From contig CM082595.2 in the NCBI GenBank assembly GCA_040954595.2, positions 5,792,137 through 5,856,136 of the forward strand: DNA of 64,000 nt. Direction: 5' to 3'. The position numbers were made by a program, and so were the translations under genes. Source of the DNA: Balanoglossus misakiensis. Taxonomy: Eukaryota > Animalia > Hemichordata. The notes under the pieces were generated by a model. That model was not told where the DNA came from. It was given only the letters and a program-made list of their open reading frames with translations, and did no database searches. Shown here one piece after another: positions 1 through 64,000 of this stretch. The number at the start of each line of letters is the position of its first letter. The stretch's first letter is position 1.

Positions 1-3000
1 CAACTGGGGTGTTTGGAGGAGGATAAACCTAAACTTGAATTTTCTTCAATATAGTAAAATGCAGAGTTGGCTAATCAAGCATCGAACATGGCGTACGCGT
101 GTTACTTCGCCAGCAAGTCGACGCGTCCGCGTCCGGCTGAGATGCATGGACCCAGCCACGATTAGCATGTCTCGTTGAGCTTCATTGTGCCAATAGCATG
201 AATAGCCCAAAGTGGCTAGACGTCACCCACCTGTCAGTGAACCTGGAGTGGACGGGATTGGTGCATTCAGCTTGAGGTGCTGTGTAACCGCGACTGCCAG
301 AACTTGTAGCCAATCAGACAGCTCGTTCAAATTACGTCACAGGATGTTCGCTGGGCACGTGGAAGCCTGACTATTTTAATGTATTCATGGCGTCTCTGTG
401 TCCGTGGATGTTTCCGGTAGACGGTGGGAAACGCAACCTGTGTATCAAAACCCTTGGCAGCTTCTATTGAAAATTTGTGTCAGTTTTTTGACGTTTTGTG
501 TGATGTCAAGGGGTCAAGGCAAGTGGCAAATTGTCCATGTAGCAATGCTGGGCAATGCTATGGAACTTGAAAAACTAAAACCTTCCCACGCTTTCATGCG
601 ATCATGCTTTCTGTTGTGTACTACAGAAACAAATTGGTATTTGATTTTCACAGCTATATGTTTCAAAATACAAGAGTCGAGGGATAGCGCACTACTGGCG
701 TTGAAAATTACAAGACTTTTTTAAAAATGTCAGCCCGCCACCAACGACGGTAGACCACGTTTTTCATGTTTATGGTGTGTGTTGAATGAATGAGCCTGTA
801 CTTGCAGAAAGAATACAGAATGACGCCTACGCATTTCCATAAAGCTAGATCCCCCTCTGGTATTGGATTCGAAGTTATGAGTTCTTTGATGGATACATAT
901 TGTTGTAGGCTCTAAGAGAAAAACGTATCTGCGCAGACAACGGACGTTTTCCCCGGTGGTCGCTCTATCTGTCACACAGCTCTCAATCTCATGAGAGATA
1001 ATGGGTTCACACAGAGCATTGAGCTTTATAGGTTTTGTGATATTGAAAACCTGCTTCATTGCTCTAGGATGGTGGAATGAGCGATTATATCTGTAGCACC
1101 TCCAGTCATTTTATTCTGATGACAACATATAGGCAAACATCTATTGTGAAATAAAATGATGAAAACCTATTGCCACAGAAGTTGACCCTGAATAATAGAA
1201 AATATACCCCAAACACACAAACAAACAAAAACAAACAATAACATGCAGTCTGACCTACATTTAGACGGTCTGCTCTCTAGACCATGGTTGGCGAGGAAAA
1301 TCCGCAATTGCATTTAATATCTACGTGAAAATGAACGTTTTGTGTGAATATCATTATGCTAAGCATATAAAACATCGCATTGTCAATGTCAAAGTTTATC
1401 CTTGTTGATTTAAGGGGAAAAGCCGATTTGTTGTTCAATGTTGAATCCTTAAAATTTCCGCAAATGTTCATGTTGTGTTTTATTTACCCAGTCGCGTTTC
1501 TCTTCCGCTCTTTCTTGTGTTGTTGCAAAGGTCAACGCCCTTCCCGATGAATAAATTAGCTGAGGCATTATGGTAATAAGTAAAATTGCATATCGGATGG
1601 GATAAAAAAGTATGGTTCATATTCGACTGAGAGAGGGGAAATGTGCCACTATTTGACAGATCTATCAAGTGGAATAATGTTACGGACGTAATTATAGTCT
1701 TAACTGCAAAAAAGCCTTTTCCACTGTTCTGAAAACTAATTTACGATAATTACAAGTGTAGGCTAACATCAGAACGACCCGCCTAGGCGTCGTCTGCTGA
1801 AGGCAAGATATAACAGGACTACATGGCGCAGTAAATTAAGTCGACTAAGAGCATCGAGGATAATTATTTTATAGTATTTCTACAAAGTGCAGGAAACGTT
1901 TTCCAGAATCTGTCAGATAGCCGAGGTGTATTTGCGTCAGAGAGTATATCTCAGAGTGAACCGGAGATATTTCAATGTCGAGCATGGCGGAGATTGACGA
2001 CTTCGCAATTTTGCTCGGAAGACACGGCTGCGTCGTTAATAAAATCACAACCAACTCCCAAAGTATTAAAGGGGGAATTTAACCCAGCACACATTTTTTT
2101 CACATCCATTTTTGCTATTGGAGAATTCCAAACGGAGAAGGTAGTCTCTCCCGTAAACCGCTTTAAACGACGCCAAACAAATTAGAGGAAGTCTTGTTCT
2201 GCAGATTTATGGGTCGCCATTTTGTTTTCCGGCGCCAGGAACCCTGTTCAAAACATTCACAGTGTACACACACGTGGTATTCTCTCCGAAATGTCGGTTT
2301 GACGCCGAGCCCAGACCTGGTCGTGTGTGCTCAATATTTATACAATTTATAGCCTGGATTTATCGTCTTATATGAAAGTCCGAAACGTTTACTATATAAA
2401 GCGTACAATACTGAACTTTAAAGGGATTCGCAGCAATTGTTTTAAAGGTATAAGGTCTCTGTATGAAATGCAAAGATAATGTTGTACTGATTGTATCCAA
2501 GTTAGAAGGCAGAATGTAGTCCATCAAAAAACTACTATGTTACTCAAAATAATGCTCCAAAACTCACGAGGCCTTATTTCATGCACTGACGACATAAACC
2601 CCTTGAACCATACGTGTGAAGTTGAGGGATTTTTACGTGCTCACGTTTGCGTCGTTTGGTCTCCCGCCCACCCTGATCAATAATAGAGAATGATTTTAAT
2701 GACTTTGGCTCCCTCTTTCTCTCTTATGAGGTCATTTTCTATTAACAGAGTTTATGTGCGGGGGAAATGTCGTTACTCACGGTGGGAATTTCAACAGACC
2801 GTGAGAGAATGGGCCCGGCGACCCGAGGTTAACTACAAATTGACGCCAGAATCATTAACGTGCAGTCAGAAGTCACCGCAGTGCGATAAATTGAATCACG
2901 CCAAAGTTAAGTGTCGAGTCTCGGAGATTCCATCGACCCTATATCCCCCTGTAAATGCAACAGCCAGTTGTGTTCGACCAAAGTGTTCTGGCAAAAGGCG

Positions 3001-6000
3001 CATGTGTTTCGGACACTGTAGTTAACATTGCTTTGAGATTTTGTTTGTTCTTCTACAGTGTTAAGGTGGTACGCACCTCGAGGGCAGATTTTCAGAAAAA
3101 ACGACGATCCTCCAAACTTTACGATACCAGGTCGGAAAAAAACGAAAGCGCCATTAAATTAACTTGGTTTTCGCAACAGATTTCGCGTCGGATTTCCTTT
3201 GATCTGTTGTGATATTCTGGCCAAGCGAAGAACGCGAGCTTATTTCATATACATGTATGCAAATCGTCGCCATTCTTATGTCATGTGGTGGTCGGTGTTA
3301 TGCTGAAAGGCGAAACATAACAGCGTAGTTCAGATAGTTTATGCATGCGTCCGCCGGCTGTACACGCTCCGATCGAGTGCATGCATGACTACTAATAGCT
3401 AGACTTATGTAATTACAATACACCTTGTGCTGTAAATGAACAACATTTAACGCAGCGTTCGTCGCTACATGCATGTATGTATACACGGCAAAAGCGATCA
3501 GAAATATAACTTTACATGATTTTTAGAGGGCGAGTGTTAATGAAATGAGAAAGACAATGTGATGTTAGACTGAAAAGTCAGAGGTCGCGAATTTGACATC
3601 ATTTTGCTTTAATTTCATTTAGATAAAGTAGTCATCGTATTCGCATGTAACGTTGCTAAGGCGTGCTTCTATCCTATAATTATATAGGAACTAACACTAT
3701 GCTGTCCTGGTTGAAATCACAAAGTAAAAATTTGCATCGCATTTAAAAATAATTTGACCAAGTTCTTACATTGGATTACGCGCAGACAGGAAGTTGTTTC
3801 CAAGATGTGACAGTGTAGCACACTCACGCGAGAACATTTGAAGCGAGATTCCACTGAAAAAAAAATGGCGACCTTGCCCTATTCGTGGACGCCACGCACT
3901 AGTACATGCAAACGGAATTTACTTGAAAGAAATGGCATACATATGTATTAGAAATTACACTTTGTATCAAAACTAATATTACCAACTTCTGTGTAACGGT
4001 ACTTCAGTCGTCATGCCTGTGCATTATTGATTGCGACGGATGATGTGGAAGTCACGCGATGGATATCATTCATTTACAGTCAATAGGCACGGTGACATAC
4101 TCATTCGATCATTGAGCCAGAAATGGCAGCATGCTCCATGACGGTGTTTATTTCAAATAACTGTCGACGGTGGGTGAATTTTCCACTATCGCCAGAGCAA
4201 ACAAATATTGCACACTGAAATTAAACATATGTAATACTGTTGTCACCAAGACAGCTGTCATTTCAAAATGTGTAATGTTGAGACAATTTTAGAATACTAG
4301 TAGTAAAGTTGCGGTGCATTCTTTAAAACTGTATAAATATGTCACTAGGAAGTATTGTTGATATCTAGAAAGAAATATAATATGTTGCAACTGATGCCAG
4401 TTAAAGACCTGTTGATAACAGTCAAAAGAAAAAAAAACAAAGCCAAACAAAAAATCAAACCAGACGCGACAGTCAAAAAAAAGGGAATACCAGACAGGTA
4501 CTCAGGAAAAAAGTTTAAAAAAAAGTCTTTTGTTTCTAAAATAAGAATAAAACATGTCAATTATACGATAGCACAGTGACAACCACCATAAATACCAGAA
4601 AGTTACTTTGGAACATAAATAACCATTGTCACATTTTTTTCTATAATAAGAATGAAAACGCTTTAACGTGTCAACATTACAATGGGACACTAACACGGTT
4701 ATACAACGCAGATGCAAATCGAAAAGCACGGACAATTACTGCTTTACTATTCTGGATACAATGTTAAAGTGCCTTTTTTATATCAAATGAACAACGCAAT
4801 AATCTACATAAGAAAGCATTCGACATACATGAGAGATGGTTTTGAACGATTGGTTTTGTATATACATGGGCAACATAGTTCTCTGGAATAACTAAATATA
4901 GATAGAGTATTTTTTATTTATATCCAAGGCCAAAAGTTTGCAGTCCATTATATATTCGTTTGAGAGGTATGGTCTGATTTTCATAACATTAACATCAACC
5001 TCTGTCAATCATATACATGGGTGTGAAATTCAGTGCTGTGACGTTTCATTGTCTGTATTCGATGCCTCGTTTAATTTGCCAGTGCCATGATTTAGGCTAA
5101 GTTGACCATATCTGGACTTTGGTTCATCAGTATACCTGTACCTCATAACAGGGAGGTCAGTTGTAGCATATGAATCATATACCAATTGTTCTTAATGACA
5201 TATAAGAGAAAATGAAGCGAGATCTATACATATACAACTGAATATATATAAGAAATAGTTTTGCTTGTAAATTTAGAAATGCGAAGATAAATTAGAACAT
5301 CTGTAATATTTGCAACTGTGAAAGTGTGGCATATCGAGTCAGACTGCAGTTTATCTGAGAACCCGTTTTATCGTGGCGTTCATCCAGGTACCTATAGGAA
5401 AACAAACAGAAACGGAGTTAATGCATTTACGCTTCCAAAGCAGGTAATAGATACGAGCGAGCAATTTACCACGTGAAATCTTAGTCTACTGCTCCAAGCG
5501 AAAGAGTTTCATATGTCTTTCCTCTAGTGGGGACCAGCAGAACATTTTGCAGTCGTCATTTGGTGGAATGTACCTTTGACAAACCTTCTCCAAAGCCTAC
5601 TTAAGACTCTGTGCAATTTTCGAAGCAATAATGACAGAAAACCGTGTCATTATGTGGGACATAAATGTTATAGGGTTAGGGTAAATAAAAGCCCTGATAA
5701 CAGAAATCCCAGGGACTGGCTTATGTAATGGTGTATTTAAGAAATACAACCGGCTTGTTGTATTTTGTGTACCCTTCCAGAGATGTACTTAATCTCCAGG
5801 GAAGGGCTGTTTGCTTCTCTTTCCAGTTAAAATGCCATCGTGATAATTATATCTTTCAGGAGAAATTTCACATGCTTGTTTTATTCCCGGGGCTGCAAAA
5901 AGATCGACCCCTGGATACACCTACGCCTCTGCGATGTAGAACCTACTCTTATGCATCGCCTATTGAGGACAAACATAGAAGCTTTATTGAGGGAATCTGG

Positions 6001-6969
6001 TTGTTTTTGTTTCACCGTGATCATACTATAGTAATATTGTAATTGTTAACTTTGTTGTCATTTAATTTCAATCAAAGTAAGCTATGTGTTATGAAACAGT
6101 GTTAATATTATTACTTGTGCTGGAATGCGTTGGACAATGGAACAATTGTTCTGAGTATACTGGTATGGCATGACTGATCTTTATTAATTGTGATGCAAAA
6201 CATTTGCGGCGATCATTGTTTGGCATGAAAGGAATTGCATTTGATGTATTTACTTTTATCCCAAATTCTTGCCTTCCACCACTCGCCTTACTGTGAAATG
6301 AGATTCACACTTGGATATTACAGGCATGGGTGTTAGCAATGCATAGTCCTTATTTTATATAGATATATCTCGCCATGTCATCTTTCCACAGATTCACGTG
6401 GTATTTCCGAGATGACAAATTTGCATATCATATATTATTCCTGCCAGAGGAACGTACTTTAGAATGTCTTGAGGGGAACCCATAACGTTCAGTTGACATT
6501 TAACGTACTGAAGACTGAATTCGTATTAGAATTCTATATGAGATTGAGGAAACCGTGATGTGTCATTCGACCGTTGCTATTTGAGAAGGCATACAATTAT
6601 CTATTCGGTGAAGGCATATCTAATTGAGGTTGTAAATGGTTATTATAAGCAGAAGCAGCAAGCTGAACCCAGAATAAGAGTCCTTCAGTGTTTAATGACA
6701 TGGCACTTTCCATTTAGAGAAATCGTCTTGTCTGCTCATTTTCTGACCATTCACTTAGATGCTTAAATGGATCCTTCAGAAATAGATTTAATCACGCATA
6801 TGGCAACACTCGCGTGGCATCTCAAAGTGCATAATTATTATTTTAATATTTAATATCTGTCGGAATACTCAGCCCCACATTGTGTTTTATTATTATTATT
6901 AAAATGTATTTTATATTTACAGTTCGACACGTTCAGCAATAAGTCAGACGTACATGTACTGATGGCTTC

Positions 6970-7399
6970 GTTGCTAAGGAAACCGGAGGCGAGAGACGAT
7001 CAGATCGACAATGTCAGGGGGTTGGAACACCTATTCAAAGAGAAGTTGTCACTGCAGTGAGTGATGTAACAGAATTCGCCGAACGCCTGACTGTCAGATT
7101 GTCGTTGCTGTGACGACCCCCGGGATTTACCTCATCGGGCTTCGCGACAGCACACAGCCGAGGAATAGCGGCAGAAAGACGGCGGCAAAGCTTCACCATC
7201 GCGCTGTGCTCCTCTCATTGCGCTAGCTAGCAGCGGCCAGCACAACTGAGACACCTCTCGGCCCATAGCTGAGCCGAATATAGCTAGCATCTGCAGCTGT
7301 AACGAAGCTTTCTATCGGATTTTCTTCTCTGGGAACACCTATTAACATCGATCCTAATTTCGTCTGTCTGGGAAGTTGTGCGTGGATTTAACGGTAAGA
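6970..7399 (+). promoter_or_regulatory. Candidate promoter and non-coding first exon of the M13 gene
   Basis: X-box GTTGCTAAGGAAAC at 6970-6983, a GC/CpG-enriched ATG-free stretch at 7067-7393, and a strong donor CG|GTAAGA at 7393/7394. The link to the acceptor at 16270 is inferred. Confidence 0.4.
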
Positions 7400-9941
7400 C
7401 ATCCATTTTTGTCTTCCTTGACCTGTGGAGCGCTTATGTATATTCATCATCGACGATGTATATGTTATTAGCTTGCTTGTCAGATATTTCATTGATAACA
7501 TCTCGGCGATGGCATTGATTCGAGCAATGGTTCGAGTCAGTCTAGATTCGATATCAGCGCAAACGTGAAATCATTACAATCCACGCCGTACACTCGTGCC
7601 CGTATAAAAGCCTGCAGTAGCAATCAAACCGAACTGTCATGTCGGATGCGACACACGTCGAGTGGATTTCGTTGTTAAACATATAGGAGTTTCCGGCTTT
7701 TAGTAAGCTGTAACGTGGAGTGTAGGGGAATGAGTTCTCCTATTTCGCCACTGAAAAACGACAACATCACCAGGATGTGTCGCGGAATTTACCACAATGA
7801 TCAGCTCAAGCTGTCGCCACTCCTGTGTGCGCCCTAGTTCACGTAAAGCTTGACATTCATGAGTTTACATTGCAAGCACAGCTTATAAGCACCACACAAT
7901 ATTGTGAGAGGGATAGGGCGAGAAATATCGGAGCGACGTACATTTAGTTTAGGATGCGGAAGGTCTTGTAAGAGAACACAAAATATGTACCGTCTGAAAG
8001 AGGGGATACTGTAGTCTGATCCTGCAGGGGTCGATTCTGATGTCGTTGTTGTTGATTGCGTTATACTGCCCTATGATATGGGCATGACGGTGTGGGCAGG
8101 ATGCTACGGGGGAAAGGAAACCTCGTTTGCGCACACACTAATAAACGTAAAAAGGCACTCACACAGAGGCTTAATGTTTTTCTTTTTCTAATGTCAATAC
8201 AAGAAAAAGACATGTTTGTGATAGAAGATGACTTTTCGACCACAGTGTTATGTACACCAACGACTGCACGCCATTATCGGAATAAACGCGACGGGTAGTA
8301 ACATCTTCAAAGACGATTATTACCGACTAAAATGTTCTCATTCACATCTACATGCGTTCAAAGGAACGCCCGTCAATTTGGAAGCACTATGCGGCCTGAA
8401 ATACCTAGTGTAAAATCCATTTCCTATGTAAACTTCTTTTAACGATCGATTGTTTTACGTGCCGTAGGTGCAAGGCGGAAAGCGCTGCATTGCGAGTAGC
8501 AGAATCGATTTTGCACCATCTAAATGTCTTCGTGGACAGAGACAGCTGCGCGTATACCCACATGCCAATTTTGCGTGGCAAAGGAGATAACCAGGGCATC
8601 GCACATAATACATATATGAGTAGAATATGACATTAGACAGCGTGTCTCAAACTTCAATTTAAATACCGCGGTTGACGTTTACTTTTCTCGGTGATACTGT
8701 ATTTGTATTTATTTTGTAATTGCCTGAGAGACGGCAAACCAAATCCAGCTAAATTGGCAAAAGTCTTTACCCATCACAAATTTGTGCCCTAATGGGTTTG
8801 TATAGCCCCAATCAATCTTTCCATTATAGTATTCACACACCTGGTTACCCGTTCCACGGAAACAAATCGAGGGAATTTCGGGCAGTCGACATTCTCGCGA
8901 ATTGTTGCTAAACGAGTCGGACAGGTAATAAAGGACTGACGTAAATAAATAATGGAAACGAATTGAGACACGGCTTAGAATGCCTGGGTTTAAGTGGCAA
9001 TGTGTGATCGAGTCCCTGAGACGCAGCCAGATTTTAGACAGCGGTGAAAGTGAGTTATACCGTGACAAACATTACCACGCTTACAGCGAAAACTATTAAA
9101 GGGGATGTTTGCGAACGAGAGTCACCTTCAAGAGATGTTAGAAGAGTGACGTGCACCGTATCAGTGTCGCTTTGAGGGAAAATGTCTGGCCATTTATTCT
9201 CTGCAAAATTGAGAGCAACCACGACAGTCTCAGCACTTTTTAAAGCCTTGACGCTGCTGTACCAAGTGGCATTTTCTAACCTTTTGATTATACGTTATAG
9301 CTCTTTGGGTTTTTATTCCTAGTTCCAATCAGTGCTCTCTGATTGAAATGCGGGTTTCAATGACCTTTAGGAACATATTATATACCAATTTTCAATATAT
9401 CAAATTTATGAAGAATATGCCAGACTAAGGTCCTTTCTTAAGTTTAACTTATCAAGATATGAAATCAGGATGATTTTTCTTGCTGGTAATTCATAAGAAC
9501 AACTGAACTTGTATGCGTTCATCATTTTCTGTGCACATTATTAAATGTGGATATCGCATTATTGCAAAAGTTTGAACCGGTTTATACCGGTTGAATCTTC
9601 CTTGGCGGAGACTTCAAGATATCGAAATCATTGGCCTTTTCTAAGATTGTACGTACTCCACTCGAGCTGGTCAGGTTTCGACTCAAGAGAAGCGTGTTGG
9701 AGGACGACAGTTAACGAAAAACGTGCAAGTACGACATTTTAGTCACGCTTTCTAAAGAGCACAATCAGTGACTCCCCCGTACACCCTGGAGGAATTCGGG
9801 TCCACGGGCAAATTGTTTGGGCGCGATATGCGCGTAAAGTGGTATTATGTTACATTTGAAATTTACAATGACATTCAAAGACTGCAGCTATAGGTCATTT
9901 GAGAAAATTATGAAGTTGGAAAACACGATATTTGAACATTA

Positions 9942-9942
<1 letters not shown>

Positions 9943-9972
<30 letters not shown>

Positions 9973-9984
9973 TGAATGTATGTA

Positions 9985-10039
<55 letters not shown>

Positions 10040-10145
10040 ATGTATGTATGTATGTATGTATGTATGTATGTATGTATGTATGTATGTATGTATGTATGTA
10101 TGTATGTATGTATGTATGTATGTATGTATGTATGTATGTATGTAT
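9943..10145. repeat. Compound microsatellite (TATG)n-(TG)n-(TATG)n
   Basis: Directly visible. Confidence 0.99.
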
Positions 10146-12940
10146 TTGCAATTGTTAAATAGAAATTGGACAATGTGACCTTTCCGTATCGACTAACAAT
10201 CACTGCAGTGAAGATTGATCTTTGAATGAAGTACGCGTGTTACTCAACAAAAGCACGGATAGTTGACAGAAGAGGGCATGTGAATTACAGTTAAATTTTA
10301 ATTTGACAAATTTCTATTATGCAGTGGTAAACTACTGAGGGCTTGATAAATCACTTTCAGATACGTTGGTTTGGATCATAACTCGTTTCAAAAACACGTC
10401 TCACGTGACATTGTTGTTGTTTTTTGTTATGCATTCACGGTTGCTTAGTTTATATCTATTTTTCGAAGCAATATCATTTAGATAAGTGCTGGGTGAACCA
10501 TCTCAAATATTGAAGTGTTTCTGTGCATATCATACAAGAAAGCCAAATGTTTATCTCTAAAGTATTCATGAATTAAATTTGGATTAAGGCGACTTTGATG
10601 AAATTTTAAAACCCCGATCTTTCAAGTACTGGGAATAGAGATAGGCAATGGAAAAACTAAGTACCTGTTCAACGAAAACTCATTTTCTGAATGAGATGTT
10701 TTATGTGTGATGAGGTCCAGTTCTTTGTAATGATATAACACCAAACGATTTTTTGCTCAAAGGTATGCTTTCAATCGATATTCGGTTTCATGACTATGTA
10801 TACAGTGTGAGGATTCCAAGGTAATCTTTTATGACATATATGGCTTTGAAAAGAAATATTGGTAACATGCTGTAGCAGCAGCCTTGTCCACTGGCAGCCA
10901 TGTTTGGGTGTAGCACCCCAAAGTGTTATTTGTATATTGACCTGTATAATATACAATTGACAAACATTTATCACAGCTATTGTGAGCACAATAATAAGGG
11001 ATACATGGCTTTACTTTTAACACCAGATCATCAAAGCTAATTAAAAAGCAAAAATAGTGAGTGCGAGGTCTTCCTATAGTCTCATACATACTGTAAGTGT
11101 GATTTTACAAGTATGTGTCTACCCTCAAACCCAGCTGTTACTCAGCCGCAGTATTATGAACCGAAAAACAAGTACTTCGATTTGCAACAAGTTATTAACA
11201 ATACTTTAACAGAAAAAGGTCGAACGTGATGTTACCACATTGTAAAATCTGACACAAGTGTCCCTGGTGACAGCCTTTTGACTCAGGTCTCGTGAGATTC
11301 GCTACATCCCCATATTCCAATACATGCTTGCTTGCTTGCTGGAAAACCCTTTAACTGGTGTGTGTTCAAATAAAAAATGGCGGCACTTCTCCGAAACTCA
11401 ATTTCCCCTGCGCATTCAAATTAAAACCCATAATTGAGATTTATTTGCAAATAACGAAGTTAGAAAAATACTGATTTAATTAAAAACACACGGCAATACG
11501 TTGTTGAGGGAACAACGGTGAAGTAATTGCATGTTATTTGATGATTATACTCTGTCTTTATTGAGTATTGATCTTTCGGTGTCTTGTTCATAACAAACAC
11601 GCAAACAGTCTGTGGAACTTGAATTGACTTGTAGTCGCAAAACAGAGAAAATTGTGTTTATCGATTTGCAAACTATAACTAATTGTAACTCATCAAGTCT
11701 GGGTAGTTTGGTTGGCCGCCATACCATCCGATCTTGTAATATCATTTACAATTTCTGCCTGTTTTTCCACAGTACTTTGTAGTGTTTGTTGCCGCTTTTT
11801 CAACGTTTATCCCTTTACCCCCAAACTGTCTTTAATTTCATCCACGATATCTTCAAAGTTTAAAACTGTCGTTAGCCTTCGCACGACTACCAAATAGTTA
11901 CCTCGGGTTTAATTTTACTCTGATCTTCAGTAGGATATAAAGATCTGCGAAGATATGATTTCAGCCTTGTTTAAAGGCTGCAAAGTGCATAATTACCTCG
12001 CAAATAAAACGCACTTTTAATCAGTTAGAAGCGTTCTGGCGAGGCGGCGAGCGCGTATATCGGTAATAACAAGACATTCCGTGGAAGTGATGAAACGGCC
12101 GATTTGACTCTGTATATAGCCTTCGCTGGTTTCTCTTCAATCTGTATGCAAATCACTGCGACTGTTTGCAATTGTAAAAAAATATTACCTCTTGAAATAG
12201 AGGTGTCATTTCATTTACTGTCGATTAGAACGCTATGATAGTTGAAAGCGTGCGGTAATAGTGTGCAGTCATTGGATATTAGTAATTCAATCACAGACAT
12301 AAGGATGTTGCTATGGTTACACACTATGTCCTTTATACGTGAGATAGCTGTTATGTCTTAATTTAACGACGAGCTCGCGACTACCAATAACGGCGAGAGT
12401 GATCTTAAACTTACCTACGTTTTATAGTCCAATTACATGTAATTATGCTAACACCCTTGCAACTAATTAACATTTATAACTTAAGATGTCGCCTCAAAAC
12501 ATTTTTTCAAACTATGTAAAAGAAAGTCTTCTGGTGTATATTTGTGACCCCGGCCGGCTACCTTATCTGCAAGAAGACTGCAAATCGAGGACTAGCGCCA
12601 GAACACGTACCAGCACCCAGATTTTGCTTTTGTACCGACAGAACGGCAAGCCAATTTCCTCTGTCGACCAGAACAAAGTTATACCCTCCCAGAACATAAA
12701 TCAATTTCAGTAATTGAAATTTGATTTGCAACGACGATATGATATCATTGACTACAGGGACGCGCCAGCGCTGTGCAGCACATTAAATTTATTGGAAAAC
12801 CGATTCCATTTCAAAGCATCTCAGTATCACCATCCTCCGCTTCTCGTTCTTCAACCGAAAACAACTTCTTTTTATGCACATAAAACCTTGAAAGTAAATA
12901 GGTTCATCGACAGAAGCAATCTAGAGACGTCGCCTGTAGA

Positions 12941-13361
12941 TTAAGGATGTACGGTCAGTAAAATTGAAAGTATTGTCATTTTTTTTAATTGTGGATTTTT
13001 GGATTCTCCTTTGTATGTATAATGAAAATCCATAATAAAATATAGAGGTCACCGCACTTGTTTTTGAAATACAGAGCCATGAATTTAGTCGAAAAAAGAA
13101 GAAAACTGATGACTCAGCATTTTTCACCAATGGTTTGTCTATGGGAAACAATTTTGACGCAATTTATCTCAAAATACAGCGCGGTGACCCCTATTTTTTA
13201 TTTGACCAATGAATTTATATTTGCTGGACTGAGCTTTGTGTGAAATTTCGTGAAAATGACAATAGTAGAAGTTTGTTTTCTAGCAATTTTCAATGTAATC
13301 CTATGGGAAAAAGACCGGGCGCGCACTGTTTCCGGTTTATGTTCTGCGCGTACATCCTTAA
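12941..13361. mobile_element. MITE-like non-autonomous DNA element with TTAA ends
   Basis: Perfect 13-bp inverted termini TTAAGGATGTACG / CGTACATCCTTAA, plus an imperfect internal inverted repeat (about 13036-13071 vs 13165-13199). Confidence 0.85.
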
Positions 13362-14400
13362 CGCGTGTCACAACATACAGGTCGAGGCCACCAAACGACT
13401 AAATCGCAGCGTTGTAATTATTTCCAGTCTAATGGAAAGTAATAGGTCAGTTTTTTTCGGTCTGTGCAGGATGCTGATATCAGGGTTATACATGAAGATT
13501 AACGAGATGAGGTTCTCAATTTACAGATTACTATTGATTGTAAGTCAGTGTATGATGCGTATAATGTGCCGAGCTATCACTATTAAATTCTTCATATATC
13601 TGAATGATACAAAGTGGCCTGTTTATGCTGTGTTAGTGGGATCGTTTGATATAGGGGCGCGCCAGAGGATTTCAAATATTGACGGCAGCAACAAGCTGGA
13701 TCATAGTTCTTCGATATACAGGGAGGGTAGTGAAGTCATGATGCCATTGATGGGTAACAACTTACAATTTTGCCCTGTTGATGACGAAATTTATTCCATT
13801 TAAAGCGACAGACAGAGACGTTGCCATGACCATGGTTGTCATATGGAAACCATCATAACCATCAACTCACTCACTCACTCACTCAAATGTACAAACTCCA
13901 TGGTGAGACAAGAAAATGGCTTTGCATACCGCAACGCAAATGGTCGAACTGCTCTGTTACATGTTGTACAAATTGAATTCAGTTCTCCAATGCCCCCAAA
14001 CAAAGCACATTTCACAGCTGGCTTGATCCTTGCTAGTAAAAGGCAGTATAGAGCAACAACCCCCACCTTCAACGTGGGCGTAAAACAGTTACACTATCCG
14101 TCACGAGGAGAATTTCTTCGGGGACCTGTTTCAATTAGTCTACACCCTGAAGTGATTACAGCGGCTGGATAAGTAAGGGTTTGCGTAAGTGTTTCAGCGA
14201 AGCGTTCCCCTGAAGCCGTGACTGATTGCCTTCTTTTAGATTCTGCACACCTCGCCTTTCTGTGAGTCAGTTGGGTCCACTCGGCGGCCGCCCTTCAATA
14301 CGTGCTCAGGTGCAGCTAGTGCCTGCGTCAGAGGTCAACAACTCTGTCAACTGACTACTCAAACAGAGAGTGGTGGATGACCCACAGTATCTACAATGAA

Positions 14401-14626
14401 AAGAAATGCAGAGCATTGTAAGGGAATGGGCATTTTCTTCGACCCGGGGGAGGGTGTCGGTCGATTTGCGTGGCAGTTGTCAAAAAATCGCTGACTCATC
14501 GAAAAAAATCATAAAGAAAAGCAGAGCACTGTAAGGGAAGGGGCATTTTCTTCTGCCGGGGGGGGGGGGGTCGGTCGGTTTGCGTGGCGGCTGTCAAAAA
14601 AGTCGCTGACTCATCGAAAAAAATCA
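14401..14626. repeat. Tandem duplication, ~113-bp unit x2
   Basis: GCAGAGCA(t/c)TGTAAGGGAA...GCTGACTCATCGAAAAAAATC begins at 14408 and again at 14521. Confidence 0.93.
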
Positions 14627-16414
14627 AAACAGGGTGACCCCCTGGCAACTAAAAAAGCACGTGTTTTAGTGGAAACAATTAGAAACTGACTAACATTAAA
14701 ATTATTAACACTATTATGCAAATTAACCAAAACTTCATCAGGGAACTGGTCCAATGTTGTAATTCAATGCTGGTGTCGACGTGTAACTTAGCTATCCATC
14801 TGTCAGGCAAACAGTTATTGCAAAATTCTCAGTAGGACGACCGATCAAAGAATTGACTGATCAAATTCTGGAACACTCAATGTTCTAAAATATCCTCGAA
14901 TAAAAAAAAAATATTAATCATATCTTTCCATGTCATTGGTTCCCCGTTGTGAAAATAAAATTATTTGTCTCTTGACTATTGAGATTGAAACTTCGAAATC
15001 CAAACAGGAATATGTCTCCTTGGCAGAAAGCCATGCGAGATCTACGCTCTCTTGAAGTGCAGAGCAAACACAAAGTTTACAAAAACGACATTCATTAAGG
15101 TTTATCTCTGTCGACAACGCTGTACGATAAGCCGTGAATTTACAAAGCATTGCGTGTCCATAGTCAGATTGCATTGGACATATATGAAATGCTGTGTTGT
15201 CTTGGCTCGATAATAGCATTTGATGGGACGTCGTTGTATTGAAACAAAGGGGCTCTTCGCGTGGAATATTTTAGTGAATGAACAGCCCTTCATCTTTATT
15301 GCACGACAGTGAAATAACACAATCCGCAAGCAGACGATGGCGCCCGAATAGATATCCAACGACGAACTCGACGGCAGCAAAAAGTCAAACAGCGATAATG
15401 CAAGGTGCCACCCACCTGTACTGCTGCCGGCCGACGTGGTTGCTAGGTGATGAGACGTTTGCTAAAAGCTACGAGGGCGAATACTTGTATCGTCAGTGTT
15501 AATTCGAATGGTGCACAGGCCATCGAACCCCGAACCCAGCTTCTGTGCGACAACTGAGAGTCTATGCAACTCGGTGCAATCAAATTTATTGGCTTTCTGG
15601 AGCATTATTTCTGGCCCTCCTCGACCGTTCCGTTTGCATGGTTCATCCGTTGTACGAGGAATAAAACGCCCCAGGGTGGAGTTAAATGACTCTTCCTTGT
15701 ATTTGATAGTGCCGCTTGAACGGAAAATGGCAGCCGAATTGTCATTGCAGAATGACATGGGCACGACCATCTAAAATTCAGTGTCATTGTTTGACATGAG
15801 TAGTCTCTTTGATAAACGCGGCAGTTTGTGTGCTTTACGCTTCCTGTTTCGAGGTTTACATCTGCCGAAATTACCGGATGGCGTTCATGAAATCTAAAAT
15901 GTAACCCTCCCCTGTCCGTTTCGAATAAAACGCATAGGCTAATACCCAGTGTCACCACACAAGTTGGCTGTGGATCTGAGATAGGGCGAAAAAGTTTGGC
16001 TCGGCGATAGTCGTTGCCAGACACACGTTAAATGTCAATGACGCCACGCTCGCTTCAGAGAGAGGTCGATTATATTCATATTTAAATAATCTTTTCACTC
16101 GTCTGCAGTAAGATGTCAGAAGCCAGCGAGGACTCGAATGATTGAAACAATCTGAACATGCGCAATACAGTCCACTGGATCGAGTACATAGATTATATAG
16201 TACGCAGCGTTTTGACATGCATGAACACCGATCTCGCTCCAACAGATTTTTCATGTCTGTCTCCCAACAGATAAACCTGTGAGGTGGTCGCTGTGTTTCT
16301 GTGGACCGGGCCCAGCAGAGGGGAGCCAATAGCTGCGCTCGACATAACAGCGAGATTCATGCGGTGACCTCAGTTAAAATCCAAGCAAGACAACCACAAA
16401 CACATGCACACACA

Positions 16415-16664
16415 ATGACAGCGGACTTGAAAGACGTGAATGGTGGGAATAATTCCACGGAGGCGATCAAGTACAGGCCGTCGACATCGGAGGAGAACGG
16501 CGATGCCATTCTATTCAAGGACGACTCAAAACTGGGCCTTCGTCCGCTGATGTGCAAAACCTGGTGGAGAAGACGCACGGCGATTGAAAAATCTCTGGCG
16601 CTGCTGTTCGGTGGTACAGCGTTTCTCTGTATTATTCTTATAATAATACTCGCAGCACAGCAAG
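16415..16664 (+). CDS. M13 gene coding exon 1: cytoplasmic tail and signal-anchor TM (MTADLKD...[34 protein letters not shown])
   Basis: ATG at 16415 with an in-frame TGA upstream at 16280-16282. WWRRRTxxEK precedes a hydrophobic helix, as in M13 proteins. Donor G|GTAAAT is phase 1 and matches exon 2. The exon acceptor is probably ctcccaacag ending at 16270. Confidence 0.88.
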
Positions 16665-19600
16665 GTAAATATCTGTCATTTTTCTCTTTCATATTTAGAT
16701 AACTACGTGTATTTGGAAGGTTATATATGTCGCGAGTCCCGCATTTTCCCGCCAAAACGACAAATTTTCCCGCCACATCACTTCAATGGGCCATGTATGT
16801 TTCCCTCTGTCGTTTGACTGTGCGTGAGTTGATCTAATCATACACTGTCTATGATCTAATTGAGCGGACAGGTATTCTACTACATGTACATAGAATAGCT
16901 CGTGCATTTTTGGATATACATGTACTCGACATGCATTACACAAGTCACATTAATAGCGCACAACGTCGACGACATGTCAGTCGAATGAAGCACAAAATGA
17001 ACGCAAAGTAGTTGCTCTAAAACGTCCACCGTTATAAAACACGAGAGGTTTAGGCCTACTTTACGCCCGTCGCGGCTTTACATTTATGTCACCAATGAAT
17101 TACATAAAGTATTCTTTCAGTAGTAGGCCTATTAAAGCCCCAATAGCTGCCACTTTTACCATATTTTAATCAATAAACTTCAATCTTCTCAGTCGACAAA
17201 TGACATGTTTTATATAAATACCCATCTGCGCATACCAAGATGGCTGTGTACTCTTCCAATGGGCAGTTGAATAAACGGGTGCGACATCCGTTTATTATTT
17301 ACCCTTTTAGATTTAAATGTACACTCAAAGTCAGAGGTTGATAATATGTTTTGTATACCCATCCCTTAGCCCATTTAATCGATTATTCTAAGTTCGAAAG
17401 TAAAATTATGAAAATAATTTAAAAATTGTTAGCTATTTCGGCTTTAAATCTAGTGACGTTTCTCTTTTGGCCTTTTCGTAGAATAAAGCTTAAGCAGATA
17501 TCATTAGTAATCACGTGTTCCATATGGACATTATTTAGAAAGGCTTATCGATATCCGGAATAATGTTGCGATTGATAAATCGGTACCATTTACGATCAGT
17601 GTTATCAGACAAAACTCGTTCTAAGGGAAGAACCTTTCAACATTAAAGGGAGGGGATCGTGAACGAAACCGGTTCATAGCTGACATTTTAATCTCAATAT
17701 GATTACGCCATTTTATTTTTCGAGCCTCTCTCTCTTTTTTTAAAGCAACTGTTTTTCAATATGATTACGCCATTTTATTTTTCGAGCCTCTCTCTTTTTT
17801 TAAAGCAACTGTTTATTCATCTTTTTGGCGAAAATAACTTTGCACTCTCTGGTTCAAGGATACGTTGTTTGCCAAACTATAGCACGCAGTGTTTTAAAAT
17901 TTCAGACAATTCGCGAAACGCCATCTTAGTAAAAAGGAACACAGACGGTGAAAATTATCAAACCTAGAACCATTCATGGTCAACAAAGCCCCCCAACAAA
18001 ATGATGCACACCTTTTCACTACGACTTTCTATGGGATCACCTTTGAACCAGAATTCGCATTTATTCGGTCACGATTTCTGCAGTAAAACAGAAAATGAAA
18101 CATGAAAAAAATAAGCTCAGTTCAGCATACATACAGTCAGCCATCCTACGTCTTCGATTTACATACAACTTACCTTATGGTCAATTAGCCCTTCTGTCAA
18201 CTGTAAAGCTTGCTATCTTAAATCAAGCGAGTTAAAAGGCTCGCCACGATTTCAGTTGCAGGCTATTCTTTCTCCGGGTCACGGGGTCATATTTGACATT
18301 CGTCGCTGTTTACACCGTGTCAAACGGCGACTGAAAGGCAAAATCGGTTCACAAACTTTGAAGTCGGTTTTCTTTCAAGACATAATAAGGGCCAGCTTCA
18401 TTGTATCTAAGTTACATGAAGGGGGCAAAATCTCAGCAAATGAGTTGTGGCTTAATCATCGCCAGTCGGTGTCGAGTTAGCATTAATCCCATAGCCGCGC
18501 CTCTATATACTTGCGGCGGGGAATTCCATCAGAAACTTACTTAACACTGCTTTGACATAATAAGATATTATGATAGTTTACATTTCACTGTTCTATATTG
18601 AATTTTTTTGTAAAAACTGCAATTCTAATATTTTACTGAGAAACAAGCAATTTCAATACATTTTCCAGAAATGGACTTATGTTAAGGAGATTTGACTGGA
18701 TACTCTAATTTAATGTGGACTTATTTGATAAATATGAGAAGAAGGTATTTATTATGTTTTCAACAATGTCAGAAATTCAGGTTTCCCAGTGGAGACAAAA
18801 CATGGTTTGACGGCCATCTTGATTTCAAAAATGATATCTCTTTAGAGTTCAGATATTGGCAATTTTGTTATTTGCTTATCATTTTCCTTTCGTATCCCAA
18901 TCTATTATCTCGTTTGAATATGTAGCATGAAAAGAGGCAAATTAGGGCTTTTTAGGGATTCTCAGATGTTGCTTGAATCTACAGAATGCTATCATCAACA
19001 GTGGATGCGCTGTCAATGCAATATGCAACAATTCTCCAACAAAATTGCTCTATGCCACAGAAAACATAACTTACAGTACATCCCATGCAAAGACGCCTTT
19101 CGAACGCTGTCATAGCGTGCCATGTAATAACGACGACAGACAAGAGACCGCGATCTACTCGGTGTTGACGACCGCAGAAATGCAAATTATTCACCGCAAC
19201 TACTCCGAATAGTATCAACTTGTCATTGATTCGCATAGGCATCTTTCGACAGCTGCGTGTCGGCACCGCCAGCTACGCCTAAACTGATACATGAATTACA
19301 ACGACCAGTTGAAAAACATCTGGCGATCTTCCTGATTAGTATAGGTTGCACCTGTTGTATTTTTCACTAAAAGATCGCCGTCTCCCGCCAACAATTGACG
19401 TGCACACGGAATTCTACTGCACACAGTTGTCAAGGGCACTTGAAAGTCATGCATTTTTCTCATTTTTATTCCGAGCTTGCTTTGTCCTTTACTACTTGAG
19501 AATATTGTACACACAAAATGAGGATGGCGGTGATGGTGTCGATGATGATGATGAATACTAAAGTATGAACAAGTGATAAATAGGATTATTCATTATTTTC

Positions 19601-21719
19601 TATTTAAGTATTGTACATGTACTAGTCAGCAATTACAGGTCGTTCGTCTGTCTTTTTGAAGGACAGATGTATATCTCGTGCACACGGCGAAGAAAATGTG
19701 CACTTCCTGAAGGCATCCGCTGTCGTGCGGATGTGACTTGCGGCGGTCACGTAGCCAGTCTTAACTCCAAAACTGTTAACCTCTTTTTTTAAATTAGCTA
19801 TAGCTTTTATAATATGCAAATAGATGGTATACTGTCTCTTATGCAAATATAAGGATAGTTACCATGATCCAGGCAATCACGGCTTTTCACTTGGGTGGCT
19901 ATGCAAATAACGTCTGCCACCACATGACCATACGAGGATTCAGGAACGCCGGTTAATTATGCGTGTATGTAAATTAGAGGTGGTCGTATCCCTTTAATAT
20001 AATCAAACGCTCCACAACGATGACGAAGCGTGTGCACATGTTAAAGGTATGGAATGTGTTTACAGGGCCACAGGCCTAAGAAAATAACTGTAATCCTGGC
20101 CAGTAAAGATGTCGCATCGTGAAATTCTGGCCAAATCGTGCCGTATCCTCGAGAGATAACTCTCGCCCTGATAATCAAGAATTTCTAGCAAAAAGACCCA
20201 CAGCCGCAATCGGCCTTCGTGTCCGAATCTCCCGCAGTTACATCTTTGCTGCATTAGTCGTCCGCAAAAAATCGCTCAGTCTGAATCAACATCCATTTAG
20301 ATTACGCCTTTTAGCAATAAAGAGCTGCGTGTGATATCGCTGGGTTGTAAATCTGAGCCACTTCTAAACGCCAAGAATTGAGCCTAGTTAAAACCCAATA
20401 ACTGCCACTTTTAGCATCTTTTTAATGGATAACATATTTCAATCTTGTCTTATCCTAAGTCGACAGATGACAACATTTTGAAATTGTAGAAATTCTAATA
20501 GCCATAGGCAACTGAATAAACGGATGTTGCACTCATTTATTATTTAACTAGTTTATATGTAAATTAACTACATTCAGATGTTGATAGGCCTAATACATTT
20601 TTGCATACCTATCAGTAAACTCATTCAAGGAAACCGTTCAGGTTTGACAGTAAGCTCATGAAAACAATGCAAAAATGCCCATTTTTGCCTGGTTTCACGA
20701 AGTATGGTGGTAATGTTTCTGTCAAACAATGCAAACAATGCAAAAATGTCATTTTGCCTGCTTCCACAAAGTATGGTGGTAATGCTTCTGTCAAAAGCCA
20801 TTTTTTTCCTGCGATTGTAGTTTGCTGGAATTTAACACTTCGGCCGTGCTCACCTACCGGATATTTGCCATCCTGAAAAGAGGCACGTTTAGAACATATG
20901 GCTATGTTTGCAGCAGCGCAGGGTGTCCGAAATATCTGCAGGGTATTGAATAAAACTCTTCAGAGAGCGGCTGCCCTGGACTCGAATCACCGAGAGGCTG
21001 TCCAAACTTAATCATCCAGTGGCTTGTGTGTTTACTTAGTGCCTGGTGAAGCAGAAACCATGGCCGCCGGCGATGCCGGTTTGAAAACAACACTTGTCGC
21101 ACAAAGTTGGGCAAACAAGATTAAAACTGGCCCGAAGCGGATGGATAAAATCGTGTCTAATCTCCGTTATCCCCTCCCAAGAAAAAACGCGTGGTCTAAA
21201 AGAATCGTTTCGACCACACTCGATACTCTCGCTCCCTACGTGTAGTCAACATATACTTAGTTCACACTGGGTAGAACTGGAACGTTTCAGAGACACTATG
21301 GCATCTGTAAACACAGACGTCAAATCCTTTGGGTCAATTTGTGTCCACACACACATAGACACCGCGTATTTCAAAAGACCGTTCTTGGTACGCACCACCG
21401 CTCCAGATCTTGCAGCAGCAACATTTTCCCAGGGTGTTAATTGAATTAAGCGGAAACGCTTCGCTAAACAATCCATCCACGAATGAACACCAATTGCACG
21501 TTTTCAACTGCAGCAAGAATTGGCCCCAGGCGTCTGTATGGACGCCACTCTTACAAATTAAAAATGTATACATTTAATCTAAGACATTTCCGGCACGTTT
21601 CCACAAAGTCACCTGTAGATTCACATATAGAAGAGAGGGGTGGGGAGTGGGGTGGGGCAGAGAAAGAGAAGAGGGAGGGAGGGAGAAAGGGTTCATAGCA
21701 CATCCGACCAGACTCGTAG

Positions 21720-21789
<70 letters not shown>

Positions 21790-24700
21790 CAGGAAGACAG
21801 ACAGACATAGAGTCAGACAGACAGACAGACAGACGAAATTTCTGATACGGAAGAATAGCTCTATGTGCTAATAAACGGCAAGATGGATGTGCAGAAACGT
21901 TCAGAAACGTAATCTACCGAGTCTTTGTCGGATTAGATTGGACATTTCGATACATTAGCTTATTCAATTAGCGACCAGCCACTGCGCCGACAGATTACGC
22001 AAGTGAACATGTCATTTTCGTTTGGACTAACATATGAATAAATTTATCCTATAGCGTGACATGTTGACGGCAATAAATTCACACCAAAGTGAATTTCGCT
22101 CGACTTGATGTGCAGTGATGCGGTGGTAGCAACAGAGAAATGTTGGCCACCGGGACGATGATGGGAATGGGGGGGAATAGCTGCAATTGACTTTCATTCT
22201 ACCCCTGAACTGTGTAGGAGCATTGCAGGATTTTGTTTCAGACTGAGAGGAAAAACTTTCTACTGTGGTCTTGTTGTTTTTATATATAGTGCCAATATCA
22301 GGACAGTCACCCCCTGGACATTTCCAACCACTATAGTGAGGGCTAGTGTTAGGGATAGATGGGATAAGTGACCGGTGGGTATAGGTGTCCAGGGGGTAAC
22401 TGCCCTAGAATCACAAACCGTCAAATGTTTCACATACCCTCACAGGCACCTCGCTGTCTTAGCACATATGCGCACATCCATCTTAAAGAAGTCTAGACTT
22501 TTAAAAAGTCACTTAAAATGTAAAAAGGATCTCGTCAATATTTCTGAATCTCATTCGAGTGGAAATCCCATTAGGGCAAAATTACCCGCACCCGGTGCTC
22601 GTAGATGAGAAATTAACGTCACACGGAGAAATAAAAAAAGAATATTCCATTGGCAGATGTCATTTGTAGTCCACTGAATTGAAAAACGCAATGATCCTTG
22701 CCCATCAATGTGCGTCTATCAAATCAGACACGAAAATAATATGGTCCGATCGTTAGGCTGTATGTTTTCCCATTCCCCATGGATCATCGCATAGGCAAAG
22801 TATAGACACACTTCTTTCAACGTTAACTCTTGCTTATTCCTGCTCTCGAGTTCCTCCAACTTTGTATTTATAACCTAGGGGGCCCTTCGGAAGTGCACTG
22901 AGATTAATCGCGCCACCGACAATGGCCAAGCAACTTTAATTAATAATGTAGCGTGAATCTGTTTCAGAACACGATTTCCCCAATGAAAGGACTGCGAATT
23001 ACCATAAACCATACTTCAAAATTTCGGAAATGAAACCACCACGCTGCAACAGCTGACTTATCATGTGAGCTTTATCTTTCATTTCCAGCCAGGAGTCTGT
23101 GAAAGATAGAGTTTAATAGACCGTGTCTATGGTTTGTGTGGCGTATCTGCACACCTGGTCTTCTCTGTACAAGCATATTGTGCGAGTTGCTGAAATTAAA
23201 CTGAACAGAACGAGCCACTCGTGTCCATAACATCTGGCATTGTCGTCAGGTTTTGATGAAAAAGGTGTTTTGCTGATTTACAGCCCACACTGGTTGTTTA
23301 TTCTTCAGTCAGTATGGAACAGGTCCCATATACACCAGTACAGTACAGTACAACCACCCCTGTCTGTACTGTAAAGTCGTAAAGGTTAAAGAAAGTGTGG
23401 GAACGGAGCATTGATTAGTTGTTGTTTATAATAGGCTACAGTGAATCATTGTTACTGTCTTTTAAGCAGGGGTAGTAAGGTCATACCTTGGGAGCACAAT
23501 GTCGCCATTTCTTCGGTGGTTGTTTTTTTATTATGTTGGCCCTGTTTGGGCCGGCCGGACCACATTGTCTAGTGTCTATTACCACACAAAGAAACACTTC
23601 AGACTGCAGTTACTCGTGAATACGACGTCACTCGTAGTCAAGAAGTGTCGTTGAAATAAAAATTCATTACATGACTGTGATTGCTTTGTGTTTTGAAGCC
23701 TGTAATAAAACCGTCCCATTGTAAACATCTTGAGATTGAAGACACAGAACACCGGAATCATAATCCCCATCATTATAAGTATACTCTTGTCCTTGCTGGA
23801 CTAATTCAAAATTACACGTAAAACCAACAATGTGAACTCTGGACGAGTATCAGGGTCACGACTCCCTATCGAGTAGATGGGATTTGCAAATAGGATTTTC
23901 AGGACTTATGCTATTGAAGTTCGATCAAATATCTAAATATGATTACACTCAGACTTTGCCATAATATAGCGAAAAGCCTTTCATCACGCGAATGTGGCAG
24001 TTCTTAGAGCAAGCTGATTGCCAAAGGATTTAGGGCGATGTAAAGGCTTTATGTATCATGTTCAGCTCCAAAGGCCTAAATTGACTGCTTCTTCCATTGA
24101 GGAGTGACTGGCATTATATTATGCACTACAGAAATGCCAACTTTAATGAGTATATGTATGTTTTTTGGTCATGCACGTTAAATGCGGGACGTGCACATTG
24201 CACGCATCATGAAATTGCACCCGTGTGCGATCAAGCATGCTCTAATCAACCTGTGTGAGTGCAACCTTTAGGGACGGAGGTTTTCGTGTCAAGGTATGCC
24301 GTAGTTCAGGGTTCAAGCCTATTGTCTTCGGTGGCGGGAAAATTCCCCTGGGAATCCATTTATGCAGAAATCAATGTGGAATAATTAAATGCGCGCGCAT
24401 CCTTGACCGCAAGTAAACGTTTTGTGGTGGACATAAACTGAAGACGCTAGTTTGCTACAGCCAGTTTCTTGAGGAAGAAAATAGGGTTTGGAGAAGTGGG
24501 CAGTGTCTTGTGGACAGTGTGGTGGAATTTGTACCATCTACATGTGTACTTATATTATATAAGTCGCACATACACAAAAGCGTGTTGTCTGTTCAACAAG
24601 ACCAGCTTATTTCTGCAATTATAAAATGTTCTATGTAAAACTTGACAAATTCAGTTCGGATGCTATTCTGAGTGAACTAACAGGTCAGATGGGGTTTACG

Positions 24701-27700
24701 ATGTGTACCGTCCTTGACAATAGTTTACCTTTACTCTCACCAATGGACGTGAGAATTTGCGCTGAATTCCAACTTTATTAGCTTGAAATGCTCAAAGTCT
24801 GGTCCTAGAGGAGATCTTTCGAACTGAGGTCCTGGGTTCGATTCTTAGAACGACCCTCAGAATTGTGTCACTCTGAGAGTTGATACGATCTTCTTATGAC
24901 GTTTCACTGTTCCGTGCAGAATGGTGAAATTCCAGCGGTGTTCTCCTCACTATTGTCAATGCCTCGCGGCCGTGTCTCGTCTTGTGATTCCATCATACTG
25001 ATAAAGAACTATCCCGACGCCGTAACGATTGGTGAGGAGGAATGTCAAACAGTTCGAAATTTTAGTGTGAAATTCTTGTTCATTTGGTGCCCTGAACACA
25101 AGAAGCTTTCTAACGGTTTATGCCTCTCGCGAGTTTAACAGATGGCAAGAAAATCCCTATGATGTTTCGTCAACAGCAGTGTTAACCACAGCGTTGCTTG
25201 TGGGATAATACTTTACCTACTGGAGCGTACACTGGGGTTATTATTTTGTGCTGAGGGCCGCGAGACACATCTATAGGCATTTAGCATACATTTTACTTAA
25301 CCAAAATAGCCGCTTCCATAAGAGGACAAGACACGATTTCGTTTGCACAATCGCAATTAGTAAATTACAATGTCACCACCCTGTTGCAACCGCAATTAGT
25401 AAATTTCAATGTCACCACCCTGTTGCGAGTTCTCTACATAAACAATTTGGAGCTAATCTGCACATTACTTTAGAATTAGAAATTTGGACTGGGTACATGT
25501 CTATAATCGGCTATTACAAATGCACTAGATATTGCCAAATGTTAGAATCATGCCCAAGCCGGTTTTGCACAGTGGAATCTTTTACTACTGAGGTTGTTTT
25601 TTTTACTTGACATATGGCATACGTTATAAGTGATGGTAGCAAGGTTGGCAGGTGCATTAGTTGAGCCAACTAATGTATGCCCGACAGTGTCACGTCTGTG
25701 ATTTGGTGGATAACCTATGTATTAATTGGACTGACTCCTTCCCATGTGTGTAATCCAAACCTTCCATTTGCGTTTGTACAGATAACAGACTACGAGTCTC
25801 CCCCAGCTATGTTATCAAAGTACAACCGCCGAGAAACTGCTTGACATTTTGGTTTGGTGTCCGTTGAGAGCGTTATCTTCGCTGTACTTTTCTTTATATT
25901 CCCCTATTTTATCTTATTAGTCTGTACACGTGATTTTATCACAATGACGCTGGTGGTGTACATGAGTGTATTTCCTTCCGGTAATCACGAACAGAAGTGA
26001 TATTCTCAGTATTTTAAGAATAGGCAATACTAGTCCTTTATTTGTTTTCAACTCAGTACAATAGCATTTCTAGGAAAATCGTATTATATATTTAAGTTAA
26101 AACACAGGAAATCACCCATAGCAATTTTCAATATATACCGGAAGTGCGGTGTTTGAACATGTCGCTCCTGAAATACCACGCTCTGTTATGTTACGTTTCT
26201 CAACATGTCAGTGAAATATAAAAGACACGAAAAGTACTGTAGTGCACAGCCAAGGAATTCATATTTTAACCATCGTTTGTGGACGCGTACACAGCATGGT
26301 GTATAATAGCTATAGCTCAAATATGGCACTTCCGGTTTCGTAGTTGCTGTATTTTCAATGATTGTTTAGAACTTCCTGGTAAATCTAAAACACGTGCTGT
26401 ATACATTGACAAAAGCAATTGCCGAGGGTCGCGGTGTCTCCAGGCAGCCGTTGTGAGGGAAGTGACCGAGAAACACCGACTTGCAGACTACGTTGCGTCG
26501 TAATGATCAGTCTTCAACATGCCCCATCATAGATCGGCTTGTCGCGATGATCTTCTAAGGCGTACCCTTGGGTAGTGCATGGCGCCTTTTACGGTTTACA
26601 AATCCATACATTCCCAAATGACACTTAAAGCGATTTACTGTAACGAGTATTCTTTTGGATTGCTTGGAGACAGCTATAGATGGGTGAGGTTCGTTGTGAG
26701 TTGTTAGTTACCTCGTAGTTCTAAACAATCATTGAAATACACCAACTGCGAACCATGTCCACTGTATACCGGAAATACGTATTTGACCCATGACGTATTA
26801 CACCATGACGTGTCCGTGTCTCAGACACATTATTCAGGCACATTGAAAATATATCTGTAAAACGTAGCCATATCTTAATCGCTATTTGATTGAATTCATA
26901 ACGGTTAATAGGTGTCATTTATCCAACAAATCGCTTCTTATGGCGTCGTTAACGGAAAGCAAATCTTTGGGCGTGTCTTTTCGTGGGTCCGCACAACAGT
27001 AAATTCGTCAAAAGTTCTTTCTTCCGTGACGGTTTTGTGATACATCGGCTGCGTGCCTCGCTGCACGATAGCATATCATCATCACAAGCAACCATATCCC
27101 CTCAGCCTAAAATTCTTTGACATGAAAATTATCAGCTAGTATTGACCTCAAGCGTGTTAACACCGCCAGCTACCATTAACTAGTGGATGGGGCCACGCTT
27201 CTCATCCCTCGATAAAAAGTAGCAGGCCAGACTATCTGAATAATTTGTGATAGTAACAAGTATAAATGTCCCAAAAACTGAGAAGGCTTGTCAAGGCAGT
27301 TTCAAAGCACCAAATGACACATACGGTACTTATGCCTTTACCAACTAAGCAGCAACAACTACAAGCTTCTTGTAAAGGCGATGTGACTGTCATATTCAGC
27401 TGATTATTGTACGTGTAAATTGGTTTCTCAGACACAAGAGTAAAGTTATTAGGAGTAGGTCAATCGAGAAGTAAAGGCACTCACACGGATATGATCTGAA
27501 AGGGTACATCTATCAAATTGACAGGGCAGAAGTAAAAAGCTAAACGCATTTCAAAATGTTTATTGTTGTGTACAAAGTGGCGCAGCGGAGACGGGTTTTC
27601 GAAGAACGGAAGTGATGTCGTACCATGAAGGACTAATTCCGCTGTCTGCGTTTTAATCCAAAGTCAATCCCGCAATATATATTCACCTGTAGTCTACAAT

Positions 27701-30700
27701 TGAATGTGCGGAAATTGACGGCACCCCAGACTCAATGCCGTACGATTTCGTTGCCAGAGTCATTTTGTGGGCGCCCAGTCAGAACGGAAGACGACGACAC
27801 GGGATTTGTTTGCTGTTGAAATATCCGCCGGACGCGTCGATCGTATCAGCGTTCCCTAGTCAACATAATTGCTGTTGCATCGGAACGGAGAATAACATGT
27901 CCCTCGACCTAGATTACTAAGGAAATGGAAATGGCTTCATGTAAATGTAGCAATACATTCTTTAAGGATAGATGCTTTAGATAAAGTCATCTGAAGAGCT
28001 GAGAGCAGAATGCAGATGCCTGTTCAAGGGGGGGGGGGGAGAATTAGGGCACTCAATAATTTACCCCTCTTTGACAGTCATAGTTCCAGATGTACATACG
28101 TCCATATATTTTGTTTTCTTGATTTAAGACTTTCATATTTGTGCAATTAAGGTTCTTTGCTCATGTACAGCAAATACCAGCTGTTCTAATCTGTTTAAAA
28201 CGATGTTATACACATCCGATTGATATTTTATTGGCGACTTTCAATTTGGATTTATATATGGTGCCTAAAAGTACAGTGCTAGACCAGCAAAAACACACAG
28301 TAATCAATTCGTTAGCAATTGAACAACATATCAAGTAATGGCTACCTAACCTCATACTGCATCTCGAATGAGGTTCGATTCTGATTGTCACGATATGCAC
28401 ATTTTGAAGTGCTGTCCACCAAAGGCGTTTGACCAGATGCTGTTTATTCAGCACATTAAAATCTCCACACGAGCTCTCTATACGATAACCTGCGTACAAT
28501 GGGGCAGAGGTGAAAATCTCAAATATTAATAACACCCCGTCTCTTCCGAGTACATGTAGTTTGTTTTATTCCCCGATCAGTCAGCTGTCATTGCGAGATA
28601 TAAATTGAGATCTACTCCATCAGGGATGTAGACTGGAGCACTCGCATTGATCAATAGTGATTGAAATATTATATAGTCTGTAATTAAGTTCTCCGAAAAG
28701 ACGCACCTGCCAAGGATAACAAAAGTGACAGATAAATCCCGCCTGATGTAATCAATGCAATCTTAATTGCCATGTGTGTCTGTTGGCGTCTGTTCTGTTG
28801 ACTCAAAACACCCTGCTGTATCTTGTCAGGGTTTTCGTTCTAATCCCATACATAGTAGATGGCTCAGACAAATGTCTATCATTGAATGCGCGTGGTACAG
28901 CTAGCCTGGATTGCTTCGAGGACAGGCTGCCGGGGACGAAACTGTGCTCAGCGAGTACTGTTGAGGTGGTTATTTTATTCCAGGTACCCCACTGCATTGT
29001 AATCATTGTCATGCGGAATACATAAAAAAATCTCTCGCAGTGATGCACTTGCAAGTACTTGTGTGTGTGTGTGATACTGACTCACGGCGCGTCGTTATAA
29101 CTCGTATTGCGATTGGTGCTACGTTACTCTCCTCGCAGACCAAGACAGCGTGTTGATCTAACCCGTTGTATGACTGCATGGCTAATGGTTACAGCTTCTT
29201 GGAGTAATTTGGCCGAGCTTTCAAATAGGCGAAACATATCGTCGTCCAAGGCGACTTAATTCGTTTATCCGTTGCCGCACGCTCTTCGAAACGCTGCAGA
29301 CAATTTCAGACAACGTCTAGCTGAGATTGTCATGTGAACATTTTTTACACGGTCAACATTTGCAGAGCGAAAATGCTTTGCTAATGTTCTTTATAGGACT
29401 TGGATCCTCCATGTTAATGACCCAAATAAACTGGTTTGCACAATTGTCATACTAGACCCCGACATTCATGATCCACTTCAGATTTATTTGCCAACCTTTA
29501 CAGTTTGTCGAAGTTTTCGAGACTCCTATCATAAAAATGCTACTATCGTCCTAAATGCTGTGTTTATGTATTAAGGGTTATTTGCGCGTCCACACTATGT
29601 CAAGAACTATACTCAAAGGAGAATCAAAACATATTTGTTTTTAAAGGCCCCTTTAAGCTCTGTTGGCATCTTGCCAATACAAACCATTGTGCATGTTGAT
29701 GTCGTTAGAGAGTTTGTGATTGGATTTCTTCTGGGCAGTTGTTGTTGTACGTGTATGCTGTTCCAGCTCTATCGTGTTATCCATTACAACAAATTTGATT
29801 GAGAAGACCTCTTCGCCCAGAAAACATTGCAGACGCTAAAGGCGTATTTAGCGAGTCTACATTTCTCGCTACCCCTGTAATAAAACAATGGCAATCTGCA
29901 ATGCTCTTTTTGAAGTCGGTATATTGACATGCTAAACAAATGCCAAAGTACTAATACATGTACTGAGCTTGATAACAACAAAAGCTACACACAAGAAAAC
30001 TAATACCTGGGCCCGTTAAAAATTAGGTCACCTTGCCACTAAGGGAAAGGGTAGATGAAGGTGCCATTATTCGCGACATAATAGTTCTTGCAAAGCTGAT
30101 GCATAGCACACGACCCTGGATAAGAAAACGAAAGGGCAATATCCTTGGTGTCTGTTGGCGTCATTCTGAATTTGCTACATTCTGGATTGGACAATGTGTA
30201 ATGTCTACAGATTTTACCTTAATGTTGTTTGTTTGATTGTTTGACAATCATGTCATTAATTATAAAAGACAAATGCATAACCATTACCTCAGAGTTATTT
30301 TATGGTATATGCATAATTTATACACCATGATTACCTTTTATGTCACTGCAGGGTGACCTGTAACCTGTGATTCTCTATGGTTCAGAGGGCAGAACAACAT
30401 ATAAGTCGTAATTTCATAATTTCTTCCTTCAAAATATGTATTTTTCACGTATTATTTTTCACTCACCATGTGTCTTTAATTTCAACAATTTCTTACAGGA
30501 TCAAAACAGAGTCAAACGACAAATGAGAACGTTTGTACGACAAGCGGTTGTGTTCAAACCGGTGAGTCACGTGACTATTACGTCATCCCCTTTTATAATA
30601 TTTTGATAATGATACTGATGTAAAGCATGCAGGCATATTCACGTTGATGAAACGAAATCGCATGGTCACATTTTTTTTCGGAAGAGAAACTTTCAGATCT

Positions 30701-30815
30701 AGAGTTAATCTGATATATCAACGAGAAGCGAACAGCGGATAACCAATAAACTACAAATAATGGACATTGAAAATAGAATGAATACTTGATACAATTACAT
30801 GTATTATTATAATAT

Positions 30816-30858
<43 letters not shown>

Positions 30859-33800
30859 TTTTAAGAGGGAAGTCTGTGTTACAAAATAGATTGTAATTTC
30901 CCTCGAAGCCTTCTAGGCTCACAACTATATTTATTTACATAATAGGTACATACAATTCATAACATGAAGCCAATGCTGTCGGTCGGAATTGTAGTTTAAC
31001 TTTACTTTTGCTTCCACTCAGCGTCGGAGCTGTTAAAGAAAATGGATTTATCCGTCGATCCGTGTGTTGACTTTTACCAGTATGCGTGCGGCAAGTGGGA
31101 AAGGGGTCACTACATACCGGAAGATCAGTCAGTCTACGACATTTTCACTGAAATGAGGGACAAAGTGGATCTCATTGGCAAGCGTAAGTCGCATCTTGTC
31201 TCCATGTGTGTTTAATAATGTCTAGTCCGAACAAAATGGCGTCTATATATTATCTCTTTGTTTATACATATAGGTGGTTGAATCCGACTAGATTGTAAAG
31301 ATTTTATTTTTGGAAAACATTTTTAATGCGGAAACTATCAAACTTATATCTTTATTCTAACTGTTGAAAAATGATTCTAATTCTTAAACGATCTGGTCCA
31401 GATACAGCCTTCCTTATCAACTTACATAACACATGTCATTCAGTAATAATCCATTGGCAGCAAAAGTCATTAGTTGCTTTATACTCCAACTTAACCCAGT
31501 ATATTTATTGTATTTTGTGTTGATTTTGTCGACAGGCCTTCTGGAAGAAGAGAGCCCGCCGAGCGAGCCTGAATTTATCACGAAGGCCAAAACCTTCTAT
31601 CGGTCTTGTCTCGATGAATGTGAGTATATAAATCAAGTGTGGGGACGAAAAATCTTCTGCAATGCTATGAGAAAAAGAAGGACCTGCATTAGGAAAAAAT
31701 AGCTGTAACATTTGCTGAAAAAAATTTGCAGACATTACAAAATCCTGTAACCCCCAGAAGTCAATGACCATTGGATTTTTGAGTGTCATGATTTGTATCA
31801 GCACGCCTGTATTGTTGACATCTAGAAGTACCTAACAATAATAGTTGTGTTTGCGTTTTAGCTCAAATTGAGAAGCATGGGAAAGAGCCGATATTAGCTT
31901 TCATAGCTGATCTTGAAGGTTGGCCTGTTATGGGAACTGGTTGGGACAGAAACACATGGAATTTGGTGAAAGTATTGGGGAAACTGCGCACAGTATACGA
32001 CACGCGGACGGTCATCGACATGTGGATTGCAGCCGACGACAAGAACTCGGACAAGCATATAATTTTTGTGAGTTTTTTTTCTTATACACGAATTTTTGTT
32101 AAAGCATAGTCTGAGTGTGACCTCAACGAATACTGTAACATTTTTGCGAAAGTTCTTTAATAACACTGAGAAAAATGGGCACTTTCTGTTGTATTTATCC
32201 CACACGATAATGTCCCGTTGTATCTTTGAAAACCTTTGTCCTCGATTTTGTTTCATAAATGTATGCTATTTTGTTGGCAGGTGGATCAGCCAAGCCTTGG
32301 AATGCCGAGCAGGGATTATTTCTTGAAAAACACAACAGAAACGGTAAATACGTTCATGGCAAATTTTAACGCTTTCACCAGCACGGTTTGGTTCAAATCA
32401 ATTATTTTCTATGATAAAGTTGGACCTGTAAAGAGGGGACTTGGGTGGAATGGTTAAAGGTCAGCTGCCCTCTACGAAAACTGTACCGTTAAGCAGTGCA
32501 ATGTACGACATTGTGGTTATTCAAATTCGTCCAGCATGCTGCTGTGCCTGCAGCTGTATATTTTGAGCAAAACAGACGTAAACCCATCCTTTTTATCATG
32601 GTTAAAATGTCATATAGGCTGGATTTATAATTCTACTTTTTTATTTCAGTATATGAATGCATATCTTGATTATATGGTCAACATAGCCATGTTACTACGA
32701 ACGGACGACGATGAAGAAGATGTTCGTCGCCAGATGGAGGACGCGCTGGCTTTTGAAACAAAAATGGCCGAAGTAAGATGTGCTCTCTCCCCCCCCCTCT
32801 CTCTCTCTCTCTCTGTGATAATGTACACGAATGGTATGAAGCATATTGATTTCAAAATGGAAAGCAACATTTTCAATTTGTGTGGGTATTTTAGATATAT
32901 TTGGTATGACCACAAGTTCTAAGTTCTTATTAATGTAAAACATTGATAACGATTTGTTTACAGTACAGTGTCCCAAAGGCAGATCGTCGAGATATGGACA
33001 AGCTTTACAACAAGATGACGATACGAGAGTTGCAAGATCAAGTACCACAGGTGAAACTAAGAACAGCTTGCTGATAGAACAGCTTGCTCGACAAAATCAT
33101 CATGGCATATTCAAATACATGGAGCTCTCTTTTATACCCGAAACATACATGTAAACTCTGTTGTGATTCGCTGTTTAAAAGGCGTGGGCGTCGTCCTGCC
33201 TGCTGTTCCCATACGACATAGCAGGTCATAGGTCATACGGCAGTTGCTAGCGAGACAAATTATGCGGAAATTGGGACTGCTACAATGTACATCAGTGAAA
33301 ACATTATTGTTGTTACATTGTATTCCACTGTATGTCATGGCAAACAGTCCATCGTTACTTGTTAGCACATTCCTAGTTTATTTGATACACGTGAAACTTA
33401 TGCCATACAGTTGATGAAAAAGATGTAACAAATAACAAAAGTCGTGTGGCGCCAACTGTTTCCGTCAGTTGTTACATTTTGATCATTTGTGTCTCCCGCT
33501 GTGTGACATATATGTGGTTCTAATATATGATGCTTTCTTTTCCCGAATCTACAGTTTGATTGGATGACTTTTATGCAAATGTCAACGCCTGACACCAAAA
33601 TCGATGAAAACGAATATATTGTTAACTACTCGCCTTCATTTATCACTAACCTGGGTGAATTAATCGCTACAACACCAAAAAGGTAGTATTTTTATTTCTG
33701 TTATATTTTGATATCACTGTTAAGTTTGTATGAAACTTTGAAGCACAGACGTAAGCCGTGTGATGAGAAATGCCCGCCGTGACTGATCGAAAGTAATGGA

Positions 33801-36800
33801 GAAGTTTTCCAGTATTCACCGGGCAACATGCCTATACAGCATATATAAGTTTCCCGCCACCGGATCCGCAATAGGCGTATATAACTTTCGTTTTCTTCTC
33901 AAATTTTCATTTCATTCTACAGGACGATAGCGAACTATGTTATCTGGAATATGATCCAGAAGAACGTGGCTTACCTTAGCGGCGAGTTCCGAACGATTCG
34001 TCAGGAATTCCAGAAGATCAGTTTTGGACAAAAGGCACAGCGTGTTCGATGGCGCCAGTGTGTCCGGGAGACGACGGGGTCGCTTGGCATGGCAGTGGGG
34101 GCGCTGTTCGTGGAGGATAACTTCAACGAAGAGAGCAGGGAAACGGTAGGTTGTGACCACCTGGACTCTCTCACAGCCCCTCTCGTCGTCCATGCAGGCT
34201 TATGGGCTGATTGCATAAGGTTAGCTACACAACACCAAACGGTGCTTCTCCCTTGCCAAACGGTTGAGGGAGCGTAGCGAACCGTGGGCTGTGAGAGAGT
34301 CTAGTGAACACACAAACACCTATAAGCGTCAACACCATGGGCATTCTGTGAATTTTGTTTGTAATATAATGTGGCGTTATTTGTGGGAGTTTGTCTTGTA
34401 TTTACCTATATGTAACTTCAGTGTTCCATTGGCTAAATGGCGTGTTTTGTACAATCTCCATTTCTCAGAAGTACTGGTACTATAGTCACAATTGATTCAA
34501 CGTGAAAATTGAAATTAGAATTTTATTGTGTTTCAGGCACTGGAAATGATAAGTGACATTCGTGAATCTTTTCGAACTATGCTCAGGGAGATAGACTGGA
34601 TGGATGCGAGAACCAAAGTGGTGGCTGAAGAAAAGGTCTGTTGTAACAAATCTTTGAAATAAGTTGTAATACTGTTTCGTGATGTATCTTAAATAGGCAA
34701 CTTGCAGAGAAAATCGCTTTCGCCTAATTATTCTATTTTAATTTAAATTGGTATAAAATGTGTTTGAGAAACATTGTCTTGTAATCTCACATTTGTTTTC
34801 GAATACAGGCTGACGCCATCATCGAACGCATCGGATATCCAGATTATATTCTTGATCCGGAAATTATGAACGAAGAATACAAATCGGTATGTCCATGTAC
34901 ATTTATTGAATCCCTATCCTTATTTAAAAGCTCCATTAGCTGTACCTTTTCGCTATGTTTTCAGTAATTTTGTTTTATGCATGTACTGCAGTTTTTTCGT
35001 TCAAATATCCGAAGCAAGATTTGATGCCTAGCATTTATCTTGCCAACACAACTCATATGTGTATTTAGTCAGCATTGTTATTGTTCACAATGTGTATGTA
35101 CCTGCAAATGTGCATTGCTTATGATAGTTTCTATATCATTTTAGGTACATGTGAATCCGACAAATTTCTTTCAAAACGTCCTTGCTATCTACAAATGGTC
35201 AGCCTATGAGTCACTGTCGCAGCTCAGGAAAACTGTTGATAAAGAAAAGTAAGATTAGATTTTTTTTGATAATGGTGAATAATAAACGCGGTCAGTGTGA
35301 TCAATTGCATAGGATTATCATACTTTTTTATTTTTAATATTTTTTATTATCATACTTTAACCCCTTGAGTGCGCTACAGATGGAGACTTTCTTCAACTCC
35401 GAGAATCATTCTGTTATGAATTGGTTTCCCGTCAAATTAGTTACCATAGGTTTGATCGGGGCTGTGCTTTTTGACCATTTCAGATGGAAGACGACGCCAG
35501 CAACGGTGAATGCTTTCTACAATCCGTCCAGAAATGAAATTGGTGAGTTCGATCAGCCATGTTTTTTTCCACGTGGTCGTAGGTTCCTTCAGCACACTTT
35601 TTTCATTTGTAAAAGTGCGCCCTCTTGCTAAGTATTTACTTTCTCTTGTTTTCCTCAGCATTTCCAGCTGGTATACTGCAGCCGCCATTTTACAGCCAAG
35701 ATCACCCAAAGTGAGTATAGCGCCAACAATTCCACCTTTTGTACACTGTCTTTGATATCATTAATAAAGCTCTTGAAAGATACCAGCAAGGTGAAAATAC
35801 ATGCTAGTAAATTATTACCATATATTGTATATCCCATAGGTCAATGAACTATGGAGGGATTGGAATGGTTATAGGACATGAGATCACTCATGGGTTTGAC
35901 GACAGAGGTAAAATAAAGTTTAAATTTACAGCAATTATTATTTTATTGTTGTTGTTGTTGTTGTTTTGCTGTTGTGTTGTTGTCGTCATCGTCATCATGC
36001 TTATGATTATTGTTGTTGTCACTACCTACATGTTGTGGATTCTGTTGGATTCTCTGGCAGGGCGCCAATATGACAAGAACGGAAATACGCACCAATGGTG
36101 GAGTGAAGAGTCAGTGGAGAATTTCAAGAAGAAGGCGCAATGCATTGTGGACCAGTATTCAAATTACACCGTACCGGAAATCAACATGAATGTGAGTGAA
36201 AACGTCAGGGAATGACGTCAGCTGCCACGTCAGTGACATTAGATGTCGTATTTTCTGACGGCTGCTATCTATAGTAGAGTGTTGCCATGTTTTATCTTAT
36301 TAATCTTTTCATAAAATCTGTTGACTAGATAATATGCCTGTCAACAAAGCCAAGTTTATCTGTAAATCAAAAATATGGGAAATTGCTAATTAAGCCTTGA
36401 TCAGACTTGAATTCGGCAATTGCTTCCTCTTGGTAGCATTTTCATAGTCTTTTCACACATTTGACGTCAATAACACAATTGTGTGTATGCCTGGGATGTT
36501 ATCAGGTAAGAATCTAACTTTCATGATAATAAGCGCTGTAATTTATTTAACAGATAAATGGAGTGCAGACGCAAGGCGAAAACATTGCTGATAATGGCGG
36601 AATGAAGGAGGCATTCATGGTGAGAAACAACATCAATAACCTATCTAATTTGTCCTAATTGATCAGTGAAAATTAATTTATGTTTACTGAGTTATGCTTC
36701 ACTTTGTGTGCTCACTACCAATGAACATATGAACAGCCCTGGAACCCAACAGGCAGAAAAACTTTTAATAGCCTGAATGTTTACAATTATGTCGATGGTT

Positions 36801-39118
36801 ATGTAACTACAGTGTATCAGAAGGTCCTTTGTTTAATCTTCGTTGTGGATACACTATTTCACCAGGCGTACAGGCGATGGGTTGAACGAAATGGCAAAGA
36901 AGAAGATCCTCTTCCAGGAATCAACCTCACCCACAATCAGCTGTTTTTTGTTAACTTCGGACAGGTATTATATTCACATCCCCACGTTGATTTGCATGTG
37001 TTTTTAACTGTTACCTTTATCAAACTAACATGTTTTCGAATTTGGAATCCTTGACTATGTCGTGGACTTTTGGAACCGTTTAATGATTCTATGGTTATGA
37101 CTGTATTCAATAGATGCTAAACACGTGATAGGCGATTACTCTTGTGACGTGTGCAAATTAAACACGCAAGCGCGTAATTGTCTGTGTCCAATATATCTGG
37201 GATACACTTTACCAGTGTTCTAACCACATTAAAACGTATATTTCAAATATTAGTACAAGAATAACGAATGAACGTTCCTCACCAATGTATTGTTGTTTGC
37301 ACCAAACATGTAGCTCTGGTGTGGCCTTGCCACCAACGAACATTTGATAAATTTCTTGTCGTCTGCCTGGCATAGTCCGAGACTTTTCAGGTAATTTGGG
37401 TAATATTCGTGAACTCGAAAACGAACTTCCGCTGGGCATTATCCTCGTTCGACGACAAGTTGTTCTCTGACGAGGATGGGATTGTCATCTCCGAGAAAAC
37501 TCCAGTAATCTCCACCTTTGTTCCAAACATTCAGTAGCATACACAATTTTGACGACAACACATTTCAACTTTTACCAAATTACGAAAGCTGTGGATTGCG
37601 ATTACTGTTTGCTCGGAGACGGACAATCTTACATACTTCTTCATGTAATACTTTTATCACTGACTACATCATATACCTCTATCACTCTGATAATTCCATT
37701 TTTTTACTTTTTCTTCCCATATCGTCTGTCATGTCATTCCTCCACTAACTTACCCATGTGTGTCTTCATTTCCCGCCCACCTGTACCGTGCCGAATGTGC
37801 TTTCCATTCGCCCTCCCATCTCTGCTTCTAACTGTTTACTCGGGCATCTCCACCCCCACCAACTTTGTGTGTGCACGTGTGTGTGTGCGTCACTCCCATA
37901 GGTTCTCTGCATAAAATATCGTCCCGAGGCTTTGAACTTTTTCGTTAGTTCACGATCACACACTGTGTCGCCTTACAGGTACAGTTCTGCGTGACCTTCT
38001 GTTTTTTTCTGCACATGCGTGCATGACCCGGAAGTAGTATGTACCGGTATTACCCACTTCGCACCGTGCAGATCCCTAACCCTACACATTCACCATTCTA
38101 ACACATATAACATCTTGCTAGACTCACATCATGTTTTTAATTCTCACTTGTAATCTTAAGCATGCTGCATTTCAGATAGCCAGTGTAGTAAAATATCTAT
38201 ACACATTATTTTAGTATTAATCAGTTAAAGGTATCGAAATTGTTTTCTGAAGAATATAACATGATATACACGTACATGTATTGTATTGTTGTAGTTTGCA
38301 CGATGACGTCATTACTGCGTTTGAGAAAGCCGAATTGGCTACGTTGTTTCTTTGTTTACGACCTCATTTAAAAAAATCCACATGTAGCAGAAAACATAGA
38401 CCAGAATTTCCCGGGAGATTCTGGCACTTGTGTTGGGAAAATAATATGTGTATAAAATATTAGAAAATACTATCTGCTCGACATGAAAACGTTCGGAAAG
38501 TTAGAATTGTCTGTGGTCGTCTTGTGGATGAAAACTTGTGGAAATGTTACTTGTGTTCGTGATCGTCTTATGTTTTCTTGGTTGATGCAGTAGGCCTACC
38601 TTTCATTTAACAGATCATCTCAACCCTTGCAACGCATGTCCCTGTACATAGGTCCAACTGCACCATAGAATATGTGTAGTACAACGAAATGTGTTAATGT
38701 GAGAGGTCAAAGACATGAAACTAGTATATATGCCAATAGTACATCGGTGTGATTACGAACTTGTCTTTGAAAATGTTTCAAATTGGTGGAGAAGCTTGCA
38801 AATATCATTACATTATTCATTTCACAACTGCCTACATTATCGTTTCCAAGCCTCCATTAAGTAAACTTAGTGTTTCATCTCGGCTGCCACGGTAACGGTT
38901 GTGCGCCTCCTAGCGTTGTACGTGTATACAGGGAAATGAGTGGCAATGGTGAATGATGGTTTGTATATCAAGAGGGCGCCCCATTTTAAGACCACATCCT
39001 ACTTCTTTCTTTGAACAGGGTTTTCGGACCGGTGTCCAACTCTCCGGACTTTGCAAAAGCTTTCAGTTGCAAGAGAAACACGCCAATGAACCCGGAGAAG
39101 AAGTGCGATGTGTGGTAA
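16415..39118 (+). CDS. Neprilysin-like (peptidase M13: neprilysin/ECE/PHEX family) type II membrane zinc metallopeptidase; 21 coding exons, ~773 aa, with alternative penultimate exon 20A/20B
   Basis: Hand-spliced GT-AG exons with consistent phases total 2322 nt. The protein has a cytoplasmic tail and TM helix, then [97 protein letters not shown] and [10 protein letters not shown]. Exact orthology cannot be assigned without a tree. Confidence 0.97.
17132..17447. mobile_element. MITE-like element with TTAA ends in intron 1
   Basis: Inverted termini TTAAAGCCCCAATAGCT / AGCTATTTCGGCTTTAA match at 15/17. A diverged second copy lies at about 20388-20676. Confidence 0.8.
17694..17814. repeat. Tandem duplication, ~62-bp unit x2
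   Basis: TCAATATGATTACGCCATTTTATTTT...AAAGCAACTGTTT at 17694 and 17756. Confidence 0.95.
20388..20676. mobile_element. Diverged second copy of the 17132-17447 MITE family
   Basis: Shared colinear blocks: CTGCCACTTTT, TTCAATCTT, AGTCGACA.ATGACA, TGAATAAACGG, TTTATTATTT, CAGA.GTTGATA, GCATACC/GTATACC. Confidence 0.7.
20662..20795. repeat. Tandem duplication, ~71-bp unit x2
   Basis: AAACAATGCAAAAATG...AGTATGGTGGTAATG.TTCTGTCAAA occurs twice. Confidence 0.9.
21720..21834. repeat. (GATA)n followed by (GACA)n microsatellite
   Basis: Directly visible. Confidence 0.98.
22301..22405. mobile_element. Small inverted-repeat (MITE-like) element
   Basis: GGACAGTCACCCCCTGGACA (22301-22320) and TGTCCAGGGGGTAACTGCCC (22386-22405) are 18/20 complementary, with a degenerate TAGGG-type spacer. 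Confidence 0.7.
25352..25426. repeat. Tandem duplication, 39-bp unit x2
   Basis: CGCAATTAGTAAATT(a/t)CAATGTCACCACCCTGTTGC at 25352 and 25391. Confidence 0.95.
30499..30561 (+). CDS. M13 gene exon 2 ([20 protein letters not shown])
   Basis: ttacag acceptor, gtgagt donor, CxxxxC stalk motif, 63 nt, phase 1-1. Confidence 0.92.
30813..30862. repeat. (ATTT)n microsatellite in intron 2
   Basis: Directly visible. Confidence 0.97.
31022..31183 (+). CDS. M13 gene exon 3 ([26 protein letters not shown]...DLIGK)
   Basis: DPCxDFYxYACG motif, cag/gtaagt, 162 nt, phase 1-1. Confidence 0.96.
31536..31619 (+). CDS. M13 gene exon 4 ([27 protein letters not shown])
   Basis: KAKxFYxSC motif, cag/gtgagt, 84 nt. 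Confidence 0.95.
31862..32067 (+). CDS. M13 gene exon 5 ([11 protein letters not shown]...EGWPVMG...[12 protein letters not shown])
   Basis: GWP and DDKNS motifs, tag/gtgagt, 206 nt, phase 1-0. Confidence 0.95.
32281..32343 (+). CDS. M13 gene exon 6 ([21 protein letters not shown])
   Basis: DQPxLGxPSRDY motif, cag/gtaaat, 63 nt. Confidence 0.95.
32650..32772 (+). CDS. M13 gene exon 7 ([16 protein letters not shown]...AFETKMAE)
   Basis: AYxxYM and FExxxA motifs, ttcag/gtaaga, 123 nt. Confidence 0.94.
32964..33050 (+). CDS. M13 gene exon 8 ([29 protein letters not shown])
   Basis: RRDxxxLYNKMT motif, tacag/gtgaaa, 87 nt. Confidence 0.94.
33555..33682 (+). CDS. M13 gene exon 9 (FDWMTFMQ...[25 protein letters not shown])
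   Basis: FxW and TPKR motifs, cag/gtagta, 128 nt, phase 0-2. Confidence 0.93.
33923..34145 (+). CDS. M13 gene exon 10 (TIANYVIW...[22 protein letters not shown]...SRET)
   Basis: NYxxW, RWRxC and MAVGALFV motifs, cag/gtaggt, 223 nt. Confidence 0.96.
34537..34635 (+). CDS. M13 gene exon 11 ([12 protein letters not shown]...[14 protein letters not shown])
   Basis: WMDxxTKxxAxEK motif, ttcag/gtctgt, 99 nt. Confidence 0.95.
34809..34886 (+). CDS. M13 gene exon 12 ([26 protein letters not shown])
   Basis: IGYPD motif, cag/gtatgt, 78 nt. Confidence 0.95.
35145..35248 (+). CDS. M13 gene exon 13 ([13 protein letters not shown]...QLRKTVDKE)
   Basis: FxNV and LRxxVDK motifs, ttag/gtaaga, 104 nt, phase 0-2. 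Confidence 0.94.
35484..35542 (+). CDS. M13 gene exon 14 ([19 protein letters not shown])
   Basis: VNAFY substrate-binding motif, cag/gtgagt, 59 nt. Confidence 0.96.
35659..35710 (+). CDS. M13 gene exon 15 ([16 protein letters not shown])
   Basis: [10 protein letters not shown] motif, cag/gtgagt, 52 nt. Confidence 0.96.
35840..35907 (+). CDS. M13 gene exon 16 ([22 protein letters not shown]), zinc-binding HExxH
   Basis: HEITH motif, tag/gtaaaa, 68 nt. Confidence 0.98.
36061..36191 (+). CDS. M13 gene exon 17 ([13 protein letters not shown]...[19 protein letters not shown])
   Basis: GRxxDKxGN..WW..C..QY motifs, cag/gtgagt, 131 nt. Confidence 0.96.
36554..36619 (+). CDS. M13 gene exon 18 ([22 protein letters not shown]), third zinc ligand
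   Basis: GENIADNGG motif, cag/gtgaga, 66 nt. Confidence 0.97.
36866..36964 (+). CDS. M13 gene exon 19 ([33 protein letters not shown])
   Basis: LPG..QLFF..F.Q motif, cag/gtatta, 99 nt, ends in phase 0. Confidence 0.96.
37314..37390 (+). CDS. M13 gene alternative exon 20A ([25 protein letters not shown][R])
   Basis: tag acceptor, AG|GTAATT donor, 77 nt, phase 0-2. WCG and HSPxxFR are colinear with human NEP VWCG...HSPGNFR. Confidence 0.9.
37902..37978 (+). CDS. M13 gene alternative exon 20B ([25 protein letters not shown][R])
   Basis: cccatag acceptor, AG|GTACAG donor, same 77-nt length and phase 0-2. Cys3, YRPE, His20 and terminal Arg sit at the same positions as in human NEP. Confidence 0.85.
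39019..39118 (+). CDS. M13 gene terminal exon 21 ([32 protein letters not shown])
   Basis: Pyrimidine tract plus cag. NSxxFAxAFxC..MNP..CxVW terminus, TAA at 39116-39118. Confidence 0.97.
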
Positions 39119-40924
39119 CGGAAGAAAGACAGGCAAGCCAAGCTTTTCAACAGTTACTATACACAATACCATCTGATGATGGGGCATAGTACCAGGTATA
39201 CCCCTATTTCATCCCTTCAGTCGATCATAAACTTGAAACACGTGAAAGGATTAAAACAGCGAAATACGATACACACGTTTACTTTAGAGCAGTTCGCAAC
39301 TTCATCTACGGTCAAAAGTATGTTTGAACCTTGTAAAGATAATTTGCTCTGGTGGTTTATAAGTCGAAGAAATCAGGCATTACGTTTAATTGAAATGAAA
39401 AAAACACACCAAAATTTACGATGATCTCATGTTTATTTACAAACTAGTGAAGATTGGCCAATGAAAATGTATACAACATTGAAACTTTACAATTGAACTC
39501 GACGGCACATAACATTGTTCTACTTTCACGTCTTTAAAAAGATAACCTTTGGATATGACATTGTCAACGCCGGGATTTGAAATTGACACAAAACAAAAGA
39601 CTATTGTTCGTGATTCTATATTCATATGGTTCGCAATTGTTGTCGACAATTGTCCGTTTGATCTGATTTTTGATTGGTATTAGCCGCAATTTAAGTTGAA
39701 GAAATTCTCAAAGTTATTAATTTTAACATTGAATGCAATGGGACTCTAGTACCGGGTATTACACTGTCGAAGTCAGACGCGACACACTTTATAGATGCAA
39801 AATGGCTTGGATATCTTATAAAAAGCTAGTAATATGTCGGATTTCCTGGCAAGAAGAAGGGGTACTATTTATTATAACGTCGAAACACATTTCAAAGACT
39901 GCGTGTTAAAAGACTGTGTGTTTAAACAAATATATGAATTTTTAATTAGCGAAATATAATGTCAATGTCTAGTGTATATATACGTATAAATACCCATACC
40001 TCGTACTGATTGTTTAATATATTAATTTCACATTCGTATTGAATATTATTCAGGAATTTTACATTTAATGATATGAAGATTGTGTAATCATGGTAGGCAT
40101 ACTATTATGTCACATGCTTGTGTGTTGTTGACTATGTAAATGGAATACACACTCATTGTGTTTATAGACGTGTTTTAAACAATGTATTACAATATTTGAA
40201 TGTAGTCTCATTCTTGTAATTGTGTGACACTTTTTTAGGTTCTGTTTGAAAATATGTATGGTGTCAATATGATTACATGCCTTTGAGTTAAGTGTACATA
40301 TGTGAGTTTGTGTATTAGCCTGGGGACTGTTTGATCTGAAGGTGACATGGTCCCAGGTAAATGCAAACAATTATAACCGATACGCATTTTAAGTGTTCTC
40401 CCGGAAGGAACGTTACTGCAAGTGTGTGGACAGGATGACGGGGTTATCACCATTGCATTTAAATGTATGTAAATACATTTAAAATAGATTTCAGAGGAAC
40501 ACTTGACAGATGGTGCATGCGCAGTGGGCACATTGATGCAAGATTTGGTGTTCTAATGGTTAGCCTATGTAATATTTTATCATAATCGAATATACACCAA
40601 ATATGTATAGAAGTGAATTGCTAATATATATTTAATGTTAATATAATGTATTTTTGTTCATATAATGTATTTTTGTCCATTGCCTATCAACGTTGCACTC
40701 ATTTACAACTCGAAAGGAGGATGGATTCTAATTTTAACGAAAGTACACGTATATATTGCCTTACAAATCTTTGGGTAAATAACGTTATTTCTTGCAATTA
40801 TATTACCCTTGTGTTTTATTTTGTTCACTTAAGACCATCACTGCTTATATTCTTATGTTAAACATTTCTAAACTGTTGTTCAGATTCATCTTAAATGACG
40901 TCACTTTTGGTTGATAAAAATGAG

Positions 40925-40930
40925 AATAAA
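40925..40930 (+). terminator. Candidate polyadenylation signal AATAAA of the M13 gene (3' UTR ~1.8 kb)
   Basis: First AATAAA I saw after the stop codon. It follows an AT-rich UTR-like stretch and precedes a U/GU-rich tract (ctttctgtctgtgtt). Confidence 0.5.
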
Positions 40931-43900
40931 TATCTTTGAAGATATTATGACGAATCCTTTCTGTCTGTGTTAAAAAATATACTTTGAGGGTTTAGTGTTC
41001 CGCGAAGCGAAACAGCTACCATACCTAGTATAGGTAATATTATACATTAGCGTGGGTTTAATATACATTTGTATGTTAGCGATGGACAAGGAGGTTTATG
41101 GAACGATTTCAATGCAAAAAACAGCTTCTTGTCATTTTCAAGAAGTTATAGGCGTGAATAACTCTATAACATTTTTCGCATTCTTTCAAAAAATTTGATT
41201 AAGATCTGTTGTGAATGAAAACGTTTGAAAACTTGGTCCAAAATAAGGAAACGATATTTAAAAAAAGTAATAAATGAGAAAATGCTGCACCACCAAGTTT
41301 CGAGAGGAAAAATATTGTGTTCAGGTCGTGAATCGCCATAAAAAATGTGGATTCGTAAAACGGCATCCCGAAATGATACGCAGTAAGGTCACGGTATTGA
41401 ATCTTATTACCACCTGGTCAGCAAAATGGTTTGAAACAACCGGAGCGGTGATTGGATAACTTCGCAATTTGTGTTTATACCTGATTGGTTGAACAAAATG
41501 TGAACAGGTGTTCGCCGAGGACGGTTCGACGCATGCTTGCTTCATTTCACTCGGGAACTTGAAGCAAGACATGTCGTCGCGGAGTCTCTCTTCAACTGCT
41601 TGAATTTATTGACACAATCGACCAGGAAACTAAGCTCATCCCATCTACAAGAAGATTCCAAATACTCATCTTTACCCCCATTGGACATGAACTGTTGAAC
41701 TTGACCAGCTAAAGTGACTCGCTACGGCTCCCTGACGTGATGGATGGACCACAGAAACGCATGGAAGTAAAGCTCTTGTCTTGGGTGAGTCCACAACGTG
41801 TTGCACTGGAAACGTAATGTGACCTCAACGAGGCACTATGATTCAACATTACAATTTCCTTGCAACGTAACCATTTCGTAATTGATAAATAACTTGAGGT
41901 GTAGTGTATTTTTTCATGGAAGCTTTTTACTGTGAGCAGACTTCGTGTCTTGTAGCTGTTGGAAATTGTTACGTCATCACTGTTGCTTGCCATCCTGTGT
42001 AGTTCGTTGACCCTGAAACAGTTAATATGATAGCGTGGCCAAGTCATATCCTTAATGAAGTCGGCCTCGACAAAATAACGATTCTTTTGTCGTACTAATT
42101 ATCTGAGTGATCTAGCCAAGATAATACATTGTAGTGACACTAATCCAATTAATTCTGATATTTTTTATGATCAAGAGGGTAAACATACCACCGCGACAAG
42201 AATAGATCAGGCAGGTTGTGTATTATCTGTGCCCATTGCTATTTCCATTCAAAGGGTATGCCCCTTGTGTCGAATTCTCTGAAGGGTTTTGGTAAAAATG
42301 AGCAAATTAATAATTCATATTTTAATGTGAATAGATAATGGACTCATGCTTTGGTTTATCGTCATGGTGTTTGCTATTTCAAATACAACGGCCATCATCT
42401 TTATAATGTAATATAATCACAATGTGTTTTTGTACTCAAAAAGTACAGAGATAATCGAGTCTTTGGCTGCCATCAATCTACTGTCAGCTGTTTGAAATGA
42501 CTGAGCTCGAAAACTTATTTTTCGCTGGTCGAGTTGATGCCTGGGGACAGTAAACAACGTGAAAAGCAATTACTCGCCCTTGCGCTACCCAAATTGGTCG
42601 ATTATTCTAAACCATTCGTCAAATATTTCATATAAGAATGATAATATAGCAATTTCCTTGCCGATTTGTTTTATGTACGGCTACTTAAATTAAATCTGTC
42701 AATATCAAATTGAAAGTATCAAGATATACACATTGCTAGTAACTACATTCAGAACATTTCCCCGTGTTATATGCTGTATTCAGTTATAGATGAGTACAGT
42801 GTCATTGTACTGGAGAATAGAAGTACGACTGTTGTATATGAATACATTACCTTGTTATGCTTCGCGGATCACTGCTTTTAATCAAGCTCCCTCAGTGGGT
42901 GAGTGTTTATGATTTCTTTATGCATGGCTCCATTCTTGTCGTAGAGGGCGTTGGGGCAGGTGCTTTTGACCATGCTTGCCATATATAAATTATCGAGGAT
43001 TTTTCACGATTGAAATCATTATTTTTTCACAATGTAACGTGATGCCTGTTGGATAGTAATAATCGAAGAATAAATCTTGCATTATAATTTCAACCACGTG
43101 ATGATAGGATGATGTGGTCCTAAGGGATTGCTTATAACCATCTGAGAGTTAGACTCTTTCCTTGCCCAATTGGGGGCGCTGTATCCACCACCATTTTGTC
43201 TAATTCTAGCCCGTCATTGCGCATGACTGGGAAGATGCACAGTCACATGACACGTCCACGTGCCAAATGTGAAGCGCAGCGCCCCCATTGGGGAAGAGGC
43301 GATTCTCTGGAAGTGGGTCGATTAGGATATAATTATGATAAACGTGTGATAGAAGCCTAGGTTATACATGGTTCTGAAAATTACACACAAAGTACTAATA
43401 TTTCCAAAAAAGGGCTATATCATAAACTTAGGAAGCGTTATGCCCGTGTGACAAAATAACTGCTCGCTTGTAGCAACAAATTACAACGTTCATGGCAGCG
43501 CCACGCACGGCCAGCATTGAAGACGTTATAAGAGCAGAATCAAACATTGTCCAAGTAATCCTTGATGATGAAAGTATTTTTAATAGCAGTGTAAACACAC
43601 TAAATGAGTCTATTCAGCAATTTCAAGCTGCGTGAACAAAGTGGTCCACTGTTCACTTCAACACATGTTTATCGACGCCCAGTGACGTGTTCTGAAGGTG
43701 GTCGAACAAAGACGCTAATGAATGCGTGAAATGCTTGATAACTTCTGTGTGGCTCTTTCTAAACGAAATAGAAACGATCCATTAATAACCACAAGGGTGC
43801 CTTTTCGCAACAAAGAAGACTCTTAGAATAAATGTGAAAATGAAGGTTATTGATCCCTTTTATCCGAGGCTTAATCGTCACCTTCTCAGGGCTTCTGTGA

Positions 43901-46900
43901 CATCAACACATCAAATGCCCGGATAATTATATCAGAAAGCTCCAAGGCCAGAGTGCTGAAGTTCAATAACCTGTTGCACCAACTGGCGTGTTGTTTTGAC
44001 AGTCGATGTTCGTGTTTGTATATGCGTTCTGTCTTGTATGAAAGAATCAATTCGCCTGCATGATAGCAGTAATGTGATAACACGTCAAGTTCTGAGCTAT
44101 TGAAATTCAAATTTCACGGTTATGATAAAATTGAATTTTTTTGTGAAAACGTATGGGTCTCACAAAGATTATCCAGCTTAATTATTGTGTTGCCTATATA
44201 ATTTCCAAATTTAGCATTCTAAATTGAAACATTGTGTCGAGTGTTTGATCGTGGTCCATAGCGGATCAAATACTTCAATCGTTTACCACATTTAATCTGC
44301 TAATGTAAACACAGTATATATTAACTTGACTTGACAGTGGAAAGATACCACGCAACCTAAATTCTTCAAAATGAATGACCTGGAAAAAGTGGTTTTAGAA
44401 TTAGGTATCAACAAAGCAAAAATGGTCTTTTATACCAGTTAACCCGGCATCAAATATTTGCCGTGCCAAAATTTCGCCTGCCCTGGGCACCGACTCACAA
44501 AGCGACATCTATTTTGTTCTCGTATGCACACTCCAAATTTTCTACAGTAATTTATTGACAGTTAATGTCAAACCTTTGTGAGCACTACAATTACTTCATT
44601 GAACGCACAAGCGAGTTTATGATGCCGACATTTACACAAGGTAAAAGTTTGCACTTACTCGTTACCTTAACTTTGAGATAGTTAATCACTGACAAGTAAG
44701 TTGCGCCCAGAATTTACTTCCCTCTTCATACTCCGAGTATGATTGAACGTTACAAGACACATTTGAGATTCCAAAGTTAACATTTAACTAAAGAAAGTAT
44801 CAGGGTAATTTCAAAGTCGTCCGAGCTCCATTTATCGCAAATTGCGAGCTGTGAAAAGTCTAATGAGAGGCGTGTCACGTTTAACACCGACCCAATTTGC
44901 GTCCATGCCAACGAATACAAGTTGTGATCAGGATTACTTTAGTTCCGACGCCACACGCTGCGACATCTGCTTTAAATTCAAGTTTAGACAGGAAGGTCAA
45001 TGAGCCTTCGTTACAGTAAAACCCCTGCTGGTTTTTCTTATTTCAGCAAATTTGCCAAACACTAGAACATCTCCTAAACGGTTTCCACTTATCACTCGGA
45101 CAGGTAACAACTTTATAGACTTTCTGTTCTTTTTTTCTGTGCAAAGCAGGAAAGCAAACATCTTATCTTCAGAGCATGAAGAAATTAAATGCCATAAATA
45201 ATCGTTGAACTCCCCATCTCCTCGTTCCATATACAATCAAACATGAACTTTCGGTACATTTTGAATATTAAAAATATAATACAGTCTAATTGGATAACTC
45301 AGGCTATACTAATACTTCTTATATGTGCAACTAAAACTATAATATGGTATCGCGCGTGTCAGTAGGCTTCAAGACCATAAATAACACCTTCCAATCGCAC
45401 TGGGAAGAGTTTAGTACTTTTCCTACATTATTGTAATCACAATGACCAATAATATATTATTCCTTGCTGCATTGTGTTTATTTTACGATAAAGGTGAAAG
45501 GAATTTGGAGTAGATAGTTAATTTTTAAATTTCATATCAACCTTATCCAAGCTTTTCTATAAACCTTGGTTACTCATACAATTGGATGTTTCGACCTCTG
45601 TCTCTACAACACTAGATTGTAAGGTCAGGTTGTATTACTCTACTGGCGTGTATTAAAAAGCATTAGTTTTACTTTTATAGGTGTTATTCTTCAAACGTGG
45701 CATTACATTCTGAAGTTTAGGCATCCTTAATTCAGAAAATTCGTTGAACGATGAAAAGATACCGTTGAAGAACGGGGAAAACGGTGGAACCAGCTTAGAG
45801 TAGATACAGAAATATCTTGTAGCATTGCGATTGAAATTGAAATTATTGAGTTTCTACGTGTAGAACCGGCGTGGCAAAATAAAGTATAGCGCGAATTAAA
45901 GAAAGTACAGTCCTGCCTTCGTTACCCGGCAATTCATCTCGTATACTAACAATGATAATGTTCCCTGAAATGTACTTCTCCGGGTTTTTCAAAGATTGGA
46001 TTAATCCGGCGCTGATTAAATTTCTGAACTCGGAAATGAGAGTTAGAAAAGGCTGTCGATAGGAAAATTGAATAACGGTCGAAAATTGGCGGCAGGTAAA
46101 TTTCTCAACTCTTTAGGGGATGGAGGGATTGTATGTAATCTTCGAACAGGTCCCCGTGCGCGCCTTTGATTTTGTATGCTAAGAAAGTGCGGTTCGCCGA
46201 TAAGCAGAGGGGTCCTCACCAATATAACTCTATCGCGACTCGACATCAATTAGTTATTCTGAAAGGGCCAGGGCATGGACAAAAGAAGTAACAACGGTGT
46301 GGATAATCGGGAAAATGGAGAAAAAGTGTAAATGATTAGGGCGGCATACCTCTGTGCGAACGATAATGTTGGGTTAAGTGATAGGTCACACAGCATTGGT
46401 GCCATGCCTGAAATGTTGGAAACTGGCCAGCGAGATTACTTGTGTGGAACCTCTTGCGACCGCGTTAGTTATTCTACCGTACCCGTATCCGCACACACCA
46501 ATGAGCACTTCGTATATCGCGGGTTCTCGTCTCTCGGAATGAATGGGAATTGAATTAGACAAGAAATGTAAACTGTTTGTATTTTGTCGTGCACGCAGAA
46601 CTCGACATCAAAGCATTGACTCTTGCACGTAAGCCGCGAGTAAGTGGCGCGTTAGTACAATTACCTCCGCAAAGAACGGTGCATTAGTGCCTTTTGGTGA
46701 ACCCACAAACAACATATTGGCTCTGGCAGCAGTTAATTGAAACACAGAATATATATTTATGGAGCAATAGTGACGTTTGGAGTAGAACAGCGAGAACCAG
46801 AGGCAATAACACTGACACTATCTCGATTCTGTGACTTGACAAAAAAGTGCAAGCAAAATCGTTCATAAGTGGATATTTTCATGACGTGAACGACATATCA

Positions 46901-47416
46901 TACGCCGAAAGTATTATAAGAGGACTTTATAAATTTAAATTTGACACGAAATGTCAGTGGCATTGATAAGTGGGAACGATGCAAATACAGGGATTGGGGA
47001 AGATATGTTTTTTATTCAGTTGCTATAGGTGTCGTATTTGTATGTACCATCTACTTTAAACCGTATTTTAATTGCTCACTCCAGTTGTTCATCAGCTTTA
47101 TCTAATCAATTAACTGCACATGTGGACACTGGATGATTTTTATAATTAGTGATATCTCTCTGAAATTACTTCGCTTACATTGACGAAATCTGGCATATTG
47201 ATTTCACCGATAACAGCCTGTACTTTGAGGTAGTTAGCATTGTCGTTTTAATTAACCTACTAATTGACATACTGACGAATGTATGCAAATGTCGTGATAG
47301 ATATAAAGTTAATGTACTAAATTTGAATGAAACTTACTAAAGGTGTTGCTTTCATAGAGATATGACATACAATAGAGACCAGTTGCTCTGACAGACAGCG
47401 TGGGTTTCGTGACACT

Positions 47417-49078
47417 GTATTGCTCATTTCCACGTTATCTGTGTTTATGAGACAACGTGGACATATTCAGTTCATATCTGGTAACACTTTGTGCATTCGT
47501 GTTTAATCAGTTCATATACGTATCTGTAGTTGGTATCTTCTGCAAAAAGAAGCTCTCTGGTGTCATGAGACTGTTTTCATTCTCCCAGCTCATGCTAAAC
47601 CGCCGACTGTCCGAACTGAACACATTCCCAATAAATGGCTGATATGGACGCAATCAATATACATTGGTCAGAATACACCAGGTTATGTTAACTTACACGT
47701 TATCAGTTGCTGTTATATTTGAAGAGTATTAGGTTGAAACAAAGTATATTTCCATTCAGGACAACGCAGTGAAAATCTAAATACTGCAATGATTCGTCAC
47801 AAAACCTTTGTCGTGTCGATTGTTATTGATGTCAGTGGTGTGGATATGGGCCTATGTACATGTACATGGGTGGTTGAAACGGTCAAACTGTATTTATTGA
47901 ATACATGGTATATATAGATGTAATATCATTAACGAATGCATCATTTGCGGGAAGTCTTCTGGTCATCTTAAGTGGTATACTTGCATATGTATATTTTGCT
48001 ATACTGGTGATGTGTTCGTTGTTGAAATGTTTGTATATACATTGGGCCCAGTTTCTAATTTGCTTCAACTGACGCAGCGGACGAAAAATTGGGATCTTCT
48101 GTCATCTGAGACTCGGTTGTACGGTCGGATAATAAAAAACGATTTGCCTTCAGCCGGAGTTTTCTCTTGAATTTCAGACACATGGCACCGTTGCAGTATG
48201 TTAGCAGTCGCTTGGGATTCGTTTTCTATTCACCCTTCCACCTCTTTGCCTCTCCCAGTGCTCTAATACCACGAATTATAGCCTTGTAATCCGATAAGGA
48301 GTTCCTACAACTCGCTGCTGATAATTGACTGTCCAAATCTTACCATTCTGCGTCTAGATTAAAAGCCAGCCATGTCACATGTGTAATGGAACTGTCATCT
48401 CTGGCGATGGTGTTTGGTTTGGACAAATCTTCGTCCACATCTCCTTGTGCCCCTCTCTTAAATATTAACACACAGTATACGTGAAGCGTGGCCAAGGAAA
48501 TTATTATAGACACACGGAATGTCACGTTCACAATAGACCAGAGACAGCTGTCGACTGGAGTACAAGCCCATCAAGGCTAGACAGTGGAACCGAGGAAATT
48601 GAGAGCGGGACTAAGTGCAAAGTGCTCAGCGAGGAAACACAGCTAATCATTTCGAACTTCCGATGTGCCCACACGAAGGCGGATCGGGGTCATGTTAGGT
48701 GTCAGGCTAGATGAAGTAAGGAAATGTTCTCAGATGCTGGGTGACGTGATTGGGTTCTTGATGTTGAGAAAAAAATTCCAGAACGGACGTTGGTGGTAAA
48801 ATATTCCCGTTCATCTAGTTTCATTCTGTCCAAAAATGTATCGATACATGCATGTATCTATATATACCATATCAGCCATATATTGGGAATGTGTTCAGTT
48901 CGGACAGTCTTCGATTAAGCAAGAGTTGGAACGACGAAAATGGCATCAAATGAACTTCTATTTTCGGAAGATATCCACAGCAGACCAGGAAACGAATTAA
49001 TCTAAAACGGACAAACAAAATGAATTTGAATTGTGTCATCAGGTTGCAAAACATAACGTGCAGATGAAACTGCATATT
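47417..49078. repeat. Diverged long inverted repeat, arms ~47417-47647 and ~48867-49078
   Basis: The core GACTGTCCGAACTGAACACATTCCCAATA(a/t)ATGGCTGATATGG is present in both orientations, and similarity decays outward. Confidence 0.85.
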
Positions 49079-51931
49079 TTGTATGTCATCAATTTTGGGA
49101 CTTGGTGTCCTCATTCGTAACTAGAATTTTAAATCACAGTCCTTTAACAGCCACCAACACAACATATTGCCACTATCTCTACAGACAATCAGCATAAATT
49201 GGTAAACGTTACAGGTTCTGTCCTCTGAAAATGTCATAAGGTGTCAGACAATGTGTCCCAGCCAGCGTTGCGATTGATTTATTGTGCCACCCAGATGGTA
49301 CCCTGCTACGAATGAACAGTAAATGTTTGATATAGAAATCTTAAGAATGCATGACTTCAATTTGGGTTTTAATAAATTTTGCAGCGAGCTATTTTCTCAA
49401 AATAGTACCTTTAGTCTAACCACATGCAACTTGACTAGAAAGTAGTGGAACCGTAATGTTTAATAATATATTCACCAAAAGAACTATTTTCACTCAATCC
49501 CCAATCGCCATTTCAACAAATCGGGCTATGAGGTTAACAACAAAAACATTATTTATTTTATTGATTTTATTGTACAGTATGTAAAGAATCGAATATGACA
49601 ATTTGAGACGATTCTACCAATGTTGCAGCACGTTAAATTCGTTAGAAATTTGGGGGAAACGTTATGAAGATAACAAGTACACGTATTACGTTAATTTGTT
49701 TTAAACTGAACCATGGACATGTCGACATTAGTTGTAAATGGAGGATTTTGACAGTAGGTTTTATATTCACAGTGCTTCCAATAATTTTTTTGCTTGGTTG
49801 CAAGAGAAACAGCAAAATGTTCATATTGAAGACAACAGAACAAAGCTCTTGACTTAAAGTAACGCGCACTTTTACGTACACGACATTATGACTCGCTTGA
49901 TATGGGCAATAAACCACAGGAATTGAATATATTTAAAAATACGTCCCTCGTCAAACAGGCTAACCTGTTCCAGTGTTTCCCTTATATCTTCAGGGAATGC
50001 GAGTTTGCGTAGGATGTGAGCATGTAAAGTGACTCCTATAGGCACATAATGAGTACAAAAGATGTAATCATCTTTAAATACCAATGTTGCAAGCTTCCCT
50101 TTTATCTACTTTAGTGACAATAGGGATGTTACGTGATTGCCTCTTCTACAGGAACCGTATGGCGACGTCACGCAACGGCAACATCTGTGGCAAGCGTTAA
50201 ATGAATACATACCTCCACGAACGACGATAACATAGAGAATTCGCCAATTTATGGCACAGTCAATTCAGACTCTTATCTGTAATTAAATGAAGATTTCACT
50301 CGATGAGCCGATTGAGTAAATCAACAGTAAAGGATTTGAAAATTGCATGGGAGATACAATCACAGTTGGGATAGAAGGTGTTTCTTTGTCAGTGAACACA
50401 GGTTGTGTAAAACTACAAATTGAATATGACAACTTTTACAAGCAGAGATAGCTGTGTGACAAAATATCTGACAAGAGAAAAAGGTCAAATGGCTTGTAAT
50501 TATAATTAAAGAAATGAGGACTCGTTCAAACTACGCATGATACCCTGTTTGCACGGAGATTTTATCTGCCACGCTGTTTTTTAGTGAAACAGCACGCTGT
50601 GAGATTCAAATATAGAAACGAAATGGCAGGCAAGTTTTTCATCCATACATATTCCAGTTTGCAGCAACAGTGCTGTGCCCGCATGTATTACTGTAGTCTG
50701 TACCTACAGTTTGAGGAAATATTTCTTCAAACTGTAATTTAATTTCCCCAAATATGTGTGTTTTTGTATACGTGTGATTTGGCTTCTCGAAGTCTGCTAT
50801 GAACACTTTCGTGTTTAAACATTTGCGTGGTGATTGTTAGAGAAATCAATGCATAGAACCGAAAATGTCTTGTCATCGACAAACACCATTTCCGTGAAGC
50901 AATGTTACTTTGTCATATTAAAGTACCATACGGTTGCTGAACTATGGAACCGTCACAGACAACAGGGAACACACATTTAGCAACAATTCACCCAACTATG
51001 AGAAGGAAATCGACGATTCAATGTACAGCTGGTAGGGATGTCAAGTGATTATACCATAGTAAATCCATTGTCTGCATGATGTACACTGTTGTAGTGGGTT
51101 TAAATTAAAAGCCCCAGTCTGTGTATCATATGCTATCTAACGAGATTGACACACTAATAGTACGTTATTTGTGTTAAATATTTGTCATAATGAGTGGTAC
51201 TACAAAGTTGTAAAATGTTTGAATTCGTAATGAGCGTTTATGAAGGACGCGTATGAGCTGAGACTGGCTACATTTTGATCTAAACTCGGCGTTCTCTGTA
51301 TATATTAACTACGCAGTGAAAGTGTTAAAAGTCTGTTTAGCATGGGGCTATTTCAAATATGTGGTGTTTCGAAAAAATCCTATTTTCAGGCGAAATTTGT
51401 TGATTTGTATTTGCATAGTTTTTAAGCAACCATGGGATATGGTGATATGAGTCATTTATAATATTTACCATTGCACAATGATAAATATATATTCAATTGA
51501 ATCGTCCTTGAGCTTGTATTATATTACTTGTGACACAATATCAATATTTTATATGTTAAACTGCCATCAAAGACGGCGCACGATATTAGCCCCACTGTGC
51601 ATGGCCTCGGATAGGTTGTCAAAACGTACAGGGGTAAATAGACCAACGTTTTGTGAAACATTAAGCTCCGTATAAATGCTAAGTAGACCATACAAATATA
51701 TAGGTTGCAGGTAAAACAGGTCTGTATAATAACCGGGATTAACCTTTACAGGGTCCTACTATATCTCACTAAATTCTGTCTCTTTGTGCATTTATAGTGT
51801 TCTTAGTATGTCTTGCGCTTAGTTAATATTATTGGTCTATATATTAAATAACGATCGCCACTGAATTCACGTTTTTAGATGACATAACAATCCTTAACGG
51901 GGCTTCAAGCAGGCTACTGATTTGCTATGTG

Positions 51932-52013
51932 TGATTGATTGAGTGAGTGAGTGAGTGAGTGAGTGAGTGAGTGAGTGAGTGAGAGAGAGAGAGAGAGAGG
52001 GGGGAGGGAGGGA
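51932..52013. repeat. Compound microsatellite (GATT)(GAGT)n(GA)n(GGGA)n
   Basis: Directly visible. Confidence 0.97.
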
Positions 52014-55000
52014 TGATTTAATTATTTTATTTTATTTTAATTTAGTTGAATTGAATTGAATTAAATCAATGCTATGAGTTTATGACCCAATACACTAAAT
52101 AATACTATTAATATAGAGAAGGTGGGGGGGGGGGCGATAGGGGTGTGATGGGAGAAACACGTTTTAACACAGCGGAGGGTAACTTGCAAAAAACGTGCAA
52201 GCACATCTGCTCTAGTCATGGTTATTAATGTTAACAATCAACTCCGTATAGAAAAGCTGCTCTTTTTCGCAGAAACGTGTCATGTAATTTGATTTGTATC
52301 TTTGTGAAATTTACAACCAATATTTAGTCACAATTTCGCAATCGATGTTCCAAGGTTTGTCTTTGAAAACGGAAACTGGATTAGCAGATTGCCACGTGGC
52401 ATTAATTTTGCATGGCCGGTTCCATTTTGCCATTGTTTGACAATTCAGCCGCAAAAGTCATCGGTACATCAAAAGAATACGACGGCGGGTTGGTTAATTT
52501 TTATTTATTAACAAAAAAAGTCTGAATAACTATATATTGGTATCTATGGCGAGGAACCTGTACTGTGTAATTACCCCTGGAGTCTCACGTCTGTCCTCAT
52601 AATGAATTCGCTTTATGTCCACACTGAAACATATGGTGGAGTACATTAAACCAGATGGTTTTCGAAATATGACTTTGACGTCACCGGGGCACATTATATT
52701 TTTTTGCAACTTGTGTATTCATTTTGATGGCTCGCTGCAATAGGGGTAATTATATTAATGGCATTTAAGACAACCCGGGCCACTTTATAGGGAAAAACTC
52801 CCAACGGAACGCGGAACTGCTTATGATGAATGTCTAACTATACACATCTCTCTTTTTTGCATTAATACGCGAGGCCATAAAATGACGCAAAGGGTACGCA
52901 GTCACAATGGCTGAGTATAAATATGATGTCTTTTAATGTATCTGTCGCTAAATTTTATTATCGGGAAGAAACTGTAAAAAAGTGAATGAATTTCCATTCA
53001 TACACTCTAAAATGTACGTAAGAGGAAATTGAAAATTCGAAATTGATCGCCCTGTTTATGAAAACTGGCATTTGAAAATGAAAATCAGCCTGAGTAAATA
53101 TGACCCAAAAGGAGATTTTGAAGTGTCGCATTGATAATAACAAGAGACAAGAGGATTTCAAATTTAATACATAAAACACTTGTTATGAATTCTAAGTCAC
53201 GGACTGGAGATTCCGCTTCACCGATTTTCATGTATGTTTTGCAGTATTGTATTTTCATGTCGACTGCGCGGAATAGGCAACAGCGTTAACTAAATGCTAT
53301 ATTGGCATAATTAGTTTCAGAAGGTAATTCAGTTTTCTGGCCATGTGTTTCGGAATTCTAAAAAAATACCATTTTGACTTTCGGCGATGACGACGAAAGT
53401 TTATAAACCTTCAGTCATATTCCACGTGTTGTTTTTCAAAAGCACAATCAACACTCTATATCGATATGTACATGTATATACATCTTAACTTGTGTGTTTT
53501 CAGTTCTGCAGAGTACACGCTACCTGGCATTGTTAATATTCTATAATGAAGCTTTATTACTTCAAGATGAGGATGACTGTTGATTTTGTTATTAGAGTGC
53601 TCGGTGGATCCAGCGTCTGAAGTTGAATTATGCCAGAGTTCAAGGTGATCAGCAGATCAACCATTTTCATAATTACTTCACAGGCATTGATGATCAAAGC
53701 GAAGAATTGTACCGGCCGGGTCTTCATTCAACTTGAACATCACATTTTTTCCTTCCATATTTCCTGTTGACCTTGATATTAATATCTGAACTCTCAATAA
53801 AAACGATTTCCAGCGCAATTGAAAAGACTTATACAGTTTCTTTGTCGCTCAGCTTTATCAACGTATGGTCGTCCACGTTCACAGATGGATAAGAGCAAGG
53901 TGAATATTTTAGACAAGAAGTTAATATACTGTGTTAAGTCTTCTTTACAAACACAGTTTCGCAAGAGTGGTACTCAATTTCAATCCCATTTTAGTGGTAG
54001 TTTTGTGTAGCATAACCATCACTGAAATTGTAATCTTTCGAACACTAGGATAAGGTCAATCGCGAATGTCGTCAGTATTTTACAAAATAAACTCACAAAC
54101 ACGATCGTCGTGCCAATTCGATATGCGATGTTTCATCTTGTCAGTGTAATAAATTTGATCTCAATAACTACCCACTTTAGTAATCAATCGAGCGATAAAC
54201 CAAATACGTTTGAAATGAGTTTCTCGCTTTTATGAGAAATCTATACAGATCAGAAAGGTTGTTACAGCTTACCTAAGTGGTTAGGTAATATAGGTCATGC
54301 TTTGTAGCCAATGTATTTGCGCAATAACTATATACATCATGAGCTTTACCGCCGCTGTAACGTTTAATAATATTTTTTTCAGTTAGTCCAGTATGTAGCG
54401 GCTACATTTTATCATTACTCACTCGCAGCTAGGTATGCTCTCTGAGTTGACTGAACGATACCCGATCTATGTACTAAACACGTAAATACACACTGTGTGC
54501 AATGTTTCATCACGTTCGAAGTATTCACAACGTGAACGTACGATGATGCGCTAACTGCCAATGATGGAGTTCTATCGCATAACGTGTTCCCGTGCACACT
54601 ATGCGATAGACTGTCTGTATTTGTCTGTGGCAGGTTTATTCTAATGACAAATCATTAGCGACACAGACATCATGATGTCGATTTTGAAGTAGGAATCCTT
54701 GTTTGAAGAAGGGCGTAAGGGGTCAGCACCAAAATGAAGGTGGTATGTTCTGCATGCGTCAGTTGTCGTGTGATCAGGGGTTCCTATAATTCGGTTCCGT
54801 GATCCACAGAAATCATGGGTTATCATACTGTCTTGTATAAATAACGACGAAGCCTTTACTGGAAATTTTTAACCAATACACGTTTATATTTGCACTGCTA
54901 GTTTATACCAAGCCTAAATATTCCACGCTATAAAACTGGTAGCAGCATATCCTGCGCAACGAACATAAATATTTAAATGATATATACAAACACTAATCTC

Positions 55001-56293
55001 AAACGACAATTTTTCACTGGGTAAATGTCAGATAATCCCCCAGGGCAAGTTTCTTTCTGCTCCGCGCCAATATCAGAATTTATACTTTTTCCTTCATATT
55101 TCGGCGCATGTAAAGTTTGATGTTGAAAATAAACCGTAAATTATTATTATTTATCCGCCTTTCGGCAACTGTGTTTGACAGTGTGATGCGTCAGATGGCA
55201 CAAAAATTATATACTCCATGATGCCAAGTTTTGTTACATTTTGTGTGATATACTGGCTAGCGTAAGTCTCTTCCTGGGATGATTCCAATGATTATTACAG
55301 CTAGGATGGAAATCTCCTATGATACTTAGGAAACAGCGCACCGCAGCTGAGTAACGTTGTTTTATAACTGCTTTAATGCTTCGGTGAATATCGGTTCAAT
55401 ATTGACACGCATGTGCCTGTCTGACTGCAAGGTGTTGATTGTCGTGAACGCATAATACACATCACTAATTAATAACAAACGTTACTTATTAATGGTAACT
55501 ATTTCTGCCGGACAGAGAAGAACGACTGTAACATGAAATATATCGCAATCAGTATCGCAATAACGTTTCAAACAACGCCTGTGATCACTGGGCGATGACG
55601 AACGAGCTGTCGTAAATTTCGGGTGTCTGCAGGGATTGTGAAACCGTATAGCTTCATTACAGCCAGTGTTTTGGAAATGACGTATCGCCAAATAAATGTG
55701 AATGACAGATGATAGAGCGACAATAGTAGAATTGTCCCTACGGGGAGGATGATAGTAGCTATGGTCAAGAAATATGATTTGGATGCGATACGAGGTTCTA
55801 ATGTCAGGCGAATATTAGGGTCAGTTTTCTCAACATCGATGGTTTAGCCAAGTTGCAAACCAAGGTATAAGCATGGACTGACTGTCAACAGACTGTAGAG
55901 GGATTTAAACGCGTGTCTTTTCAACGAGTGCTCTATAGTAGTATATATATACATGTACAGCCACTCAGGAACACTTCGTCAGGCTCTGTGGAAATATACC
56001 CTTTTTTATCATTTAAGTACTTGTTCATGCTCAAAATCATTCTATGAACGAGGAGCATATAGATACATCACGGGCAGTCCGCACGCTTGCAATGAGGACG
56101 GACGTGACCTGAGGGTCATACCTCACATGCGAATAAGATTGCCAAATTATCAAAAAAGAGAGAAAAAACGCATTTTACCTCCACCCCTAGCTTAAAATCG
56201 AATACCCACATTGTAAAAACCACCATGCTCTACAAAATAAAATGAGCAAATTTTGCTGCGAAGCCCTTTGAACACATTTATTACGTGTATTTT

Positions 56294-57228
56294 CTTGTCG
56301 TACGTTTACGTTGTGATTCGCATGTTGGAGCTTGATGTCAAAATCGGATCCTGAGGACTCGACCCGAGCGAACGTCGTCGTAAACATTGACCTAATTTAT
56401 TTTGGCGCGTGACTTGGTAAACTTATGAGCCAATCACGTTCTTTCTTTGTTTTGACCTCATCATAGTTCAGTAGCAGGTCGTTTCAGTACGCACATGCTT
56501 TCCCCGCGGCGAGACAAGTGAGTTTGTTCGATAGTTTTTCAGGCGTGTTTGAGTGAGTATCACGAGTTAAAAAAATTCACACCTTTGTTTTTTTCTCCCC
56601 ACAGCGATTCCGGGTATTCATCATGCATTCACACGTCCGGCCGATGGCGAGAGGAAGAATCTAGGCCCAGCAGCCTACAATGCTGTACATCCATGCCGTG
56701 CTAAAACTAGAATCGCGCGGTCACTGTCAAGCCGGTCGACCGACCCAAGAGCAAGACCCACCTCTTGAAGCAACTGAACAAACGCAGGACCGATTGCCGA
56801 AAACGAACGTTTGCACGGTAGGTGGAAGTCGAAATCGAGCGGTCACGAGGAAGACGAACCCGCCCATGTCAGCTAGTATGAATGACCCGACGCAGCCGCC
56901 AATGTAAAATGTAATGCGAGACTCTCTGTCTGCTTCTGCAGAACAATGTTGCAAATTCTGTTACTTGCCCATTGTGCCAGTCTGATAAAAATCTAGTGCA
57001 CCGTTAATTAAAAACAACGACTCAGTCGACCGGTCGTTGCATGTGTGACGATTTTCAGTGAAAAATACCGTGGACTGACAAGTTTTCCAAATTCACACGC
57101 CAAATTAAACAGATGAGATCTTGTTTACGATGACGTTTGCACATCGACTTCCGTTGATCCGATTTTGACATCAAGCTCAAGCGCGCGAATCCCAAGCGCG
57201 CGAATCACAACGTAAACACACGACATAG
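56294..57228. mobile_element. Probable non-autonomous DNA transposon bounded by ~95-bp inverted repeats
   Basis: 56294-56386 is approximately the reverse complement of 57122-57228 (TGTTTACGA.GACGTT, GATCCGATTTTGACATCAAGCTC, GCGAATCACAACGTAAAC). No TSD was identified. Confidence 0.65.
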
Positions 57229-57720
57229 GACAAGCAACAGTCAGTGGGGTCAAAAATAATTTGCAACGAGTGTTGGAGATGTGTACTTCACTACAGTGAC
57301 TAAACTCTGGTCAAATTATTCATTTTCCACTAGATTTGACAGTACTGTTTGCGTTCAAAGCTTCTGCACAGCTGACCAGGAGACGCGAAAAGCTCGCTTC
57401 TTTGCTGCGTGTGTTTACATGTGCTCTGGCTGATATAGGGTAAGTTCGCACATCGACTTCCGTTAACTCAGGATCCAATTTTGGCATCAAGCTCAAGCGC
57501 TCAAATCATAACGTCAACATGCGACATAAGACAAACAATGGACGAGTGTTGGAGATGTGTACTTCACTACAGTAACTTAACTCTGGTCAAATTATCATTC
57601 ATTTTCCAGTAGATTTGACGGTGCTGTTTCAAAGCTTCTATGCAGTAGACCTGGAGATGCAAAAAGCTCGCTTCGTTATTGCGTGTGTTTACACGTGCTA
57701 TGACTAATATAGGGCAAGTT
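57139..57720. repeat. Tandem duplication, ~270-310-bp unit x2
   Basis: GCACATCGACTTCCGTT...ACGAGTGTTGGAGATGTGTACTTCACTACAGT...AAAGCTCGCTTC...ATATAGGG.AAGTT starts at 57139 and 57448. Confidence 0.93.
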
Positions 57721-60700
57721 AGGAGGCTCGTGAAACCAGTCGTCTATCTAGGGAGTACGGAGTGCACTGTGCCATTCATACCAGCATTGCGTGTTGATAG
57801 TTTCAGCGAGGTGTTTGACACGAGATAAAACTCAAACTCTCTCCACGACTGGAATAAGCCGTCATCCTCAACAAGTACACACGCTATATTGTTACAAGCA
57901 AGCCAATTATTTGATTGTGTGCTTATCCGAAGAAGGTAAGTAGCTGCCATCAGCTTTCTTGTCACATGGCATGACAAATATGTTGTCGTCCACGTCCTGT
58001 CGGTCGTCTGGAACTATTCAAGTGTAGTAATATATTGCACAGAATTTGTTACAAATGATGTTTTAGTGTGTTCACTATATTCCCCATTGAAGCCAATCAG
58101 TTGACTCGTCACGAGAAAATACAGAATTGTGATACCCCTGCAACATTTCAAAATTTGCACAACTTAAATCGCACACATAGTGGAGCTGTAGGCCTATTAT
58201 TCCTATTCACTTCTGATGTGAGGAGAGATGGGGATGGAGGGTTTCTAACACGTCTTAGTTATGCCGAATTTGAAAACAAATGATAAAGGGCCTCTACGCC
58301 CTTTACGTTTGGGATAGTAGAGGTGATTAATATCGCCATTTTGTGTCGACGAAGATTGTACAATGTGTGAATACATTTTTCCGACAAACTACTGGCGTGC
58401 GTAAAACTTGATATAGAGAAGTTAAAATTTGCTGATCAGCTGCGATGCTTGTCAGATATACTTTATATCACAACAAGTATACCAACACACAGAATGAAGT
58501 GGTTGCCAATTCAGCTTGTGAACGAAACGCATTTAAAAAAAAATTGAAATTGAAACTACCAAACCCAGAGCTGAGGTTTATCAAATATTTACTCAACTAT
58601 ATTTACCATTTTGAAATTCAAAATTTTAAATCAAAATAGTCCTATGGGATTTTCGTGTTACTTTTATGGAGGTATACTCCTTAGAGATTTTGCTATATGC
58701 TGATTAACTGTTCATTTTACTTGTAACAGTAAAACATATTATTTATTGAAGTTAGTAGTTTGACATGAATTTACCTTGCAAAGCCGGCATGCTGCTCTGT
58801 TGTTATACAATGCCCAGGGATTTCCTCCATAATACGTGATTCATGCGCATAAGTCAGGCAATCCTCTCCATGTCTATACTACACTTGTAACGACCGTGGG
58901 AAGCTTTAGTCGAGGAGATTATTTCTTTCATTGACGTATAAATCTCCAACCAAACAGGGAACTTCTTAGAGTGACGAACCTGCGGAATCAAAGAATTGCA
59001 TATGTTCAATGACTACTAGATGGTATCACTAAAGAACCATGCACATCTACCGTATGTTTCACAAGTGGAACGCATTGCTGTCTTTTATCACCACATATAC
59101 GTTACATCATGTATTTACAGTGGACATGACTTCTTAAATGTAAAACCAGATAAGGCAAATGCGAGCAGCAACAGTTTATATTTATAATTTCTTATCTATG
59201 GCCTTCTCGTTTCACGACTTTATCACAGGTCAATCCATTGGCTTATGCAGTGCCATGTGGGACGGCCTAGTATACATGTATCATGGCATCCTTCATAATA
59301 AATGCAGTTCATCTGGTAGTCCATATTTCCATGGGGCAATCTTAGGTGAAGCATGTTATACATAGTTTTAGCGTCAAAGAGTTGCAAGTTGGCTTACCAG
59401 GAAAATTGGATTTGATGAACGTCTTCAAATGATCTGGGGGTCATAATTATATCATTCTAAACCAACCAACAAATCAACCGAATAGTATTGTCTGGTGCAG
59501 TTTTAAGCAATGATGGTTGTGGAATGATATGTTCTGTTTTGTTATTTCGTTATCCTTCATTCAAATTGAAGACTGGCCGTGGTGAGGCGTGTGTTAACTT
59601 ACGTACGTACGTACGTTTGCTTATGCACGTACGTACTTGCATGGCATTGCTTTCATCGGGGTGCGTCCGTCATTTAACCCTATACCACCACTCATAAAGA
59701 TGATAAGCCCGAACTTGGCGAGTTGGAAAGTGGACAAATGGGAATGTCAAACCTGTGAATCCCAGAAATTGAAATTGTAGAGTATGGTTCGCAACTACGC
59801 CTTTCTTATATTGTTTTCATATTTATTGTGTTATGAACAGAAGAATCCCCTAAAGGGAATCATTAAATGAAGATGATAAGAACGAAAATTAATCGGTCAT
59901 GCGACCATATGATTCTGCATACAGTAGGTTTTATGTAGGTCATTGAAATAAGGGTGTTACTGTGTAAATTCGACTCATCTGAATGTACGAAATATGTAAA
60001 TGATTAAGTCTGTGCCTTTTGCCTTCTTGTAACGTACTGATCTTCTATCTTGGATTATACGCGCCGGTACGCTTTTGGGCAAGCCGGCAATTTATTCACA
60101 ATTTCATACAAATGACGCCCGATGATGAACTTCCCTGGCGAAGGGCTCCTTGATAGCTCCCGCGATAAACATCGAACGAACCCGCAGCGAATTTGCTCTA
60201 TAAATCAAACGAACTGCAACCAGCGGAGATCTCCCGAGATGCCGGGCAATTTCACCGCGCCCGGCTTGCACGAGGCAGAGAAACATGAAGTCCCGGACGA
60301 TTCATTGAGATTTCGCTGACGTCGCCGGCAAATTGAGTCCAATTTGGTTGAAGGCATCGTAACCGATCATGACGATCATAATACGCGGCTATTTTCGTTG
60401 GTAATTGTGCGTAGCTTTTGTTCCAATCGGCACTGGTTGATTTGAGACATTGTGGACGGGTTTCCACCAATGAATAAATTGACTATTCACACTTATTTTA
60501 TGTTCGTTTAAATTGACCCAAGAATTTCTTCGCTGTAATTCTCTTACATATGTAAGTGTGCCACGTGGACCCCTTATTACCGCAATTGCATTGGCCACTT
60601 ATGCAAACCCGATGCGGCTCCCCGATGCGCCGTCGCACTGTTTCTTGCTCGTTAGAACCGAACGCGAAATTAGTCCTAAGGGGCGAATCTAGCCATTTAT

Positions 60701-63700
60701 GCTACTTACAGCCCAGCCAGCGCACTACTTGTATTATTTGGGTCTTGATTTATATCAAAAGAAAAATTCGCTTGTCCGTTACTACATCTTACAAATGTTG
60801 TGCCTAAATAACATTCGTCTGGAAAGTGACTAAATTCCGTGCCACACAACTTTCTTTCAGACAAACTTTTGTGATAGCACCAATATTTGTTGATCTATTA
60901 CTTGTATGTGACAATTTCTAAATATATCACATGCATTTTCTCGCAGAAAATTATGTGACATTTAAAGTCTGAATAATCTATACTAATAATACTATAAATA
61001 ATATTTGCTATAAATATTGACGCATAAATAGCAAAGCACCCGCATAAAGAGACTATTTTGCACGTCATATGTATGTTTACACTGTTTAAGGTGATTCAAA
61101 AGGGTTCCAATTGCCAGGTAACGGTTGCTAAGGACAATTGTCAAAAAAGGGAAAAAATGAGAAAGTATAAGACGATACAAATCTGGCAAAAGCATGTTTG
61201 TGCCGTTTGGCCAGTGACGTCACAGATATGTAAATGTTCACTTTAATTTTAAAATGACAGTGTCAGTTCCGATATGTGTGTACAGCATGGCAACATCGTC
61301 AATGATGCAGATCACTTCAGTAACGAGTGAAACATTAATTAGGCCTAATTTCGACGGAATGTCAATAGGTTTAACTGCAAAGTGACAAGGGGCCATGCTC
61401 CCCTTGATTGCCGCATGGATGTTCTTATTTGCGTCGTCTACCTAATTTTCACTTGAATGTGACCAAATGTGAAGTTTCTGCATTCAAATTGAATGACTCC
61501 CCCCCCCCCCGCATTGAGAACACTATTTCTTCTTCGCAGGCTTATATCTTACGGCAGGGATGTAGCTAATTTCCTGATTGGGGGGGGGGCTCCTAAATAG
61601 CAGGCGGGAAGTTCAGCGCAATTTCACAGCTATTATAATGTTGAACCATAGGGGCTTCCGGCACTGTCGAGGATTTTACCGGAGCTTCTTTTGGTGGGGA
61701 TAGGCAAACCACACGTATTCAAATATCGGAAACGTACAAACACCGACTTCCTCAAAAGTGCCCTCAAGTAAAATGGCCATTGAGTTACGTAGCTCGCTCC
61801 TCTGCAGCAAGAAAGAGACCAGCTGGATGAGACTATACAATTCCAGCTTGATGCGGATCTTACAATCACCTGCACCACTCTCAATTTCCATCTTGTATAA
61901 TTAACGGCAAAGAAACAAGATCGGACGAGACGATGTCATAAATACACATGTATAAACGACATTATCTGTTGTCGTTTCCAAAGATGAATGGGGCAAACTC
62001 TTGTTAATTGAGGACACTTATGCAATCAGTCAATGTGACGACATTTTAACTCTTTCCTAAGAACATTTATTAAAGTAACCCCCGGAGGTACTCACAGTTC
62101 TCGGACACGGGATTCTTGTACTTTTAAACGGTTGTAACTTCAGTTAAATACGGAACACCTGCAGAGGATATCCTGAAGCTACTTTGCAATCCAGTATACA
62201 TGAATGGCTTTGACCCGCGAAATGACAACCCGTCCTCTTGTTAAAAAATCAATGCGATTGACATTTCCTCGAATATACCTTGTCTATCAATGCACAGGAT
62301 TTTAGTCACTCGTCGGTAACCTATGTTACCTCGAAGACGTATCTTTCCTGTCTAATGAAAACTGTAAAAAGACCGGTTTCAAAACAGCTGGGAGGTAGAT
62401 TAGAATCCTGAATGCCTGATTGAATTAACTCGTGAACTGCAGGCAGTCACGCCTTTAATAGTGTCCCCGAAAATATCTACTACACGTCAGGATTAATCAT
62501 TGGAAATATTATGAAAAATCGCGATTTTAAATTTCTCGAACCCTGCTTAATTTTCCTTAGATTAGACGCTATGCCCGGTATTCTTCAACACGGGTTTTCG
62601 TTGACTCCACTTTGCGAGCGTATACTGTATCTTTCGAGTTCTGGAAGTGAATGTGTATGGCGCAAAAAGTGCGGAAGAGAGGTCGTTAATAATTAATTAT
62701 CTCGGAAATTCTCAGGTCAAAAGATTTCCCCATTGTCGCCGAATCATCTACTTAGAAAGTATAGAATATCCACTTTTTCGCTAATGCGTTTCGCTGAGCT
62801 CTGGCTTGACATCCATCGTACCGTTCGTCCATAAAATATTCATGCAGGTATAATGCAAGGGTGCTGCAAGCTAATCCCAGGACCAACGTGGTGTATTTGT
62901 ACGCGGGCGCTGTTTGCTAGTTTGTCATGGCAAAGAGAGCTAAAATGGTGATGAATTTGTCATGGCGAGTGAGTTTCAATCCTATTTGTTATGCAAACAG
63001 TTCATACATGTATTTTAACTCTCTCCATACTTTTTTATAATATAGAAATATCTGTCAAATGTCATTCGGAAAATGAGATTATCTGCCCACAAGATAAACA
63101 GCACCCACCCACCCACTCAGCAAGCCACCCCCTGTCCATCGTTTAGACTCGGAATAAAGGTAAAAAAAACTCACTGGTTGCAGCGACAAGGCAGCTTTAT
63201 CCAGTCCCCACTGAATTGCTTTTAAAGTTGGTCTTGTCGGTCATAAAGACATTACCAGGCATACATTATCATTGCGTAATTTGTTCAAACTTCATCCGAA
63301 AATCGGAATCATAATTGGCGCGGCAGCCCAGAGGTGGTCCTTCTGTTTATGAATTACAGCAAGGTTCGCCGAAAATAGACTGTTTATTCGGTTAAAGATG
63401 TCTTTAGTTGATAATTGAATTTATCAGACTATCCGTTGTGCATTAGAAATCCCTCAAACGCTGTTTCAGACGAAGGTACTGCTGACCGGAATAACAAACA
63501 ACATTGATCGAGGACGATTTTTCCTTTCAGTCTAACTATCTACTTATTTTTATATCTTTATTTAAGTAGTCTCTTTCGGCTACGAGTCTTACAACGTGAT
63601 CCAAAAAGATAGGCACATCACCGTTAATGATCTCTGAGATTTAATTATCATTCACAAATTGTGTGAAAATGTTTGTATATACGAAGTTATTTTAACGGAT

Positions 63701-64000
63701 TCATTATTTGTATTCGAATGTCCTTCTTTCTGACATTAGTCTTCTCGTCTGTCGTTGGTACTCTTTAACGGCATCGACACAGGGCGCCCTTTTACGGCGT
63801 CAATAAAGGCGTCGGTAAATCGTATTTCTGAACCCAAATGCAATTTGTCGAAATTGAATCATTCGGTGGTATAATTTCAGATTGCATACCACAATGCAGT
63901 CATTCCTTTGCACGAACACTTTAAATTGACGACTAAATTAAATTATGTGTTATAATATCAACATAATTACCTCTTTTTACTTATTATTGAGATTGTGGAT

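Follow-up and report, generated by a model that had tools for sequence, protein, structure and literature searches.

Two diverged copies of a pocket-bearing exon predict alternative forms of an acorn-worm neprilysin-type peptidase

How long neuropeptides last is determined by neprilysins, which are also drug targets, and substrate choice in the M13 family is attributed to the S1' and S2' pockets. In neprilysin, S1' is lined by Trp693 (PMC11700742), a role in stabilising the transition state is proposed for His711, and Arg717 makes contact with the backbone of the inhibitor (PMC7822871; PMC4908401). Gly714 has no side chain and lets Trp693 swing towards S2', and ECE-1 carries Ser at position 714 (PMC4908401). 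In human neprilysin and ECE-1, Asp709 is the partner of His711. This aspartate has been called crucial for catalysis (PMC7822871). A screen of human neprilysin variants found that G714K gave the largest specificity change of any single mutant, and that a basic residue at 705 or 709 likewise altered specificity, with D709K among the specificity variants (PMC4121237). In the crystal structure, Lys714 enters and fills S2' and restrains Trp693 (PMC4121237). The purified G714K enzyme showed a 7.5-fold change in bradykinin cleavage and changes of 1.5-fold or less for three other non-amyloid peptides (PMC4121237).

We analysed a 64,000-nt stretch of DNA from the acorn worm Balanoglossus misakiensis, hereafter the window. 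By every sequence test, the gene listed in Table 1 is an M13 peptidase. Its introns are all GT-AG, it has a single open frame, and exon 1 encodes a type II membrane anchor. The Peptidase_M13_N and Peptidase_M13 domains were matched (by window exons 10 and 17, and by the proteins of Ptychodera flava and Glandiceps), and the product carries intact VNAFY (residue 565), HEITH (607) and GENIAD (668) motifs. Human neprilysin, ECE-1 and the invertebrate neprilysin-1-like proteins likewise combine a type II anchor with PF05649 and PF01431, these three motifs, His711 and Arg717. A family-profile search of 2943 stop-free window fragments gave 21 matches, all inside exons of the M13 gene. Exons 20A and 20B (hereafter A and B) matched the same profile positions, 677-702, with E values of 0.0017 and 0.11, although the profile includes one A-type and one B-type relative, so that this is not a fully independent test. 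Neither exon alone matched PDB sequences or Pfam, for which the queries are too short. We found no third exon 20 copy, no other duplicated exon and no second M13 gene within the window.

Table 1. Positions of the M13 gene and of the features around its duplicated exon, counted from the first letter of the window
Feature	Position	Strand	Remarks
Neprilysin-type (M13) gene, whole coding span	16415..39118	+	21 exons, 773 aa, intact with either exon 20 copy
Exon 16, HEITH zinc-binding motif	35840..35907	+	
Exon 18, GENIAD motif (third zinc ligand)	36554..36619	+	
Constitutive exon 19, phase 0 at its end	36866..36964	+	
Exon 20A, 77 nt, weak acceptor	37314..37390	+	Counterparts: P. flava X1, Glandiceps
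Intron between 20A and 20B, 511 nt	37391..37901	+	Branch-point-like CTAAC 74 nt before B
Exon 20B, 77 nt, weak donor	37902..37978	+	Counterpart: P. flava X2
TAA met only on joint inclusion of A and B	37912..37914	+	64 nt upstream of last coding junction
Last coding exon, phase 2 at its start, stop codon at its end	39019..39118	+	

An earlier note on this DNA had placed two stop-free 77-nt exons, bounded by AG and GT, between a phase 0 exon 19 and a phase 2 terminal exon, and the sequence confirms both the positions and the phases. Such 77-nt stretches occur 127 times on the two strands of the window, and only two of them, A and B, have a Cys codon third, a His codon twentieth and the start of an Arg codon at the end. 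A and B are neighbouring exons of equal length and equal phases that encode the same protein positions, and they are identical at 30/77 nucleotides and 8/26 residues. A complete protein results from A alone or from B alone. If both copies are skipped, the last exon is read in another frame, and if both are included, a stop codon comes into frame. By the usual 50-55-nt rule, a stop farther than this upstream of the last junction triggers nonsense-mediated decay; double-inclusion transcripts, in which 64 nt separate the stop from the last coding junction, would be expected to undergo it. On these sequence tests, A and B qualify as homologous mutually exclusive exons.

In both A and B, one of the two splice sites is weak. 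The A acceptor scores -2.0, lower than 18 of the 19 constitutive acceptors of the M13 gene, and the B donor, at -0.4, falls below all 19 other donors (19/19) and is the weakest of the gene. This arrangement suggests a regulated choice between A and B. Steric exclusion was rejected, because an intron of 511 nt, with a branch-like site 74 nt before B, is too long for it. In the Dscam-type mechanism, exclusion works through RNA pairing between docking sites and a selector. A first intron-pairing test singled out one of four region pairs, and the best intron duplex (-35.5 kcal/mol) was reached by 0/12 dinucleotide shuffles but by 16/100 local shuffles. The duplex was not significant against the local shuffles, which thus gave no support to long-range pairing of this type as the exclusion mechanism.

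The weakness of the B donor could also mean that B is a pseudo-exon, or that the pair is an artefact of assembly or annotation, with A alone in use. The copies are far too divergent at the nucleotide level to be alleles, however, and neither of the neighbouring exons occurs twice. Among related proteins, the closest to the M13 gene product was that of P. flava (83% identity), followed by Glandiceps talaboti (73%, with exon A in place). In the P. flava cluster there are two RefSeq isoforms, the A-type X1 and the B-type X2. They are distinguished by 19 positions, every one of which maps to window residues 716-740, in exon 20. RefSeq alternative isoforms are normally backed by transcript evidence. 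Window A is identical to P. flava A at 21/26 residues and window B to P. flava B likewise at 21/26, values inside the 68-100% cross-species range of the gene's other exons; unrelated family segments share on average 9.9 +/- 2.9 of 26 residues, and A and B share 8. A decaying pseudo-exon would not be expected to stay at 21/26, with the same length and frame as an annotated isoform, between species whose proteins differ by 17%. The Glandiceps record, which holds an A-type protein only (one cluster member, its exon 22/26 identical to window A), could be taken in favour of a pseudo-exon, yet the agreement of B with the P. flava isoform makes this account, and that of an artefact, very improbable. 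Both copies appear to be under selection, judging from amino-acid conservation. The earlier note had proposed an old duplication kept by purifying selection; its age and maintenance gain from P. flava X1 and X2 and from the 21/26 within each type against 8/26 between types, and the amino-acid conservation points to the selection it invoked. The 150 proteins listed yielded 123 parsed segments, none of them a further A- or B-type segment; these proteins are 50%-identity representatives that hide close relatives within clusters and say nothing on absence in Saccoglossus or others. Among shorter relatives there were no hemichordate fragments, the two matches of six candidates being annelid and mollusc.

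Glandiceps belongs to the Spengelidae, which diverged from the Ptychoderidae more than 370 million years ago (PMC11175523). The family consensus Arg698-Pro699 (55/98 and 51/98 segments, respectively) is kept by B and missing from all three A exons, and A has kept Trp693 and Pro713. It is therefore unlikely that B was derived from an A-type exon after the two families split. By parsimony, the duplication likely predates their divergence, with B known from the window species and P. flava only.

Alignment with PDB neprilysin places the exon 20 segment at residues 692-717, in agreement with the residue assignments made earlier. A 62-sequence alignment has ten invariant columns, three of them in exon 20 and all three kept by A and B. 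As the earlier note held, both copies retain Cys694, His711 and Arg717, which is also true in P. flava, and differ at most other positions. According to the earlier note, Cys694 of neprilysin is joined to Cys87 by a disulfide. Exon 20A encodes Trp693, Cys694, Thr698, Ala709, Trp710, His711, Pro713, Arg714 and the start of Arg717; exon 20B encodes Leu693, Cys694, Arg698-Pro-Glu, Arg709, Ser710, His711, Val713, Ser714 and the start of Arg717. Around the S1' and S2' pockets, A and B differ at 693 (Trp/Leu), 710 (Trp/Ser), 713 (Pro/Val) and 714 (Arg or Lys/Ser). All three acorn worms have Trp710 and either Arg or Lys at 714 in the A-type exon, and both species with a B-type exon have Leu693, Ser710, Val713, Ser714 and Arg698-Pro-Glu. 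Several of these residues are rare in the family: across 98 segments, Leu693, Trp710 and Arg714 were never found, Val713 and Lys714 were found once each, Ser710 four times and Ser714 ten times. Asp709 is missing from both copies, with Ala in A and Arg (window) or Gln (P. flava) in B, and at 43/101 family segments it is not family-defining. The residue differences named in the earlier note call for two refinements: A also lacks Asp709, and Arg709 and Thr712 of B are not conserved, being Gln and Ser in P. flava.

As modelled by AlphaFold, the two P. flava isoforms have the same helices across exon 20 and the same pLDDT of 95.3, and the X2 model superimposes on neprilysin with a TM score of 0.96. 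The A and B forms are predicted to be fold-compatible, a likeness of models that stems from the alignment they share and is silent on activity.

Based on the two exons and their frame logic in the window, and on the annotation of both protein forms in P. flava, we consider it likely that two diverged copies of exon 20 are spliced alternatively to give two enzymes of the same length, predicted to be alike in fold and to prefer different peptides. One gene would then supply two membrane peptidases with a common zinc centre and different primed-side pockets, and nonsense-mediated decay would clear any transcripts that carry A and B together. With the zinc site, Cys694, His711 and Arg717 in common, both forms would be expected to cut peptides. 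Form A, with Trp693, Trp710 and Arg or Lys714, would have narrowed S1' and S2' pockets containing a basic residue, as in engineered G714K, and form B, with Leu693, Ser710, Val713 and Ser714, would have a more open pocket. The predicted difference in peptide specificity is strengthened by the published mutagenesis at 705, 709 and 714. Three points speak against a specificity switch, namely that B lacks the near-invariant Trp693, that both copies lack Asp709, and that the effects of G714K on the purified enzyme are modest.

The main rival accepts that both exons are spliced and holds that B makes a weak or inactive enzyme serving as an off-switch, a peptide binder or a decoy. Non-catalytic M13 proteins exist (PMC2259306; PMC7822871), and B is the more aberrant copy, with a median BLOSUM score against the family of 29-33 (44-48 for A) and without Trp693 and Pro713, which are found in 95/98 and 86/98 family segments. 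We nevertheless regard this reading as unlikely. B keeps Cys694, His711, Arg717 and Arg698-Pro-Glu in both species and shares the zinc ligands with A, and exon skipping would be a simpler off-switch that is already available. It is also conceivable that both forms are active on similar substrates and that what the swap adjusts is stability, pH optimum, sensitivity to inhibitors or the opening of the lid. Much of exon 20 is helix in the models, Arg698 of neprilysin lies at the lid interface opposite the other domain, and G714K raised the IC50 from below 10 nM to 100 nM for phosphoramidon and 75 nM for thiorphan (PMC4121237). Pocket residues 693 and 714 are among the conserved differences, however, and their change altered cleavage preference in human neprilysin; we judge such tuning quite unlikely. 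Two active enzymes with different peptide preferences remain our favoured reading.

A similar swap is annotated in a brachiopod. RefSeq isoforms X1/X3 and X2 of Lingula anatina neprilysin have 14 differing positions, at window residues 716-738, and as in the acorn worm the differences are limited to the same 26-residue segment. Lingula was the one cluster among 19 non-hemichordate clusters with an equal-length swap here; nine clusters were compared first, including Lingula, and then ten more without a swap, five of which have a single member and for which only some members were compared. The derived Lingula copy also replaces Pro713-Gly714. Unlike the acorn-worm pair, one Lingula copy is the family consensus and both keep Trp693. 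In a tree built without the last 60 residues, four proteins named as echinoderm form a group with the acorn-worm genes (support 97), and Lingula is placed with spiralians; a quick tree of the 26-column segment was mostly unresolved. The Lingula versions are more alike than either is to the acorn-worm copies, scoring 68 against each other and 16-50 against those copies. A single duplication shared by Lingula and acorn worms is not favoured by this placement and these scores, and from the protein comparison the two duplications are probably separate. The parallel suggests that exon 20 is a favoured place for specificity tuning. The recurrence in a brachiopod, the chance that B is a weakened enzyme and the presence of the swap in automated annotation are all matters that the earlier note did not weigh.

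A bolder reading, which we offer tentatively and rate as somewhat less than probable, is that exon 20 serves as a specificity cassette that has arisen repeatedly, through one duplication in acorn worms more than 370 million years ago and an independent one in brachiopods. One gene would switch between two neuropeptide-degrading enzymes as different as paralogs, one the natural equivalent of G714K and the other lacking Trp693 yet active as an M13 enzyme. Already on the favoured reading, peptide breakdown in a deuterostome nervous system would come under an added control at the level of splicing. Natural comparisons of M13 enzymes are confounded because the proteins differ along their whole length. 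Here the forms differ at 18-19 residues of a single segment bearing the pockets and nowhere else, making the A/B pair a clean natural experiment on M13 specificity.

Together, these results indicate that the exon 20 swap is real, conserved, already present in automated annotation and apparently undescribed. The earlier note knew of no such M13 cassette, and we likewise found no description of a mutually exclusive exon cassette in M13 genes in the literature searched, which excludes most subscription journals, though the isoforms stand, unremarked, in RefSeq for P. flava. No M13 term occurs in ten supplementary files of PMC5740500 or six of PMC7954323, whose full exon tables are perhaps elsewhere, and the string "splic" does not occur in the M13 family survey (PMC2259306). 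That survey describes specificity diversity between paralogous genes, with differences in S2' (PMC2259306); here divergence of paralog level is found inside one gene.

Exon swaps that retune enzymes are already known in principle. Homologous mutually exclusive exons generally keep the fold and vary at or near functional sites (PMC7954323), as does the gate-domain switch of ACSL6 (PMC1543647), and the acorn-worm pair is predicted to do the same. In coq-2, exons 6a and 6e are likewise duplicated exons of equal length that remodel the substrate site of an enzyme, and the swap is found in several animal phyla, possibly with independent origins (PMC7434440). The coq-2 product, however, is a prenyltransferase with a demonstrated substrate switch and one clearly ancestral copy (PMC7434440), whereas the acorn-worm gene encodes a peptidase in which both copies are derived and the function is predicted. 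The G399V/G714K neprilysin (PMC4121237; PDB 4CTH) is an engineered laboratory variant; form A has Arg or Lys714 naturally in all three acorn worms, where the basic residue is accompanied by Trp710, Ala709 and Thr698.

The 26-residue segment equivalent to exon 20 is exchanged between RefSeq isoforms of the neprilysin of Lingula anatina (P0039, P0129 and P0127). The X2 version of this segment is also found in P0128, a partial L. anatina model on a separate contig whose terminus coincides exactly with the end of this exon.

Both RefSeq models of the Ptychodera flava gene (P0001 and P0002) are 565 residues in length. Because each lacks the first ~210 residues, corresponding to the anchor and first exons, that are present in the window and Glandiceps proteins, the P. 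flava annotation is probably truncated.

The first intron of the window gene spans 13.8 kb, and each of the remaining introns is approximately 1 kb or less. Several stretches farther upstream, among them the region that precedes exon B, paired best with a patch close to the 3' end of the last intron, and this pairing had no significance once it was tested by local shuffling. The repeats listed in the flanks of the window (1-16000 and 39200-64000) were microsatellites and short two-copy repeats only. Three of the longer open frames in these flanks were tested, and none of the three had a Pfam match.

Coordinates of features in the window
Feature	Position	Strand	Length
First intron	16665-30498	+	13.8 kb
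Exon 5	31862-32067		
Patch near 3' end of last intron	38887-38955		
Open frame	13213-13800		
Open frame	13804-14169		
Open frame	15608-16027		

The Pieris napi neprilysin-4-like isoform X3 (P0313) diverges from X1 (P0182) at the junction that opens the exon-20-equivalent segment; X3 is 40 residues shorter, and the exchange is not one of equal length. In a 520-residue predicted protein (P0158) the M13 C-terminal region is matched four times, and this protein probably represents pieces of tandem genes fused together. The neprilysin-like isoforms X2 (P0089) and X1 (P0144) of the chiton Liolophura sinensis differ at 37 positions, which map to residues 190-251 of the window protein, encoded by exon 5. 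The chiton isoforms likely reflect another pair of mutually exclusive exons, the second in M13 genes and located at a different exon from exon 20.
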